The notes: a model not told the origin generated them from the sequence alone. Shown: positions 1 through 64,000, counted from the first letter of the stretch. The stretch is DNA of 64,000 nucleotides from Candidatus Eiseniibacteriota bacterium (GCA_963717505.1 OY970342.1:1-64000), one strand, 5' to 3'. Numbers and translations are program-made.

Positions 1-1019
1 GCCAGGCGGTGAGCGAGTTTCTTCTTCACCACCATGGGATTTACGCGGGCGTCCCGGGCAGGGTCCCAGGGGCTACCGTCCGCGTTCCTGAACCCGGAAG
101 CCCCTCCCGCGAGCGCTCCCGCCGATAGCCCCATATCTCGTTCCAACGCTTGGCGTTCCTCGCTCGTGGATTCTGCAACCAGCAGCCAGAAAGTTGGCAA
201 GACGGCGTCAGGAAGTCGCATGACCTTGCCATAAACCTCACCTGGGGGATCGGCGACACCGATATAGTTTCCAAGGCTTTTGCTCATCCGTTGGACCCCG
301 TCGAGCCCGGGAAGGATCGGCAAGGTCATGATCGACTGCGCGGCCTGGCCGTGCAGTTCCTGGAGGACGCGTCCGACCAGGAGGTTGAACTTCTGCTCGG
401 TTCCGCCCAGCTCCACGTCGGCGCGAATCGCCACCGAGTCGTAGCCCTGCATGAGCGGGTAGAACAGCTCGTGAATGCTGATCGGTTGCCCGGCTTTGAA
501 CCGCTTCGTGAAATCGTCCCGCTCGAGCATGCGGGCCACCGTGTACTCGGAGGCCAGTTTCATGACGTCCATGAACGCCATGCGCGAGAACCATTCCCCG
601 TTGCGATGGACTTCCACGGGCAGTCGCGGGGGCTGCGGGATCTTGGGCACAACGCGGTGAAACTGGTCGAGATAGGTGGTCGCGTGCTCGCGAACCTCTT
701 CCTCGGTGAGCTGGGGCCGCGTCTTGCTCCGGCCGCTGGGGTCGCCGACCATGCCGGTGTAGTCGCCGACGATCAGGACCACCTGATGCCCGAGGTCCTG
801 GAACTCGCGGAGCTTACGCAAGCCGACGGTATGGCCGAGATGGATGTCGGGCGCGGTCGGATCGAATCCCTGCTTGACCCGCAGCGGGCGGCCCTCGCGG
901 GCCGCCAGCCGCAGACGCTCGAGCAGAGCGCCCTCGGGGAGGATTTCCTCCGTGCCGCGCCTCAGGATCTCGAATTGCTCCTCGGCGCCCGGAAACTTCT
1001 TGAGAGTGGTCGTGGTCAT
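1..1019 (-). CDS. tyrS: Tyrosyl-tRNA synthetase (5' part; runs off the window's left edge)
   Basis: Not in the ORF track because no stop lies in the window. Translating the minus strand from the ATG at 1019 gives MTTTTLKKFPG...VKQGFDPTAPDIHLGH (HIGH motif), ...YPLMQGYDS...DVELGGTEQKFNL and ...GVQRMSKSLGN (KMSKS motif). Confidence 0.95.
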   Translation of the reverse strand, partial: MTTTTLKKFPGAEEQFEILRRGTEEILPEGALLERLRLAAREGRPLRVKQGFDPTAPDIHLGHTVGLRKLREFQDLGHQVVLIVGDYTGMVGDPSGRSKTRPQLTEEEVREHATTYLDQFHRVVPKIPQPPRLPVEVHRNGEWFSRMAFMDVMKLASEYTVARMLERDDFTKRFKAGQPISIHELFYPLMQGYDSVAIRADVELGGTEQKFNLLVGRVLQELHGQAAQSIMTLPILPGLDGVQRMSKSLGNYIGVADPPGEVYGKVMRLPDAVLPTFWLLVAESTSEERQALERDMGLSAGALAGGASGFRNADGSPWDPARDARVNPMVVKKKLAHRL

Positions 1020-1090
1020 GTTGGGTTCTCGCGCCGCATTCTACGGTCATGCTTTCGTCACGACCAAGCGCCCCCGCACGGCTCGATCTC

Positions 1091-1119
1091 TTGACCCCCC
1101 TCCACGCACTCCCTAGGCT
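1091..1119 (+). promoter_or_regulatory. Putative sigma70 promoter for the PBP1A gene
   Basis: TTGACC (1091-1096), 17-nt spacer, TAGGCT (1114-1119), 12 nt upstream of the ATG at 1132. Confidence 0.5.
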
Positions 1120-1131
1120 CGCCGGTACGCT

Positions 1132-3345
1132 ATGAGCGATCACGAACCCAATCTGCTGGTGCGCACCTGGTCCAGGTTCCCCTGGAAGCTGTTCTTCATG
1201 CTGGTCGTGATCGCGGTTTTCGGCTCGGCCGGCGTGGTCTTCGGCGTGGTGCAGTGGCTCGGGCGCGATTTGCCGTCACCGGCCGAGCTGACCGCGATCA
1301 AGCCGGCCGTCAAGACGATCGTCTACGACACGAACGGACGCATCTTCCACGAGTTCTTCAAGGAGAACCGGTCGCCGATCGCGCTCAAGGACGTACCCCG
1401 CCACCTGATCAACGCGACGATCTCGACCGAAGACCGCAGCTTCTACCATCACTGGGGCGTCGACATGTGGGGCATCGGTCGCGCCGCGGTGAACAACGTC
1501 CTTCGCCGGCGCACCGCCGAAGGCGGCAGCACGATCACCCAGCAGTTGGCGCGCAATCTGTTCCTGACTCACGAGCGCACGCTGACGCGCAAGCTCAAGG
1601 AGGTGTCGCTCGCAATCGCGATCGAGCGCAACTACTCGAAGGACCAGATCCTCGAGCTTTATTTCAACCAGATCTATTTTGGTGAAGGCGCGTACGGCGT
1701 CGAGTCGGCCTCCAAGACGTTCTATGGCAAGAGTGCCAAGGAGCTGACGCTGGCCGAATCCGCCTTGCTCGCGGGCGTACCCGCGAATCCCGCGCTCTAC
1801 TCGCCGCGCCGGCGGCCCAATGCCGCCAAGTCGCGACGCGCAAAGGTGCTGCGCAACATGCTCGCCACCGGAGCGATCACGCGCGTCGAGTTCGACCATG
1901 CGATGGGGGCGCCCCTCGGTGTCACCCCCCAGCGCTACAGCAACGACCGCGCGCCCTACTACACCGAGATGGTCCGCCTCTACCTCGACGAGCATTACGG
2001 CTCGAACGCGGTCTACGAGGGAGGCATGCGCGTCTACACCACGATCGACATGGATCTGCAGTTGATCGCGGAGCGTGCGCTCGAGAAGCAGCTGGTGGCG
2101 CTCGAGTCCGAGCTCAAGATCAAGGACACGTTTTCCAGCTTCACCCAGCCGGCCGAGGCGGATCGCGCCACGAGCCGTACCTCGTACCTCCAGGGCTCCT
2201 TCGTCGCGATCGATCCGCGCAACGGCTACCTGCGCGCCATGGTCGGGGGTCGCGACTGGAACCACAGCAACTTCAACCGCGCCACTCAGGCCCTGCGCCA
2301 GCCCGGCTCGGCGTTCAAACCGTTCGTCTACACGGCCGCGATCGACAATGGGTTCCGACCGACCGACATCATCGTCGACGAACCGGTATCGTTCCCGGCG
2401 GGCGACGGCTCGCTCTACCAGCCGATGAACTACGACCGACAGTTCCGCGGACCGGTCACGCTGCGCTACGCGCTGCAGCAGTCCATCAACATCCCGGCCA
2501 TCAAGCTGCTACGCAAGGTCGGCACCTCTCTGGTTTCGAGCTACGCCCGGCGCATGGGGATTCGCAGCCCGCTGGGGCAAAACTTGTCGCTCGCGCTGGG
2601 CAGCAGCGAGGTCAATCTGCTCGAGCTGACCTCGGCCTATGGCGTGCTGGCGAACCGCGGCATCCGGAACGACCCGATCTTCATCCTTCGTGTTGAAGAC
2701 TCGAACGGCAACGTCCTCGAGAAGAACGTGCCGCGTTCGACCGAGGTGCTCACGGAAGAGACCGCGGGCGTGATGACCTCGATGCTGCAGAGCGCCATGG
2801 ATCACGGCACCGGCGCCGGCGCACGCGCGCGCGGATTCACCGCACCCGCCGCCGGCAAGACCGGAACCATGGACGAGTACATGGACGCCTGGTTCGTCGG
2901 CTACACGCCCAACCTGGTGGCGGGCGTGTGGGTCGGCTACGACACCAAGAAGCAGATCGGGCCGGGCATGACCGGATCGCACGCAGCACTTCCGGCGTGG
3001 ACCGACTTCATGATTGCGGCGACGCGCGGCCGCCCGGTCGAGGAGTTCCCGGTGCCCGCCGGCACCGTGACGCGGCCGGTGTGCGCCGAGACCGGAATGC
3101 TGGCGACCGAGTCGTGCACGATCATCACGTCGGAGACGTTCAACGAGGGAACCGAGCCGACCGAACTGTGCGCGACGCACCCGGGGCCACCGTTGTCCCC
3201 ACCGGCCATTGGCCGCGAACCGTCGCCGGACGTCACCGAGGATGGGGAAGCGCCGGCGCCGGAAGCGCCGTCCGACCTGCGTCAGCTCGACCGACGCAAT
3301 CGGGCGAAGAAGCCCGAGAAGGTTCGGGGGCGGGAGCCGACGTAG
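1132..3345 (+). CDS. mrcA: Class A penicillin-binding protein 1A (transglycosylase/transpeptidase)
   Basis: N-terminal TM anchor. GT51 motifs EDRSFYHHWG, GGSTITQQLARN and RKLKE. Transpeptidase motifs SAFK (SxxK), SIN (SxN) and KTG. Confidence 0.92.
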   Translation: MSDHEPNLLVRTWSRFPWKLFFMLVVIAVFGSAGVVFGVVQWLGRDLPSPAELTAIKPAVKTIVYDTNGRIFHEFFKENRSPIALKDVPRHLINATISTEDRSFYHHWGVDMWGIGRAAVNNVLRRRTAEGGSTITQQLARNLFLTHERTLTRKLKEVSLAIAIERNYSKDQILELYFNQIYFGEGAYGVESASKTFYGKSAKELTLAESALLAGVPANPALYSPRRRPNAAKSRRAKVLRNMLATGAITRVEFDHAMGAPLGVTPQRYSNDRAPYYTEMVRLYLDEHYGSNAVYEGGMRVYTTIDMDLQLIAERALEKQLVALESELKIKDTFSSFTQPAEADRATSRTSYLQGSFVAIDPRNGYLRAMVGGRDWNHSNFNRATQALRQPGSAFKPFVYTAAIDNGFRPTDIIVDEPVSFPAGDGSLYQPMNYDRQFRGPVTLRYALQQSINIPAIKLLRKVGTSLVSSYARRMGIRSPLGQNLSLALGSSEVNLLELTSAYGVLANRGIRNDPIFILRVEDSNGNVLEKNVPRSTEVLTEETAGVMTSMLQSAMDHGTGAGARARGFTAPAAGKTGTMDEYMDAWFVGYTPNLVAGVWVGYDTKKQIGPGMTGSHAALPAWTDFMIAATRGRPVEEFPVPAGTVTRPVCAETGMLATESCTIITSETFNEGTEPTELCATHPGPPLSPPAIGREPSPDVTEDGEAPAPEAPSDLRQLDRRNRAKKPEKVRGREPT

Positions 3346-3433
3346 GAGTCAGGCGGTTTCGAGACCGCCCCGTTCAACCGCTCCGGCACCTCTCCGGGGT
3401 GGTTTTACAGGAGCCCCTTGCGCGGGAGGCACG

Positions 3434-4405
3434 ATGATCGAGAAGCGCAAGCTCGGCCAGGGAGACGTGAACGTCGGTGCCATCGCGCTCGGCGCCATGG
3501 CCTTCGCCGGCTGGTACGCCGGCGGTGACGACGAAGCCGGCGTGCGGGCCATCCACCGCGCGCTCGACGAGGGCATCACGCTCATCGACACGGCCGAGGC
3601 CTACGGGCGCGGCAAGAGCGAGGGCCTTGTGGGAAGGGCCGTCCGCGATCGGCGCGACCAGGCCGTCGTCGCCACCAAGGCCAGCCGCGGCAGCCCGGCC
3701 TACCTGCACGAGGCGATCGATCGCAGCCTCGCGCACCTCGGGCTCGACCACGTCGACCTCTACTACCTGCACCGCGTCGACGCCGAGGTGCCGATCGAGG
3801 ACTCCGTCGGGGCGATGGCCGAGATGGTGCGCGCCGGAAAGGTCCGCGCCATCGGCCTTTCCGAGGCTGGTCCGGGGACAATTCGCCGCGCCCACGCCAT
3901 CCACCCCATCGCCGCGCTCCAGACCGAGTACTCCCTTCTGCAGCGCGAGCCCGAGCGGGACCTCTTCCCGGTGACGCGGTCGCTCGGCATCACGTTCGTC
4001 GCCTACTCGCCGCTGCACCGCGGGCTCCTCACTGGGAAGATCCGCACGGCGGCCGATCTCCCGCCGGGCGACTGGCGAGGCAGCGTGCCCCGTTTCCAGG
4101 GCGAGAACCTGGCGGCGAACGTGGCGCGCTTGAAGTCGCTCGAGGAGATGGCCGCCAAGAAGGGCGTCGCCGTCGCGTCGGTGGCGCTCGCCTGGATCCT
4201 CCGCCAGGGCCGGGACCTCGTGCCGCTCGTCGGCATGGGGCGACCGGAGAACGTCGACCGCAACCTGGAGGCGTTGCGCGTTCCCCTCGACGAGGCCGAC
4301 CTCGCAGCACTCGATTCCGCCTTCCCCATCGGCTGCGCCGCCGGCAACCGCTACCCGGATCAAGCGATGGCCTCGGTGGGCCGCGAGGCGCCGCCGCTAT
4401 CTTAG
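3434..4405 (+). CDS. Aldo/keto reductase (AKR13-like)
   Basis: GGGAGG RBS before the ATG at 3434. Motifs IDTAEAYG, DLYYLHRVD, GKVRAIGLSE, LQTEYSL and AYSPL. Confidence 0.9.
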   Translation: MIEKRKLGQGDVNVGAIALGAMAFAGWYAGGDDEAGVRAIHRALDEGITLIDTAEAYGRGKSEGLVGRAVRDRRDQAVVATKASRGSPAYLHEAIDRSLAHLGLDHVDLYYLHRVDAEVPIEDSVGAMAEMVRAGKVRAIGLSEAGPGTIRRAHAIHPIAALQTEYSLLQREPERDLFPVTRSLGITFVAYSPLHRGLLTGKIRTAADLPPGDWRGSVPRFQGENLAANVARLKSLEEMAAKKGVAVASVALAWILRQGRDLVPLVGMGRPENVDRNLEALRVPLDEADLAALDSAFPIGCAAGNRYPDQAMASVGREAPPLS

Positions 4406-4436
4406 CAGTGTCGACCGCCCCGGGATCCGAAACAAC

Positions 4437-5609
4437 TCAGAACACTTGACCAACCCCGATGTAGAACCCGCTCGACTCCGCGTCGAAACCCCATCCGAAG
4501 TCCATGCGCAGCTCCAACTCCTCCTTGCGATTCAAGAGGAATCGAGCTCCGAAGCCGGCACTGGGGTGGTAATCGTCGAACCGTAGGCCGGCAAAGTCGT
4601 GGGCCACTTGCCCGACTCCTCCGAAAGCGACGCCGCGCACTCGACGCCACATCGGACCGCGATACTCCACCTGGAATGCGTTGAGGTTCCGGTCACGGAA
4701 GCGACCGGCAAAGTATCCACGCAGGAGCGACTCGCCGCCGAGCTGCGGCATCAGGTCGAAGGGGGGCTCGTCCACCGTCGCGATCCCCAACGCTCGAAGA
4801 GCCAACACTCCGGAGCGGATCGGGAGGAAGGTCCTGAGGTCGAACGAGAAGGTGCTGAAGTCGTTGTCGTTCCCCGAGACATCCACGGAGTGGGAGGCGC
4901 GGAGCTGATGGTACTCGCCGAATTTCGGGAAGACATTGCTGCCCCGGCTGTCTCGGGTCAGTAGCGCGCCAAAGCGCAGCAGAGTCCCGTCCTCGGTTCC
5001 GGGAACGGCAGCCGCCGCGATCAGCCCACCTTCCTCGACCTCTTGCAGCTGACGGTTCGCAATCTGCCCAAACACGCCGGCGAACGTGTTGTTTGCCGCC
5101 CTCATCTGGAACTCGCCACCGGCGGCGAACACCTCGGCCGTGTAGTCCTCCTCGAGTGAATCGGGCGCGTGGTTGCCGATCCCCCAGAAGGAATCGGGGA
5201 ACCTCTGGAATGCGATGCTGAGCACCGCGCGATAGCGGCCGCTGTCCGGGTACAGTTCCGCCTGGATCGCGGTGATGAGCTGCTCCTTGGTCGTGTAAAT
5301 CACCGTGGCTCCGATCGAGGACTGAAACGATGATCGGGCCTCTTGGCCGGCATCGGTACCTGCTTCGGGCTCGAACAGATAGATGACGCTGGCGCCGAAG
5401 CCGGTCCCGGTCTCGGGTTGATAGAAGAGGATCGGAAGCGGGATGAGACTCGCGCCGCGCGCCGGCGGGGGCGGAAGGGACGAGGAGTCGGCGACGGCGC
5501 CGGTACCTGGGTCCTGCGCCCAAGCGGCCGCGGCGACGCCCAGCAGCATCGCGGTCAGAATGAGCATCCGCGCCGTCGACTCAGCACCCCATGAAGTGGT
5601 ACCCGGCAT
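4437..5609 (-). CDS. Omp85/BamA-TamA family outer-membrane beta-barrel without POTRA domains
   Basis: Signal peptide (alternative start 5567). LRGY..GRFRD barrel motif, alternating beta strands and a C-terminal GQVF. Confidence 0.75.
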   Translation of the reverse strand: MPGTTSWGAESTARMLILTAMLLGVAAAAWAQDPGTGAVADSSSLPPPPARGASLIPLPILFYQPETGTGFGASVIYLFEPEAGTDAGQEARSSFQSSIGATVIYTTKEQLITAIQAELYPDSGRYRAVLSIAFQRFPDSFWGIGNHAPDSLEEDYTAEVFAAGGEFQMRAANNTFAGVFGQIANRQLQEVEEGGLIAAAAVPGTEDGTLLRFGALLTRDSRGSNVFPKFGEYHQLRASHSVDVSGNDNDFSTFSFDLRTFLPIRSGVLALRALGIATVDEPPFDLMPQLGGESLLRGYFAGRFRDRNLNAFQVEYRGPMWRRVRGVAFGGVGQVAHDFAGLRFDDYHPSAGFGARFLLNRKEELELRMDFGWGFDAESSGFYIGVGQVF

Positions 5610-5628
5610 CGACGTAGGGTCTAGCCCG

Positions 5629-6933
<1,305 letters not shown>

Positions 6934-6938
6934 CGGCC

Positions 6939-7877
6939 TCAGTACCCGGCGCCGGCGGATTCGCCGCGCACGATCTTGATGCCCGCAGAGGCGCCGAGGC
7001 GGCTGGCGCCGGCTTGCACCATGGCTTCGGCGTCTTCCTTCGAGCGGATGCCGCCCGAGGCTTTGACGCCGATGTCGGGACCCACGGTTTCGCGAAGCAG
7101 GCGCACGTCCTCGACCGTGGCGCCGCCGCCGGCGAATCCAGTCGAGGTCTTGACGAAGTCGGCGCCTGCGGCTTTCGCGAGTGACGCGCCCATCAGCTTT
7201 TCGTCGCGCGTGAGCAGCGACGTCTCGAGGATGACTTTGACCACGGTGTCCCGGCCCGAGGCTTCGACCACGGCGCGGATGTCCTGTTCGACCAGCGCGT
7301 GGTCGCGCGATTTGAGGGCGCCGATGTTGATGACCATGTCGACTTCCTCAGCCCCCTGCTCGACCGCGCGTCGAGTCTCGTAGGCCTTGACGTCGGGCGC
7401 GTGCGCCCCCGAGGGAAAACCGATCACCGTGCAGACCTTGACCCCGGTGTTGCGCAAGCGATCGCGGCAGAGCGGCACCCACACCGGGTTCACGCACACC
7501 GAGGCGAAGCAGAACTGGGCGGCTTCGGTGCACAGCTGCTCGATCTGGTCGCGCGTCGCGTCGGGCTTGAGCAGCGTGTGATCGATCAGCGATGCCAAAC
7601 CGTCCGACGCCGGGCAGTAGCCGACGGTGGTCACCACGCGCTCCGCGCCGGCGGCGTGGAGCGCCCGGGTATCGGAAGGGTCGCGAGCAACCGAAACGCC
7701 GAACATCTGGTAGCGCTCGACGGTGCTCGGATCGGCAGCGGTCGCGGTCGACTGCGCCTTGGACTCGGAAGGCGCAGGGACACGCTCCGAGGCCGGAGCG
7801 GGCGGAGCCTCACGAGTCTTGAGCGCCTCCATCACCTTGCGGGTGATGAGATCGACCAGCTCGTCGCGCTCGCTCAC
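6939..7877 (-). CDS. deoC: Deoxyribose-phosphate aldolase with an ~95-aa N-terminal extension
   Basis: Motifs [30 protein letters not shown] and KASGGIR. The GTG start at 7877 has a GGAGG RBS and overlaps the cdd stop (GTGA). Confidence 0.93.
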
Positions 7878-8317
7878 CGCCGCCTCCGGGAACGCGGGCC
7901 GAACGGGTACGGCAACAGTGTCTTGAGGCTCGCCTCGACCACACGACCCTTGGGATCGCGCCAGAGCACTCGGATTCTCGGCGCGAACTCGTGAAGGACC
8001 TGTCGGCAGGCGCCGCACGGAGAGGCCCCGCGTCCGACGCCCGGCGTAACGGCGATCGCGACGAACTTCCGAGCGCCTTCGCTCACCGCCTTCCAGACCG
8101 CGTTTCGTTCAGCGCAGATCGACAAACCCAGCGAGGCGTTTTCGACATTGCAGCCGTGGAACAACCGGCCATCGGCGGCGAGCAGCGCAGCGCCGACCCG
8201 GAAGCGTGAGTAGGGCGCGTACGACGTGCGACGCGCGCGCTCAGCCTCGGCCATGAGCCGGCGGCCCGCCGCCGGTGTCCAGGCCACGAGGCCCGCGGCT
8301 CGCTGTCCCCGCGTCAT
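7874..8317 (-). CDS. cdd: Cytidine deaminase
   Basis: Zinc motifs [28 protein letters not shown] and [10 protein letters not shown]. An alternative GTG start at 8377 overlaps the deoB stop. Confidence 0.92.
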
Positions 8318-8373
8318 GCCGCCGCCCGCACGCACGCGCCGGCGACGACCACTCGTACGCCGCGCGCGAACGG

Positions 8374-9540
8374 TCACGCCCGCACCTCGCGCAGGAAGCT
8401 CTTGCCGGCTGTCGGCCTCGTGACTCCGAACAGCTCGGCGATCGTGGCGGCGAGATCGGCGTAGGTCCCTCGCGTGCCGAGGTCGACGCCCGGGCGCACG
8501 CGCGGCCCGGCGACCAGCAGCGGGACGTACTCGCGCGAGTGGTCCGTGCTCGGGGTGGTCGGATCGTTGCCGTGGTCGGCGGTGACCAGGCACAGATCGT
8601 CGGAGCGCATTTGGCCGAGGAACTCGTGCAGTCGCGTATCGAATTGCTCGAGCGCACGCGCGAAACCAGTGGGGTCGTTGCGATGGCCGTAGAGCTGATC
8701 GAAATCCACCAGGTTCGCGAACACCAGTCCGCGACCCGGCTTGCGCACCAGATCCATCAGCACGTCCTCCCCTTCGGCGTTCCCCGACGTGTGAATCGCA
8801 TCGCTGACGCCGCGGCCCGCGAACAACTCGTCCACCTTGCCCACCGTGACCACCGGATGGCCGGCTTCGAACATCCGGTCCAGGAGCGTCGGCCCCGGGG
8901 GCAACAGCGAGAAATCTCGCCGGTGCGTCGTGCGACGGTAGCCCTCGGCCGTCTTCTCGAATGGCCGCGCGATCACCCGCCCGACGCCGTGTTCACCCTG
9001 GAGCAGCTCCCGCGCCAGGCGACACGCGGCGTACAACTCATCGAGCGGGACGACGCCTTCGTCCGCCGCAACCTGAAACACGCTGTCGGCCGAAGTGTAC
9101 ACAATGTAGCTGCCGGTCCGGCGGTGCTCGTCACCCAGCCGGACGATGATTTCGGTTCCGGAGGCCGCGACATTGCCGATCCAGCCTCGGCCGGTGCTCT
9201 CACACCATCGAGCAAGGACTTCCTCGGGGAATCCTTCCGGATAGGTCGGGAACGCGCGCTCGAGCACGATGCCGGCCATTTCCCAGTGCCCGGTCGTGCT
9301 GTCCTTTCCGGGAGAGCGCTCGGTCAGGAGCCCGCGCGCACCCTGCACCGTCGCCAGCGGGCGCACGCCCGGCAGATCCTTGAGCCGACCGAGCCCCAGC
9401 CGTTCGAGCGTCGGCAATCGCAACCCGCCCACCGCTTCCGCCACGTGGAGCAACGTGTCGCTGCCCGAGTCCCCGTAGCTCGCGGCATCCGGCAGCGCAC
9501 CGGCGCCAACGCCATCGAGCACGATCAGGAAGACGCGCAC
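8374..9540 (-). CDS. deoB: Phosphopentomutase
   Basis: Motifs IVLDGVGAG, KDSTTGHWE, YTSADSVFQ, NLVDFDQLYGHRND, TADHGNDPT and TDHSREYVP. Confidence 0.95.
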   Translation of the reverse strand: MRVFLIVLDGVGAGALPDAASYGDSGSDTLLHVAEAVGGLRLPTLERLGLGRLKDLPGVRPLATVQGARGLLTERSPGKDSTTGHWEMAGIVLERAFPTYPEGFPEEVLARWCESTGRGWIGNVAASGTEIIVRLGDEHRRTGSYIVYTSADSVFQVAADEGVVPLDELYAACRLARELLQGEHGVGRVIARPFEKTAEGYRRTTHRRDFSLLPPGPTLLDRMFEAGHPVVTVGKVDELFAGRGVSDAIHTSGNAEGEDVLMDLVRKPGRGLVFANLVDFDQLYGHRNDPTGFARALEQFDTRLHEFLGQMRSDDLCLVTADHGNDPTTPSTDHSREYVPLLVAGPRVRPGVDLGTRGTYADLAATIAELFGVTRPTAGKSFLREVRA

Positions 9541-9541
9541 C

Positions 9542-10765
9542 TCAGGACCGGCGCGCCGCCTGGACGGCCAGCTCGCGGCGGCGGAAATGGTCAGCAGCCT
9601 GTCGGGTCCAATCCTCTCGCTCGCCCACCAGTGACGTCAGCTTGACCGGCTTGCCACCACGAACGTAGATGCGCGAGACGCGCTTGCCGATCGTGCACAT
9701 GACCTCGTAAGGCAGCGTGTCGCTCCACTCCGCCACCTGTTCGATGCTGATGGCGGCGTCGCCCTGGGCCCCGAACAACACGACTTCGTCGCCGACTTCG
9801 GCGACCGGCAGTTCAGTGAGATCTACCATGGTCAGGTCCATGGTCACGCGACCGACGACCGGAACCTCCGCGCCTCGCACCAGCATGCGGCCGCGATTCG
9901 ACAGGAGCCACGACAGGCCGTGCCCGTAGCCGACGGCCACGACGCCGATCCGGCTGGGGCGCTGGGCGACCCAGGTGCGCCCATAGCTCACCGACGCGCC
10001 CGCCGGCAGTTGCCGCACCTGAACCAGCCGGCTCTTGAACGACATCACGGGCCGAAGCTCGATCGGGGCGCGCGCCGCGGGCGGCACGAGCCCGTACGCC
10101 ACGAGCCCGACGCGCACCCCGTCGAAGCGTCCCTCGGGGACGTTCAACAGCCCGGCGCTGTTCGCCGCGTGGACGCGTGCCGGCTTGATGCCGCGCTGAG
10201 CCAGTCGCTCGAGCAACGCCTTGAATCGCGTCACCTGCCCTTCCGCGAAGGACACGTCCTGGTCATCGGCGTCCGGGAAGTGCGTGTAGACGCTCGCCAG
10301 GCGCAGCCCAGGAAGCTTCACGAGGTCGGCGATGAACGCCTCGGCTTCGGGTTCGAGCACGCCGGTTCGGCCCATTCCCGTGTCGACTTCGACGTGAACC
10401 CGCAGTGGGCGGCCGTGCTTCTCGACCGCGTCCGAAAACGCGCGTGCCAGGTCGCGGTCAGCGAGCGTGGGCTCGAGTTCGTGCGTGACGGCCTCATGCA
10501 CCTCGCTCGGCAGCAGCGGCGACAGCACGACGATCGGCATGCTGATCCCGGCGTCCCGGAGCTGGATGCCCTCGTGCAGCGTGGCCACGCCGACCCAGGC
10601 CACGCCCTCGTCGCGCGCGGCGCGCGCAACTTCGACGGCGCCGTGGCCGTAGGCATCGGCCTTGACCACCAGAAGCAGGTCGCCGCCCTTCGCCATCGCG
10701 CGTATGGCGGCCAGGTTCGAAGCGAAGCGATCGAGGTCGACCTCGATCCATGTGGACACCGGCAT
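9542..10765 (-). CDS. alr: Alanine racemase
   Basis: PLP lysine motif VVKADAYGHG, plus DTGMGRTG, VSYG and GRVTMD. The real start lies well inside the 647-aa track ORF. Confidence 0.93.
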   Translation of the reverse strand: MPVSTWIEVDLDRFASNLAAIRAMAKGGDLLLVVKADAYGHGAVEVARAARDEGVAWVGVATLHEGIQLRDAGISMPIVVLSPLLPSEVHEAVTHELEPTLADRDLARAFSDAVEKHGRPLRVHVEVDTGMGRTGVLEPEAEAFIADLVKLPGLRLASVYTHFPDADDQDVSFAEGQVTRFKALLERLAQRGIKPARVHAANSAGLLNVPEGRFDGVRVGLVAYGLVPPAARAPIELRPVMSFKSRLVQVRQLPAGASVSYGRTWVAQRPSRIGVVAVGYGHGLSWLLSNRGRMLVRGAEVPVVGRVTMDLTMVDLTELPVAEVGDEVVLFGAQGDAAISIEQVAEWSDTLPYEVMCTIGKRVSRIYVRGGKPVKLTSLVGEREDWTRQAADHFRRRELAVQAARRS

Positions 10766-10861
10766 CGTCACGGGGGAAACTCCGTCCGAGCTTGCGGATT
10801 CGTTCCGCGGAGCGCCCGAATTCGTTTCGGGCGCGCGTAGCATAGAGAAAGGGAGCCGTCG

Positions 10862-11446
10862 ATGGAATGGATCGTTGCCCTCGCTGCGGGAGTCGCGCTG
10901 TCGGCGGCCAGCGGCCTGCGTGCGTTCCTGCCCCTGTTCGCGCTCGGCGTGGCCGGGCGGCTTGGTTGGCTGGATTTGCAGACCAACGTCGAGTGGCTGA
11001 CGTCCACACCCGCGCTCGTCAGCTTCGGCGTCGCGACCGTGCTCGAAATCGCCGCCGACAAGATTCCGGTGGTCGACCATGCGCTCGACGCGATTTCGAC
11101 CCCGCTGCGCCCGCTCGCCGGTGCGCTCGCGGCCTACGCGGTGTTCGTTCACTGGCCGACGCCCTGGGGGCAGATCGTGGCGTTGCTGCTCGGCGCCGGC
11201 AGCCTCCTGGTGCACGTCGCCAAAGCCAAGATCCGGCTGGGAACGAGCGCGGTCACACTCGGCACGGGGAATCCCGTCGTTTCGGCGGCCGAGGACGGCA
11301 TCGCTCTGTCGATAGTGGTCGTGGCCATCGTGCTCCCGATCGTCGCCGCGATCGTGTTGATCCTGCTCACGTGGATGCTCCTGCGCAGGCGACGGGCTTT
11401 GCCGCCCTCCGGCGCTCCGGTATCTTCGGCGCATGACCGAACGTGA
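10862..11446 (+). CDS. DUF4126-family membrane protein
   Basis: Motifs ASGLRAFLPL, EIAADKIPVVDH and NPVVSAAED. Multiple TM segments and a GGGAG RBS. Confidence 0.8.
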   Translation: MEWIVALAAGVALSAASGLRAFLPLFALGVAGRLGWLDLQTNVEWLTSTPALVSFGVATVLEIAADKIPVVDHALDAISTPLRPLAGALAAYAVFVHWPTPWGQIVALLLGAGSLLVHVAKAKIRLGTSAVTLGTGNPVVSAAEDGIALSIVVVAIVLPIVAAIVLILLTWMLLRRRRALPPSGAPVSSAHDRT

Positions 11447-12239
11447 GATCGCTGCATTCAAGAAAGTGGTCGAAGTCTGCCGCAAGCTGAGGGGGCCCGA
11501 GGGCTGCCCGTGGGACCGCGATCAGACGCTGGAAACGATGACCCCCTATCTCACCGAGGAGGCGGTCGAAAGCGCCGAGGCGATCTCGGCCAACGAGCCG
11601 GGCGCGATCGCCGAGGAACTGGGCGATCTGATGTTCCTCTCGGTGTTCTGCCTCGAGCTGCTCGCCGAGAAGCACGGAATCGGGCTCGCCGAGTCCATGG
11701 AGCGTGCCGCCGACAAGCTGATTCGCAGGCACCCGCACGTCTACGGGACGACCGAGGTCGCGGACGGCGACGCCGCCTACCGTCAGTGGCAGGAGATCAA
11801 ACGCCTCGAGAAGGGCGGCAACGGCTCGCTCCTGGGTGACCTGCCGCGGGGCCTGCCGGCCCTGGTTGCGGCCTATCGCATCCAGGAGAAGGCGGGTGCC
11901 GTCGGCTTCGACTGGCCGAACGCCGAGGGCGCCTTCGGCAAGATTCGCGAGGAGCTGGTCGAACTCGAAGTCGCACGCGCGAGCGACACCACGCCCGCGG
12001 TGGCCCATGAAGTGGGCGACCTCTTGTTCGCGGTGGTCAATGTCGCTCGCCACCTGCGCGTCGATCCCGAGCGGGAGCTGCGCGTGGCGGCGCATCGCTT
12101 CCGCGATCGATTCCACCACGTCGAGCGCCGGCTGTCCGAGCGAGGGCGCACGCCGGCCCAGTCCACGCTCGAGGAAATGGACGAACTGTGGGACGAAGCC
12201 AAACGGATGGCCGCGGCGCCGGTAAAGGAGCAACCATGA
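11433..12239 (+). CDS. mazG: Nucleoside triphosphate pyrophosphohydrolase MazG
   Basis: Motifs LRGPEGCPWDRDQT, EELGDL, KLIRRHPHV, GFDW and EVGDLLF. Confidence 0.93.
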   Translation: MTEREIAAFKKVVEVCRKLRGPEGCPWDRDQTLETMTPYLTEEAVESAEAISANEPGAIAEELGDLMFLSVFCLELLAEKHGIGLAESMERAADKLIRRHPHVYGTTEVADGDAAYRQWQEIKRLEKGGNGSLLGDLPRGLPALVAAYRIQEKAGAVGFDWPNAEGAFGKIREELVELEVARASDTTPAVAHEVGDLLFAVVNVARHLRVDPERELRVAAHRFRDRFHHVERRLSERGRTPAQSTLEEMDELWDEAKRMAAAPVKEQP

Positions 12240-12529
12240 GTGTCGAATCGCCGTCGCGGCAGGCGGCACTGTTCCTGCAACTCCTGCTTGGGCTCCAGCA
12301 GAGCGGCATGATGGCGCTCGGCAAGTTGATGAACCCGATCACCCGCTCGATCGACCGCAACCTCGATGCTGCGCGCGACACGATCGACACGCTGGCCGCG
12401 ATCGAGGCGCGCACGCGGGGCAACCTCGAGCCCGACGAGGCGCGCGTGCTGCAGCAGGTGCTGACCGAACTCAGGATGAACTACGTCGACGAGCTAAAGA
12501 AGACGGGCGCTCCGGCCGAAGGCGGTTGA
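12236..12529 (+). CDS. DUF1844-family small protein
   Basis: AAGGAG RBS and an ATGA overlap with mazG. Pattern ALGKLMNP...AARDTID.L...TRGNL..DE...L..LRMNYV. Confidence 0.8.
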   Translation: MSVESPSRQAALFLQLLLGLQQSGMMALGKLMNPITRSIDRNLDAARDTIDTLAAIEARTRGNLEPDEARVLQQVLTELRMNYVDELKKTGAPAEGG

Positions 12530-12569
12530 GCGCACCGATTCGCGGCTCTCGGTTTGGCGGTCTCTGTCC

Positions 12570-13850
12570 ATGGCGCGAATCATGATCCTAGGCGGGGGTT
12601 TCGGCGGCCTCTACACCGCGCGCTATCTCGAGCGGCGGCTGCCCCGCGACCAGCACGAAATCGTCCTGGTCTCGACAGAGAATTACATGCTGTATACGCC
12701 GCTGCTGCCCGAAGCCGCGGGTGGTGCACTGGAGCCGCGCCACGTCGTCGTGCCCCTGCGGACCGCACTGTCACGGACCCGCGTGGTCATCGGCGAGGTT
12801 CGGGACGTGAACCCGACGGGGCGCGCGATCGAGCTCGAGACGCAGGACGGCGGCCATCGAACGCTCTCCTACGATCACCTGGTCTTCGCGCTCGGCAGCT
12901 CGACGCGGATGCCGTCCACCGTCCCCGGCCTGCGCGATCGCGCGATCTCCTTCAAGACCCTGGCCGAAGCGATCTACCTACGCAACCGCGTGCTGCAGCA
13001 CCTCGAGCTGGCCGACGCGGCAGCAGACGACGAGGCGCGGCGCGCGCTGCTGAGCTTCGTCTTCGTCGGTGGAGGCTACGCCGGCGTCGAAGCGGGCGCG
13101 GAGCTGCACGCGATGGCACGAGAGGCGCTGCGCTTCTATCCCAGCCTCGACGCGGGCCGGCTGCGTTTCGTCGTGATCGAGGCCGGGCCCGGGATCATGC
13201 GCGACCTGGGCGAAGAGTTTGCGAAGCGGGTGGAACGCCGGCTGGTCGGAAAGGGCATCGAGATCCGCGTCGCCACTACGTTGCGCGAGGTTCACGACGA
13301 CGCAGTCGCCCTCAGCGACGGTGACATCCTGCCGACCAGGACGGTGGTGTGGACCGCCGGCGTGGCGGCACACCCTCTGGCGGCCCGGCTCGGGGCCGTG
13401 TGTGATGAGCGAGGGCGCGTGTTGTGTGAATCGGACCTACGCGTGCGCGGCCTGTCCGGAGTCTGGGCTCTGGGCGACAGCGCCGCCGTTCCGGACGCCA
13501 AGTCCGGTGGACTCCCCGCGCCCCCGACCGCGCAGCATGCGCTGCGTCAGGCGCGGGTGCTGGCGAGAAACCTGGCCGCAGCCCTGGTAGGCGGGCCGAC
13601 GGTGTCGTTCGCCTACGGCAATCTCGGGATGCTGGCTGGCCTGGGAAAGCGCGACGGCGCATGCCGGCTGCTCGGCATTCCGGTGAGCGGACTGCTCGCG
13701 TGGTGGATCGTGCGCACCTATCACCTGATCGCGCTGCCGACTCTGGCGCGAAAAGTCCGCGTGCTGATCGACTGGAACATCGCCCTGTTCTTCCCGCGAG
13801 ACATCGCTCAGTTGGGGAGCCTCGGCCAGGTGAAGCACGAGCGCCGATGA
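12570..13850 (+). CDS. ndh: Type II NADH:quinone oxidoreductase-like FAD-dependent oxidoreductase
   Basis: Two Rossmann motifs (GGGFGG and GGGYAGVE), plus YTPLLPE, WTAGV, ALGD and PPTAQHA. Confidence 0.82.
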   Translation: MARIMILGGGFGGLYTARYLERRLPRDQHEIVLVSTENYMLYTPLLPEAAGGALEPRHVVVPLRTALSRTRVVIGEVRDVNPTGRAIELETQDGGHRTLSYDHLVFALGSSTRMPSTVPGLRDRAISFKTLAEAIYLRNRVLQHLELADAAADDEARRALLSFVFVGGGYAGVEAGAELHAMAREALRFYPSLDAGRLRFVVIEAGPGIMRDLGEEFAKRVERRLVGKGIEIRVATTLREVHDDAVALSDGDILPTRTVVWTAGVAAHPLAARLGAVCDERGRVLCESDLRVRGLSGVWALGDSAAVPDAKSGGLPAPPTAQHALRQARVLARNLAAALVGGPTVSFAYGNLGMLAGLGKRDGACRLLGIPVSGLLAWWIVRTYHLIALPTLARKVRVLIDWNIALFFPRDIAQLGSLGQVKHERR

Positions 13851-13920
13851 TTGAGCGAGCGCGGGGTGGCTGCTAAGCTCTCGAGCCCTTCCCATGATCC
13901 CGCCTTCGAAACTGCCAACC

Positions 13921-14640
13921 ATGCGTGGACGTCTCGCCTGCTTCCTCCTGGTGGTGTCTCCCCTGTTGGCGCTCGCCGCCGGTTGCCGGGGCGAGAACGA
14001 TGCGCAAGAACTCAAGGCCGGCGGCAAGGCGTATCTGGCCCAGTGCGCCGTGTGCCACGGACCCCTGGGCCAGGGGGACGGCCCCCTGGCCGCCACCATC
14101 CGCGCAGAGGGCAAGACTCCTCCGGCGGTGCTCGATGCCGCGCGCGTCGGTTCACTCGGACGGAATGGTGTGCGAAAGGCAATCGAATCTGGGGTGCACG
14201 TGAGTGGAGGCACGGCCATGCCGGTCTGGGGACCTCACCTCGGCCGCGAATGGACGGATCGGGTCACGGACTACGTCGTCAGCATGCCGGACCTCGGTGA
14301 GGCCGGGCGCAACCTGGTCGCGAGCTATCTGGCGGATCCTCCGAACACACCGCCCTCGGGACGCCGTGCATACGTGCTCTACTGCTCGGGGTGCCACGGG
14401 CCGCAAGGCGGCGGTGATGGATTCTTCTCCGGAAGCGTCGCATCGCAACTCCACCCGGCACCGCTTCGGGGCGCATCCCTGTCCGGCCGCAGTGACGACG
14501 AACTGGCGGAGGTCGTCGGTATGGGGGGAGCGCACGCCCCCAACGCAACCACCATGCCGGGCTGGCTCCACACGATCTCTCCCGAGGACCGTCAGGCGCT
14601 GGTCGGCTACCTGCGCAGCCTTTCGGGATCGGTGGACTAG
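13921..14640 (+). CDS. Di-heme c-type cytochrome, probable lipoprotein
   Basis: Two CxxCH motifs (CAVCH, CSGCH), each followed by a distal MP motif. Signal peptide ends in LAAGC. Alternative start at 13894. Confidence 0.85.
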   Translation: MRGRLACFLLVVSPLLALAAGCRGENDAQELKAGGKAYLAQCAVCHGPLGQGDGPLAATIRAEGKTPPAVLDAARVGSLGRNGVRKAIESGVHVSGGTAMPVWGPHLGREWTDRVTDYVVSMPDLGEAGRNLVASYLADPPNTPPSGRRAYVLYCSGCHGPQGGGDGFFSGSVASQLHPAPLRGASLSGRSDDELAEVVGMGGAHAPNATTMPGWLHTISPEDRQALVGYLRSLSGSVD

Positions 14641-14653
14641 GACCGGGATCGGT

Positions 14654-15220
14654 TCACACAGGTGCCTTGAATTGCTCGCGGTTGCTGTCGACGAATTGCC
14701 GGAGCAAATCCGATAGATTGTCCGGATACTCGAAGAAGCGGCCGTCCAACGCGCCGAGCACGTCGATCACCTCTTTGCCCTTCTGCTCGAGCGCCCGGGT
14801 GCGTTCGTCGCGGTCCCTGGGTGGTCCCGAGGCGCCAAAGATGCTGTTGGCCTCCTCGGCGATCGCCGCCATGCGTTCGGCGCCGATTTCCCGAAGGGCC
14901 GCGGGGGTTTCCAGCGCGTTGTCGCCCGCCGAGTTGATGTAGAACTGAGAGAAGCCTCCGTTGTTGACCTCGGCTTCGAGATTCCACACGCACAGGAACG
15001 TCCGCTCGGCGTCGGAAAGCCCCTGGACGCCGACGGCCGCCTCTCTCGCCCACACGGCTTCGCTCACGCGGATCAGGTCGATCTCGGATCCCTCGGTCAG
15101 GAGCGGCGTACCGGCTCCAGGCGCCGCCTTGGGCTGAGCACCGCACCCGGTGAGCGCAATGAGGGCCAGAACGATCGCAGGCGCGGAAACAGCGAACACG
15201 GACTTGAACAGTGGGCGCAT
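14654..15220 (-). CDS. DUF4375/DMP19-like protein with a lipoprotein signal
   Basis: GGAGG RBS, lipobox ALTGC and the DUF4375-type motif EVNNGGFSQFYINSAG. Confidence 0.75.
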   Translation of the reverse strand: MRPLFKSVFAVSAPAIVLALIALTGCGAQPKAAPGAGTPLLTEGSEIDLIRVSEAVWAREAAVGVQGLSDAERTFLCVWNLEAEVNNGGFSQFYINSAGDNALETPAALREIGAERMAAIAEEANSIFGASGPPRDRDERTRALEQKGKEVIDVLGALDGRFFEYPDNLSDLLRQFVDSNREQFKAPV

Positions 15221-15246
15221 CATTACCTCCTGAAGTCGGCCTGTCG

Positions 15247-15945
15247 TCAGGCGGGAACCTCTCGAGTCGCCTCGCGAAGAGCGGCACGGGCGAGCGTACG
15301 GGTCGAGTCGATCGCTGGCAACGGGGAATCGGACTCCGAGATCAGGAGCGGGATCTCGGTGCATCCGAGCACGACGGCATCGCATCCGTGAGCCGCGAGC
15401 GAATCGATCACCGTGCACATGTAGCGCCGGGAAGACTCCTGGAATCGCCCGTACACCAGCTCGTCGAAGATGATCGCGTTGATCCGTTCGCGAGCGCTCG
15501 CCTCTGGGATCTCGTGCCCGATCCCGAGGGCCTCGAGCTTCCGGCGATAAACCGGGCCTTCCATCAGATACCGCGTTCCCAGGATCCCGAGCCGCTGGAA
15601 TCCTCGCTCTTTCGCGACCCGGGCGACTTCGCCGGCAATGTGGAGCCACGGCGCCGGAGCTTCCGCGAGGACCAAGTCGAGCGCCTGGTGCAGCGTGTTG
15701 TCGGGGCAGATCAGCAGCTCGGCGCCGCCGCGAACCAGGAGATTCGCCGAGGTCAGTAGGAGACGGCCGGCCCGCTGCCAATCCCCCGCGTCAATCGGCG
15801 CCATGTAGTCGGCCAGCGAGAACGTATGGACGGAAACGGGCGGGTGTCGGTGCCGACCGAGGATCACAGCGCCTTCGACACAGATCGTGCGGTAGCAGAG
15901 TGCCGCACCTTCGGCGCTGACCGCGACGATGCCGATGTGCTTCAC
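15247..15945 (-). CDS. Aspartate/glutamate racemase family protein
   Basis: GTG start overlaps the upstream stop. Motifs [14 protein letters not shown] and [10 protein letters not shown]. Confidence 0.85.
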
Positions 15946-16346
15946 GTCCTGCTCTTCTTGGCCATCTCCGCGAGGCGGGCTTTCACCAGCTTCTTGACCA
16001 CCGTCGCCGGCGGCGGGTCCGCGAGCGGGAACTGGATGGTCCCCTTCGAGGTCTTGTACTCCTTGATGTCGCTGGCGAGCGAGCGGCGGATCGAGTCGCT
16101 CATCGGGTAAAGGCTCAAGTGGTTGGTCCACCCGGCGTACCAGACCAGGATCTTTCCTCCCCATCGGAACGCCGGGATGCCGTAGCTGAACGCGTCCTCG
16201 GCTTGGGGCGCCGCCGTACGGATCGCCTCGCGCAGCTTCTTGAGCTCCCGCCGGGCATCGGGCGGCAACGCGGCCAGGTAGGCACGCACCTGGTCTCCCG
16301 CACTCGGAGTGCGACTTCTCTTGGAGGACCACTTCACTGCCGGCAC
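15942..16346 (-). CDS. DUF1801 (YdhG-like) protein
   Basis: Pattern YLAALP...LREAIR.AAP.AE..SYGIPAF, then HLSLYP and SKGTIQFP. Confidence 0.8.
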
Positions 16347-16399
16347 GATCTCCTGTTCCTCACTCTGGTTGGGTCATGATTGCCCGTCAGGACCCGAGG

Positions 16400-16786
16400 C
16401 TACTCCAACTGGGCTCCGTTCTCGACGAGAAGCTGCCTCAGGATCGACCGGTGGCACCGGTCCTCGCGCTCGCAGTAGCAGCCGACCGAAAAGTCCGCGG
16501 TATGCGACAGCACCGCCAGCAACTCGAGGTCGTGCTTGGCGTGCGGCGCTGCCATCTCGGCGCGGTATTTCCTCACGAAGGTCTTCCACTCGGCAGGCGT
16601 CTGGGCCGCGAGTCCGACCTTCATGGTGGCGAGGCTGGGGGCCAGGTTCGGGAACCAGACGTCGTACCAGTTCTGCTTCGCGAACTGCGACTTGGGAACC
16701 CCGCGAGGCGGGCGGCGGACCGTCCCTATTCGAGTTCCTTCGCCACGCGTTCGCGGGGATCCGAGTCGGACGATGCGCACGCTCAT
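16400..16786 (-). CDS. DUF488-family protein
   Basis: GGAGG RBS. Motifs RIGTVRRPPRGVPK, WFPNLAPS and GCYCE.EDRCHRS. Confidence 0.8.
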   Translation of the reverse strand: MSVRIVRLGSPRTRGEGTRIGTVRRPPRGVPKSQFAKQNWYDVWFPNLAPSLATMKVGLAAQTPAEWKTFVRKYRAEMAAPHAKHDLELLAVLSHTADFSVGCYCEREDRCHRSILRQLLVENGAQLE

Positions 16787-16826
16787 TGAGCCTCCCGACG
16801 ACCACCCAGGCTCGACCCCACTCTGC

Positions 16827-17681
16827 TCACGCCGCGGGCAGGCGCTTGTCGATCCAGGTCTTGATGTCCGCCATGACCCCTTCCTTGCCGACGTCGTTGA
16901 GCAGGTCGTGGAAGTGCCCTTCGTAGAGCTTGAGCGTCTTGTCCTTGGAACCGGCCGTGTCGTAGAAGAACTGGCTGCCGCCCGGCATCGTGGCTTTGTC
17001 GAACGTGCCGTGGAGAATGAACACCGGCAGCGTGATGCGCGAGAACGATCTCTTGAGCCGCTCGTCGGCACGGACCAGGGCCGCAACGGTCTTCGCGGGT
17101 TGCACTTCGTTTGCGGTGAGAGGGTCGCTGTTCAACTTCTGCACGGCCTTCGGATCCCGCGAGAAATCCTCGTTCTTGAGCTTCAGGGCCGGCAGACGCG
17201 GTGCCAGGTAGCTCAGCCCCTTGATGACGGCGAGCGCGATGTCGGGCGCCGGCACTTTGAACGCGAAACTCTCGCAAATGAGCCCCGCAAGCTCGGCCTG
17301 GTGTTCCAACGTGTACGTGCAGGACACGACGCCACCGGCACTGTGGCCGAGCAGGAACACCGGCTGGCCGGGCTCCCGCGACTTCGCGAGCTTCACGAGC
17401 CCGGCGACGTCGCTGACGTAGTCGGCGACACTATCGACATAGAACCGCTCGCCCGCGGACTTCCCGCGCCCGCGCAGATCCAGGGCGTAGACGGCGAAAC
17501 CGCTGGCCACGAGTTGTTCCGCCGCCCAAAAGTACTGTCCACTGTGGGAGTTGACGCCGTGGCAGATGGCGACCACGGCACGCGGCTTCGATGTCGGGCG
17601 CCACGATCGAACGAAGATCTTGACCCCGCCTACTCCGTCGATGATTTCTTCTCTTGGACCGCTCATGAGCTCCGGAGCCAT
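16827..17681 (-). CDS. Alpha/beta hydrolase (lysophospholipase/monoacylglycerol lipase-like)
   Basis: HG oxyanion motif, GHSAG nucleophile elbow, HGTFD and the catalytic His in GHFHDL. AGGAGG RBS. Confidence 0.88.
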   Translation of the reverse strand: MAPELMSGPREEIIDGVGGVKIFVRSWRPTSKPRAVVAICHGVNSHSGQYFWAAEQLVASGFAVYALDLRGRGKSAGERFYVDSVADYVSDVAGLVKLAKSREPGQPVFLLGHSAGGVVSCTYTLEHQAELAGLICESFAFKVPAPDIALAVIKGLSYLAPRLPALKLKNEDFSRDPKAVQKLNSDPLTANEVQPAKTVAALVRADERLKRSFSRITLPVFILHGTFDKATMPGGSQFFYDTAGSKDKTLKLYEGHFHDLLNDVGKEGVMADIKTWIDKRLPAA

Positions 17682-17758
17682 CGGTGCCTCCTGTTAGAAA
17701 CCTGCTTCGAACTGGGGGCGCGGGCCGGCCCGTTCAACGGTCCATCAACCATCGCACT

Positions 17759-18311
17759 TCACCTCGATGATTTCCATGAATCCGGGCGCACGGCAACCCA
17801 CTCGATCGCCCCGTCGCGCGGGCCAATGCGAGCCCGAAGGTGCTCGGCGGCCCTTTCGTTGTCCAGGTGTGGCGGCAGGAGCGCTCGAAGGAGGACCAGG
17901 ACGCATGCTTCGAGGAACGAGACCGGCTCCTCGAGGCCGCGATTGCGATTGCCCGCCGTGTTCATGAGCACGAACCGGACAGGCGCCCCGGATCTGTTCG
18001 CTTTGATGGCGTCGCACAATCGGCGCGTGGCATCGGTGACGAGCATCCGCGGGCGGCCGTAGATCCCCTTCCAGGTCAGGTTGTGCCCCAGACACGAAGC
18101 CACTGCGTGGCATCCACGGGCGTGTCGGGCCAGTTCCGCGTCGCTGAGGTCGAGGACGCTGGCCCGGGTCACGAACAATCGATCGTGACTTCTCAACGCA
18201 TCGGGCAGCGTTTCCGGTGCTCGGACGATGGCCCGGACCTCCCCGCCACGATCGAGGAGCTGCCCCACGAGCAGGCGCCCCGTCGCCCCGCTGGCGCCCA
18301 CCGGTCGTCAC
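17759..18311 (-). pseudogene. NAD(P)H-binding (flavin reductase/SDR-like) oxidoreductase, disrupted
   Basis: The GASGATG Rossmann motif is out of frame with the upstream GTG ACG ACC start. The ORF stops right after WVAVRPDS, where such proteins normally continue. Confidence 0.6.
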
Positions 18312-18331
18312 GGATCGCGACAAGGCTCAAC

Positions 18332-19549
18332 TCAAACGGCGTTCAGGACTGCGCACTTGAGGTAGTGCGTCTCGGGGACCGCGAGCAGCTGGGGATGATC
18401 CGGCGGCTCGCCCGCCCAGTCCAGCACCCGGAACGGCCGGTGTGCGGCGCGCGCGGCCTCGAGCAACACCTGGCGAAACAGCATGTCGTCGAGGTGATGG
18501 CTGCACGAGCAGGTCACGAGGACGCCGTCTTCCTCGAGCAGGTTCATCGCGGCCCGGTTCAGCTCGCGATAGGCGCGAGCGCCGGCCGCCAGCGTCCGGC
18601 GCGACTTGATCAGCGCGGGCGGGTCGAGCACCACGAGCCCGAATCGCTCGCGCGCCCGCTCCAGCGCCCGAACCGTGTCGAACACGTTGCCGCACTCGAA
18701 GCTGATGCGATCGCTCAGCTGGTTGCGCTCGGCGTTCCGGCGCGCGGCCGCGAGCGCCGGCTCCGACGAATCCACAGCATGGACCTGGGTGGCTCCGCCG
18801 CGCGCCAGGTGCAGCGCCCATTCCCCCTGGTAGCAGAACAAGTCGAGCGCCCGCCGGCCCGCCGCCCATTGCGCCGCCCGGCGGCGGTTGAGCCGCTGGT
18901 CGAGGAAGAGCCCGGTCTTCTGTCCGTGGAGGAGATCGACCTCGACCTGGAACCCATCCACCTCGAGCTCGACCCGCTCGGGCACGTCGCCCCACCACAC
19001 CTCGCGCGACAGCGGAAGCCCCTCGAGCTGGCGAAGGGGCGAGTCGGCGACCCGCACGGCGCCACGGACGCCGGGCAGCGCCGCCAGGGCCGCTCGCACC
19101 AGCTCCGAGCGTGCTTCCATTCCGAGCGTCAGGATCTGCACCGACAGCCAGTCGCCGTACCGGTCCACGACCAGGCCCGGGAGCTGGTCGGCCTCGCCGT
19201 ACACGAGCCGGAGCGCGACCTCGCCGGGCATCACGCGCTCCCGGAGCCGCGTCGCGCGCTCGATTCGACGCGTGAAGAACTCCGCGTCGATCTCGTCTCG
19301 GCCCCGCGTGAGGATCCGCGCGCAAATCAGGCTCGAATGGTTGTAGTAGGCGCGCCCGAGATACGCGCCGCGGGCATCGCGCACGTCGACCAGCGCGCCG
19401 TCGGCGGGATCGCCCTTGAGCTCGCCAATCTCGTTGCTGAAGATCCAGGGGTGTCCCGCGCGAACGCGCCGGTCCTGGTTCTTGCGCAGGACGAGGACGC
19501 CGGCAGACGACGTCGCCGGGCCCGCGGCCGAGCCCCGAGCTTCCTCCAC
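18332..19549 (-). CDS. rlmI: RlmI-like SAM-dependent rRNA m5C methyltransferase (PUA domain)
   Basis: PUA motif GHPWIFSNE, plus EADQLPGLVVDRY, GQKTGLFLDQR, LDPPAL and TCSCS. Confidence 0.85.
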   Translation of the reverse strand: MEEARGSAAGPATSSAGVLVLRKNQDRRVRAGHPWIFSNEIGELKGDPADGALVDVRDARGAYLGRAYYNHSSLICARILTRGRDEIDAEFFTRRIERATRLRERVMPGEVALRLVYGEADQLPGLVVDRYGDWLSVQILTLGMEARSELVRAALAALPGVRGAVRVADSPLRQLEGLPLSREVWWGDVPERVELEVDGFQVEVDLLHGQKTGLFLDQRLNRRRAAQWAAGRRALDLFCYQGEWALHLARGGATQVHAVDSSEPALAAARRNAERNQLSDRISFECGNVFDTVRALERARERFGLVVLDPPALIKSRRTLAAGARAYRELNRAAMNLLEEDGVLVTCSCSHHLDDMLFRQVLLEAARAAHRPFRVLDWAGEPPDHPQLLAVPETHYLKCAVLNAV

Positions 19550-19557
19550 GGAGTGCT

Positions 19558-20463
19558 TCAGCGGACCGGCGCCGCGACCGGGGCGCGTTTGAGTGCCAGG
19601 CCGATCATCCGGTAGGTCAGGCGTGCCGCCAGGAAGTCCGAGGCGAACTGGCCGCCGATCGGCGCCAGCTCGACCACGTCGAAACCGACGATCCGCTTGC
19701 GCTCGGCCACGTAGGCGAGCAGGTCCACCGCCTCGTACCAGTCCAGGCCGCCGGGTTCGGGCGTGCCGGTCGCGGGCAGTGCCGCCGGATCGATCGCGTC
19801 GAGGTCGAAGGTCACGTAGACCTCGTCGGTCAGCGCCTTGAGAATCGGATCCCAGCGCCGCTCGAGGGCGCGGAACTGGCGCGTGCTCCAGATCGGCGCC
19901 GGATGGCCGCGCAGGTAGGCAGCCTCTTCCTCGCTCAGCGAGCGAATGCCGACCGACGCCGCGGGCACGCGCTCGCGAATCCGGCGCATGACGCAGGCGT
20001 GACTATAGGGCGAGTCCAGGTATTGGTTGCGCATGTCGGCGTGAGCGTCGAGCTGGAGCACGGAGAGCTTCGGGTGCCGCTCATGGACGGCGCGCACGGC
20101 GCCCGCGCTGATGCTGTGCTCGCCGCCGAGCATGACCGGCAGCTTGCCGGCATCGAGGATCCACCGGACGGCGTCCGCGACCCGATCGGTCATGGCTTCG
20201 GGGCCCAAGGCCGTGGGCTCGACCTCGGGCAGGGTATGGATTCCCGCCTGATAGGTCGCCCCCAGCTCGTCATCCCACAGCTCCATATTGCGGGAGGCTT
20301 CGAGGATCGCTCGCGGGCCCCAGCGGGTCCCGCTCTGGTAGGAGGTCGAGAAATCGTAGGGGACGGGCAGCACCGCGACGCGCGCGCGCTCCCAGGCGGA
20401 GTGCTCGTCGTCGAGACCGCCGAAGTTCGAGGGCAGTCCGCTCGGCCAGGTCGGTTCGCTCAT
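19558..20463 (-). CDS. speB: Agmatinase (ureohydrolase)
   Basis: Mn-binding motifs GGEHS, DAHADMR, SHAC and DLDAIDP..PATGTPEPGG. Confidence 0.9.
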   Translation of the reverse strand: MSEPTWPSGLPSNFGGLDDEHSAWERARVAVLPVPYDFSTSYQSGTRWGPRAILEASRNMELWDDELGATYQAGIHTLPEVEPTALGPEAMTDRVADAVRWILDAGKLPVMLGGEHSISAGAVRAVHERHPKLSVLQLDAHADMRNQYLDSPYSHACVMRRIRERVPAASVGIRSLSEEEAAYLRGHPAPIWSTRQFRALERRWDPILKALTDEVYVTFDLDAIDPAALPATGTPEPGGLDWYEAVDLLAYVAERKRIVGFDVVELAPIGGQFASDFLAARLTYRMIGLALKRAPVAAPVR

Positions 20464-20530
20464 CTTCGGGCTCCCCCCGTACACGGCGTGCGCAGCTGCT
20501 CGAAAGGGTGCTGAACGGCGACGGCTGCCG

Positions 20531-20577
20531 AAAAAAGCGCCGGGCCCTGACCGGTACGCCGGATCAGGGCCCGCGCC
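20531..20577 (-). terminator. Rho-independent terminator after speD
   Basis: The minus strand reads GGGCCCTGA-T-CCGG-CGTA-CCGG-TCAGGGCCC-GGCGC-TTTTTT, a long GC hairpin followed by a U6 tract. Confidence 0.75.
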
Positions 20578-20589
20578 GGGACGTTTGCC

Positions 20590-21054
20590 TCAGGCGGTGC
20601 GTGCGACGGTCCGAGGTGCCCGCGCGAGCGGGCGCGCAATGCGCTGGCGCTCCTCGCGGACGATGTGCGCGGCACCGTTGAGGTCCTTCGGGAACTCCGT
20701 TCCTCGGTCGAGCACTCGCGCCTCGACTTTGGTCATCTCGAACACCTTCTGCAGGTAGCCCGACGAGAACTCGGCGTCGAACTCCTTGCACGAGAAGATG
20801 TCGCAGGAGACGAAGTTCTTCTCCGGAAACGTATGGATGCTGATGTGGCTTTCCGCGATCAAAACAAAGCCGGAAAGCCCCCAGTCTTCCGGCTTCACCC
20901 CACTGTACTTGAAGACGTACGGTGGCATGATCTTCGTCATGCCAATACGGCCAGGCAGTTCGTCCAGGATGCGGTAGATCAGCTTCAGATCTTGAAGCTT
21001 CTTCTTGTCGCAACCGTAACCGTCCACCATGAGGTGAGGCCCAAAGCCGGTCAT
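20590..21054 (-). CDS. speD: Pyruvoyl-dependent decarboxylase proenzyme of the SpeD (AdoMetDC class 1B) family
   Basis: G.HLMVD N-terminus, autocleavage site AE|SHISIHTFPE and DIFSCK. Substrate is uncertain (see findings). Confidence 0.85.
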   Translation of the reverse strand: MTGFGPHLMVDGYGCDKKKLQDLKLIYRILDELPGRIGMTKIMPPYVFKYSGVKPEDWGLSGFVLIAESHISIHTFPEKNFVSCDIFSCKEFDAEFSSGYLQKVFEMTKVEARVLDRGTEFPKDLNGAAHIVREERQRIARPLARAPRTVARTA

Positions 21055-21123
21055 TTCGTCAGCCACCTCCCAGCAACCAGCGCGCAACGCGCCGGGCTTT
21101 CTTTCCGATTTCCATCGGAATGG

Positions 21124-21348
21124 TTACTCCTCTTCCACCGTCTCGTCATCGAGTTCCCCGAGGTCGTCCTCGTAGGTCTCGTCGAGATCTTCGTCGAAAT
21201 CGTCGTCACCGTCCTCGTCGAATTCATCATCGTCATCGTCGAGGTCGTCCTCCAGAAGATCGTCTTCCTCGTCCCCGTAGTCTTCGAATTCCTCTTCCGA
21301 AGCTCCACCGAGATCGTCGTCTTCCGGGGTGCCCTTCCGCTTCATCAT
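21124..21348 (-). CDS. Small, extremely acidic (Asp/Glu-rich) protein, 74 aa
   Basis: GAGG RBS 5 nt before the ATG at 21348 and a TAA stop. By manual count about 26 Asp and 18 Glu of 74 residues. Has its own upstream promoter. Confidence 0.7.
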   Translation of the reverse strand: MMKRKGTPEDDDLGGASEEEFEDYGDEEDDLLEDDLDDDDDEFDEDGDDDFDEDLDETYEDDLGELDDETVEEE

Positions 21349-21467
21349 AGCGTCCTCGTTCAAGTCGTTCCCTTTGCCGAAGCTCCCACGTCCTAAGGGC
21401 TTTCGCGCAACGCGCTTGGATGCGTTCCAGCACGCTCCGATGCGTGGGTTCTCGAAAAAGCATCGGC

Positions 21468-21495
21468 AGTATACGGAGCGCGTCTCCGCCGTCAA
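21468..21495 (-). promoter_or_regulatory. Putative sigma70 promoter for the acidic ORF-speD unit
   Basis: Minus strand TTGACG (21495-21490), 16-nt spacer, TATACT (21473-21468). Confidence 0.6.
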
Positions 21496-21572
21496 CAGGT
21501 TTCGGGAGAGGGTTTTGCGCCCGGCGGGTGCCGACCGAGCGGCCCGGTGGGCGGCCGGGAGGCGGCGAGAAA

Positions 21573-21649
21573 TGGCGGGGTTGACGGGACTCGAACCCGC
21601 GACCTCCTGCGTGACAGGCAGGCGTTCTAACCGACTGAACTACAACCCC
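21573..21649 (-). tRNA. tRNA-Asp (GTC)
   Basis: 77-nt sequence GGGGTTGTAGTTCAGTCGGTTAGAACGCCTGCCTGTCACGCAGGAGGTCGCGGGTTCGAGTCCCGTCAACCCCGCCA, with a 7-bp acceptor stem, GTC anticodon, TTCGA T-loop and encoded CCA. Confidence 0.97.
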
Positions 21650-21696
21650 GCAGTCGCACGCCCACGGTCGGGCCGTGGGCGTGGGAAAGAGGCCGC

Positions 21697-21726
21697 AGGA
21701 TATCCGCGGGGCTGCGAAAGTGTCAA
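21697..21726 (-). promoter_or_regulatory. Putative sigma70 promoter for tRNA-Asp
   Basis: TTGACA (21726-21721), 18-nt spacer, TATCCT (21702-21697), followed by a GC-rich discriminator. Confidence 0.6.
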
Positions 21727-21799
21727 TGATCGGGCCGATTTTCGCGCCCGGCGCTCTGCGCGGGCGGCGCCGCCCACGACGAGCCGGCGAGAAAGTGGG

Positions 21800-23140
21800 T
21801 CAGTACTGCCGGCGGATCTCGATCCCGGGGTAGTAGTGCCGCAGGATGTCCTCCGCCGAGCGGCCCGCGCGCGCCATGCCGAGCGCCCCGGTCTGGCAGA
21901 GGCCCACGCCGTGCCCGGAGCCTCCGCCCGACGCGACCACCTCGATCGCCTTCCGCGTCTCGGCGTCGCGCCGCACGTCGATCTTGAACAGGTTCGACCG
22001 GAGGATCGCGGTCGGGTTGCCGCCGCGCCGGAGCACCTGGCGGAGCACGTGCGCGGGAACCACGATGACGCCGGTGGTCGTCCGGACCTCGAGCCGCCAG
22101 ACCCGCCCGGAGCGCGAGCGCTCGGTCACCTTCACGTCGACCAGATCGCCGACTCCGGCGGCCGGCAGAGGGACTCCCTGGTCGCGGCCGTAGCGCCCGA
22201 GGTTGGCGGTGAATTCCCGGGCCGGCCACTTCTCCTGCCAGCGATGATGGGGCGAGGCGACACAATAGTCGCTGGCGGAGGCGCGGTCGCGATGACTGAC
22301 CAGGAAATCGAGCGGATCGGTCGGCCATGCCTCCCAGACGTCCGCGGTGATGCCGCCGCAGGTGGAGCAATAGTTGGCGCGGATCGGCTGGCCGCGGAAG
22401 AGGGCGACGGCGCCGCTCGTGGCCTGGACCACCCGGGTCGCGAGGGGGCGCTCGGTTTCGACCGGGCCGTAGACCTGGTCCTCGACCGTGCCGTAGAGGT
22501 CGAAGCCTTCGTCGCCGCGGCGCCCGCGGTAGAACAGCGTGTAGCTCCGAGCGGCAATCGCCTGGGCGCGACCGGCCTCGAGCAAATCGTCCGACAGGCT
22601 GCCGATCTCACCCGGCACGACGCCGAGCAGGTAGGTTTCGAGGCGCGAGCGCATGGCGATCGTCAGGCGTCCGCGCGGCCCGACGAAGACCTTGGCGAGC
22701 CCGCGCCAGGTCTTCCCTCTCCACCGCAGCTGACCGGCGAACGGGTCGCCTGCTGCCTGGCTCACCCACAACGTGTCGAGCGCCGGTAGTCTCGCCGCCT
22801 GGAAGTCGCCCTCCGGGTCCTGCCAGACGACCTCCCATGACTCACCCGCGCGGCGTACTTCGGCGCGACTCGCCTGGTCGCTCAGCTCACGGTCGCCGCG
22901 ATCCGACGTCTGGTAGAGCTTGAGGAGCCCGGTCGCGGGCTCGAGTCGCAACGAGTCGAGGTCCCAGCCGAGCCCGACGTCGAAAGTCGGCTCGTCGGGC
23001 GAGACACGGGGCGCCGGCTCGGCGGCGGCCTGAGCAAAGGCCGGAGACGAGCCCACTACGGCGAGCACCAGCGCTGCGATGCTCGCCCGGAGCGCGCACC
23101 TCAGCGGGTTCGGCCGCGTCGCGAGTCCGCACGCGATCAT
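21800..23140 (-). CDS. SpoIID/LytB-domain lytic transglycosylase, exported
   Basis: Signal peptide. Motifs LETYLLGVVPGE, AQAIAARSY, DQVY, STCGG and GHGVGLCQ.GA...ILRHYYPG. Confidence 0.88.
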   Translation of the reverse strand: MIACGLATRPNPLRCALRASIAALVLAVVGSSPAFAQAAAEPAPRVSPDEPTFDVGLGWDLDSLRLEPATGLLKLYQTSDRGDRELSDQASRAEVRRAGESWEVVWQDPEGDFQAARLPALDTLWVSQAAGDPFAGQLRWRGKTWRGLAKVFVGPRGRLTIAMRSRLETYLLGVVPGEIGSLSDDLLEAGRAQAIAARSYTLFYRGRRGDEGFDLYGTVEDQVYGPVETERPLATRVVQATSGAVALFRGQPIRANYCSTCGGITADVWEAWPTDPLDFLVSHRDRASASDYCVASPHHRWQEKWPAREFTANLGRYGRDQGVPLPAAGVGDLVDVKVTERSRSGRVWRLEVRTTTGVIVVPAHVLRQVLRRGGNPTAILRSNLFKIDVRRDAETRKAIEVVASGGGSGHGVGLCQTGALGMARAGRSAEDILRHYYPGIEIRRQY

Positions 23141-24351
23141 TTCGGGGCTCCCGGCGTCACCCGGCCCAGAACCACTTCATGTCGAGCGCCCGTGGCGCTC
23201 GGCAGGTTTCCGCTCTCGCCACACAGGGTGCGATGCCCCAGGAACGCGAAGGCCAGCGCCTCCTTGGCCTCGGGTGGAACCCCGAGTGCTGCGAGCGATT
23301 CGAGCCGGGCGGGCGCAACCGTGCGCGACAGAGACCTCATGAGTGTCGCATTGTGAACGCCTCCGCCGCTCGCGTACACCGCGTTGGCCGGTCCGAGCGG
23401 GAGCAGGAAGCGCGAAATCGCATCGGCCACGGAAGAGGCCGTCAGCTCGACCGCCGTCGCCAAAATGTCGGCATCGGCGAGGTTCATGTGGATGCCCAGC
23501 TCCACGAGCTTTGCCGCGTAGCGATCGCCGAACTGCTCGCGCCCGGTCGAGCGCGGCGGCGGGGTCGAGAAGAACGGATCCGCGAGCAGCTCCGAGAGGA
23601 GCGCCGGACTCGAGGTGCCGCTGGCGGCCAGCGCCCCACCCAGGTCCATGTGCCGTTCTCCGCCCGAGATCAGGCGCGCAACGCCGTCGATGACGGCGTT
23701 GCCGGGACCCGTGTCGAACGCGAGCACGTCGTCGAGCGACCCGCCGGGAGCGAGACGGGTGACGTTCGCCATGCCGCCCAGGTTGAGCAGCACACGGGTC
23801 TCGGTGTCCGAGCGAAAGAGCCAGAAGTCGGCGAGCGGCACGAGCGGCGCGCCCTGGCCGCCGGCGGCCGCATCGCGCGTGCGGAAGTCGCTCACCACCG
23901 GCAGGCCGGTCTCCTCGGCCAGGATCGCGTCCGAGCCGATCTGGAGCGTGTGCGTCAACGGCTGGCCGGGCCCGCGCGGGCGATGCCGAACGGTCTGGCC
24001 GTGACACCCGATGGCGTCGATCCGGTCCGGCGACACTTTGGCATGCTCGAGCAGTGCTCGGACCGCGGCCGCGTAGCGCTGGCCGAGGGCGACATCGAGG
24101 GCCATGAGCCGTTCGAGTGCCACGGTCTCGGATGCGGCCACGTCGAGCACCTCGGTGCGCAGTGCGTCACCGAGCGGAGTTTCCAGATAGGCCGCCAGCT
24201 CGAAGCGCAGGGCTCCCCCACGGCCGGTGAATCGGACCAACGCGGCGTCGACCGCGTCGGCGGAGGTTCCCGACATGAGGCCGACCACCCAGTGCTCCCG
24301 GCGTTCGGGATAGTCGCGCAGCCGCGCCCACGCATCCTTCGACGTCTTCAC
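23137..24351 (-). CDS. anmK: Anhydro-N-acetylmuramic acid kinase
   Basis: Motifs GLMSGTSADAVD, HGQTVRH, DFRTRD.AAGGQGAPLVP, NLGGMAN, FDTGPGN and KEALAFA. Confidence 0.95.
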   Translation of the reverse strand: MKTSKDAWARLRDYPERREHWVVGLMSGTSADAVDAALVRFTGRGGALRFELAAYLETPLGDALRTEVLDVAASETVALERLMALDVALGQRYAAAVRALLEHAKVSPDRIDAIGCHGQTVRHRPRGPGQPLTHTLQIGSDAILAEETGLPVVSDFRTRDAAAGGQGAPLVPLADFWLFRSDTETRVLLNLGGMANVTRLAPGGSLDDVLAFDTGPGNAVIDGVARLISGGERHMDLGGALAASGTSSPALLSELLADPFFSTPPPRSTGREQFGDRYAAKLVELGIHMNLADADILATAVELTASSVADAISRFLLPLGPANAVYASGGGVHNATLMRSLSRTVAPARLESLAALGVPPEAKEALAFAFLGHRTLCGESGNLPSATGARHEVVLGRVTPGAPK

Positions 24352-25232
24352 TTCTCGGCTCCGGCGAGGATGCCGGACAGGATGTGGCGCTGGAACGCGA
24401 TGAACACCGCGAGCACGGGAATCGAGGCGATGGTCGAGCCGGCCATGAGAAAACCCCAGTCCACGCTGTGCTCGGTCTGCGACAAGAGGGCAAGCCCCAC
24501 CGGCAGGGTCCGCAGGCGATCCGAGTCGACGAAGATCAGCGGAAACAAGAAGGAATTCCAGTTGGTCAGGAACGACTGGATCGCCACCACCGCGAGCACC
24601 GGGCGCAGGAGCGGCAGGACCACGGAGCCGAAGATTGCCCAATCGGAGGCCCCGTCAACCCGCGCCGCCTCCTCGAGCTCGATCGGCAACGCCAGCACGA
24701 ACTGACGCACCAGGAAGATGCTGAACGCGTCGACCGCGAACGGCAGGATCAGCGCGCCGTAGGTGTCGAGCAACCCGAGCCGCGCCAGCACCAGGTAGAG
24801 CGGGATCATCAGCACCTGCTTGGGCAGCATCAACGTCGCGACGATGCCGAGCGTCCAGAGCCGCTCGCCCGGCACACGGCGACGGGCGAGCACGTAGCCG
24901 ACCATCGCGGCGGTGATCACGTTGAGCCCGACCACGGCCGCGGCAACCACCGCGCTGTTCAGCAGGTAACGCGCGAGCGGCGTCTTGGCGAACAGCGCGC
25001 CGTAATTCCAGAATCCCAGAGGCCCGCCCAGAGCCCGCGCCAGCGATCCGCCGGAGGTCTCGGACAGGGAGACCACGAACATCCAGACGAACGGCAACAG
25101 CATGGTCGCGAGCAGAGGCCCGAGCCAGAGCCAGCGCACAGCGGAGCGTCCCCAGGGCGGTGGCGGGGCCGCCGGAATCTCGTCGGCTCGAGTACCCGCG
25201 CCTTCGATTCGCCGGGACGACGCCTCGGTCAT
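24348..25232 (-). CDS. Carbohydrate ABC transporter permease (CUT1, MalG-like)
   Basis: EAA loop ELEEAARVDGA, WNSFLFPL and TM helices. ATGA overlap with the upstream gene. Confidence 0.9.
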   Translation of the reverse strand: MTEASSRRIEGAGTRADEIPAAPPPPWGRSAVRWLWLGPLLATMLLPFVWMFVVSLSETSGGSLARALGGPLGFWNYGALFAKTPLARYLLNSAVVAAAVVGLNVITAAMVGYVLARRRVPGERLWTLGIVATLMLPKQVLMIPLYLVLARLGLLDTYGALILPFAVDAFSIFLVRQFVLALPIELEEAARVDGASDWAIFGSVVLPLLRPVLAVVAIQSFLTNWNSFLFPLIFVDSDRLRTLPVGLALLSQTEHSVDWGFLMAGSTIASIPVLAVFIAFQRHILSGILAGAEK

Positions 25233-26101
25233 GCCGCGCGTTCCTCGCGCTGCGCCACGAGCCGCATCTGCACCCACGCCAGAACCAGCGTGATCGCGAA
25301 CAGCAGATAGGCCACGGCGCTCGCGTAGCCCATGTGGAAGCGGTAGAACGCCTCCTCGTACAGGTAGTAGACGATGGTGGTCGTGGAGTGGAGCGGCCCG
25401 CCGCCGGTCATCACGAACACTTCGGCGAAGATCTGGAGGCTGCGCACCGTGTTGACCACCAGCACGAACAGCAGCGTCGGACGCAGCAGCGGCAGCGTGA
25501 TCTGGGTCAGGCAGCCCCACCACGAAGCGCCCTCGAGGCGCGCGGCATCGTAGAGCTCGCGCGGGATGGCCTCGAGACCGGCCAGGAAGATGACCATGTA
25601 GTAGCCGCTCGCCGACCAGACGTCCATCGCCATGATCGCGGGCAACGCGGTGTTGGGATCGAGCAGCCACGATGGTCCCTGGATGCCGAACAACGCCAGG
25701 AGACCGTTGAGCGAGCCGCCCGGCGCGTACAGTCCCTTGAACACCAGCGACAGCACGACCACCGAGACCACGGACGGCAGGAAGAAACCGACTCGAAATA
25801 ACGTCCGGCCGCGAAACGCCGTCTGAACGGCGAGGGCGAGGCCCAGCGCCAGCGTCGTGGTGAAGGGAATCGTCCCAACCACGAAGACACCGGTGTTGCG
25901 CAGCGCGCTCCAGAACTCGGGATCGGCGAGCGCGCGCGCGTAGTTGTCGAAGCCGACGAAACGCGTCCCCGCCCGGATCGGCGAGTAGTCGGTGAACGAG
26001 GTCACCAGGGAGAAGGCAAACGGATAGAGGCCGAAGAGCGCGAACGCGACGCCCCAGGGCGCGACCAGCGTCCACGCCGTCGCCCGCGAGTGGGTCCGCA
26101 T
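25229..26101 (-). CDS. Carbohydrate ABC transporter permease (CUT1, MalF-like)
   Basis: Motifs FVGFDNY, LYDAARLEGA, MTGGGP and GYASA. Confidence 0.9.
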   Translation of the reverse strand: MRTHSRATAWTLVAPWGVAFALFGLYPFAFSLVTSFTDYSPIRAGTRFVGFDNYARALADPEFWSALRNTGVFVVGTIPFTTTLALGLALAVQTAFRGRTLFRVGFFLPSVVSVVVLSLVFKGLYAPGGSLNGLLALFGIQGPSWLLDPNTALPAIMAMDVWSASGYYMVIFLAGLEAIPRELYDAARLEGASWWGCLTQITLPLLRPTLLFVLVVNTVRSLQIFAEVFVMTGGGPLHSTTTIVYYLYEEAFYRFHMGYASAVAYLLFAITLVLAWVQMRLVAQREERAA

Positions 26102-26104
26102 GAT

Positions 26105-27349
26105 CTAGCGCTTCCGGGCCGCCAGCTCGTCGATGGTCTTGCCCGCCGCCGCAACCGCCTCGGCCGCGGTCTTCCGCTTGTAGAGGGCCTGCTCGACTTC
26201 GTCTTCGATCGCCGCCTCCATTTCGACCCACATCGGATGGTTGGGCGTCGGATAGGCGGTCTCGAACTGCCGGATCATCAACTGTTCGCCCGGATTCTCG
26301 CGGTAGTAGGCCATGGTGTCGGCGCCCACCGTCGCGGGCTGGACGCTCTTGGCCGCGCGCGCCAGGGCCAGTGCGTTCTCCGGTCGCACCAGGAAACGCG
26401 CCAGTTCCTGGGCGCCCTGCTTGTTCTTCGACGTGTGGAAACTCACCAGCACTTCGCCGCCCGCGAACGATGCATGCGTGCCGCGGTCGGTCTCGGGCCT
26501 CGGGACCAGGGCCACTCCGTAGCGGAGTGCCGGTGCATCTCGAGGAATGGACTTGAGCAGCCATGCACCCGACAGCACGAGACCCAGGCGACCTTCCTTG
26601 AATTCGCGATCGAGCACGTCCTGCCGGTCCGTTCGGCCGACCTTGGCCAGACTGAGGTAGAACTCGAGGGCTTCGACGTTGCGCGGCGAGTCGAACTCGG
26701 AACGGGTCAGATCATCCGACAGAATCTGTCCGCCATTCCCCCACGCGAGCGGCATGAACTTCTTGAACAGGACGTAGCGTTCGCCCGCCTGAACGCCGAA
26801 CCCCGCCACGCCGTCCCCCAGGGCGTGGATGCGCTCGGCGGCCTCGTGCAGCTCGGCCCAGGTCTCGGGCGGACGCGTCGAATCGAGCCCGGCCCGGGCG
26901 AACAGCGTACGGTTGTAGAACAGCGCCCGCGTGCCGAGCACCCAGGGCACACCGTACAGCGCGTCGCCGACGGTGACGATCGCCCAACCGTTGAGCGCGG
27001 GGCGCAGGTCGGCCATCCCGGCGCTCCAGTCGACGAGCACGTCGCCGTCCAGCATGCGCGGCATCCAGGTCGAACCGAGCTCGCACAGATCCGGCACGTT
27101 GCCGGAGGCGATCGAGGCCGTGATCTTCTCGAGGCCGCTCTGCCAAGTGAGTTGCTCCATGCGCACGGTCACGCCGGGGTGCTCGGCTTCGAACTGCCGG
27201 AGCAGGGGGTCGATGACTTCGGCCGGCCAGAACTGCCAGAAGACGATCTCGGTCGTCTTCTTCGGGCCGCAGCCGAAGATCGCGACCAGGAAGAGACCGA
27301 GTGCAAGAGCCGCCGACCATCGGCCGGGATTCCACCGGAGCTGCGTCAT
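26105..27349 (-). CDS. Sugar ABC transporter substrate-binding lipoprotein
   Basis: Lipobox IFGC. SBP family 1 pattern FEAEHPGV.V, G.VPD, LFYN..LF..AG and PPETW.EL. Confidence 0.88.
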   Translation of the reverse strand: MTQLRWNPGRWSAALALGLFLVAIFGCGPKKTTEIVFWQFWPAEVIDPLLRQFEAEHPGVTVRMEQLTWQSGLEKITASIASGNVPDLCELGSTWMPRMLDGDVLVDWSAGMADLRPALNGWAIVTVGDALYGVPWVLGTRALFYNRTLFARAGLDSTRPPETWAELHEAAERIHALGDGVAGFGVQAGERYVLFKKFMPLAWGNGGQILSDDLTRSEFDSPRNVEALEFYLSLAKVGRTDRQDVLDREFKEGRLGLVLSGAWLLKSIPRDAPALRYGVALVPRPETDRGTHASFAGGEVLVSFHTSKNKQGAQELARFLVRPENALALARAAKSVQPATVGADTMAYYRENPGEQLMIRQFETAYPTPNHPMWVEMEAAIEDEVEQALYKRKTAAEAVAAAGKTIDELAARKR

Positions 27350-28266
27350 CGGTCCTCCTCGAGTGCCGCGCGCACGAATCCGCCGGCCGCCGCGAGTCGG
27401 CCTTCGGCGTCCTCGCGCGAGCAGCCCCGTTTGAGCATGACGATCGCGGTCTTGACGCTCTTTCCCGCCGCCTCGATCGCGCGTGCCGCGGCGTCGTAGT
27501 CGACGCCGGCCACGGTCATCACCGTGCGCCGGCTGCGCTCGACCAGCTTCTCGCTGGTCGCCATCAGGTCGACCATCATGTTCTCGTAGGCCTTGCCCAT
27601 GCGGACGAAGGCCGCGGTCGTGATCATGTTGAGCACCAACTTCTGGGCGGTGCCGGCTTTCATGCGCGTCGATCCCATGAGCACTTCGGGGCCGACCACC
27701 GGGCAGATCGCGACGTCGACGTCGAGCGTGAACTCCGAGCGCGGCGTGCAGGTCACGTACGCCGTGCGCGCACCCCGGGCGCGCGAGGCCGCGAGGGCGG
27801 CGACCACGAAGGGCGTGCGCCGGCTGGCGGCGATCCCGATCACCGTGTCGCGGGCACCGACCTCGCGCACCGCCATCGCCTGACGACCTTCTTCCTCTCG
27901 ATCCTCGGCGCCCTCGACGGCGCGAACCAGCGCCCCCTGGCCGCCGGCAATCACGCCTTCGACCATGCGCGGATCGGATCCAAACGTCGGTGGACACTCC
28001 GAGGCATCGAGCACGCCGAGCCTGCCACTCGTGCCGGCGCCGACGTAGATCAGGCGCCCGCCCTCGCGGAACGTCGCGACCACCAACTCGACGGCCCGGG
28101 CAATGTAGGGCGCTTCGGCCGCCACCGCCGCGGGGACGGTCCGGTCCTCGGCGGCGATGCGATCGAGTATGCCTGGGATCTCGAGTCGATCCAGGTCGAG
28201 GGTCTGCGGGTTGCGCTGCTCGGTCGCAAGTCGCGCGAATTCCTCGAAGCGCGTCCGGTCGTCCAT
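27346..28266 (-). CDS. murQ: N-acetylmuramic acid 6-phosphate etherase
   Basis: Motifs TEQRNP, GAGTSGRLGVLDASECPPTF, GPEVLMGSTRMKAGTAQKLVLNM and NMMVD. Confidence 0.96.
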   Translation of the reverse strand: MDDRTRFEEFARLATEQRNPQTLDLDRLEIPGILDRIAAEDRTVPAAVAAEAPYIARAVELVVATFREGGRLIYVGAGTSGRLGVLDASECPPTFGSDPRMVEGVIAGGQGALVRAVEGAEDREEEGRQAMAVREVGARDTVIGIAASRRTPFVVAALAASRARGARTAYVTCTPRSEFTLDVDVAICPVVGPEVLMGSTRMKAGTAQKLVLNMITTAAFVRMGKAYENMMVDLMATSEKLVERSRRTVMTVAGVDYDAAARAIEAAGKSVKTAIVMLKRGCSREDAEGRLAAAGGFVRAALEEDR

Positions 28267-28392
28267 GAGACGCGGGTTCTCCGGGGTGGGGCGTCGGCCG
28301 TCCGTGAGCGGCAAGGATGCCATGCCCGCGAACACAGGCGCAATCCTGCGACCCGCGGCGAGACGACATGTACAACGTGCTAGCGTGACGCC

Positions 28393-29283
28393 ATGCCCGA
28401 GCTTCCCGAAGTCGAGACCGTTCGCCGCATGCTGGAGGCTCACGTCGTCGGCCGGCGCGTGAGCACGGTGCGCCGATCGCGATTACCCTTGCGACGGATG
28501 CCGCCCGACCCGGCCCTGCCGCGACGTTTGACCGGAAACGAGGTCCTCGCGATCCGCCGTCACGGCAAGTACCTGCTCATGGACCTGAGCGGAGGCTGGT
28601 CGCTCCTCTCCCATTTGGGGATGAGCGGGCGCTGGCTCTTCGTCGAGCGAACGCCGGGCCCCCGACTCGACCACGTCCATGCGCGCATCCGTTTCGAAGA
28701 CGGCACCGAGCTGTGGTTTCAGGACCCGAGGCGCTTTGGCCTGCTCCGCGTGGTCGAAACTGCCGCCGCTCGCCAGGACCCCGCCCTCGCGTCGCTGGGA
28801 CCCGATCCTGTGCTCGAGCCTCCGTCGGGCCCGCGACTCGCGGTACTGGCCCGAGCGTCGGTGGCGCCGATCAAGAGCTTCCTCATGGACCAGCGGCGGA
28901 TCGCCGGCGTCGGCAACATCTATGCAAGCGAGATCCTCCACCGGGCGCGCGTTCATCCCGCTCGGCGGACGTCCAGCCTGTCGCCGAAGGACTGGGCGGC
29001 GATCTCCCGCGAACTGGCGGCGGTGCTCGGCGAGGCCATCGACCGGATGGGGACGACGTTCAGCACGTATCGAACGCTGTGGAACGAGCCCGGAGGTTTC
29101 GGGGACCAGCTCCGCGTCTACGAGCGGGCCGGTCAGCCGTGCCGGGTTTGCGGAAGACCCATCCGGCGCCTGGTTCAGGCGAATCGCTCATCATTCTTCT
29201 GCCCCGGGTGTCAGCCTGCTCGCTCGACGAGCGCCAGGAAGGGTTTTCGGGCGTCGCGGACGCCACGGCGCCGGGCTGGGTGA
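28393..29283 (+). CDS. mutM: Formamidopyrimidine-DNA glycosylase
   Basis: Motifs MPELPEVE, GKYL, HLGMSG, DPRRFG, GVGNIYASE and a C-terminal CxxC...CxxC zinc finger. Confidence 0.96.
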   Translation: MPELPEVETVRRMLEAHVVGRRVSTVRRSRLPLRRMPPDPALPRRLTGNEVLAIRRHGKYLLMDLSGGWSLLSHLGMSGRWLFVERTPGPRLDHVHARIRFEDGTELWFQDPRRFGLLRVVETAAARQDPALASLGPDPVLEPPSGPRLAVLARASVAPIKSFLMDQRRIAGVGNIYASEILHRARVHPARRTSSLSPKDWAAISRELAAVLGEAIDRMGTTFSTYRTLWNEPGGFGDQLRVYERAGQPCRVCGRPIRRLVQANRSSFFCPGCQPARSTSARKGFRASRTPRRRAG

Positions 29284-29539
29284 CCTGCCCCTGCACGGAT
29301 GTTCGTCCGTAAGCGCATGTCCGAACGACGATTGACATGAACTGAACCCCGGTTCACATCCCGAATTCACCTCGAGTAGCAATGGAACTGTAACTTTTTC
29401 TTCCTCGACCTCCTTAGTCGTTGCTCTGCCGCAGGCTTGCCCCTAGTCTGTGGGGCTGACCACCTCGTTGGACTCGAGGGAACGACTACCACGGGGGCCG
29501 AGTTTGACTGCGATGATCGATATTTCGTTGGAGGGGTTC

Positions 29540-30958
29540 GTGTCGTTCGGTTCGTTCGGGCTTCCCAGTCCGATCTTGAAGGGTATTCGCGCCACGGGGC
29601 TCTCCGAACCGACCGCGATCCAGACCAAATCGATCCCCATCGTGATGCACGGCAACGACCTGATCGGGATCGCTCAGAGCGGATCTGGAAAGAGCGGTGC
29701 CTATCTCATTCCAACACTGGCGCGTCTGGCCGAACGGAGCAGCCGGCTGCGGGGCATCGTGCTGGTGCCGACCCGCGAGCTTGCCTCCTACGTAGAAACA
29801 CGGGCTCGTGATTACGCTCGCTTCACCGAGATCTCGGTCAGCGTCGTCTACACCGGCGCCCAAATCTCAGGTCAGGAGCGACAGCTTCGCGAGCGGCCGA
29901 CCAACCTACTGGTAGCGACCCCGGGCCGGCTGCTCGAGCTGCACGCTCGTGGCTGCCTGGATTTTGCCGATGTCGAGATTTTGGTGCTCGACGAAGCTGA
30001 TCGCATGGTGGCGCTCGGCCTGGCGCCTGACTTGCGCCGGTTGCTGAAGCTCCTGCCCGAGACTCGGCAGACGCTGCTCTTTACTTTGACCATGCCGCCC
30101 GAGCTCAATCGCCTCGCCAAGGAGGCGCTGGTCGAGCCGGTGCGCGTGGATGTCGGTTCGCCGTCCAAGCCGTCGGCGGGCATCACTCAGGCCATCTATC
30201 CGGTGACCAAGGATTTGAAGCCCGACTTGCTCGACGACCTGCTCACCCGCTCCGAGGTGCGCAACACCATCGTGCTGACGCGGGCGCGGAACGCCGGCGA
30301 GCGGCTGAGCCGCCAATTGGCCCGGCGCGGATACGCCGTGTCGTTGCTCGACGAGCATCCGAGCCAGAGCGACCGCGATCAGGCCCTCGAAGACCTGCGG
30401 CGCGGCCGAGTCCAGATCCTGGTGGCCAGCGAAGCCTCGTCTCGCAGCCTCGACATGGCGGGCACGGCGCACGTCGTCAACTACGACGTGCCCCAGACCC
30501 CCGAGGATTACGTGCACCGGCTGGGTCGGGCGGGGCGCGGCGATCCGGTGGGAGACGCGTACACCCTGATGAGCCCGGACGAGCAGAAGTTCGTCGACGC
30601 CATCGAACAGTTCCTGGGGCGCGCGATTCCGCGCGTCCTGCTGCCGGATTTCGACTACACGATGTCTCCTGGGACTCGGCGTCCCGCAGCGCTCGACGAG
30701 GAGGTCATTCCTCATCGTGCGGCTCTGGTCGCCGAGGAGCGCGCTGCGGCACCGAGTTCGTCAACCGCCACGGCGGTCGCAGCCCGTCCGAAGCCGAAGG
30801 CCGCGGTTCCCGCCTCGAGAGGCGCGGCACCAGCAGGGAGCAACGGCAAAGCGAAGCATGCGGGCAACGGACGCACGGTGGCGACCGCGAAGCGACCTGC
30901 GCCCAAACGACCGGTAAGCTCGCGCCCCGGATCCGTTTCGCGCTCACGCCCGCGCTAG
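29540..30958 (+). CDS. DEAD-box RNA helicase (RhlE-like) with divergent motifs
   Basis: GGAGGGG RBS before the GTG at 29540. Q motif, SGSGKS, PTRELA, TPGRL, DEAD and HRLGRAGR, then a basic C-terminal tail. Confidence 0.87.
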   Translation: MSFGSFGLPSPILKGIRATGLSEPTAIQTKSIPIVMHGNDLIGIAQSGSGKSGAYLIPTLARLAERSSRLRGIVLVPTRELASYVETRARDYARFTEISVSVVYTGAQISGQERQLRERPTNLLVATPGRLLELHARGCLDFADVEILVLDEADRMVALGLAPDLRRLLKLLPETRQTLLFTLTMPPELNRLAKEALVEPVRVDVGSPSKPSAGITQAIYPVTKDLKPDLLDDLLTRSEVRNTIVLTRARNAGERLSRQLARRGYAVSLLDEHPSQSDRDQALEDLRRGRVQILVASEASSRSLDMAGTAHVVNYDVPQTPEDYVHRLGRAGRGDPVGDAYTLMSPDEQKFVDAIEQFLGRAIPRVLLPDFDYTMSPGTRRPAALDEEVIPHRAALVAEERAAAPSSSTATAVAARPKPKAAVPASRGAAPAGSNGKAKHAGNGRTVATAKRPAPKRPVSSRPGSVSRSRPR

Positions 30959-30977
30959 AACCGAAAGAACGTACGAG

Positions 30978-31007
30978 AGCCGGCAGGCGTCGCGACGCCT
31001 GCCGGCT
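30978..31007. terminator. Perfect 30-bp palindrome between convergent genes, probable terminator
   Basis: AGCCGGCAGGCGTCG|CGACGCCTGCCGGCT, followed by TCTTCATTT on the plus strand. Confidence 0.7.
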
Positions 31008-31040
31008 TCTTCATTTGGGCTCGATGTGCCTAGCGCGGTG

Positions 31041-32405
31041 CTACCACTCTCGCATCGGCTCCCACGCCACCACCCCGGGGTTCTCGACCTCGATCCATTC
31101 CCCCGAGGCGAGATCGAGCACATCCACCTTTTCGGGCGCCTTCCATCCACGACGAAAGACGATGATCCGGGCGCCGGAGGGAGTCGCGAATGCCAGGAGG
31201 CTGCTGGCGGAGAACACTCGCGTCGTGGCCTCGAGCGCTCCGGCGGGCCAGCGCGAAACCTGGGTCTTCCCGCGCGCGCGCGCCACCAGGACGATCGTGC
31301 CGTCCTTCTCGAAGAGATGCGAAGGCTCGCCTCCAGGGGACGCGAAGCGGAGCACCGTATCAGTCACCGGATTCCAGACGTAGAACGAATCGCCCATTGC
31401 GAACCCCACGTGACTTCCAGTCGTGGTTTCGACAACGGGCCCGATCTCGCCGCGGAACTCGTGGCGCACTTCGGGCGTCTTCGCATCCTGTGCAAGACTC
31501 ATGAGGCGGCGTTCGAACACCCAGAAGACTCGCCTTTGTTCCGCCACATAGCGAATCCAGTTCCCCGACATCCGGCCTTCGGCCAGGAGCTGAATCGTCG
31601 GATCGTGGGCGTGGACGACGCGCACGCCGGCAGCACTGGTCCACCACACCGAGGTCGGGCTCGCGGTCCAACGCGCCGCGCCGTCCAATCCACCCGAGGG
31701 GAACACGCGCCAGCGCCCCGCCGTCGGATAGACGAGATGCCAGCCCTCGATCCGGTTCTCGTCGACGTTCGCTACCAGATCCGTGAGGAAGATGGATGCC
31801 GGATCGAGGACCCTCAGCTCCACCACGCGCGCGGAACTGACTTCCCATGCCGCCCCGCTGTCGGCGGCGATGTGCGCCAGACCCTCGTTGTAGCCGAACA
31901 CCACGCCGGAACCGTCGGGCATCCACTCGAGCGAATTGCTTGCGGGCCGCAGGTGCTGCGCGCCCGGAGTGATGAACCGGCCGCCGCGGATGGTCGGGTC
32001 TCGAGTGGTCGGCGTTGCCGGCGAGTAGTTGGGGCGCCCCACCTCGCGAGGCAGCAGGCTGGCGAAGTCGGCGCGCGCGGCCGGTGTCGCGTGGGCGCTG
32101 ATCCAGACGCGTGCGGTGTCCTGGTCCCCGGCCCGCGTCAGCCATGCGACATTCCTCCCGTCGGGCGCCACGCAGAAGCGGACGACGCGGTCGAGCCCGC
32201 GTGGCGTCCACAGGGTCTCGCGCCCCGCCAAGTGGAACGGTGCGCGAAGCAGGACATCGGCGGTGGTCAGGAACACGGTCGAGTCGGCTTCGTCGCGAAA
32301 CGCTTCGGACCAGGGAATCGGAGCCGCGACCGCAGGGGCCGCGGCGCTCACGGCAGTCGCTGCGAGCCCAAGGACCACGGCCCGCAACGACAGCGATCTA
32401 CTCAT
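31041..32405 (-). CDS. Exported hypothetical protein, probable beta-propeller (TolB/PD40-like repeats)
   Basis: Ala-rich signal peptide, APDGRNVAW and WMPDGSGVVF motifs. ATGA overlap with the upstream gene. Confidence 0.6.
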   Translation of the reverse strand: MSRSLSLRAVVLGLAATAVSAAAPAVAAPIPWSEAFRDEADSTVFLTTADVLLRAPFHLAGRETLWTPRGLDRVVRFCVAPDGRNVAWLTRAGDQDTARVWISAHATPAARADFASLLPREVGRPNYSPATPTTRDPTIRGGRFITPGAQHLRPASNSLEWMPDGSGVVFGYNEGLAHIAADSGAAWEVSSARVVELRVLDPASIFLTDLVANVDENRIEGWHLVYPTAGRWRVFPSGGLDGAARWTASPTSVWWTSAAGVRVVHAHDPTIQLLAEGRMSGNWIRYVAEQRRVFWVFERRLMSLAQDAKTPEVRHEFRGEIGPVVETTTGSHVGFAMGDSFYVWNPVTDTVLRFASPGGEPSHLFEKDGTIVLVARARGKTQVSRWPAGALEATTRVFSASSLLAFATPSGARIIVFRRGWKAPEKVDVLDLASGEWIEVENPGVVAWEPMREW

Positions 32406-33616
32406 CTGCCGGACGCTTCCGCGGCCTCGAGTCTTGCCGACAACCACTCGAAACCGCGAGTGGTTCTTTCAGCGTCGGCGGGCGCGATCTGGACCAGGTC
32501 TGGGCTGCCACCGCCCTTGCCGCCGGTCTCGGCCAACAACTCCGGAACCATCGCGCGCAGGTCCGGGCCTCCCGACTTGGCGCGGCCCGCGACCAGAACC
32601 GGCGCCGGTCCCGATGCGCCCGCAACCACCCACGGGGCGCCGGCTTCGAGACACTTGAGGGCGAAGGTGCGCGCGGCCTCGCGGGTCCAATGCTCGCGCA
32701 GCTCGGCGACCCGCCTTGGAGGCGAGCCAACGCGAGCCGTGGCTTCCATGGCCGCGAGCCGCTCGTTCAGCTCACGAACTTGTTTCTGGAGTGCGTCGCG
32801 CTCGTCGGCGGCGCGCTCGAGGTGAACGATCAGATCCCGATCGGCAAGCGTGCGACGCTTCGCGGATTCGAGCAGCGACTCGGTGCGCCAGGCATAGTCC
32901 GCCAGCGCGCGGCCCCCACAAAGAAATTCGAAGCGCAGGTTCGACCGCACGCGCTCCCATCGAACGATCTTGATCACGCCCACCTCGCCGGTGCGCAGGG
33001 TATGGGTGCCGCCGCACGCCGACACATCCCATTCCGGGATCTCGACGATGCGAATCCGCCCGGTCTGCTTGGGCGGCTTCCGGAGGGCGAAACGCTTCAC
33101 ACCCTCGTCGTCCACCCAGTGGCGCTCGATCGGCAGATCCCGCCACACGATGTCGTTGGATGCCCGTTCGAGGCGTTCGATCACGGTCCAGTCGACCTCG
33201 GAGAGTGGGACTTCGATGGTGCTGCGCGTTTCGCCCAGACGCGACGACACGGTGGGACTGCCCAACTCCCGCTCGAAGGCCGCCGACAGGATGTGCTGCC
33301 CGGTGTGTTGCTGCATGTGATCGAAGCGCCGCGTCCAGTCGACTTCGCCCTCGACGCGCGTGATGCTGGCGGTGGCCGCCTCGCCCTCGAGCACGTGCCA
33401 CACGGTTCCGTCGTCGCCCGCCTGAACGTCGACGACCGGCCAGGTCCCGAGGCGGCCGCGATCGGCCTCCTGACCGCCGCTTTCCGGATAGAAGAACGTG
33501 GCCGCCAGCCCCACGGCGGGCCGACCCTGGTGCTGGCCCATCGTCGAGATTTCGGCTTCGAACCGGGTCGTGTAGGAATCGTCGTAGTACAGGCGTTCCG
33601 TAGGCATCGGCGTCAC
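32402..33616 (-). CDS. Stand-alone alanyl-tRNA editing protein (AlaX-like) with DHHA1 domain
   Basis: TERLYY and FYPESGGQ, zinc ligands HMQQHTGQH and CGGTH, and GGKGGG. Confidence 0.88.
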   Translation of the reverse strand: MTPMPTERLYYDDSYTTRFEAEISTMGQHQGRPAVGLAATFFYPESGGQEADRGRLGTWPVVDVQAGDDGTVWHVLEGEAATASITRVEGEVDWTRRFDHMQQHTGQHILSAAFERELGSPTVSSRLGETRSTIEVPLSEVDWTVIERLERASNDIVWRDLPIERHWVDDEGVKRFALRKPPKQTGRIRIVEIPEWDVSACGGTHTLRTGEVGVIKIVRWERVRSNLRFEFLCGGRALADYAWRTESLLESAKRRTLADRDLIVHLERAADERDALQKQVRELNERLAAMEATARVGSPPRRVAELREHWTREAARTFALKCLEAGAPWVVAGASGPAPVLVAGRAKSGGPDLRAMVPELLAETGGKGGGSPDLVQIAPADAERTTRGFEWLSARLEAAEASGR

Positions 33617-34734
33617 CCTCGTCGCCGGCTGATGCCGTACGCGCGCATCTTCCGCCAGAGGGTGGTGCGCGAGATGCCGAGCTGCTGGGCGGCGGCGGTC
33701 ACGTTGCCGCGATGGCGCGCCAGCACGGTCACGATGTGCTCGCGCTCGACATCCGCGAGCGACAGCGCCCGCCGGTCGGGCGCCGGAGCGTCGTCGTCCG
33801 GGGCGCGGGTCACGGACTCCGCCCGGCGCGCGGCGGGCCGCCCTTGGGGCTCGTCCGCCGGCGATGCACTCGTCGCTCCGTCGTGCGTGGGCAGCAGACG
33901 GGGCGCGCGAACCACAGTCGGCAAGTCGGCGGCTCGAAGGATCGGCGACTCGGCGACCGCGACCGCATGCTCGACCGCGTTCTCCAACTCGCGCACGTTG
34001 CCGGGGTAGTCATAGCGCTCGAGCAAGTCCATGGCCTCGGGGCTGAAGCGCAGCCCATCGCGTCCGGCCCGCCGCGCGACTCGTTCGAGGAAGTACGACG
34101 CCAGGAGTCCGATATCCTCTCGCCGGTCGCGCAGCGCAGGCAGGTCGATCTGAACGACATTCAGCCGATAGTAGAGATCCTGGCGAAAGCGCCCGGCTTC
34201 GATCTCGGCCTGAAGGTCCCGGTGGGTGGCGGCGATCACGCGCACGTCCACGAGCCGGGTGGTGGTGTCGCCGAGCCGCCGCACTTCTCCGTTCTCGAGA
34301 ACGCGCAGCAGCTTCACCTGGGCTGATAGCGGCATGTCGCCGACCTCATCGAGGAACAACGTGCCGCGGTCAGCTTCCTCGACGAGTCCCGTTCGGTCGG
34401 TTGCCGCTCCGGTGAACGCGCCGCGTGCCGCGCCGAACAATTCGCTCTCGATCAACGTGTCGGGAATCGCCCCGACGTTGACCGGAACGAACGGACCGTC
34501 GGCGCGGCGCGACTGAAGATGAAGTGCCCGCGCGACCAGCTCCTTCCCGGTACCGCTCTCACCGATGATCAGGACCGTGCTGTCGGTGGGGGCGACCTTG
34601 GACACGAGCCGGAAGATGCGCTGCATGCGCGGGCTCGCGCCGACCATGCCCTGAAGGGCCGAGCGGTTTCGGAGGCGGGTCGGGTTGCGGGGGTCCCGGG
34701 CGTTCAGGGGGTCCGGCGGGGTGGTACGAGCCAT
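33613..34734 (-). CDS. Sigma54-dependent activator (AAA+ and Fis HTH) lacking an N-terminal sensor domain
   Basis: Motifs GESGTGKE, ESELFG, GAFTGA, LFLDEVG, FRQDLYYRL, PGNVREL and LGISRTTLWRK. Confidence 0.9.
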   Translation of the reverse strand: MARTTPPDPLNARDPRNPTRLRNRSALQGMVGASPRMQRIFRLVSKVAPTDSTVLIIGESGTGKELVARALHLQSRRADGPFVPVNVGAIPDTLIESELFGAARGAFTGAATDRTGLVEEADRGTLFLDEVGDMPLSAQVKLLRVLENGEVRRLGDTTTRLVDVRVIAATHRDLQAEIEAGRFRQDLYYRLNVVQIDLPALRDRREDIGLLASYFLERVARRAGRDGLRFSPEAMDLLERYDYPGNVRELENAVEHAVAVAESPILRAADLPTVVRAPRLLPTHDGATSASPADEPQGRPAARRAESVTRAPDDDAPAPDRRALSLADVEREHIVTVLARHRGNVTAAAQQLGISRTTLWRKMRAYGISRRRG

Positions 34735-34869
34735 GGACCAATAATAAGAGAAAGGCAGAATGTTTCCATTTGGAACCCGGGGCGCGTAGGTGGCTGGGGG
34801 AACGAAAGTTCCGGGGCGCAAAAGACGCGGGCCCCAAAAACCTCAACCAAAAGACGCGAAAGGGACGAC

Positions 34870-35670
34870 CTAGGAAGCCGCGGTCTGAACCTCGGTCTCG
34901 GGTCTGGCGTCGGCGTATGCGGGTCCCACCTCGGTTCCCGGATCGAGCCCTTCGGCTTCGACCAGGCGCAGGTAGAAGAACGTCCACGCGTAAGCGATCA
35001 CCGGCAGCAGTGCCGCGATCAGCAGCTCAGTGGCGAGCGACCAGACTTTGAACCCGGGCCCCGGGACTGCGAGTGACAATGCCGCCCCGACCAGGGCGCA
35101 GCCGAGAACGAGCACCACCGAGACGAAGATCATCTCCAGCCAGCGTTCGAATCGTCCCTGCGTCAAACGGAAGGAGCGTTGAAACGCATTGGCCATCTGC
35201 GGCTCGTCGAGCACCACGGCTTCGGTAGCCACGGCGAGGCGGAATCCGAGAAAGAACCCGGGAAGGATCAGAAAGAGAAACCCGAAGACCAGAGCCAGGT
35301 TGCGCGCGATTTCCGTGATCAACAGCCACGGGACGCGCTTGAGCCCGCGGGCGTAGGACAGGGTCACGTCCTCGGGCGGAGTTCCGGGCAGAGAGTTGAA
35401 CACCGATCGCGCGCGAAATCGGAGCATGGCGCCGACCACCAGCCAGACGATGATGCTGCCGAGCTGGGCGACGGCCCAGGTTCCGGCGACCTCGGTCGAC
35501 CGTTCGGACTCGCGCCACTCCGGCAGCGCCGCGACCGCCAAGAGCCAGGGCGCCTGGACGATCAGGGGCACGACCAGCGAGTGCACCGGGTCGCGGCGCA
35601 CGGCCAGGTCGAACGCCAGCGCGAATGCGTGGCGCGTCGAAACGGGTAATTGGAATCGGTATGGGGGCAT
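34870..35670 (-). CDS. Integral membrane protein of unknown function
   Basis: About 5-6 hydrophobic helices and the LILPG...AFQRSFRLTQG pattern common in uncharacterised membrane families. Confidence 0.65.
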   Translation of the reverse strand: MPPYRFQLPVSTRHAFALAFDLAVRRDPVHSLVVPLIVQAPWLLAVAALPEWRESERSTEVAGTWAVAQLGSIIVWLVVGAMLRFRARSVFNSLPGTPPEDVTLSYARGLKRVPWLLITEIARNLALVFGFLFLILPGFFLGFRLAVATEAVVLDEPQMANAFQRSFRLTQGRFERWLEMIFVSVVLVLGCALVGAALSLAVPGPGFKVWSLATELLIAALLPVIAYAWTFFYLRLVEAEGLDPGTEVGPAYADARPETEVQTAAS

Positions 35671-35729
35671 CGTCCGGTGCGGGCGGCCGCACACTAGGTT
35701 CGAGTCTCCGGACGTGTCAAGATGCGCTC

Positions 35730-36212
35730 GTGGCCCGCAAGCTCTCGCACATCGACGCGCGCGGCCGCGTCCGAATGGTGGACGTGGGCGACAAGCGTAC
35801 CACCTCGCGCTCCGCCGTGGCCCGGGGCCGCGTGTTCATGCATCGCGACACGCTCGAGCGCGTGCGGGACGACCGCGTTCCCAAGGGCAACGTCCTCGCG
35901 ACCGCTCACCTGGCCGGCATCCTGGCCGCCAAGAAGACCAGCGAGCTGATCCCTCTCGCCCACCCGATCCCGATCGAAGGGATCGAGCTTTCGTTTCAGC
36001 CCGACGCCTCGTCGGCTTCGATCGGCATCGAGGCCGTGGTGCGGACCCGAGCGCGCACCGGGGTCGAGATGGAAGCCCTCGCGGCGGTGACGATCGCGGC
36101 ACTCACGCTCTACGACATGCTCAAAGCGGTGGACCGAGGCATGGTGATCGGCGAGATCGCGCTGTGGGAAAAGCGCGGGGGCCGGAGTGGCGTCTATCGT
36201 CGTCGCCCGTGA
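35730..36212 (+). CDS. moaC: Cyclic pyranopterin monophosphate synthase
   Basis: Motifs LSHID..G..RMVDV, AGILAAKKT.ELIPL.HP, TGVEMEAL and YDMLKAVD. Confidence 0.93.
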   Translation: MARKLSHIDARGRVRMVDVGDKRTTSRSAVARGRVFMHRDTLERVRDDRVPKGNVLATAHLAGILAAKKTSELIPLAHPIPIEGIELSFQPDASSASIGIEAVVRTRARTGVEMEALAAVTIAALTLYDMLKAVDRGMVIGEIALWEKRGGRSGVYRRRP

Positions 36213-37429
36213 ATCGCTGAGCTACGCCGAAGCGCGCGCGCGCGTGCTGGCTGCGGCGCGTCCGCTGCCGGCCGAACGCGTGCCGATCGAGAACGCGCGG
36301 GGTCGCGCCCTGCGCGAGACGCTTCGCGCGCCGCACGGGCTGCCGCCGTTCCGCAATTCCTCGATGGACGGCTTCGCCGTGCGCGCCGCCGATGTGACCG
36401 GCGCAACGACGCTCCCGATCGTCGACACGATCCCCGCCGGACGCCCGCCGTCCCGCGCGCTGCGGCCCGGCGAAGCGATGCGGATCATGACCGGCGCCAT
36501 GTTGCCCGAGGGCTCCGACGCCGTGGTGCCGGTCGAGGACACCTCCCTGCCGGGCGGCGATCGGGTCGAGTTCACGAAGTCGATCGCGGCCGGCGCGAAC
36601 ATCCGCGACGCCGACGTCGATCTGCCCGCGGGCGAGGTGGCACTTTCCGAGGGGCGCGAGCTGTCGGCTGCCGACCTCGGCCTGCTCGCGGCGTTGGGCG
36701 TGCCACAAGCGATGGTGGGGGCGCGCCCGCGCGTGACCATCCTCTCGACTGGAGACGAGCTGTTGAACGTCGACCAGCCGCTCAAACCCGGTGCGATCCG
36801 TGACAGCAACTCGATCCAGCTTCGCCTGCTGGTCGAGGAGGCCGGCGGGCGCATCGTTCATATGGCACGGCTCGCCGACGACGCGCGAGCCGTCCGGTCG
36901 TCGATTCTCGAGCATGCCGCGCGTTGTGACGTGCTGCTGACCATCGGCGGGGTGTCGATGGGCGAGTTCGACCCGGTGAAGCAGAGTCTCGGCGAACTGC
37001 GCGGCGTGGCGTGGTGGCGCGTCGCCATGAAGCCGGGACAACCGCAGGCCTTCGGACGACTCGGGGAGGCACTCTACTTCGGTCTGCCGGGGAACCCCGC
37101 GTCGGTGGCCTGCGTGTTCGAAGTGCTGGTGCGGCCGGCATTGCGGGCGTTGCAGGGTTTCTCGACGCTCGATCGGCCACAGCTGACCGTACGGAGCCGC
37201 GAGCGAATCGAGTCGCGCACGGGACGCACCGACTTCGTGCGCGTCGTTCTCGAATCGCGCGAGGGAACGTGGTGGGCCGCTCCCGCGGGCGCTCAAGTCT
37301 CCGGCCATCTGACGCCGCAGTCGCGCGCTCATGCGCTGATGATCGTCCCCGAATCAGCGGCCAGTCCTCGACGCGGGCGACTCGACGGACGCCATCCTGC
37401 TGCGCTGGCCCGACTCGCCAACGGCATGA
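36187..37429 (+). CDS. moeA: Molybdopterin molybdotransferase MoeA, with an apparent +1 frameshift near 37363
   Basis: Motifs SSMDGFAV, IMTGA, STGDEL, DSN, GGVSMG and MKPG.P...GLPGNP. The canonical C-terminus (VLDAGDSTDAILL...TGA at 37427-37429) lies in the +1 frame from 37364. Confidence 0.85.
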
Positions 37430-39180
37430 GGCTGCCGCGTGTCTTGATTCTGTGCGTGGCTGCAGCGTGCCTGGCGCTGACGGTGACCTTCCCGCTCACC
37501 GAGCCCGACTTCTGGCAGCACCTGGTGGTCGGCCGTGTGATCTGGGAAACGCATTCGGTGCCGCAGACGCAGATCTGGACGTGGCCCACCTGGGGGGCTC
37601 CCGACGTCAACCTCTCGTGGGGGTTTCGCGCCCTGGTCCATCCCTTCTGGGAACTCGGCGGCGTCACCGGTCTCTTCGCCTGGCGCTGGCTGACCACGCT
37701 CGGTGCATTTGCGCTGCTATGGCTCGCCGCGCGGCGGATGGGTGCGAGCGGCCTCACGGTCCCGGTGGCACTCGTGGTCTGTGGGCTTGCCTGGAGCAGC
37801 CGGTCGCAGATACGACCCGAGACCTGGGTCGCAGTGTTGATGGCGGTCGAGCTGTGGATCCTCGAGAGCCGGCGCCATGGCGGACCCGATCGCACCTGGG
37901 CGCTGCCGCTCGTGTTCTGGATCTGGATCAACAGCCACATCTCGTGGCACTTCGGCATCCTGATCCTCGCCGCCTACGGACTCGATGCGCTGCTGGCACG
38001 CGCCCGCTGGCCCTCGGATCGCGGATGGCCGCCGGTGCTCGCGCTCGCCGTCGCCGGAGTCGCGGGATTGGCGCTCGGCATGATCAATCCGTTCGGCTGG
38101 CGAGCGCTGTGGCAGCCATTCCACTTTCTGCTCCACGAACGAAGCGAGCCGATCTACGCGACGATCGGTGAGCTGGAACCCTTGCGCTGGTCGGAACACG
38201 TATGGGACGGCGTGCCGGTGATCGTGATCGTCTGGCCGTTGCTCGCGATCCTGCGCGCGCGCCGCCAGGGCTGGGATTGGGCCGAGGTCGCGATCGGGAT
38301 CGGTGCGATCACCGCGGCGCTGTCGACCGTTCGCTTCGTTGGATTCCTGGGAATCGTGGCCGCGCCGTTTCTGGCGCGCGACCTCGACTGGGCCGCTCGT
38401 TCGATCCGACTGCCGGCCGCACTCGGCTCACCATGGACGCGCGCGGCGCTGGCCGGCATCGTTTGCGTCCTGGTGGCGCTCCCGCTCTGGCGGCGGAACG
38501 GCATCGGGATCGCCGTCGACCACACGCAGATCCCGGAGCGCGCGTGTGACCGGATGGCCGAAATGGGCATTCGCGGCCGGAGTTTCAATCGCTTCCACCA
38601 CGGCGGCTATCTGTTATGGCGCTTCTACCCCGAGCGCGACCGGCTGCCGTTCATGGACATCCACCAGGCCGGCACGCCGGAACTCAGGCGGCTCTACATG
38701 TTCGCGTTCGAACGCGAGGAGTACTGGCGCGAGTTGGACCAGAAGTTCGACTTCGAGTGGATGGTTCTACCACGCCGCACGTACGAAGCGGACCGGTTGG
38801 TGGACGTGATCGACGCCGACACGTCGTGGGCGATGGTCTTCCTCGACGACGCGGCACTGGTGTTCGTCCGGCGACGCGGACCGATGGCGGCGGTCGCGGA
38901 TTCGTTCGCGTATCGAACCGCACCGGCGGGGAACGTGCGACTCCAAGCGTTGGCTCCGGTCGTGGCCGGCGACTCCACCGTGCGGGCAGCGTTTCGGGCG
39001 GACCTCGAGCGCCAAACCCGCGAGTCGCCGTTCAGCGCGCAGGCGCACGAGATGCTGGCGACCGTGGCGATGATGGACGGGCGGACCGCCGATGCGCGCA
39101 CTCATCTGGAACGCTCGCTGGCGATCGATCCGCGTGCACCCGAGGTTCGAGCCCGATTGGAAGCACTGTCGAGACAGTAG
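37426..39180 (+). CDS. Polytopic membrane protein, GT-C-like glycosyltransferase candidate, with a C-terminal TPR
   Basis: The ATG at 37426 overlaps the frame-corrected moeA TGA. DFWQHL..GR after TM1, RPE, WINSH, about 11 TM segments and a TPR-like ending. Confidence 0.6.
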   Translation: MRLPRVLILCVAAACLALTVTFPLTEPDFWQHLVVGRVIWETHSVPQTQIWTWPTWGAPDVNLSWGFRALVHPFWELGGVTGLFAWRWLTTLGAFALLWLAARRMGASGLTVPVALVVCGLAWSSRSQIRPETWVAVLMAVELWILESRRHGGPDRTWALPLVFWIWINSHISWHFGILILAAYGLDALLARARWPSDRGWPPVLALAVAGVAGLALGMINPFGWRALWQPFHFLLHERSEPIYATIGELEPLRWSEHVWDGVPVIVIVWPLLAILRARRQGWDWAEVAIGIGAITAALSTVRFVGFLGIVAAPFLARDLDWAARSIRLPAALGSPWTRAALAGIVCVLVALPLWRRNGIGIAVDHTQIPERACDRMAEMGIRGRSFNRFHHGGYLLWRFYPERDRLPFMDIHQAGTPELRRLYMFAFEREEYWRELDQKFDFEWMVLPRRTYEADRLVDVIDADTSWAMVFLDDAALVFVRRRGPMAAVADSFAYRTAPAGNVRLQALAPVVAGDSTVRAAFRADLERQTRESPFSAQAHEMLATVAMMDGRTADARTHLERSLAIDPRAPEVRARLEALSRQ

Positions 39181-39183
39181 CGC

Positions 39184-40647
39184 CTACATCATCCCCTGGA
39201 CTGACCGTCGCGCCTGCTCGAGCAGCGCGTGCGCCTGGATCCCCCACCAGATCGTGAGGGCCGCGGAGGCCAGGAGCGCGATGGTCGACGGCAGCGCGCG
39301 CGAGACCGAAACCGGCTCGGTGCGTGGCTCCTCCATGTACATCGCGACGGTGATGCGCAGGTAGTAGAACACGGATACCACGCTGTTGAGCACGCCGATC
39401 ACCACCAGCGGAACCATGCCGGCCTCGAGTGCCACCCCGAATACGTAGACCTTGCCCATGAATCCTGCGGTCGGCGGAATGCCGCCGAGCGAAACCATGA
39501 AGAGCGCCATGGCCGCTGCCAGAGCGGGGTGGCGATACCCCAGGCCAGCAAGGTCCGAGACCAGTACGCGTTCCTCGTTCTCGCGCCCGAGCAGCGTCAG
39601 GACGCCGAAGGCGCCGAGGTTCATGACCGAGTAGACCGCCAGGTAGAAGAGTGCGGCGGCCACGCCCTTCTCGCCGCCCGCGATCAACGCGACGATCACG
39701 TAGCCGGCATGCGCGATGCTCGAGTACGCCAGCATGCGCTTGACGTTGGTCTGGAAGAGCGCCGTGACGTTGCCGACCGTCATGGTCAGCACCGCGATCC
39801 AGGTCATCAACGTGCGCCAGTCGGCGCCGGTCGGCTCGAGCACCGCCAGACCGAAGCGCGCGAACGCGGCAAAGCCGGCCGCCTTGGCGCCGGCCGACAT
39901 GAACGCAGTCACCGAAGTCGGTGCCCCCTGATAGGCGTCGGGAGTCCACATGTGGAACGGGACCGCCGCGACCTTGAAGCCGAAGCCGATCAGCGTCAGC
40001 AGCGCCCCGGCCAGCAGCAGCGGGTTGTCGATCATCGGCGAGCCGGTGACGAACTGCGTCATCGCCATGAGGTTCGTGGTCCCGGTCGCTCCGTAGAGCA
40101 GCGCGATCCCGTAGAGCAGGAATCCGCTCGCGAACGCGCCCAGCAGGAAGTATTTCATCGAGGCCTCGCTCGACTCCAGGTGGCTCCGCTGGAAGCCGAC
40201 CAGCACGTAGAGCGCGAGCGACATCAACTCGAGCCCGAGGAAGATCGTGATCAGGTCGCTCGAGGCCGCCATGATCACCATGCCGAGGATTGCCGAGAGC
40301 ATGAGCGCGTAGTACTCGCCCAGATTGATGCGGGTGCGACGGATGTAGTCCCACGACAGGAGCACCGAGATCGCGCCGATGCCGCAGAAGAGCAGCGTCA
40401 TGAACGCGGTGATGCCGTCGTGCAGGAACATGCCCTCGAACAGGGCTCGCTTGGCATTGCCGACTCGAAACACGCAGGCGGCCGAGGCGGCGAGCGTGAA
40501 GAGCGACACCCAGGCGCCGCGCCCGCTGCGGGCACCCGCCGGCAGGAACTCGAGCAGCAGCAGCAGGCAGATGCCGGCGGACAGCGCGATCACCGGGCCG
40601 AGAGCCCACCAGTCGACCGCGAGGAGCGCGGGGGTCGCCGGGCTCAT
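39184..40647 (-). CDS. nuoN: NADH-quinone oxidoreductase subunit N
   Basis: Motifs LELMSL, EASMKYF, FKVAAVPFHMWTPDAYQGAPT and KRMLAYSSIAH. Confidence 0.95.
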   Translation of the reverse strand: MSPATPALLAVDWWALGPVIALSAGICLLLLLEFLPAGARSGRGAWVSLFTLAASAACVFRVGNAKRALFEGMFLHDGITAFMTLLFCGIGAISVLLSWDYIRRTRINLGEYYALMLSAILGMVIMAASSDLITIFLGLELMSLALYVLVGFQRSHLESSEASMKYFLLGAFASGFLLYGIALLYGATGTTNLMAMTQFVTGSPMIDNPLLLAGALLTLIGFGFKVAAVPFHMWTPDAYQGAPTSVTAFMSAGAKAAGFAAFARFGLAVLEPTGADWRTLMTWIAVLTMTVGNVTALFQTNVKRMLAYSSIAHAGYVIVALIAGGEKGVAAALFYLAVYSVMNLGAFGVLTLLGRENEERVLVSDLAGLGYRHPALAAAMALFMVSLGGIPPTAGFMGKVYVFGVALEAGMVPLVVIGVLNSVVSVFYYLRITVAMYMEEPRTEPVSVSRALPSTIALLASAALTIWWGIQAHALLEQARRSVQGMM

Positions 40648-42287
40648 CGTTCGCTCCCGGTCGCGGGCGGCGTCGGCGCCGGGTGGCTGCCGGAACCCGC
40701 TTGGCCCTGAGGGACGATGCGAACCCGCACCGGAAGTCGCCGGGCGTCATGTGTGTTCAGGCCCGTGCCCCACGACGCGACGTTGCCGGTCACGGCCTCG
40801 TAGCGCTCGGCGGCGACCGCCAGGGTCCGATCGAGAGCCGGTTGCATGCGATCGAGGAACGGCTGCGGGAACACGCCGATCCAGAAGATCAGGAGCAGCA
40901 GGGGTGCAAACACCAGCCGTTCGCGGAAGGTGAGGTCCGAGAGGTTGGCGTTCTCCGCGTGCGTCACTGGACCGAACATCACGCGCTGGAACATCCACAG
41001 CATGTAGCACGCCGAAAGGATCACGCCGGTCGCGGCCATCGCCGCCCACCACACGTTCGTCTTGAACGCCCCGAGCAGCACCAGGAACTCGCCGACGAAG
41101 CCGTTGGTGCCCGGGAGACCGATCGACGACAGGGTGACGATCAGGAACACGGAGGCGAATACCGGGAGTGGTTTCCACAGACCACCGAAGTCCGCAATCA
41201 GGCGCGTGTGCCGGCGCTCGTAGATCACCCCAACCAGGAGGAACAGCGCTCCCGTCGAGATGCCGTGGTTGATCATCTGCAGCATGGCCCCCGCGAGTCC
41301 CTGCGGGTTCATCGCGTAGAGCCCGAGCATGCAGAAGCCCAAGTGGCTGACCGACGAATAGGCGACCAGCTTCTTCAGGTCCGGCTGAACCAGGGCGACC
41401 AGCGCGCCATAGACGATGCCGAAGATCGCCAGCCCGGCGATCCACGGCGCGAACTGTTCCGACGCCACGGGGAACAGCGGAATCCCGTAGCGCACGAATC
41501 CGAAGGTGCCCATCTTGAGCAGGATCGCCGCCAGGATCACCGAGCCCGCGGTCGGCGCCTCGACGTGCGCGTCGGGCAGCCAGGTGTGGAACGGGAACAT
41601 CGGCACCTTGATCGCGAATGCGACCGCGAACGCCAGGAACAGAAGCACTTGCGCCTCGGCCGGAATTTGGAGCTGGTAATAGGCGTTCAGGTCGAAAGTC
41701 GCGACCCCGGTCACCGAGCGGTTGTAGAAGTAGAGCCAGAGCAACGCCACCAGCATGAGCACGCTGCCCGCCATGGTGTAGAGGAAGAACTTGATCGCGG
41801 CGTAGATCCGGCGTGGCCCGCCCCAGATCCCGATCAGCAGGTACATCGGAATCAGCATGGCCTCCCAGAACACGTAGAACAGCAGCAGATCGAGCGCCAT
41901 GAACGTGCCGAGCATGCCGGTCTCGAGCGCCAGCAACAGGGCGTAGAACTCGCGCTCGCGCGTCTGGATCGCCGGCGACGAGGCGATCACGGCGAGCGCG
42001 GTCATGAACGTCGTGAGCAGAATGAGGAGGACGGAGACGCCGTCGACCCCCAGGTGGTAGCTGGCGCCCAGCGCCGGCAGCCAGTCGAGGCGTTCGATGA
42101 ACTGAAAATCCGGGCCGAAGGGGATGAAGCGCCACCAGAGCGGCAGCGAGAACCCGAACTCGGCCACCGCCACCGCAATCGCCCAGCGGCGGATCAGGCG
42201 GCCGGCGCTCGCCGGCATCAGAGCGATCAAGGCCGCGCCGATCAGCGGGAAGAAGATGAGCCACGTCATCCAGGGGAAGAGCGCCAC
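40644..42287 (-). CDS. nuoM: NADH-quinone oxidoreductase subunit M
   Basis: Motifs FYVFWE, KFFLYT, KVPMFPFHTWLPDAHVEAPT, LKMG and AYSSVSH. Confidence 0.95.
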   Translation of the reverse strand: MALFPWMTWLIFFPLIGAALIALMPASAGRLIRRWAIAVAVAEFGFSLPLWWRFIPFGPDFQFIERLDWLPALGASYHLGVDGVSVLLILLTTFMTALAVIASSPAIQTREREFYALLLALETGMLGTFMALDLLLFYVFWEAMLIPMYLLIGIWGGPRRIYAAIKFFLYTMAGSVLMLVALLWLYFYNRSVTGVATFDLNAYYQLQIPAEAQVLLFLAFAVAFAIKVPMFPFHTWLPDAHVEAPTAGSVILAAILLKMGTFGFVRYGIPLFPVASEQFAPWIAGLAIFGIVYGALVALVQPDLKKLVAYSSVSHLGFCMLGLYAMNPQGLAGAMLQMINHGISTGALFLLVGVIYERRHTRLIADFGGLWKPLPVFASVFLIVTLSSIGLPGTNGFVGEFLVLLGAFKTNVWWAAMAATGVILSACYMLWMFQRVMFGPVTHAENANLSDLTFRERLVFAPLLLLIFWIGVFPQPFLDRMQPALDRTLAVAAERYEAVTGNVASWGTGLNTHDARRLPVRVRIVPQGQAGSGSHPAPTPPATGSER

Positions 42288-42288
42288 G

Positions 42289-44211
42289 TCACATCCTCAG
42301 GACGACCCACAACAGGGCCGCCACGCCAACGGTGAACAGCAGGGCATAGGTGCCGACGAAACCGGTCTGGAACAGGCGCAGCACCGCCGACACGCCCTCG
42401 AACGTGTATCCGACACCGTTGACGATTCCATCCACGATCTTCTCGTCCCAGAAGCGCCAGAGCGCGACACTCGCGCCGTGGATCGGGCGCACGACGATCG
42501 CGTCGTACAGCTCGTCCACCCGATACTTGTTGAGCAGCAGGTCGTGAACACGCGGGAAGCGCTCGCGCAGCCGGGTCGCGGCCTCGGGCCGCCGCAGGTA
42601 GTAGCGGAACGCGGCCCAAATGCCGAGGCTCGCGACGCCGACCGAGAGCAGCATCAGCGTCCACTCGACGTTACGCGGGACCTCGTGCGCGGCATGGCCG
42701 TTGTCGTGCGCGCCGTGCTCGAACACTGGCGCCAGCCAGCGCGCGAACGGATTCCCACCCTCGATCATCGGCGGTCCGATCCAGCCCCCGACGATCGAGA
42801 GCAGCGCCAACACCACCAGCGGCACGATCATGCTCGGCGGTGACTCGTGTACGTGGTGCGCGGCCTCGTGCGACAACCGCGACGGGCCGCGGAACGCGAG
42901 CACGTAGAGGCGGAACATGTAGAACGCCGTCAGGCCCGCGCCGGCCAGCCCGGCCAGCCAGATCGCGCGATGCCCCGAGGCAAATGCGCCGTGCAGGATC
43001 TCGTCCTTGCTGAAGAACCCGGCCAGCGGCGGAATGCCGGCGATCGCGATGGTACCGATCAGCATGGTGGCGTGGGTCCAGGGCAGCTTGCCCGCGAGCC
43101 CACCCATTTTGCGCAGATCCTGCTCGCCGTGGAGGCCGTGAATCACCGAGCCGGCCCCGAGGAACAGCAGCGCTTTGAAGAACGCGTGGGTCATCAGATG
43201 GAAGATGGCGGCGGTGAAGGCGCCGACGCCGCACGCCATGAACATGTAGCCGAGCTGGCTGACCGTGGAGTACGCGAGCACGCGTTTGATGTCGTTCTGG
43301 GCCAGGCCGATGGTTGCTGCGAACAGCGCGGTGGCGGTGCCGATGATCGCCACGGTCTCGAGGGCCGCCGGCGCCAGCGTGAACAGCACGTTGCAGCGCG
43401 CGACCATGTAGACGCCGGCCGTGACCATGGTCGCCGCATGGATCAGTGCCGAAACCGGAGTCGGACCCTCCATGGCGTCGGGCAGCCAGGTGTAGAGCGG
43501 AATTTGAGCGCTCTTGCCGGTGGCGCCGAGGAACAGCAGCAGCGTCGCCGTCGTGATCGCCAGCGAGCCGACGACGAACACGTGTGGCGCGACCGCGAAC
43601 AGCCGCTCGTAGTTCAGGCTGCCGCCGAGCGTCAGCAGAGTCAGCACGCCGAGCAGGAACCCGAAGTCGCCGATCCGGTTGACGATGAACGCCTTCTTCC
43701 CCGCTTCGGCGGCCGAGGGCCGCTCGTACCAGAACCCGATCAGCAGGTACGAGCAGAGCCCGACTCCCTCCCAACCCACGAACATCAGCAGGAAGTTGTC
43801 CGCGAGCACCAGCGTCAGCATCGCGAACATGAAGAGGTTCAGGTACATGAAGAAGCGGCGGAACGAGGGGTCGTTCGACATGTAGCCGACCGAATAGGCG
43901 TGGATCAGGAAGCCCACGCCGGTGACCACCAGCACCATCACCGCCGACAACGGATCGAGCAGGAACGCGACATCGGCCGAGAAGTCGCCGACCCGCATCC
44001 AGGTGTAGACCATCTCGTGGATCGCCCTGCCGTCCGCCGGCAGGCCCGCGAGGTGGACCACCGCACGCACCGCGAGCAGGAACGCGACACCGACGGCGCC
44101 ACACGCCAGCCAGGCCGTGCCGCGCTTGCCGAGCCGGTCGCCGAGCAACAGGTTCAGGGCCACGGCCGCAAGCGGCAGGGCCGGAATCAGCGCGATCATC
44201 GGCAGGTTCAC
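42289..44211 (-). CDS. nuoL: NADH-quinone oxidoreductase subunit L
   Basis: Motifs GWEGVG, NRIGD, KSAQIPL..WLPDAMEGPTPVSALIHAATMV and THAFFKALLFL. Confidence 0.95.
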   Translation of the reverse strand: MNLPMIALIPALPLAAVALNLLLGDRLGKRGTAWLACGAVGVAFLLAVRAVVHLAGLPADGRAIHEMVYTWMRVGDFSADVAFLLDPLSAVMVLVVTGVGFLIHAYSVGYMSNDPSFRRFFMYLNLFMFAMLTLVLADNFLLMFVGWEGVGLCSYLLIGFWYERPSAAEAGKKAFIVNRIGDFGFLLGVLTLLTLGGSLNYERLFAVAPHVFVVGSLAITTATLLLFLGATGKSAQIPLYTWLPDAMEGPTPVSALIHAATMVTAGVYMVARCNVLFTLAPAALETVAIIGTATALFAATIGLAQNDIKRVLAYSTVSQLGYMFMACGVGAFTAAIFHLMTHAFFKALLFLGAGSVIHGLHGEQDLRKMGGLAGKLPWTHATMLIGTIAIAGIPPLAGFFSKDEILHGAFASGHRAIWLAGLAGAGLTAFYMFRLYVLAFRGPSRLSHEAAHHVHESPPSMIVPLVVLALLSIVGGWIGPPMIEGGNPFARWLAPVFEHGAHDNGHAAHEVPRNVEWTLMLLSVGVASLGIWAAFRYYLRRPEAATRLRERFPRVHDLLLNKYRVDELYDAIVVRPIHGASVALWRFWDEKIVDGIVNGVGYTFEGVSAVLRLFQTGFVGTYALLFTVGVAALLWVVLRM

Positions 44212-44215
44212 GTCG

Positions 44216-44518
44216 TCAGCCCTTGAGCAGGTTGATTTCGTCCGTGAACACGGACTCGCGAAGTCGGAAAAGGTTCACGATGATCGCCAGCCCCACGGCG
44301 ACCTCGGCCGCGGCCACCGTCATGACGAAGAACACGAAGATCTGTCCGTCGAGCGAGTTCATGTGGCGGGCGAAGGCGACGAACGCGAGGTTCGCGGCGT
44401 TGAGCATCAGCTCGATGCTCATGAAGATGATGAGCGCGTTCCGGCGGACGAGCACGCCGACCACGCCAATCGTGAACAGGACGGCGGAGAGCAGCAGCGT
44501 CCAGCTGAGCGGGATCAC
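44216..44518 (-). CDS. nuoK: NADH-quinone oxidoreductase subunit K
   Basis: Motifs [15 protein letters not shown] and [16 protein letters not shown] overlap with the nuoJ stop. Confidence 0.94.
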
Positions 44519-45222
44519 GCGGAAGCCTCGTTTTGGAATCGCTCGTCGGGGCTCGCTCGGTGGATGGCCGGAGGGTCGACCGTGGCTTCTGCGCCGACAC
44601 TTGCGGCCGGCCGATCCACCGCGTGGGCCGCCGCCGCCGGCTCGAGCTGGGGCGTCGTCACCCGCACCGGCAGCGGCTCGAGCACCGGCCGTGCCGCGCG
44701 CTTCACCTTCACCGGATCGGGGGCTCTTCGGCTCCGAGAGATCACAATCGCGCCGACCATCGCCACCAGCAGGACCATCGAGGTGATTTCGAACGGGAAC
44801 AGGTAGCGCGTGTAGAGCACCTTGCCGATCGCCTGGGTGTTGCCCACCGTCTGCGGAACGACCGGCGCCACCGGCCCCGGCGCCCATCCCCGGCTCATGA
44901 AGAGCACGCCTTCGGCGAGCAGGACGGCGCCCGCGATCCATCCGATGCCGCGGCGGAGCGCGATCTGCACGCCGGACTCGACGTCGTGCTTCAGGTTCAG
45001 GTACATGATGACGAACAGGAACAACACCATGATTGCGCCGGCGTAGACGATGACCTGCACCATCCCGAGGAACTCGGCGTGGAGCAACAGGTAGATCCCG
45101 GCGAGCGAACAGAATGCCGTCACCAGGAACAGCGCGCTGGTCACCGGGTTCCGGTGCACGACGACCAACAGGCTCGACACCACGAGCACTGCGGCGAACG
45201 CGACGAACAGGGCCGGGGTCAT
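44515..45222 (-). CDS. nuoJ: NADH-quinone oxidoreductase subunit J with an extended C-terminal tail
   Basis: Motifs [29 protein letters not shown] and [13 protein letters not shown] overlap with the nuoH stop. Confidence 0.93.
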
Positions 45223-46223
45223 CGGTTGTTCATCCAGTAGACCGCGAACCCGGTCACCATCACGTTGGCGAGCGACAGCGGCAGCAGGATCTTCCAGCCC
45301 AGGTTCATGAGCTGGTCGTAACGCAGCCGCGGGAAGGTCCAGCGCACCCAGATGAAGAAGAAGATCAACAGGGCGAGCTTGGCGAAGAACCAGAGGAACT
45401 TGAGGCTGTCGGGCAGCCACGGTCCGTTCCAGCCGCCGAGGAACAGCGTCACCGCGATCGCGGAGATCGTGATGACGTTCATGAACTCGCCCAGGAAGAA
45501 CAGGCCGAACTTCATGCTCGAGTACTCGGTGTGGAACCCGGCGACCAGCTCGGCCTCGGCCTCGGGCAGGTCGAACGGAGCACGATTGGTCTCGGCCAGT
45601 GCCGTGATCATGAAGATCGCGAACGCCAGGGGCTGGACCACCACGAACGGCAACCGCTCCTGAGCGTGGACGATGTCGACCAGCGACAGCGACCCGGCGA
45701 GCAGCAGCACACCGATGGTCGAGATCCCCATCGCCAGCTCGTAGGAAATCATCTGCGCCGACGAGCGCAGCCCACCGAGCAACGCGTACTTGCTGTTCGA
45801 CGACCACCCGGCGAGCGTCAGAGAGTAGACCCCGAGGCTCGACATCGCGAGGAACAGTAGGAGACCGACGTTGATGTCGGTGACGATGAAGTTGGGCCCC
45901 ACCGGAATCACTGCGAACGACACCAGCGCCGGGATCACCGCGAGCATCGGCGCGATGTGGAAGATCACGCGGTTGCCGCCGGGCGGAATGAACTCCTCCT
46001 TGAACAGGAGCTTCACCACGTCGGCCCAGGGCTGGAGGATGCCGGCCGGCCCGACCCGGTTGGGGCCCGGGCGGCCCTGCATGCGACCCGCGACCTTGCG
46101 CTCGAGCAGAATCATGTAGGACACGACCACCAGCATGCCGTTCAGGATCACGAAGATCTTGAGGAACGCCCAGAAGACGAGCTGGAAGTCCGGATGCCGG
46201 TAGAGCGCGATCAGCGATTCCAT
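45219..46223 (-). CDS. nuoH: NADH-quinone oxidoreductase subunit H
   Basis: Motifs ERKV...[41 protein letters not shown] and PRLRYDQLM. Confidence 0.95.
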
Positions 46224-46227
46224 CGGG

Positions 46228-46584
46228 TCAGTCTTCCCACTGGAGGGCGCGCTTCTTCAGAAGGTAGAGATAGCCGACCAGCAGGATCAGGATGAACAGC
46301 GTCATCTCGATCAAGCCATAGAGCCCGATCTGGCGAAACGCCACCGCCCACGGGTACATGAACACGGCTTCGATGTCGAAGAGGATGAACAACACCGCGA
46401 CCAGGTAGAACTTGATCGGGAACCGATTGCGGGCGGTGCCGACCGGCTCGACGCCGCACTCGTAGGGCGACAGCTTGCGCGCGTTCATGCGCCGGGGCAT
46501 GACGATGTACGACGCACCGAGCGTGGTGGCCGCGAACAAGATCGCGACCACGATGAACATCAGGACCGGGATGTACTCTCGCAT
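46228..46584 (-). CDS. nuoA: NADH-quinone oxidoreductase subunit A
   Basis: Motifs PYECG and FYLVAVLFILFDIEAVFMYPWA. Confidence 0.94.
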   Translation of the reverse strand: MREYIPVLMFIVVAILFAATTLGASYIVMPRRMNARKLSPYECGVEPVGTARNRFPIKFYLVAVLFILFDIEAVFMYPWAVAFRQIGLYGLIEMTLFILILLVGYLYLLKKRALQWED

Positions 46585-46620
46585 CGAGCGTTCCTGTCGG
46601 CGCCCGCGAGCGGGCGGCTC

Positions 46621-47595
46621 CTAGACGTGCTGCGCGTTGAGCTTCTTGACCGCTTCGGTGAGTGCCGGAATCACTTCGAACAGATCGCCGACCAACCCGT
46701 AGTCCGCGACTTTGAAGATCGGGGCGTCGGCGTCCTTGTTGATGGCCACGATACAGCGCGACGACGACATGCCCGCCAGGTGCTGGATGGCACCCGAGAT
46801 CCCGACCGCGACATAGAGCTTGGGCGACACCGTCTTACCCGTCTGGCCGACCTGATCCGAGTGCGGCCGCCAGCCGGCGTCGACCACGGCGCGCGACGCC
46901 CCGACCGTGGCGCCGAGCGCCGCCGCAAGGTCCTCGAGGATCTTGAAATTCTCGGGGCCCTTGAGCCCGCGCCCACCCGACACGATGATCTCCGACTCGG
47001 TGAGATCGAGCTTGCCGCCGGCAGCGGCCGCGATACGCACCACTTTTGCGCGCGAGGATCCGGGATCGTGGTTCGCCGCCACGGTCTCGACGGTGGCCGG
47101 AGCGCCTCCCGGCGCCGGCGCGAATACCTTGGGCCTCAGCGTCGCCATCGCCGGCGACTTGGTGAACGCCAGTTTCTGGTTGGCCTTGCCCGCGTACACC
47201 GGACGGCGCGCGACCAGCTTGCCGCCGTCGACGATCAATGCGGTGCAGTCCGACGCGAGGCCGACGCCAAGCCGCGCCGCCACTCGCGGCGCCAGATCCT
47301 TGCCCATCGAAGATGCCGAGAACAGCACGACCTGCGGCTTCATCGCCTCGACCGCCGCGACCACGGCGCGCGTGTAGCCGTAGGCGTCGTAGCGCGCGAA
47401 GCTATCGTGGGTGACAACCCGCACTCGATCGGCGCCGTACTCGCCGAGCGCGGCGGCACCGGGGTCGGAGGCGCACGGCAGCACGGCGACCACGTCGCCG
47501 AACGTGACCTTGAGCCGCTTGGCCTCGCCCAGAACCTCATGCGTGACCGAGCGGATTCGCCCGTCGCGCTGTTCGGCGACCACGAGGATGCTCAC
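46621..47595 (-). CDS. etfA: Electron transfer flavoprotein alpha subunit
   Basis: Motifs [32 protein letters not shown] and AINKD. The GTG start overlaps the etfB stop. Confidence 0.95.
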
Positions 47596-48341
47596 AGGAC
47601 CTTGGCCTCCTCGCGCAACACTCGGAGCAGTTCGGGAATGGCGTCGGTGCCTTGGCCGACGATGCGCCCGGCCGAACGCGCGGCCGGCATTTCGAGCGCC
47701 AGGATCTCGAGCCCCGCGGTTCCGAGCTGGGCCGGCTTCTCGTCGATCGGCTTCTTCTTGGCCGCCATGATGCCCTTGAGCGAAGCGTAGCGCGGCTCGT
47801 TGAGCCCCTTGTCGGTGGTGAATGCCGCCGGCAACGTGACCTCGATCACCTCGCGCCCCCCCTCGATGTCGCGCTCGACCGTGGCCCTGTCGCCGTCGAG
47901 CTGAAACGTCGCCACCGAGGTCGCGCACGGCAGGTCGAGCAGCTCGGCGACCATCGGGCCGACCTGCGAGGCGTCGTCGTCGACCGCCTGACGGCCGAAC
48001 CAGAGGATCGTGGCCCCGAGCGTTTTGAGCTCGGTCGCGAGCGCATTCGCGACCGCGAGCGGATCGTTCGCGCCATCGGCTTTCAGGTGGATCGCGCGGT
48101 CGGCGCCCATGGCGAGCGCGTTTCGCAGAGTGGCCGTGGCACCGGCGCCGCCGAGCGAGACCACGACGACTTCACCGGCGCCCTGCGCCTCTTTGAGCTT
48201 CAGGGCCTGCTCGATCGCGAACTCGTCGTAGGGATTGAGGATCCAGGTGACGCCGGCCGGGTCGAGCGAACGTCCGTCGGCGCCGACTTTGACGCGTGTC
48301 TCGGTGTCGGCCACCTGCTTGATGCAGACCGCCTGGATCAC
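47592..48341 (-). CDS. etfB: Electron transfer flavoprotein beta subunit
   Basis: Motifs CIKQV, NPYDEFAIE, ALAMGAD, GRQAVD and NEPRYASL.GIM.AKKK. Confidence 0.95.
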   Translation of the reverse strand: MIQAVCIKQVADTETRVKVGADGRSLDPAGVTWILNPYDEFAIEQALKLKEAQGAGEVVVVSLGGAGATATLRNALAMGADRAIHLKADGANDPLAVANALATELKTLGATILWFGRQAVDDDASQVGPMVAELLDLPCATSVATFQLDGDRATVERDIEGGREVIEVTLPAAFTTDKGLNEPRYASLKGIMAAKKKPIDEKPAQLGTAGLEILALEMPAARSAGRIVGQGTDAIPELLRVLREEAKVL

Positions 48342-48476
48342 GGACGAACTCCCCGGAGCGCAGGCCCGCGAAACCCCCGCGGCGGCTCTTCGTTCATGCG
48401 TTCACAAGGTGGATCGGCCCCACGGCGCGCCATCGACCGGAGCCCGGAAGTCACTGCAAATGAAAGGCGACCCGGC

Positions 48477-48505
48477 AGTTTCGGGGGAAGGGGCGGATGT
48501 GTCAA
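48477..48505 (-). promoter_or_regulatory. Putative sigma70 promoter for the etfBA-nuo unit
   Basis: Minus strand TTGACA (48505-48500), 17-nt spacer, then GAAACT as an imperfect -10. Confidence 0.4.
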
Positions 48506-48554
48506 GCCGCGGTGATCGCCGCGTCGAAACGTCGAAGGAAGACCAAGAGGTGCT

Positions 48555-48794
48555 TCACGTCCGTTGGCTTCCCTTCCGCGCCCGACGCCGGCGAACACCA
48601 GCTCCCTTGGCGCGGACCTTTGATTGACTCCGGCGTGGCGCGACTCCGGCCTTGAAAGACGCGATCAGACTCGCCAGCTTGGCAGGGATCGGCCGGCAGT
48701 CACAGTGCTTCTGATGGTCCAGATGCCACGTGACCCGCTGCTCCAACGTGGGATTCTTTGGCATCACGTGCCCGCGGTGCCATTCCTTGTTCAT
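48555..48794 (-). CDS. Small His/Cys-rich hypothetical protein with a basic tail (79 aa)
   Basis: GAGG RBS and an ATGA overlap with the lysA stop. Sequence MNKEWHRGHVMPKNPTLEQRVTWHLDHQKHCDCRPIP. Confidence 0.6.
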   Translation of the reverse strand: MNKEWHRGHVMPKNPTLEQRVTWHLDHQKHCDCRPIPAKLASLIASFKAGVAPRRSQSKVRAKGAGVRRRRARKGSQRT

Positions 48795-50074
48795 GGGATC
48801 CTCAACTCCTCGGCAGTGTGTCGTTCGACCAGTCCTCGCACCGACTCCGCTTCGCGCGCCAGGGTAAGCGCCCCTCCACGCACCACCACCTCCGCGAGTC
48901 TCCCCCGCCCGTTGTAGTTGGATGCCATCGCGGCGCCATAGGCGCCCGTGTCCAGGAACGCGACCCAATCGCCGCGTTCGAGCGGCGGCAGCGCGACTTC
49001 GCCATCGAACACATCGGCGCTCTCGCACACCGGGCCGACGACCGCGGCAGACTCCGCGGCACCCTGCCGCGGCGCCACCGGCACGATCCGGTGCCGTGCA
49101 CCGTAGAGCGCCGGGCGAATGAAATCGTTCATCCCCGCGCCGACCACGACGAAACGCCTTCCGTTTCGCTTCTTGATCCACAACACCTCGGTGACGACGA
49201 TGCCGATGGTCGCCACCATCCAACGTCCCGGCTCGAAAACCCATTCGAGGTCCTTTGCCTCGGCCATCGCTCGCGCTGCGTTCCGTGCGGCATGGGACTC
49301 CAATGGAAACTCGCTGGCGCCCGTGTAGTCCACGCCAAAACCACCGCCCAGGTTCACGAAGCCCAGGGGCCCGCCGCGCGACGTCGCCTCGCGACGAACC
49401 TCGAGCACGAAGTCCAGCGCTCGCTCGAGCGCCGAGGGATCCACGAGCTGCGAGCCGACGTGTACGTGGATTCCGTCCACGCGCAGGTGGGGCCAACGCT
49501 GTCGCGCCGCCCATGCGTCGAGCGCCTCGGCCGCCGTGATGCCGAACTTGGCTTCGTCGTGTCCGGTCGCGACGTAGTGGTGCCCCGGCGTCTCGATTCC
49601 GGGGTTCACGCGCAGCGCGACGCGCAACGGAGCGCCGCCCGCGGCGGCGGCCGCCTCGTTCAAGAGATCCAGCTCGCCGACATGGTCGGCATTCACCGAA
49701 TGAATGTGTCGCGTGGCCGCCCAGCGCGCCTCCTCGGAAGTGCGGCCGTTGCCGTTCAGGATCACTTGGCCGGGCGCGAAGCCTGCCGCCGCGGTCATTT
49801 CCAACTCGCCCAACGACCCGGCGTCCGCGCCCAGGCCGGCCTCGCGGACGCACTCGAGGATCGCCGGCAGTCCGTTGGCTTTGGTGGCATACGCGATCGT
49901 CGGATCGAGGCCGGTGAATGCCGAGCGAAAACGGCGGGCGCGCGCGCCGAGCGCATCCAGGTCGTAGAGGTAGAACGCATGAACGTCGGGATCGCGCCGG
50001 CGCAAGGCTGCGATCGCGTTTGCGACCGACACGCCGCCGTGAAGGATCCCGGATGGTGTGTGGGCGGTGGTCAT
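48791..50074 (-). CDS. lysA: Diaminopimelate decarboxylase
   Basis: PLP lysine YATKAN, plus LRVNP, KFG, HVHVGSQ, GGG, EPGR, CESAD and MASNYN. Confidence 0.9.
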   Translation of the reverse strand: MTTAHTPSGILHGGVSVANAIAALRRRDPDVHAFYLYDLDALGARARRFRSAFTGLDPTIAYATKANGLPAILECVREAGLGADAGSLGELEMTAAAGFAPGQVILNGNGRTSEEARWAATRHIHSVNADHVGELDLLNEAAAAAGGAPLRVALRVNPGIETPGHHYVATGHDEAKFGITAAEALDAWAARQRWPHLRVDGIHVHVGSQLVDPSALERALDFVLEVRREATSRGGPLGFVNLGGGFGVDYTGASEFPLESHAARNAARAMAEAKDLEWVFEPGRWMVATIGIVVTEVLWIKKRNGRRFVVVGAGMNDFIRPALYGARHRIVPVAPRQGAAESAAVVGPVCESADVFDGEVALPPLERGDWVAFLDTGAYGAAMASNYNGRGRLAEVVVRGGALTLAREAESVRGLVERHTAEELRIP

Positions 50075-50703
50075 TTCGCCGGCCCGCGCGACGATCGCCG
50101 CGCATCGGCCCGGTCGCCGCTCGCGAGGAGCCGCCGTTCGGCTTCGGCCAAGTCTGCGGGTGTGTTCACGTTCAGAAACACCTCGATGCCACCCTCCCAC
50201 GTTGCGATCTCGTCCTCGGGAATCACGAGCGCGCCCAGCGCCTTCACCGCTCGGGTGATGGCCTGGGTCTCGGCCGCGTTCCGCGCGATCGCCTCGCCCG
50301 CGTCGGGACCATACGCCGCGGCCAGCGGCTGAAGCACGCCGCCCGGCGCCGGCAGCGCCACCATCGCGTCCCCGCGCGCCGTGGCGATCGCCCGTACCGT
50401 GGACGCGCGCATCAGCGGAAAGTCGACACCAAGCACGAACGCCTCGCGATTTGGCCGCGCCTGCAGCGCTCCGACCACGCCGGCCAGGGGACCGTTCAGG
50501 CCAGGAACGTCGGCGACACGCAGTGCACCGGGCACCGGCAAATCCAATGACGTCGGAGCCGCCACCAGGACTTCGTCGCAACACTCGTGGAGCAGCATTC
50601 GCGCACGCTCGAGCAGCGTGATGCCGCCTACCTTCACCAGAGCCTTCGGAATTCCCAGGCCGAGCCGTTCGCCCCGACCACCCGCGACCACCACGCCGAC
50701 CAC
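50071..50703 (-). CDS. mobA: Molybdenum cofactor guanylyltransferase
   Basis: Motifs VAGGRGERLG..KA, GPLAGV, VDFP, QPLAA.Y and FLNVNTP.DL. Confidence 0.85.
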   Translation of the reverse strand: MVGVVVAGGRGERLGLGIPKALVKVGGITLLERARMLLHECCDEVLVAAPTSLDLPVPGALRVADVPGLNGPLAGVVGALQARPNREAFVLGVDFPLMRASTVRAIATARGDAMVALPAPGGVLQPLAAAYGPDAGEAIARNAAETQAITRAVKALGALVIPEDEIATWEGGIEVFLNVNTPADLAEAERRLLASGDRADARRSSRGPAK

Positions 50704-50704
50704 C

Positions 50705-51706
50705 TCAGTACCCGGCCCGCTTGTCGACCACGTTCTCGAGTGGACGGCCCGCGAGATAGGCATCGAGATTGCGCTCGAACAGTTCCATCGCGCGCTCCCA
50801 ATAGCGCGGGCCCAGTCCCGAAACGTGCGGGGTCACGATCACCTGCGGCATCGCCCACAGGGGGCTCTCCGCCGGCAAGGGCTCGTGCTCGAACACATCC
50901 AATGCCGCACCCGCGATGCTCCGGGATTCGAGTGCTGCGATCAGCGCGGGTTCCTCCACGAGCGCGCCGCGACCGATGTTGATGAGCACGGCACTCGGCT
51001 TCATCCGCGCCAGGCGACGAGCGTCGATCATGCCGCGCGTGTCCGCGGTCAAAGGCGGCGCCAGCACCAGCCAGTCGGCGGCTGTCATCAGCTCGTCGAG
51101 CCGATCGAGTCCCCATTGCGCATCGGCCGGCGCGGGATCGGCCGAGGGATGGCGGCGCACGGCGAGCACTCGCATGCCGAGTGCTCGCGCCCGCACGGCA
51201 ATAGCGCTTCCCACCGAGCCCAGTCCGACCAAGCCCATCGTGGTCCCCGCCAGTTCGCCGATGGGCGGGTCGCTTCGCCACAGGGCATCAGGAATCCAAG
51301 TGCGATCCCGCTGCGCATCGCGCGCCAGGTGAAGCTTCCGGACGAACGCGAGGATCACGCCGATCGTGTGCTCGGCCATCGCCACCGAGTGCATGCCGCG
51401 CCCGTTGGTGAGCACCACGTCGCTCGCCACCAGCTCGGGGAACAGCAGCGGACCGACCCCGGCGGCCGAGACGTGGATCCATTTTAGCCGGCGGGCGGCC
51501 GCGAAGTTCTTCGGCCGCACCGCCCAGCCGAGCACGATGTCGGCTTCCGGAATCAAGCGATCGGCCGTCTCTCGGCTTTCCGCCGAGGAGAACCGGACCG
51601 TCGGATGGCTCGCGCGCAGCCGATCGACGGCCGAGACCGGCAGGATCCAGACCCCTTGATCGTCGCGGAGGTACTCGAGGACGTGGAGCGCGCTCACGGG
51701 GCGCAT
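50705..51706 (-). CDS. D-2-hydroxyacid dehydrogenase
   Basis: Motifs GLGSVG, INIGRG, ALDVFEHEPL and TPHVSG. The start position is uncertain. Confidence 0.88.
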   Translation of the reverse strand: MRPVSALHVLEYLRDDQGVWILPVSAVDRLRASHPTVRFSSAESRETADRLIPEADIVLGWAVRPKNFAAARRLKWIHVSAAGVGPLLFPELVASDVVLTNGRGMHSVAMAEHTIGVILAFVRKLHLARDAQRDRTWIPDALWRSDPPIGELAGTTMGLVGLGSVGSAIAVRARALGMRVLAVRRHPSADPAPADAQWGLDRLDELMTAADWLVLAPPLTADTRGMIDARRLARMKPSAVLINIGRGALVEEPALIAALESRSIAGAALDVFEHEPLPAESPLWAMPQVIVTPHVSGLGPRYWERAMELFERNLDAYLAGRPLENVVDKRAGY

Positions 51707-52022
51707 CGTGCCATAGGCGGGGATGGAGGTGGAGTTCTCCAAAGGCCCCGAGCACCAAGGACTTCAGGAGGCCGACTCCACTCGCGGGTTACGCCGGAAA
51801 GAATTCTGGGTCCGTTTTGTTCGCCCGCGAGTATCCTCCCGGCGCCCCGAACCCAACAGGGCCGTCATCACCAAGCCCGGTAAGGAGGTCGCTAGAGACG
51901 CAGGCAGAAAGGGATCCGCGCCGCCCCTGATTGCGACCCATCGGTTCAGTTCGTCTCTCGTCTAGCTTCGTGGGGCGGCACACGTGTTTCCACCGTGCTG
52001 CACGCACGCCACATGGAGCAAG

Positions 52023-54068
52023 ATGATGAAAAGGCCGCTTGTTGCACTACCGCTCATTGCCTTGATGTTCGCGCTGTCCGGTCCGACATTGGGGTCACCG
52101 GCACACGCAGCGCAAGCCGTTAGGAGCGTCGCGGTTGGAGCGATCACACGGACCTACACCCTGGACTCCGATTTCGACGAGGGCTCGCTCCTGAACGTGA
52201 ATCACGAAAGCCCCAACAACGACCAGCTTCAGCTCAATCAGTTTACCGGGCCGCTGCCGTTCATCAATGTCGCTTGCTCGCAGCGTGGAACGGTTGTTCG
52301 GATTGACATCGAGACCGGCGCCATTCTGGGCGAGTACCTCACGGCCCCGACCGGCATGAACCGCAACCCGTCGCGGACCACCGTGGACAAGAATGGCAAT
52401 GTCTGGGTTGCAAACCGCGACGAGATCGGACTCTCGGGCGGTCAGAACAAGGGGTCGATGGCTCGAATCGGGGTCATCATTGGCGGCACGCGCTGCGACG
52501 CCGACGGGACGCCGAATTCCAGCGGCCAATATCTAAAGCCACCTTTCACGTACAGCACGGTTGCCGATCGAGATGGGGACGGCCTGATCAAGACCTCCTT
52601 TGGCCTGGGGAACATTCTGCCCTGGACGAACGCGGGTGGGATGAACACACATGGAGGCGTCTCGACGGCCGAGGACGAGGCGATCATCACCTACACCCGA
52701 GTCACGGGCACGAACACCCGGACCCTGGCTGTCGACCGATGCAACGACGTTTGGGTCGGTGGAACCGGCGACTTGGATCACGAAAAAGTGAACGGATTCA
52801 CCGGGCTGCCCGTGCCTGGAACTCAAGTCAATCTCGGCTGTGGCGGTTATGGTGGCCTGATCGACGGGAACGGTGTTCTATGGTCCGCGGCCCGAATCGC
52901 CAGTGGCCTGATGCGACTCGACGTGAACTCGCTGTCGGGGACATGCCTGGGCAGCGATTGTGGGGACTATGGCCTCGGAATCGATCCCAACACCGGGAAC
53001 ATCTGGTACACCGATTTCAGCGGCAGCGCGGTCGGCGTCCTGTCCCCGGCCGGTGCCTGCCTCGCGACATTTGGTCACGGTGAGCCCAGCGCCCAAGGGA
53101 TCGCCCTGGACGGCAGCGGCAACGCATGGGTGGCGCATTCCATAGACGGTCCCTCGACTACAGTCGGCCACCTGAGAACCGACGGGACCTTTGTGGGCAA
53201 CGTGAGCCTACCGGGAGGAAGCGGACCGACCGGCGTCGCAGTGGACGGCAACGGCAAGATCTGGGTCACGAACTTCAATTCGAGCAACGTAATGCGAATC
53301 GATCCTGGCGCCGGCGGCATTGGCGGCGGCGGGTTTCCTATTGGCGCAGTCGACCTAACCGTGGACCTTGGCTCGGGAGCGGGACCCTACAACTACAGTG
53401 ATATGACGGGCTTCGTTTCAGTCGGCGCGACCTCACCCTCGGGCACGTGGACAGTCGTGCATGACAGCGGAGCGCTGGCAGGCTGGGACGGCGTGAACTG
53501 GACCGCGGACTACCCCGAGCCTGCTCCTTGCGACGCAAGAACGCCGCCGCCGCCACCAAGCGTGGGCGTCGAGGTACGCGCCGCCAACGAGCAGGCCGAT
53601 CTGCCCAATCATGCTTTTGTACAGGCTGCCAACGGCGGCGCCATTGCGGGGGTGGTCGGACGATATCTCGAGGTCCGGACAACGCTATCGCGTCCCGCCA
53701 CGGACAGTCCCTCGCCCGTTCTTTCGGACCTGACGATCATCGGTCATCTGATCGTAGGTGACGTGCCACCGGGCGCTCAGTCCAGAAAGCTTTCCCTCAG
53801 CCTTACGAACAATCCTCTGCCGGTCGGGAGCGGGAAGATGGGGATCCGCTTCGCGCTGGAACGCGCCGGGCATGTTGAGCTGAGGGTCTTCGACATATCG
53901 GGGCGCGTCCAACGGACGCTGGCGGCGGCAACTCTGCCACCCGGAGAGCATTCGGTCCTTTGGGATGGGACAGACGCAATCGGACAAACCCTTTCACCGG
54001 GAATGTACTTTGTCCGTCTGCGGGCAGAGAACCAACAAGAGGTCGCGTCAGCGTTGCTGCTGAAGTGA
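52023..54068 (+). CDS. Secreted NHL/Vgb-like beta-propeller protein with a C-terminal FlgD-Ig/T9SS-like sorting domain
   Basis: Signal peptide. Repeated (G/T)xAVDxNG(N/K)(V/I)WV units and a DRDGDG Ca-binding-like motif. C-terminal LRVFDISGR..RTL...WDGTD..G....PGMYF.RL...LLLK. Confidence 0.75.
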   Translation: MMKRPLVALPLIALMFALSGPTLGSPAHAAQAVRSVAVGAITRTYTLDSDFDEGSLLNVNHESPNNDQLQLNQFTGPLPFINVACSQRGTVVRIDIETGAILGEYLTAPTGMNRNPSRTTVDKNGNVWVANRDEIGLSGGQNKGSMARIGVIIGGTRCDADGTPNSSGQYLKPPFTYSTVADRDGDGLIKTSFGLGNILPWTNAGGMNTHGGVSTAEDEAIITYTRVTGTNTRTLAVDRCNDVWVGGTGDLDHEKVNGFTGLPVPGTQVNLGCGGYGGLIDGNGVLWSAARIASGLMRLDVNSLSGTCLGSDCGDYGLGIDPNTGNIWYTDFSGSAVGVLSPAGACLATFGHGEPSAQGIALDGSGNAWVAHSIDGPSTTVGHLRTDGTFVGNVSLPGGSGPTGVAVDGNGKIWVTNFNSSNVMRIDPGAGGIGGGGFPIGAVDLTVDLGSGAGPYNYSDMTGFVSVGATSPSGTWTVVHDSGALAGWDGVNWTADYPEPAPCDARTPPPPPSVGVEVRAANEQADLPNHAFVQAANGGAIAGVVGRYLEVRTTLSRPATDSPSPVLSDLTIIGHLIVGDVPPGAQSRKLSLSLTNNPLPVGSGKMGIRFALERAGHVELRVFDISGRVQRTLAAATLPPGEHSVLWDGTDAIGQTLSPGMYFVRLRAENQQEVASALLLK

Positions 54069-54098
54069 TGAGCCCAGAATCGGGGCTGTTCTTCTTCT

Positions 54099-54123
54099 GC
54101 GGCCACCCCACAAGGGTGGCCGC
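54099..54123 (+). terminator. GC-rich hairpin downstream of the secreted protein gene
   Basis: GCGGCCACCC-CACAA-GGGTGGCCGC, preceded by a smaller AGCCC/GGGCT hairpin with a T-rich tail. Confidence 0.4.
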
Positions 54124-54218
54124 GGCTCATTACGGTGACCCCTTGCAACTCCGCCCTAACCCCGGATAGAGTCGCGCGCTCACGTTTCCCACCGACCGGC
54201 GGAGGATCCGTTTCCCCG

Positions 54219-55085
54219 ATGATGACCCAAGCCGCGCGTGTTTCGTTCGGCCTGATTGCGCTCGCATTCCTGGCTTCGGCCCTTCCCGCCCAGGCCTCGA
54301 GCCCGTGGCTTCTCGGCAAGGGCGAATTCCACAGCGAATTCCTCGGCAGCTTCCTATCGAGCGACACGTACCACGACGACACCGGTGAGCGGCCCGACCT
54401 GGGCGGGACCTACGAAGCTCGAAAGGTCGCCAACTCGACGCAGCTCGGTTGGAAGCGCAAATGGACCTTCCGCTTCGACGTGCCGTTCGAGAGCAACACG
54501 TTTCAGGAGCCCGGCACCGAAGGGATGACCCAGACGGGTTTGTCGGATCTCCTGCTCGGAGCCCGCTACGGCCTGATGGAAGGATCGACGGCGATGGCGA
54601 TCGAAGTCGCCTGGCAGGCGCCGCTCGGCTACAACCGGGACTATGTGCCGCCGCTCGGCGATGGGCGGCAAAGTGCGATCGGCATGCTCCACGCCGGCAC
54701 CACGCTCAGCGGGCTCAACGGATTCGTCCAGGGGGCGGGCGGGTATCGCGCGCGCATCGACGGCTTCGCCGACACCGATCCCGTGCAGAACGACGTCCTG
54801 GCTTCGGCCGACATGGGATTCTGGATCGGCGCTTCGCTGATGATCGCCGGCAGTTATCGTGGCCGGATCGAATCGTCCGATGCCGAGTTCCCGATCACGG
54901 AGCATCTGGTCGGGCCACGCATCACCTACCGCGTCGACGACTTTCTCGACGTCTTCGCCGGTTCGATGCACACGATCTCGGCGGAGAACGCGCTTCACCA
55001 GAACCAGTACTTCGTCGGCTTCGCAACCAAGAGGACGCAGCTCGATCGACTGAAGGGATTCTTGGGCAGCAAGCGCCGGCCCTGA
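54219..55085 (+). CDS. Exported protein, probable outer-membrane beta-barrel (transporter-like)
   Basis: Signal peptide ending AQA, then GLSDLLLGARY and amphipathic beta-strand periodicity. Confidence 0.55.
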   Translation: MMTQAARVSFGLIALAFLASALPAQASSPWLLGKGEFHSEFLGSFLSSDTYHDDTGERPDLGGTYEARKVANSTQLGWKRKWTFRFDVPFESNTFQEPGTEGMTQTGLSDLLLGARYGLMEGSTAMAIEVAWQAPLGYNRDYVPPLGDGRQSAIGMLHAGTTLSGLNGFVQGAGGYRARIDGFADTDPVQNDVLASADMGFWIGASLMIAGSYRGRIESSDAEFPITEHLVGPRITYRVDDFLDVFAGSMHTISAENALHQNQYFVGFATKRTQLDRLKGFLGSKRRP

Positions 55086-55089
55086 GCGC

Positions 55090-56937
55090 GTGACCGCGGG
55101 CTCCGGCCCCGCGGCGGGTTCCCGACTCAGGCGCCGCGACGGGTCCCCGGCCACTCGCTCCGACGGGTCCGGCACGTCGGAGACCGCTACGAACCGCGCG
55201 CTGCGATCCCGTCTCTTTCCGTACCTCGACCGCTACCGACGCGGCCTGCGCTGGGGCGTGATCGCGGTAGTCCTCACCAACATCGTCGCGCTGATCCAGC
55301 CGCAGGTGCTTCGGCTCGCGGTCGACGACCTCTATCGCGGCGTCACCGCCGAGAAGCTCGGCCGGTACGCCATGGAGCTGTTCGCGATCGGCTTGGTCGC
55401 CGGCGTATTCCGATACCTGATGCGCCAGTCGGTGATCGGGATCTCTCGACACCTCGAATACGACCTGCGCAACGACCTGTTCGCGCACCTGCAACGCCAG
55501 CCGCTCCAGTACTTCCAGCGCGTCCGCACCGGCGAAATCATGTCGCGCGCCACGAACGACTTGGCGTCGGTCCGCATGATGCTCGGCCCCGGGGTGATGC
55601 AGGTGGTCAACACGTTCACCGTGGCGGTGATCGCACTCGGGTTCATGATCGCGATCAGTCCCAAGCTGACCCTGATTTCGATCGTGCCGCTCGCCCTGAT
55701 CTCGATCACCGTGGGCGGCTTCGGCGGCGCGATCCACCGTCGTTTCGAGGAGATCCAGGAGCGCTTCGCGCGGATTTCCGCGCAGGTCCAGGAAAACCTG
55801 GCCGGAGTGCGGGTCGTGCGCGCCTTCGCCGCCGAGGACCGCGAGGTCGACGCGTTCCGCGAACTCAATCGCGACTACCTGGAGCACAATTTGTCGCTGA
55901 TCCGGGTTTCGGGGCTCTTCCACCCCCTGCTGACGCTGCTGGCCGGCGCGGCGGCGCTGGTCGGTCTCTATCTGGGCGGCCGCGAAGTCATGGACGGACG
56001 GATCACGCTCGGCGAGTTCGTCGCGTTCACCGTGTACCTGGGCATGCTCAACTGGCCCGTGCAGGCGCTCGGCTGGGTCGTGAATCTGTTCCAACGGGGA
56101 TCCGCTTCGTGGGGACGCATGGTCGAGCTGCTCGACGTTACTCCGGCCGTCGCCACGGCGCCGGGAGCGCGCGGCCCCGAGACCGTGACCGGCAGGCTCG
56201 AGTTTCGCGCGCTCACCTTCCGTTATCCGGAGACTTCGGAACCCGCGCTGCGCGATGTGAGCTTCGAGGTCCCGGCCGGCGCCACGATCGGCCTGGTCGG
56301 CCACACCGGCTCCGGCAAGTCCACACTCCTGTCGCTGGTGCCTCGGCTCTTCGATCCGCCGCCCGGCACCGTGTTGCTCGACGGCGTCGACGTGCGCGAC
56401 CTGGACCTGCACGAATTGCGGCGCCGGATCGCTTTCGTCACCCAGGATCCGTTCCTGTTCTCGACCACGGTCGCCGACAACATCGCCTACGGCGTGCCGG
56501 GCGCGGCCCGGAACCAGGTCGAAGCCGCCGCCCGCGCCGCACACATGGACGCCGATGCGCGCGCCTTCCCTTCCGGATACGACACGCTGGTCGGCGAGCG
56601 CGGCATCACGCTCTCGGGCGGCCAGAAGCAGCGCGTGACCATTGCCCGGGCCGTGCTGCGCGACGCCCCGATCCTGCTGCTCGACGATTGCCTCTCGAGC
56701 GTCGATGCCTCGGCCGAAGCGGCGATCCTCACCGAGCTGGAGCGCGTTCGCCGGCGGCGCACGACGCTGATCGCCGCCCATCGCGTGAGCGCCGTGCGCG
56801 ACGCCGACCTGATCCTGGTGCTCGAAGCCGGCGCGCTGGTCGAGCGCGGAACCCACGACGACTTGGTCGCCGCCGGCGGGCGCTACGCGCGGCTCTGCCG
56901 CGAGCAGCAGCTCGAGGAAGAGCTGGAAGCCTCATGA
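55090..56937 (+). CDS. ABC exporter, fused TMD-NBD (MdlA/YheI-like half)
   Basis: GHTGSGKS, LSGGQ and a degenerate Walker B (LLLDDC), with an N-terminal TMD. Confidence 0.9.
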   Translation: MTAGSGPAAGSRLRRRDGSPATRSDGSGTSETATNRALRSRLFPYLDRYRRGLRWGVIAVVLTNIVALIQPQVLRLAVDDLYRGVTAEKLGRYAMELFAIGLVAGVFRYLMRQSVIGISRHLEYDLRNDLFAHLQRQPLQYFQRVRTGEIMSRATNDLASVRMMLGPGVMQVVNTFTVAVIALGFMIAISPKLTLISIVPLALISITVGGFGGAIHRRFEEIQERFARISAQVQENLAGVRVVRAFAAEDREVDAFRELNRDYLEHNLSLIRVSGLFHPLLTLLAGAAALVGLYLGGREVMDGRITLGEFVAFTVYLGMLNWPVQALGWVVNLFQRGSASWGRMVELLDVTPAVATAPGARGPETVTGRLEFRALTFRYPETSEPALRDVSFEVPAGATIGLVGHTGSGKSTLLSLVPRLFDPPPGTVLLDGVDVRDLDLHELRRRIAFVTQDPFLFSTTVADNIAYGVPGAARNQVEAAARAAHMDADARAFPSGYDTLVGERGITLSGGQKQRVTIARAVLRDAPILLLDDCLSSVDASAEAAILTELERVRRRRTTLIAAHRVSAVRDADLILVLEAGALVERGTHDDLVAAGGRYARLCREQQLEEELEAS

Positions 56938-58817
56938 GTCACGACGAAGAGCTGCACGGCAAGGCCTACGACCACCGCCTGATGAGGCGGCTGCTCGGTT
57001 ACCTGCGCCCGTATCGCGGCGAAGTGGCAATCGCGGTGGGCGTCGTGATCCTCGACGCGCTGGTCGGCCTGGCCGGCCCGTACCTCACCAAGCAGGCGAT
57101 CGACCACGGCATTCGCCATCACAACCTGGCCTTTCTCAACGAAATGGCCGTGGTCTACGTATCGGTGCTGATCATCGGGTTCGGTCTCGGGTACCTGCAT
57201 CACCAGGTCATGCAGCGCGTCGGCCAGCGCATCATGCTCGACCTGCGCATGGCCATGTTCCAGCACCTCCAGCGTCTGCCCGTCGCCTACTTCGACCGCA
57301 ATCCGATCGGGCGGCTGATGACGCGCGTCACCAACGACGTCGACGTGCTCAACGAGCTGTTCACCGGCGGCGTGGTCGCGGTGATCGGCGACTTCTTCCT
57401 GCTGATCGGCATCGTGGTCGCCATGGCCAATCTGAACATCGAGCTCCTGGCCGTGGCTTTCTCCGTGCTGCCGCTGATCGTATTGGTCACGCTGACGTTC
57501 CGCGCTCGCGTGCGGCGCCTGTTCCGCGAGATCCGCTCGCGCCTCGCCAAGCTGAACTCGTTCCTGAACGAGAATCTATCGGGCATGAGCACCGTGCAGC
57601 TCCTGAACCGCGAGGCGCGGAACCACGAGGAGTTCCGCACGGTCAACGCCGCTCACCGCGACGCCCACCTGCACACCGTGTTCTATCACGCGTTGTTCTT
57701 CCCGGCGCTGGAACTCATCGGAGCCCTCGCGATTTCACTGATCGTCTGGTACGGCGGCCGCCAGGTCATGTGGGCGGGGATTTCGCTCGGCACCTTGGTC
57801 GCGTTCATCCAGTACACGCAGCGCTTCTTCCGTCCGGTGTCAGACATCTCGGAGAAGTACGGGATCCTGCAGCAGGCGATGGCATCGGCCGAGCGCGTAT
57901 TCGGCCTGCTCGACACTCCGGCCGATCCCGCGCTGGCGCGCTCGGCCCCGAGCGCGAGTGGAGCGACGGCGACCGCCGGTTCCGGCTCCGACGGACGGCC
58001 GTTCCGCGGGCGCATCGAGTTCGACCGCGTCTGGTTCGCCTACCGCGACGACCACTGGGTGCTCGAGGACGTCAGCTTCACCATCGAGCCCGGCGAGAAA
58101 CTCGCCATCGTCGGGGCGACCGGTTCGGGCAAGACCACGATCACGAGTCTCCTGCTCGGGTTCTACGAGCCCCAGCGAGGCGAGATCCGGGTGGACGGAC
58201 GGCGGCTCGCCGACTGGGACATTCGCGAGCTGCGGCGACACATCGGAATGGCCCTGCAGGACGTGTTTCTCTTCTCGGGGACGATCGGCGGCAACCTGGC
58301 CCTCGGGGAACCCCAGCCCAGCCCGGAGGCGATCGAGCGGGCGGCGCGGGAGGTGCAGGCGCACGACTTCATTCAGCGCCTCCCGGGTTCGTACCAGGCG
58401 CCCGTCCTCGAGCGGGGCGCCACACTTTCGGTGGGCGAGCGCCAGCTCCTGGCCTTCGCGCGGGCCCTCGCGCACGAGCCGCGACTCGTGATCCTGGACG
58501 AGGCCACCTCGTCCGTGGATTCCCATACCGAGGCCCTGATCCAGTCGGCGCTCCGGCGCCTCATGAGGGGTCGCACGGCCCTGGTGATCGCCCACCGGCT
58601 CTCGACCCTGCAGGACGTGGACCGGATCGTGGTCCTCCACCGTGGGCGGGTCCGGGAGCAGGGAACCCATTACCAGCTCATGGCCCAGGGGGGCATCTAC
58701 GCCAGGCTCCGCGAGTTGCAGCGCCTGGGGGCGACCCCACGGTCCCAGCCAACCGCGGACGAGGGAGGAACCGACTTCCTAAGACAATCCCTTGACGCAC
58801 CGATGAACCTGGCTTAG
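56934..58817 (+). CDS. ABC exporter, fused TMD-NBD (MdlB/YheH-like half)
   Basis: ATGA overlap with the first half. GATGSGKT, degenerate signature LSVGE, LDEATS and AHRLST. Confidence 0.9.
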   Translation: MSHDEELHGKAYDHRLMRRLLGYLRPYRGEVAIAVGVVILDALVGLAGPYLTKQAIDHGIRHHNLAFLNEMAVVYVSVLIIGFGLGYLHHQVMQRVGQRIMLDLRMAMFQHLQRLPVAYFDRNPIGRLMTRVTNDVDVLNELFTGGVVAVIGDFFLLIGIVVAMANLNIELLAVAFSVLPLIVLVTLTFRARVRRLFREIRSRLAKLNSFLNENLSGMSTVQLLNREARNHEEFRTVNAAHRDAHLHTVFYHALFFPALELIGALAISLIVWYGGRQVMWAGISLGTLVAFIQYTQRFFRPVSDISEKYGILQQAMASAERVFGLLDTPADPALARSAPSASGATATAGSGSDGRPFRGRIEFDRVWFAYRDDHWVLEDVSFTIEPGEKLAIVGATGSGKTTITSLLLGFYEPQRGEIRVDGRRLADWDIRELRRHIGMALQDVFLFSGTIGGNLALGEPQPSPEAIERAAREVQAHDFIQRLPGSYQAPVLERGATLSVGERQLLAFARALAHEPRLVILDEATSSVDSHTEALIQSALRRLMRGRTALVIAHRLSTLQDVDRIVVLHRGRVREQGTHYQLMAQGGIYARLRELQRLGATPRSQPTADEGGTDFLRQSLDAPMNLA

Positions 58818-58820
58818 CCT
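58792..58820 (+). promoter_or_regulatory. Putative sigma70 promoter for the XRE-cupin gene
   Basis: TTGACG, 17-nt spacer, TAGCCT. A GGGAGG RBS precedes the ATG at 58865. Confidence 0.5.
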
Positions 58821-58864
58821 TACTAAACGCATCCATCCTCCTCAACCCCTGCGGGAGGTAGTTC

Positions 58865-59476
58865 ATGCAACTCGGCAAGCGAATACGGGACTTGAGGTTC
58901 CGTCGGGGACTGACCGTTCAGCAGCTGGCCGATGCCAGCGGTCTCTCCAAAGGATTCATCAGTCAGGTCGAGAACGACCGCACGTCTCCCTCCCTGGCAA
59001 CACTTCGGGACCTCGCCCGGGCACTGGAAACATCGATCGCGTTCCTGGTGGTCGAGGAGGACGCGCACCCGCATGTCGTGCGGTGGCGCGACCGCCCGAA
59101 ATTCCATTTCGGCTCGAATGGGGCCGCGGTCGAGATCCTCTCGGCTCAACCGCGTCGCCAGGTCGAGGTCCTCATGACCGAACTACCCCCCGGAACGACA
59201 ACCCGCGGTAATCGCCCCAGCGACCAGGGCGAAGTCTGCGTCGTCATCGTCGACGGCAAAGTTCAGCTCACCTGTGGTGACCACTCGGTGATTCTCGAGG
59301 GCGGCGACTCCTGTCACTTCGACGGGCGAGTGCCTCACGCGTTCGAGAATTGCGGCACGGGCACGGCCCGTGTACTGATTGCAGCCACACCGGCGATCCT
59401 CGAGCCCAGTGTTCGCGTCGAGGGCGTCGGGGCGCCAGCGTCCAACGGCAAGCCCGTGGAGGTCGAGGTCACCTAG
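58865..59476 (+). CDS. XRE-family HTH regulator with a C-terminal cupin domain (PuuR/SutR-like)
   Basis: HTH LGKRIR.LR..RGLT..QLA..SGLS..FISQVE...SPSL and cupin E...V..G......L.GGDS..F....PH. Confidence 0.88.
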   Translation: MQLGKRIRDLRFRRGLTVQQLADASGLSKGFISQVENDRTSPSLATLRDLARALETSIAFLVVEEDAHPHVVRWRDRPKFHFGSNGAAVEILSAQPRRQVEVLMTELPPGTTTRGNRPSDQGEVCVVIVDGKVQLTCGDHSVILEGGDSCHFDGRVPHAFENCGTGTARVLIAATPAILEPSVRVEGVGAPASNGKPVEVEVT

Positions 59477-59503
59477 GACTCGTCGCACACGGATTGAACC
59501 GCG

Positions 59504-59527
59504 ACGGCGGCTCCGATGAGCCGCCGT
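59504..59527 (+). terminator. Hairpin after the XRE regulator, probable terminator
   Basis: ACGGCGGCTC-CGAT-GAGCCGCCGT followed by TCTCGTT. Confidence 0.5.
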
Positions 59528-59609
59528 TCTCGTTGCTCATCGGGCGCCGTGCGCACTCGGTTTCGGACACACGCCACTTTCCACGCGATCGGAACGAACG
59601 AGCAACGGA

Positions 59610-60920
59610 ATGCCACTTCGGGCGGTTTGGCACGATCTGCGGGACGCGACCCGATTGTTCTCGCCTCCCGCGCGACGATTCCTGCTTGCGATCTCGCTCG
59701 CGTGGGGCGGACACGGCGTCGCGCAGGTTCTGTTCAACCTGTACCTGGTCGAAGCCGGATTTCGCGAAGCGTTCGTCGGGCAGGCCGTGTCGCTCAACGG
59801 GCTCGGCCTGGCGATCATGGCGCTCCCCGCCGGAGTGCTGGCCGACCGGTGGGGCCGGCGACCCTGTCTGATCCTCGGCGCGCTGCTCGACGGCGCCGGC
59901 ATGTGGGCGCGCGCCGCCTCGCCGATCCCGGAAGTGATCGCGAGCGCGAGTTTCGTCGCCGGCGCCGGACAGGCCTTGCTGGCGATCGCGGCGCTGCCCT
60001 TCCTGACCGAGAACTCGACGCCTCGCGAGCGGACCTATCTCTTCAGCAGCTTCATCGCTGTCGAGCTGGCGGCCGGCGTAGTCGGAAGTGTCGTCGGCGG
60101 CTGGATCCCCAACGCGTTGCGAGCCCTGCCTCCAGGGTTTGCCCCCGATCTGCTCCACGCCTACCGATACACGCTGGTGCTCGGGGCCACGCTCGGCCTG
60201 TCGGCGGCGGTCCCGCTGCTCGGGCTTCCGCCCGGGCACGGGGCGGGCGGGCGGCCCGAGCCGCCGCCCCCGCTCCAAACCGGACTGCGCGACCTGTCGC
60301 TGATGGCGGTCATGTTCTTCATGATCGGATTCGGCGCCGGGCTCGTGATTCCGTTCATGAATCTTTATTTTGCCTCGCGTTTCAGTTGTTCGAGCGCGCA
60401 GATCGGCGTGTTCTTCGCGGTCGCGCAGTCGCTCACGGCGGTGGCCGCCATGGTCGCTCCGATCCTGGCGCGCACCTTCGGGGCGCTTCGCACCGCCACC
60501 GCGATGCAGCTGCTCTCGCTTCCCTTCCTGGTCACGTTGGGCTTCGAACGTCACCTGAACGTGGCGGTGGCGGCGTTCTGCATTCGCGCCACCCTGATGC
60601 AGGCAGCCTCACCCCTCCTTCAGGCGTTCGTCATGGAGGTGCTCCCCTCGCGCCTGCGCGCCCGGGCGGCGAGCGTCAACAACCTGGTATGGAACTTCGG
60701 CTGGGCGACCAGCGCAACCGTGAGCGGCTGGATCATCCAGGAATTCGGGTACGCCACGCCGTTCTACATCACGGCAGGCCTCTACGGTTCCGCGAGCCTC
60801 TACTTCTACTCGGTGTTTCGAAAGCGCCGGCCGGCGGAAGAAGCTCGGCCACCGGACCCAGAGGCCCTGATGCCCGAGGAGGCGAAGGGGCTGCGCGGCG
60901 AGGGGCCGTTCACCGAGTAG
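59610..60920 (+). CDS. MFS transporter
   Basis: MFS motif A GVLADRWGRR and about 12 TM helices. Confidence 0.88.
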   Translation: MPLRAVWHDLRDATRLFSPPARRFLLAISLAWGGHGVAQVLFNLYLVEAGFREAFVGQAVSLNGLGLAIMALPAGVLADRWGRRPCLILGALLDGAGMWARAASPIPEVIASASFVAGAGQALLAIAALPFLTENSTPRERTYLFSSFIAVELAAGVVGSVVGGWIPNALRALPPGFAPDLLHAYRYTLVLGATLGLSAAVPLLGLPPGHGAGGRPEPPPPLQTGLRDLSLMAVMFFMIGFGAGLVIPFMNLYFASRFSCSSAQIGVFFAVAQSLTAVAAMVAPILARTFGALRTATAMQLLSLPFLVTLGFERHLNVAVAAFCIRATLMQAASPLLQAFVMEVLPSRLRARAASVNNLVWNFGWATSATVSGWIIQEFGYATPFYITAGLYGSASLYFYSVFRKRRPAEEARPPDPEALMPEEAKGLRGEGPFTE

Positions 60921-61031
60921 CCCGGATCGGCCTTCCCGCAGCGGCGTGCGTCGGGCTGGCGAGCGGACCCGGCTCGTCCTACGATAGGCGCCGCGCCAGG
61001 GGATGGCGCGCGACTGAGCCAGGGAGGTTCC

Positions 61032-61421
61032 ATGAAGAAACTGGTCATGCTGGTCCTGTTCGGGGCCGCGATCTGGGTGGCGTGGAAACAATGGCCCACC
61101 CTGTTCGACCGCAGACCGATGCACGAAGTGGTCGTGAGCAACGAGACGCCCTACTCGATCGAACGCCTGCGCGTCTCCATCGGCACGAGGACCTTTGTCG
61201 AGGACACGCTCGGCGCCGGCAAGACGTTCCGCTTTCCCTTCGCGTCGAACGGGGACTCGGAAATCCGGATGGTGTGGGAATGGACCCACAAGATCGGCGA
61301 GGCCCACTGGAGCGGTGGTCGCATCGCCTCCGGGCCGGAAGTCCAGCGCCATCGGATCCGAATCGACCCGGATGGCGGGGTGGTCTACGTCGCAGAGCCG
61401 AAGGTTGGGATGGAACGCTGA
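61032..61421 (+). CDS. Small membrane-anchored hypothetical protein
   Basis: GGGAGG RBS, an N-terminal TM/signal segment and a beta-rich body. Confidence 0.65.
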   Translation: MKKLVMLVLFGAAIWVAWKQWPTLFDRRPMHEVVVSNETPYSIERLRVSIGTRTFVEDTLGAGKTFRFPFASNGDSEIRMVWEWTHKIGEAHWSGGRIASGPEVQRHRIRIDPDGGVVYVAEPKVGMER

Positions 61422-61422
61422 T

Positions 61423-63144
61423 TCAGCGACGGCTCGCCAGAAATTCGCCGACGACCACGGCATAGACGACGTCGGCGCCGGACTCGAATACCGGCACCAG
61501 CTCGCGCACGCCGGCGAGATCGACGCGCACGCGCGCTGCAGTCGCGGGGTCGAATTCGCCGTAACGAACCACAACGTAGCGAGTGCCGGCCTCGACCAGG
61601 GCTTTGATCGCCTCCGGATCGGGGAAGGTCTGCATCAGGGATCGGAACGCTTCGTGCGCGGGCGTCGAAAACCCGCTGATGCCGTCCACCCGGCGCTTGC
61701 CGTGGTAGAGGATCCAGACCTGGCGCCGCGCGTCGCGCTCGCCTTCCTCGGCTTCGCTCGCCGGCATCGGCAGCTCGAGAATCGCGAAGTCACCGGGTTG
61801 CCGCGCGAGCCATTGATGGGTCTCGGGCATGTCCTCGGCGGTCGGCGGGTCGACGCGCGGGATGGGTGACGACCACGCCAGGAGCACGGCCACGCCCAAG
61901 ACTCCCGCGAACCAGGCCGCGCGCGCCGCACCACCCGCCAGGCGCGATCGAATCGCGTCATACCCCCACGCGGCGAACACCAACACGGCAATCAAGAGGA
62001 GTCCAGCGAAACGACCGGGAGCGCGCATCGCGGTGAATCCTGGAATCACGAAGTAGAGCATCGCGTACGGCAAGGGAATGAAGAACCGCCGGCCCGCCAC
62101 CTGGAGGATCGGCCCGAGCGACAGCACGAACGACACGAGGCCGAGCACGCCCAGCGCCCGCGCGACGGCGGCCGCGGAGACGCCCGGCGCCGAAAGCGTC
62201 GTCGAGCCGCGTCGCACGGACAGAACACCCACGATTGCGAGCAGCAGTGCCACCGCGCCGACGGCGTACGCGAGATCGCCGGTCGGGAGCTTCAGCAGTC
62301 GCGCGACCGCGTTCTCCTCATTGACTCGGAAGTAGTCGAACAGATCCGCCGAGTAGAGCGCCGCCTTGCCGAGCGTGCGCTGGAAGCCTTCGAGCGTCGA
62401 GTGCTGGCGCCAATAGGGCCAGGCCCCCGGCGCCATCACGAGCAGGGCCGCCACGCCAGCGATGAGCAACCGCACCCACGGCAACGGCCTGAGGCCCGGG
62501 GCCCGTTCGCGCCACATCCAGAGCCCGAGAATCCCGAATGCCATGGCGATGTGGAACGCGTAATACCAGCCCAGGTACGACTGGATCGCGAGCACGGCGG
62601 CGCCCCAGGCCAGATCACGCGTGCGGCCGCGCGAGGCGAACTTGAGTCCGAACAGCAACGCCACGGGAATCAGTTGAGTCTGCAGTTGGTTCAGATTCCC
62701 CAGGTTGCTCATGCGATAGGGACTCGCGACGTAGAGGAGCCCGCACGCGAACGCCCCGGCGCGCGACACGCCGAGCCAGCGAACCAGCCGGTAGAACGCC
62801 CAGCCACTGAGCGCGAACGACAGCAAGACGAGACTGTTGTAGGCCGCGACCAGCCCGGCCGTGGCTGCGACCGGGGCCGCGAGCAGCGCCTCGCCCAGAA
62901 GGTGATCCATGTAGGTCAGCGTGAGCGGCTCGGGATGGAAGATCGGCGCGTCGAACACGCCGGGCAGCCCGGTCGCGAGCCGGTGGAGGTCCCAGCCCAG
63001 GATGAAGAACTGGATCTGCGGATCGACCGGGTCGAACACCGCCGGCAGCGACCGGGTGAAGTGGGCGGCGAGCGGCCAGGTGAACGCCAGTCCGGCGAGC
63101 ACGAAACCCGGCAGGACCGCAAAGCTCGCGAGCGAGCGCTTCAC
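61423..63144 (-). CDS. Polytopic membrane protein, YfhO/GT-C-like
   Basis: The GTG start overlaps the upstream stop. FDAPIFHPEP.TLTY after TM1, MRAPGRF, and a C-terminal soluble domain with LELP..HGK..VDG.SG. Confidence 0.6.
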   Translation of the reverse strand: MKRSLASFAVLPGFVLAGLAFTWPLAAHFTRSLPAVFDPVDPQIQFFILGWDLHRLATGLPGVFDAPIFHPEPLTLTYMDHLLGEALLAAPVAATAGLVAAYNSLVLLSFALSGWAFYRLVRWLGVSRAGAFACGLLYVASPYRMSNLGNLNQLQTQLIPVALLFGLKFASRGRTRDLAWGAAVLAIQSYLGWYYAFHIAMAFGILGLWMWRERAPGLRPLPWVRLLIAGVAALLVMAPGAWPYWRQHSTLEGFQRTLGKAALYSADLFDYFRVNEENAVARLLKLPTGDLAYAVGAVALLLAIVGVLSVRRGSTTLSAPGVSAAAVARALGVLGLVSFVLSLGPILQVAGRRFFIPLPYAMLYFVIPGFTAMRAPGRFAGLLLIAVLVFAAWGYDAIRSRLAGGAARAAWFAGVLGVAVLLAWSSPIPRVDPPTAEDMPETHQWLARQPGDFAILELPMPASEAEEGERDARRQVWILYHGKRRVDGISGFSTPAHEAFRSLMQTFPDPEAIKALVEAGTRYVVVRYGEFDPATAARVRVDLAGVRELVPVFESGADVVYAVVVGEFLASRR

Positions 63145-63914
63145 GACGCGGCGTCGCGCACCTTGCGCCCGACTCCCAGGTGCCCGACGACGTCGCGGGG
63201 GTTGAAGAACACGCGATCCAGCAGGTGGAAGAACAGTTGGAGCACGATGTACAGCACCCGCACCGGGATCTCGGTGAGCACACGCGTCGGACCACGGTTG
63301 ATGCTGTTGAGCCCGCCGATCAGGTTCATACCGACACGACTCCACAGTCCGCCGATCGGGATGAACTCGACCGGCTCGAATCCGGCCTGGCGCATGAGGA
63401 GGGCCGCGCCGTAGCGCGTGAACCGAAAGTAGTCATGCGGCTCGTCGTGGAGCGGCACGTTCTGCGTGAACTCGAGCAGCAGCACGCCACCCGGGCGCAG
63501 CACGCGGTTGGCTTCTCGCAGCATCGCGACCGGCTCCTCGAGGTAGGTGAGCATCGACAAGCCGAGCACGGTGTCCATGCTCGCGTCGCGGATCGGCAGG
63601 GCCTCGGCACGCGCCCAGGCGTCGGGCGGCCGGCCGACCACGAAGATCGAGCCGCGCAGGTCGGTGCCCCAGTAGCGATCGACCCGACCCTCGAACAGCG
63701 AGGCGTACGGCCGCGAGCCACAACCGACATCGAGCAGCTGTCCCCGCGCGTGGACCCGCCCTCGTTCGATCGCGCAAATGTTGCGATGAGCGATCAGCCA
63801 ACCGTACTTCCAAAAGTGCCACTTCCCGCGCGGCGCACTGCTGTGACGGTGCCACCATTGGACGACGGACGAGCTGGATGGTCGCGGCGACTGCGGGGTC
63901 GCGTTCAATGGCAC
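63141..63914 (-). CDS. Class I SAM-dependent methyltransferase (type 11)
   Basis: Motifs LLDVGCG, LP..D.S.D, RVLRPGG and HDEPHDYFRFT.YG. Confidence 0.85.
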   Translation of the reverse strand: MPLNATPQSPRPSSSSVVQWWHRHSSAPRGKWHFWKYGWLIAHRNICAIERGRVHARGQLLDVGCGSRPYASLFEGRVDRYWGTDLRGSIFVVGRPPDAWARAEALPIRDASMDTVLGLSMLTYLEEPVAMLREANRVLRPGGVLLLEFTQNVPLHDEPHDYFRFTRYGAALLMRQAGFEPVEFIPIGGLWSRVGMNLIGGLNSINRGPTRVLTEIPVRVLYIVLQLFFHLLDRVFFNPRDVVGHLGVGRKVRDAAS

Positions 63915-64000
63915 TCCAGGAGGTAGTCGCCAACGCCGAGCCGGGCGGTCACCGTTCCGTCGTCGAGCGACAGCTCGGCGGCATCGGCGCTGCGCGTCTC
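63905..64000 (-). CDS. 3' end of an upstream gene entering from the right edge
   Basis: Open frame ...ETRSADAAELSLDDGTVTARLGVGDYLLECH* ends in a TGA that overlaps the methyltransferase start. Confidence 0.4.
   Translation of the reverse strand, partial: ETRSADAAELSLDDGTVTARLGVGDYLLECH

Follow-up and report, generated by a model that had tools for sequence, protein, structure and literature searches.

Canonical complex I, as in the Nuo enzyme of E. coli and the Nqo enzyme of Thermus thermophilus, is the reference for the seven membrane subunits encoded in the 64-kb stretch of DNA analysed here (the window), which are of this same type. Reduced forms of the enzyme are also described. The 11-subunit enzymes without NuoEFG, e.g., those of Campylobacter, cyanobacterial NDH-1, and Desulfurivibrio, are encoded by partial clusters and employ other electron donors (PMC4453560, PMC12142623). 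Moreover, a partial operon with the order nuoA–hypothetical ORF–nuoHJKLMN has been reported in Salinispora, Streptomyces sp. SM17 and SM18, and Kocuria flava (PMC6676996), so marine actinomycetes provide a precedent for nuo operons limited to the membrane arm. As presented there, this operon resembles the locus of the window in gene content and order, with A, H, J, K, L, M, and N in that series and no peripheral gene. The locus of the window differs from the canonical 14-subunit nuoA-N operon in that it lacks nuoB-G, carries no nuoI between nuoH and nuoJ, and has etfBA in front.

The locus lies on the minus strand and reads, from 5' to 3', etfB, etfA, nuoA, and nuoH-J-K-L-M-N, all of them intact according to the ORF listing, the translations, and the Pfam domains. 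The first gene, etfB (47592..48341), encodes the beta (small) subunit of an electron transfer flavoprotein (ETF) with 249 aa (PF01012, 141 bits), and etfA (46621..47595) encodes the alpha (large) subunit with 324 aa (PF01012 and PF00766); the GTG start of etfA overlaps the etfB stop as GTGA, as read directly from the sequence. A spacer of 36 bp (46585..46620) separates etfA from nuoA and contains a short GC hairpin (−16.3 kcal/mol when folded) but neither a T-run nor a promoter-like element; a site scan gave no terminator-like site in it. The product of nuoA (46228..46584, 118 aa; PF00507, 130 bits) reaches 127.9 bits against the best NCBIfam model, below its cut-off of 155, and is 66–76% identical to NuoA of relatives with a full operon. 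Only 4 bp (CCCG, 46224..46227) lie between the nuoA stop and the ATG of nuoH (45219..46223, 334 aa; PF00146, 434 bits; NF004741, 377.6 bits, cut-off 305), whose product aligns best, among solved structures, to NuoH of E. coli (7NYH_H, 320 bits). It is followed by nuoJ (44515..45222, 235 aa; PF00499; NF005164, 163.6 bits, cut-off 154), whose product ends in a low-complexity tail of roughly 70 aa, nuoK (44216..44518, 100 aa; PF00420; NF004320, 125.6 bits, cut-off 57), nuoL (42289..44211, 640 aa; PF00361, PF00662, and PF01010; NF005141, 786 bits, cut-off 556), nuoM (40644..42287, 547 aa; PF00361; TIGR01972, 641 bits, cut-off 264), and nuoN (39184..40647, 487 aa; PF00361; TIGR01770, 450 bits, cut-off 333), the last gene of the operon. 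Hence, every membrane subunit but NuoA passes the curated NCBIfam cut-offs for complex I. Most stop and start codons overlap along the operon, by 4 nt in the pairs H/J, J/K, and M/N, and the presence of nine contiguous same-strand genes that all score strongly excludes a chance arrangement. The gene order and the gaps of 36 and 4 bp given in the initial annotation were, therefore, borne out by the ORFs, the Pfam domains, and direct reading of the sequence. Beyond the operon, the nuoN stop lies 3 nt from that of a convergent plus-strand moeA-fusion gene within the moaC and moeA-containing stretch (35625..39180; Pfam MoaC and MoeA), which stands outside the system and serves as a synteny anchor, whereas the etf pair has lysA and nuo as gene neighbours. 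A Mrp/Mnh antiporter was also considered and rejected: the Mrp models score far under their cut-offs (e.g., 328 vs. 937 bits) while those of NuoL, M, and N pass, and NuoH, A, J, and K are of complex I type.

None of the 52 ORFs scanned in the window belongs to the NuoB, C, D, E, F, G, or I families by Pfam, with eight of the 52 matching no family at all, and tblastn searches of the whole 64 kb with NuoB-G of the related locus L008 and NuoI of L010 yielded a best E-value of 0.027, i.e., noise. Thus, neither the Q-module genes nuoB, C, D, and I, at the locus or elsewhere in the 64-kb window, nor the N-module genes nuoE, F, and G within the same window were found, in agreement with the earlier claim that all seven peripheral subunits are missing. 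That claim had also singled out the lack of nuoI from its place between nuoH and nuoJ. The gene is indeed absent there, although this is a trait of the lineage and nothing special to the window: it is missing from this position in 31 of the 64 loci holding both nuoH and nuoJ, including all nine of Eisenbacteria type. Since nuoI is absent from all nine, unlinked complex I subunit genes are normal in this group.

The closest relatives of the locus are Candidatus Eisenbacteria-type contigs, whose NuoH proteins are 61–79% identical to that of the window. All close relatives are metagenome-assembled genomes, and their taxon labels are unreliable, as L001 is labelled "Chloroflexota" and L018 "Acidobacteriota" while both carry Eisenbacteria-type operons. 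The gene order in these relatives is etfB-etfA-nuoA-B-C-D-E-F-G-H-J-K-L-M-N, i.e., 13 of the 14 complex I genes in the usual order. Of the comparison loci, 25 extend 2.2 kb or more beyond nuoA on its upstream side; etfB-etfA precede nuoA in seven of these, all of Eisenbacteria type, and in six of the seven (L001, L002, L003, L005, L008, and L012) etfBA is followed by nuoA-B-C-D-E-F-G-H. The contig of L004 begins inside etfA and continues with the same nuoA-H series, positions 3076–9993 of L008 encode NuoB, C, D, E, F, and G by Pfam, and L007 has only nuoE and nuoF between nuoA and nuoH, with two unrelated genes parting etfA from nuoA. Past nuoN, MoaC/MoeA occupy the same convergent place in the window, L008, and L005. 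Because the etfBA adjacency is conserved in relatives that retain all of nuoB-G, it arose before the peripheral genes were lost and gives no specific indication that ETF feeds the membrane arm. The synteny that the initial annotation proposed to look for in relatives does recur, but it coexists with nuoB-G and is no sign of an ETF-fed pump, so this adjacency no longer stands as a hint of one. As judged from gene order, both the etfBA adjacency and the absence of nuoI between nuoH and nuoJ are lineage traits found alongside a normal NADH-oxidising module.

In the position where the window has 4 bp, relatives hold about 7 kb with nuoB-G. Among 48 loci with both nuoA and nuoH, the two genes are adjacent in none, the smallest distance between them is 1032 bp, and BCDEFG lie in between in 43. 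Since the core clade and other phyla carry nuoB-G, the loss is called derived by parsimony, and the locus would be a deletion form of the full operon, with clean removal of nuoB-G. A pentamer, TGGGA, occurs near the ends of both nuoA and nuoG in L003 and L008, a weak observation made by eye of possible microhomology. In a tree of concatenated NuoH, J, K, L, M, and N, the window falls inside an 11-row core clade (support 100/100), with an end branch of 0.18 as compared with 0.15–0.20 for L001, L003, and L008. The AU test does not reject a placement of the window as sister of all other core rows (p = 0.45), and the tree does not prove its nesting among full-operon relatives. At sites invariant in all other sequences, the window shows 73 private changes out of 2916 (2.5%), as against 1.7–2.0% in L002, L003, L005, L008, and L012, and its ETF genes are raised in private changes as much as its nuo genes. 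NuoA is at the high end, with five private changes vs. one to three in others, and the first loop of NuoH carries the private changes H47R and A50G. On these alignments, the evolutionary rate of the membrane-arm genes is normal, without acceleration and without specific relaxation of constraint. Intact and compact partial sets also occur in other members of the group, namely A-E-F-H in L007 and A-C-E-H in L018, the latter on a long branch (0.76); NuoE without NuoF or NuoG, as in L018, is sensible only if the partners are encoded elsewhere.

The loops of NuoA and NuoH at the quinone site, which presumably contact the Q-module as in published structures, are preserved in the window. NuoA keeps the motif YECGVEPVG, the same as in full-operon relatives, and the acidic loop of NuoH is identical to theirs, so both the YECG motif and the Q-site acidic loop are retained as previously noted. 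Upstream of the operon, a putative promoter with the form TTGACA-N17-GAAACTG is located at 48476..48505 on the minus strand, 164 nt upstream of the etfB start. The pattern TTGAC-N17-19-GAnACTG is present upstream of etfB in six of eight sequences (the window, L002, L003, L005, L008, and L012), which are its only matches in 401 kb on both strands; a generic sigma-70 scan did not flag the element at 48476..48505. A TTGTGAA box (48384..48407, minus strand) lies within the leader, 66 nt before the start of etfB, and recurs 54–81 nt upstream of etfB in seven of the eight sequences, with eight matches in total in 401 kb. Judging by this conservation, the box could serve as an operator or leader element; no Rfam family matches the leader region that contains it. 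In addition, an element TTGAC-N16-19-TAGG is found in the etfA-nuoA gap of L004, L005, L008, and L012, being absent from that gap in the window, L001, and L002.

Canonical ETFs use ETF-QO, and certain residues decide between AMP and FAD binding in these flavoproteins. The locus shares with canonical and bifurcating systems the EtfB/EtfA pair with its usual domains. The best solved structures for EtfB are canonical (1EFP_B, 167 bits, and 1EFV_B, 161 bits), whereas bifurcating structures score 125 bits or less, with CarD at 125 bits. EtfB is, thus, closest to the ETF beta subunits of Paracoccus and human, and its LNEPRYASL segment aligns with the canonical segment, while its GRQAVDDDASQVGP partly resembles the bifurcating GRQAIDGDTAQVGP. 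Among solved structures, EtfA matches CarE best (6FAH_A, 259 bits), in an alignment that begins at residue 71 of CarE, and bifurcating structures score from 259 to 212 bits vs. 197 bits for human ETF alpha. EtfA lacks the first 70 residues of CarE, which we take to be a ferredoxin domain, and is, by its sequence, without an N-terminal ferredoxin domain. The ETF, therefore, appears to point both ways, EtfB scoring as canonical-like and EtfA as bifurcating-like. Adjacent to etfBA there is no partner gene of the ETF-QO, fixCX, bcd, carC, or ldh kinds, and no description of an etf-nuo operon linkage was found in the literature searched.

At a little better than an even chance, we favour the explanation that the membrane arm is functional, with peripheral subunits encoded elsewhere, and that nuoB-G were deleted from a typical etfBA-nuo operon. 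The parent operon, of the form typical of Eisenbacteria-type genomes, would have run from etfB-etfA through nuoA-B-C-D-E-F-G to nuoH-J-K-L-M-N, with nuoI always encoded elsewhere, and the nuoB-G block of about 7 kb would have been excised exactly, from the nuoA stop to just short of the nuoH start, leaving seven intact and tightly coupled membrane-arm genes. We infer that these genes are co-transcribed, probably starting at the promoter-like element conserved in front of etfB, and that the membrane arm is still used, assembling with NuoB, C, D, and I from another place in the genome. The N-module subunits NuoE, F, and G would perhaps also be supplied in this way, and the product would be a split but otherwise ordinary complex I or else an enzyme of 11 subunits. 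Against this explanation, the 64 kb examined hold no peripheral-arm gene, so that partners in trans are an assumption; moreover, the junction looks like that of a plain deletion, which removes genes without moving them, so a second copy must have pre-existed. The private changes of NuoA and of the first NuoH loop also count against it. The ETF genes would be inherited neighbours under shared regulation, and ETF would most likely deliver electrons to quinone via its own route rather than through the membrane arm. From the two readings offered by the initial annotation, that of input-module genes located elsewhere remains the most likely, while that of ETF feeding loses ground, since etfBA accompanies nuoB-G in relatives.

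The evidence at the junction also fits a recent loss of complex I, in which nuoB-G were deleted, other dehydrogenases sustain respiration, and the membrane genes are an undecayed relic read from the etf promoter. This we consider rather unlikely. The junction, from the nuoA stop to the nuoG stop, is as a simple deletion would leave it, peripheral genes or their remnants are absent from the 64 kb, and the TGGGA pentamer would agree with such an event, as would the slightly raised rate of private changes. However, all seven genes are open, full-length, and strong in their family scores, the end branch equals those of the sister sequences, the ETF genes share the same slight excess, and the tight coupling with its 4-bp gap and overlapping stops and starts is kept. 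Furthermore, partial sets can remain intact over time in this group, as seen in L007 and, on a long branch, in L018, whereas a relic state should be brief and, hence, rarely seen. That partial operons have stayed intact in three lineages speaks for function, since about 7.4 kb of useless membrane genes would be expected to lose their reading frames soon, although a very recent deletion would deprive the intact genes and the normal rate of any weight. A wrong join of nuoA to nuoH in assembly or binning, or a minority deletion variant amid a full-operon population, is the least probable of the explanations considered. As the close relatives are all metagenome-assembled, the window may be so too, and the labels of the group are unreliable; nevertheless, the join coincides exactly with gene boundaries, the nuoA stop and the nuoH ATG being intact on either side of the short spacer, the junctions of relatives show no repeat of a length that could make an assembly collapse, and both flanks are syntenic with theirs. 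In any case, a minority deletion variant, if real, would be a biological feature rather than an error.

It seems improbable to us that the membrane arm has been put to a new use in which the canonical peripheral arm plays no part, either by docking of ETF or another unlinked redox module on NuoH/NuoA or as a lone ion or proton translocator. Co-transcription with etfBA is probable here because the nuoA-proximal element of L004, L005, L008, and L012 is missing, but L001 and L002 also lack it and yet keep nuoB-G. The membrane-arm-only operons of Salinispora, Streptomyces, and Kocuria have been proposed to encode a proton pump (PMC6676996), and there are partial complex I operons that acquired other electron donors (PMC4453560). 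By contrast, etfBA adjoins operons with NuoE, F, and G in relatives, so that its position is not an adaptation to their loss, the NuoH and NuoA loops facing the Q-module are unchanged, EtfB is nearest to canonical ETFs and keeps the LNEPRYASL segment, and docking of ETF on complex I has no experimental precedent in the literature searched. In the far-reaching form of this idea, the organism would lack any canonical peripheral arm and operate a functional stand-alone NuoAHJKLMN module under the etf promoter, either fed by a non-canonical redox partner, for which ETF would be the obvious candidate because of the operon linkage across the lineage, or working as an ion translocator independent of redox input; we regard this as more improbable still. 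A weaker form, falling under the same judgement, would see the Eisenbacteria etfBA-nuo operon as a direct ETF-to-complex-I route replacing ETF-QO.

Compared with known systems, the locus differs from canonical ETFs with ETF-QO and from bifurcating EtfAB/FixABCX in that its gene neighbours are lysA and nuo. The actinomycete partial operon is described as supplementing a complete one, has a hypothetical ORF separating nuoA from nuoH, and lacks etf genes (PMC6676996), whereas the locus of the window has only the 4-bp gap in that position and sits at the place of the relatives' full operon, with etfBA and moaC/moeA as flanks. Unlike the locus of the window, the 11-subunit clusters keep nuoB, C, D, and I beside the membrane genes. 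The enzyme of the window would, nonetheless, be of the 11-subunit type if only nuoBCDI exist elsewhere in the genome.

The genes etfB-etfA-nuoA-nuoH-J-K-L-M-N are arranged in this order on the minus strand of the window (39184-48341; GC content of ~67%), and each of their products gives a strong Pfam match. The locus is compact: etfB and etfA overlap by GTGA, etfA and nuoA are separated by 36 bp and nuoA and nuoH by 4 bp, as read from the sequence, and 4-nt overlaps are present at H/J, J/K and M/N. NuoH, J, K, L, M and N pass the curated NCBIfam cut-offs for complex I and NuoA scores slightly below its own, none of these proteins passes the NCBIfam models for Mrp, Fpo or hydrogenase, and the best alignment of NuoH is that with E. 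coli NuoH. Within the 64-kb window, none of the 52 ORFs matched the Pfam families of NuoB, C, D, E, F, G or I, tblastn of NuoB-G and NuoI from related loci against the whole window produced noise (best E-value of 0.027), and no degraded trace of nuoB-G or nuoI rose above noise at E-values up to 10. The gene order, the spacers and the missing peripheral subunits reported in the initial annotation are, therefore, fully borne out by sequence, Pfam and tblastn. Rfam and tRNA scans of the whole window found nothing at the locus, their sole find being a tRNA-Asp (21573-21649).

The operons of relatives place this arrangement in context. A single NuoH scan of species-representative genomes yielded 586 relatives, and the best 80 loci were kept and mapped with the window's nine proteins, the Pfam-verified NuoB-G of locus L008 and the NuoI of locus L010. 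Among these best 80 of 586, the loci closest to the window (61-79% identity), referred to here as Eisenbacteria-type, are Candidatus Eisenbacteria contigs, two contigs without phylum label (L006 and L009) and one labelled Limnocylindria (L001). The order etfB-etfA-nuoA-B-C-D-E-F-G-H-J-K-L-M-N is found, up to the contig ends, in L001, L002, L003, L004, L005, L008 and L012, and the contigs of L006 and L009 start within nuoF or nuoG and continue with H-J-K-L-M-N. In the same best 80 of 586, BCDEFG stands between nuoA and nuoH in 43 of the 48 loci having both genes, and nuoA adjoins nuoH in none of the 48, the minimum distance being 1032 bp. The etf genes are confined to Eisenbacteria-type loci: they are present in 7 of the 25 loci whose sequence extends 2.2 kb or more upstream of nuoA, and L004 has an incomplete etfA at its edge. 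Hence, of the synteny singled out initially, the etfBA-nuo adjacency recurs in Eisenbacteria-type loci, but the full relatives keep nuoB-G between nuoA and nuoH. Moreover, moaC and moeA lie convergently beyond nuoN in the window, L008 and L005, a common flank that puts the window locus at the same chromosomal place as the full operon of the relatives.

In relatives, ~50-190 bp separate the nuoA stop from the nuoB start and 6-34 bp the nuoG stop from the nuoH start; in the window, only CCCG separates the nuoA stop from the ATG of nuoH, a junction as expected if a deletion had begun directly behind the nuoA stop and ended shortly beyond the nuoG stop. As possible microhomology flanking the deletion, TGGGA was considered; by eye, it is located near both ends in L003 and L008 but not in L001, L004, L005 or L012, and it was dismissed as too short to carry weight. 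In a tree of concatenated NuoH, J, K, L, M and N, the window falls within a core clade of 11 sequences (support of 100/100), and its maximum-likelihood neighbours are L001, L008 and L003, in a weakly supported grouping (79/99). Statistical proof of a nested position of the window among relatives with full operons fails, since its placement as sister of all other core sequences is not rejected by the AU test (p = 0.45); a first AU test for nesting (p = 5e-11) was discarded because its result was driven by the pairing of L018 with L002. As the core clade and other phyla carry nuoB-G and the AU test is not decisive, the loss of these genes is considered derived by parsimony only.

Constraint on the remaining membrane arm was assessed by branch length, private changes and loop conservation, all of which are powerless if the deletion is very recent, and synonymous sites are saturated at ~78% protein identity. 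The end branch of the window measures 0.18 vs 0.15-0.20 in the nearest sequences, and NuoA retains its YECG loop and NuoH its acidic loop without change. At sites invariant in the other core sequences, the window carries 73 private changes in 2916 (2.5%) vs 1.7-2.0% in comparable sequences, with 5 in NuoA (others 1-3), 8 in NuoH (others 1-10), 5 in NuoL (others 3-18) and 8 in NuoM (others 2-8); the excess extends to EtfA (13) and EtfB (8) and is not nuo-specific. A recent relic left after complex I loss, to which such an excess might point and with which the ordinary branch sits less comfortably, is regarded as unlikely. An assembly or strain artefact is given very little credence.

Two other partial nuo sets bear on how the membrane arm may be supplied. 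L007, the earliest-branching Eisenbacteria-type locus, contains etfB-etfA, two unrelated genes and nuoA-E-F-H-J-K (7775-12026), and L018, which is labelled Acidobacteriota, has no etf genes and groups with L002 (support of 100/100, long branch of 0.76), contains nuoA-C-E-H-J-K-L-M (8232-14684). Both operons are compact and intact, with nuo genes open across nearly their full length. Neither NuoE and NuoF lacking NuoG nor NuoC and NuoE lacking B, D and F can provide an electron path alone and, therefore, the maintenance of these incomplete peripheral sets implies partners encoded elsewhere. It is mainly from this analogy that we infer supply in trans for the window, and a functional membrane arm served by peripheral-arm genes located elsewhere is considered moderately probable. 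A new input or a stand-alone function of the membrane arm, akin to the ETF-fed pump entertained initially, is judged improbable; the locus would turn into a strong lead to it if the peripheral genes were absent genome-wide. Together, the window, L007 and L018 suggest that the dispersal of nuo genes, or their sharing between sets, is routine in the little-studied Eisenbacteria-type group. The operons of L018 and of L001 (labelled Candidatus Limnocylindria, Chloroflexota) both group inside the Eisenbacteria-type clade, suggesting that the contigs were mis-binned or the genes transferred.

Of the 64 loci with both nuoH and nuoJ (best 80 of 586), 31 have no nuoI between these genes, with H-J distances of 0-159 bp. 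These comprise all nine Eisenbacteria-type loci with both genes (L002-L009 and L012), L018 and 21 Blastocatellia-type loci (e.g., L020, L028, L031 and L035), and in the Eisenbacteria-type loci, NuoI matches are absent up to 10 kb away. In both groups, nuoI must be encoded elsewhere. As a separate observation, four Chloroflexota loci contain a second NuoC-NuoD-NuoI-like cluster directly upstream of a complete nuoA-N operon (L010:46-2246, L011:1-2198, L014:1-2145 and L032:26-2010).

EtfB is nearest to the canonical ETF beta subunits of Paracoccus and human (167 and 161 bits vs at most 125 bits for bifurcating ones) and aligns with the LNEPRYASL segment of canonical ETF beta subunits, and its segment GRQAVDDDASQVGP is partly of bifurcating type. 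EtfA scores 259 to 212 bits against bifurcating ETFs, higher than the 197 bits against human ETF alpha, in an alignment without the first 70 residues of CarE. We lean only tentatively towards a canonical ETF in the window.

Upstream of etfB, a promoter-like TTGAC-N17-19-GAnACTG is found in six of eight sequences, including the window, with only 6 matches in 401 kb, and a TTGTGAA box (48384-48407 in the window) lies 54-81 nt upstream of etfB in seven of the eight (window, L001, L002, L003, L005, L008 and L012), often followed by GGCGCAAAG; these elements are pattern matches only, and the box may be a regulator site. The leader region with this box has no Rfam match. A second promoter-like element, TTGAC-N16-19-TAGG, is located in the etfA-nuoA gap (81-102 bp) of L004, L005, L008 and L012, and is lacking where the gap is shorter, at 36 bp in the window, 37 bp in L001 and 10 bp in L002. 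Because its gap contains no such element, the nuo genes of the window probably depend on the etf promoter, and etf and nuo may be separable units in several relatives. In 38500-49500, a generic scan was uninformative: it detected no promoter-like sites, and 7 terminator-like sites vs 4.9 expected, with none of the latter in the etfA-nuoA gap and none after nuoN.

Just upstream of the etf promoter region, a 79-aa ORF (48555-48794, minus strand), whose N-terminal half is rich in His and Cys and whose tail is basic, overlaps by 4 nt the stop of a lysA-like decarboxylase gene; NCBIfam gives no match for it, and Pfam none for a longer ORF of the same frame. On the other side, the MoeA-containing ORF of 997 aa (36187-39180, plus strand) runs in frame from MoeA (residues 1-393) into a membrane-protein-like region of ~600 aa. 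L008 has MoeA as an ORF of its own (421 aa), with a TPR protein after it, and lacks any match to the C-terminal part of the window ORF; the window ORF represents either a fusion or a lost stop. Farther away, Pfam identifies a Pyr_redox_2 protein and then a cytochrome c protein with two matches to cytochrome c-type (cbb3 subunit III-like) domains (12570-14640, plus strand). The former (12570-13850) could be an NDH-2 or a sulfide:quinone reductase, and no claim of an alternative NADH dehydrogenase (NDH-2) is made, as no curated NCBIfam model was passed.

The window and its close relatives with full operons amount to a natural deletion experiment, which poses the question of whether, and with what supply, a membrane arm is retained after the loss of its own peripheral-arm genes. 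Dispersed nuo genes also matter for metabolic reconstructions that require all 14 genes together to score complex I. Descriptions of an etf-nuo operon linkage or of complex I in Eisenbacteria did not turn up in a literature search, and the etfBA-nuo linkage and the unlinked nuoI (Eisenbacteria-type and Blastocatellia-type) are small, checkable additions to complex I operon diversity. According to PMC4453560 and PMC12142623, nuo operons without NuoEFG, in which other donors are used, are well known. A membrane-arm-only operon consisting of nuoA, a hypothetical ORF and nuoHJKLMN is described in PMC6676996 as an extra copy in Salinispora, Streptomyces and Kocuria, for which a proton-pump role has been proposed speculatively. 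This actinomycete operon has the same gene content as the window locus, whereas the latter appears to have arisen by deletion at the main nuo locus of its lineage, behind etfBA.
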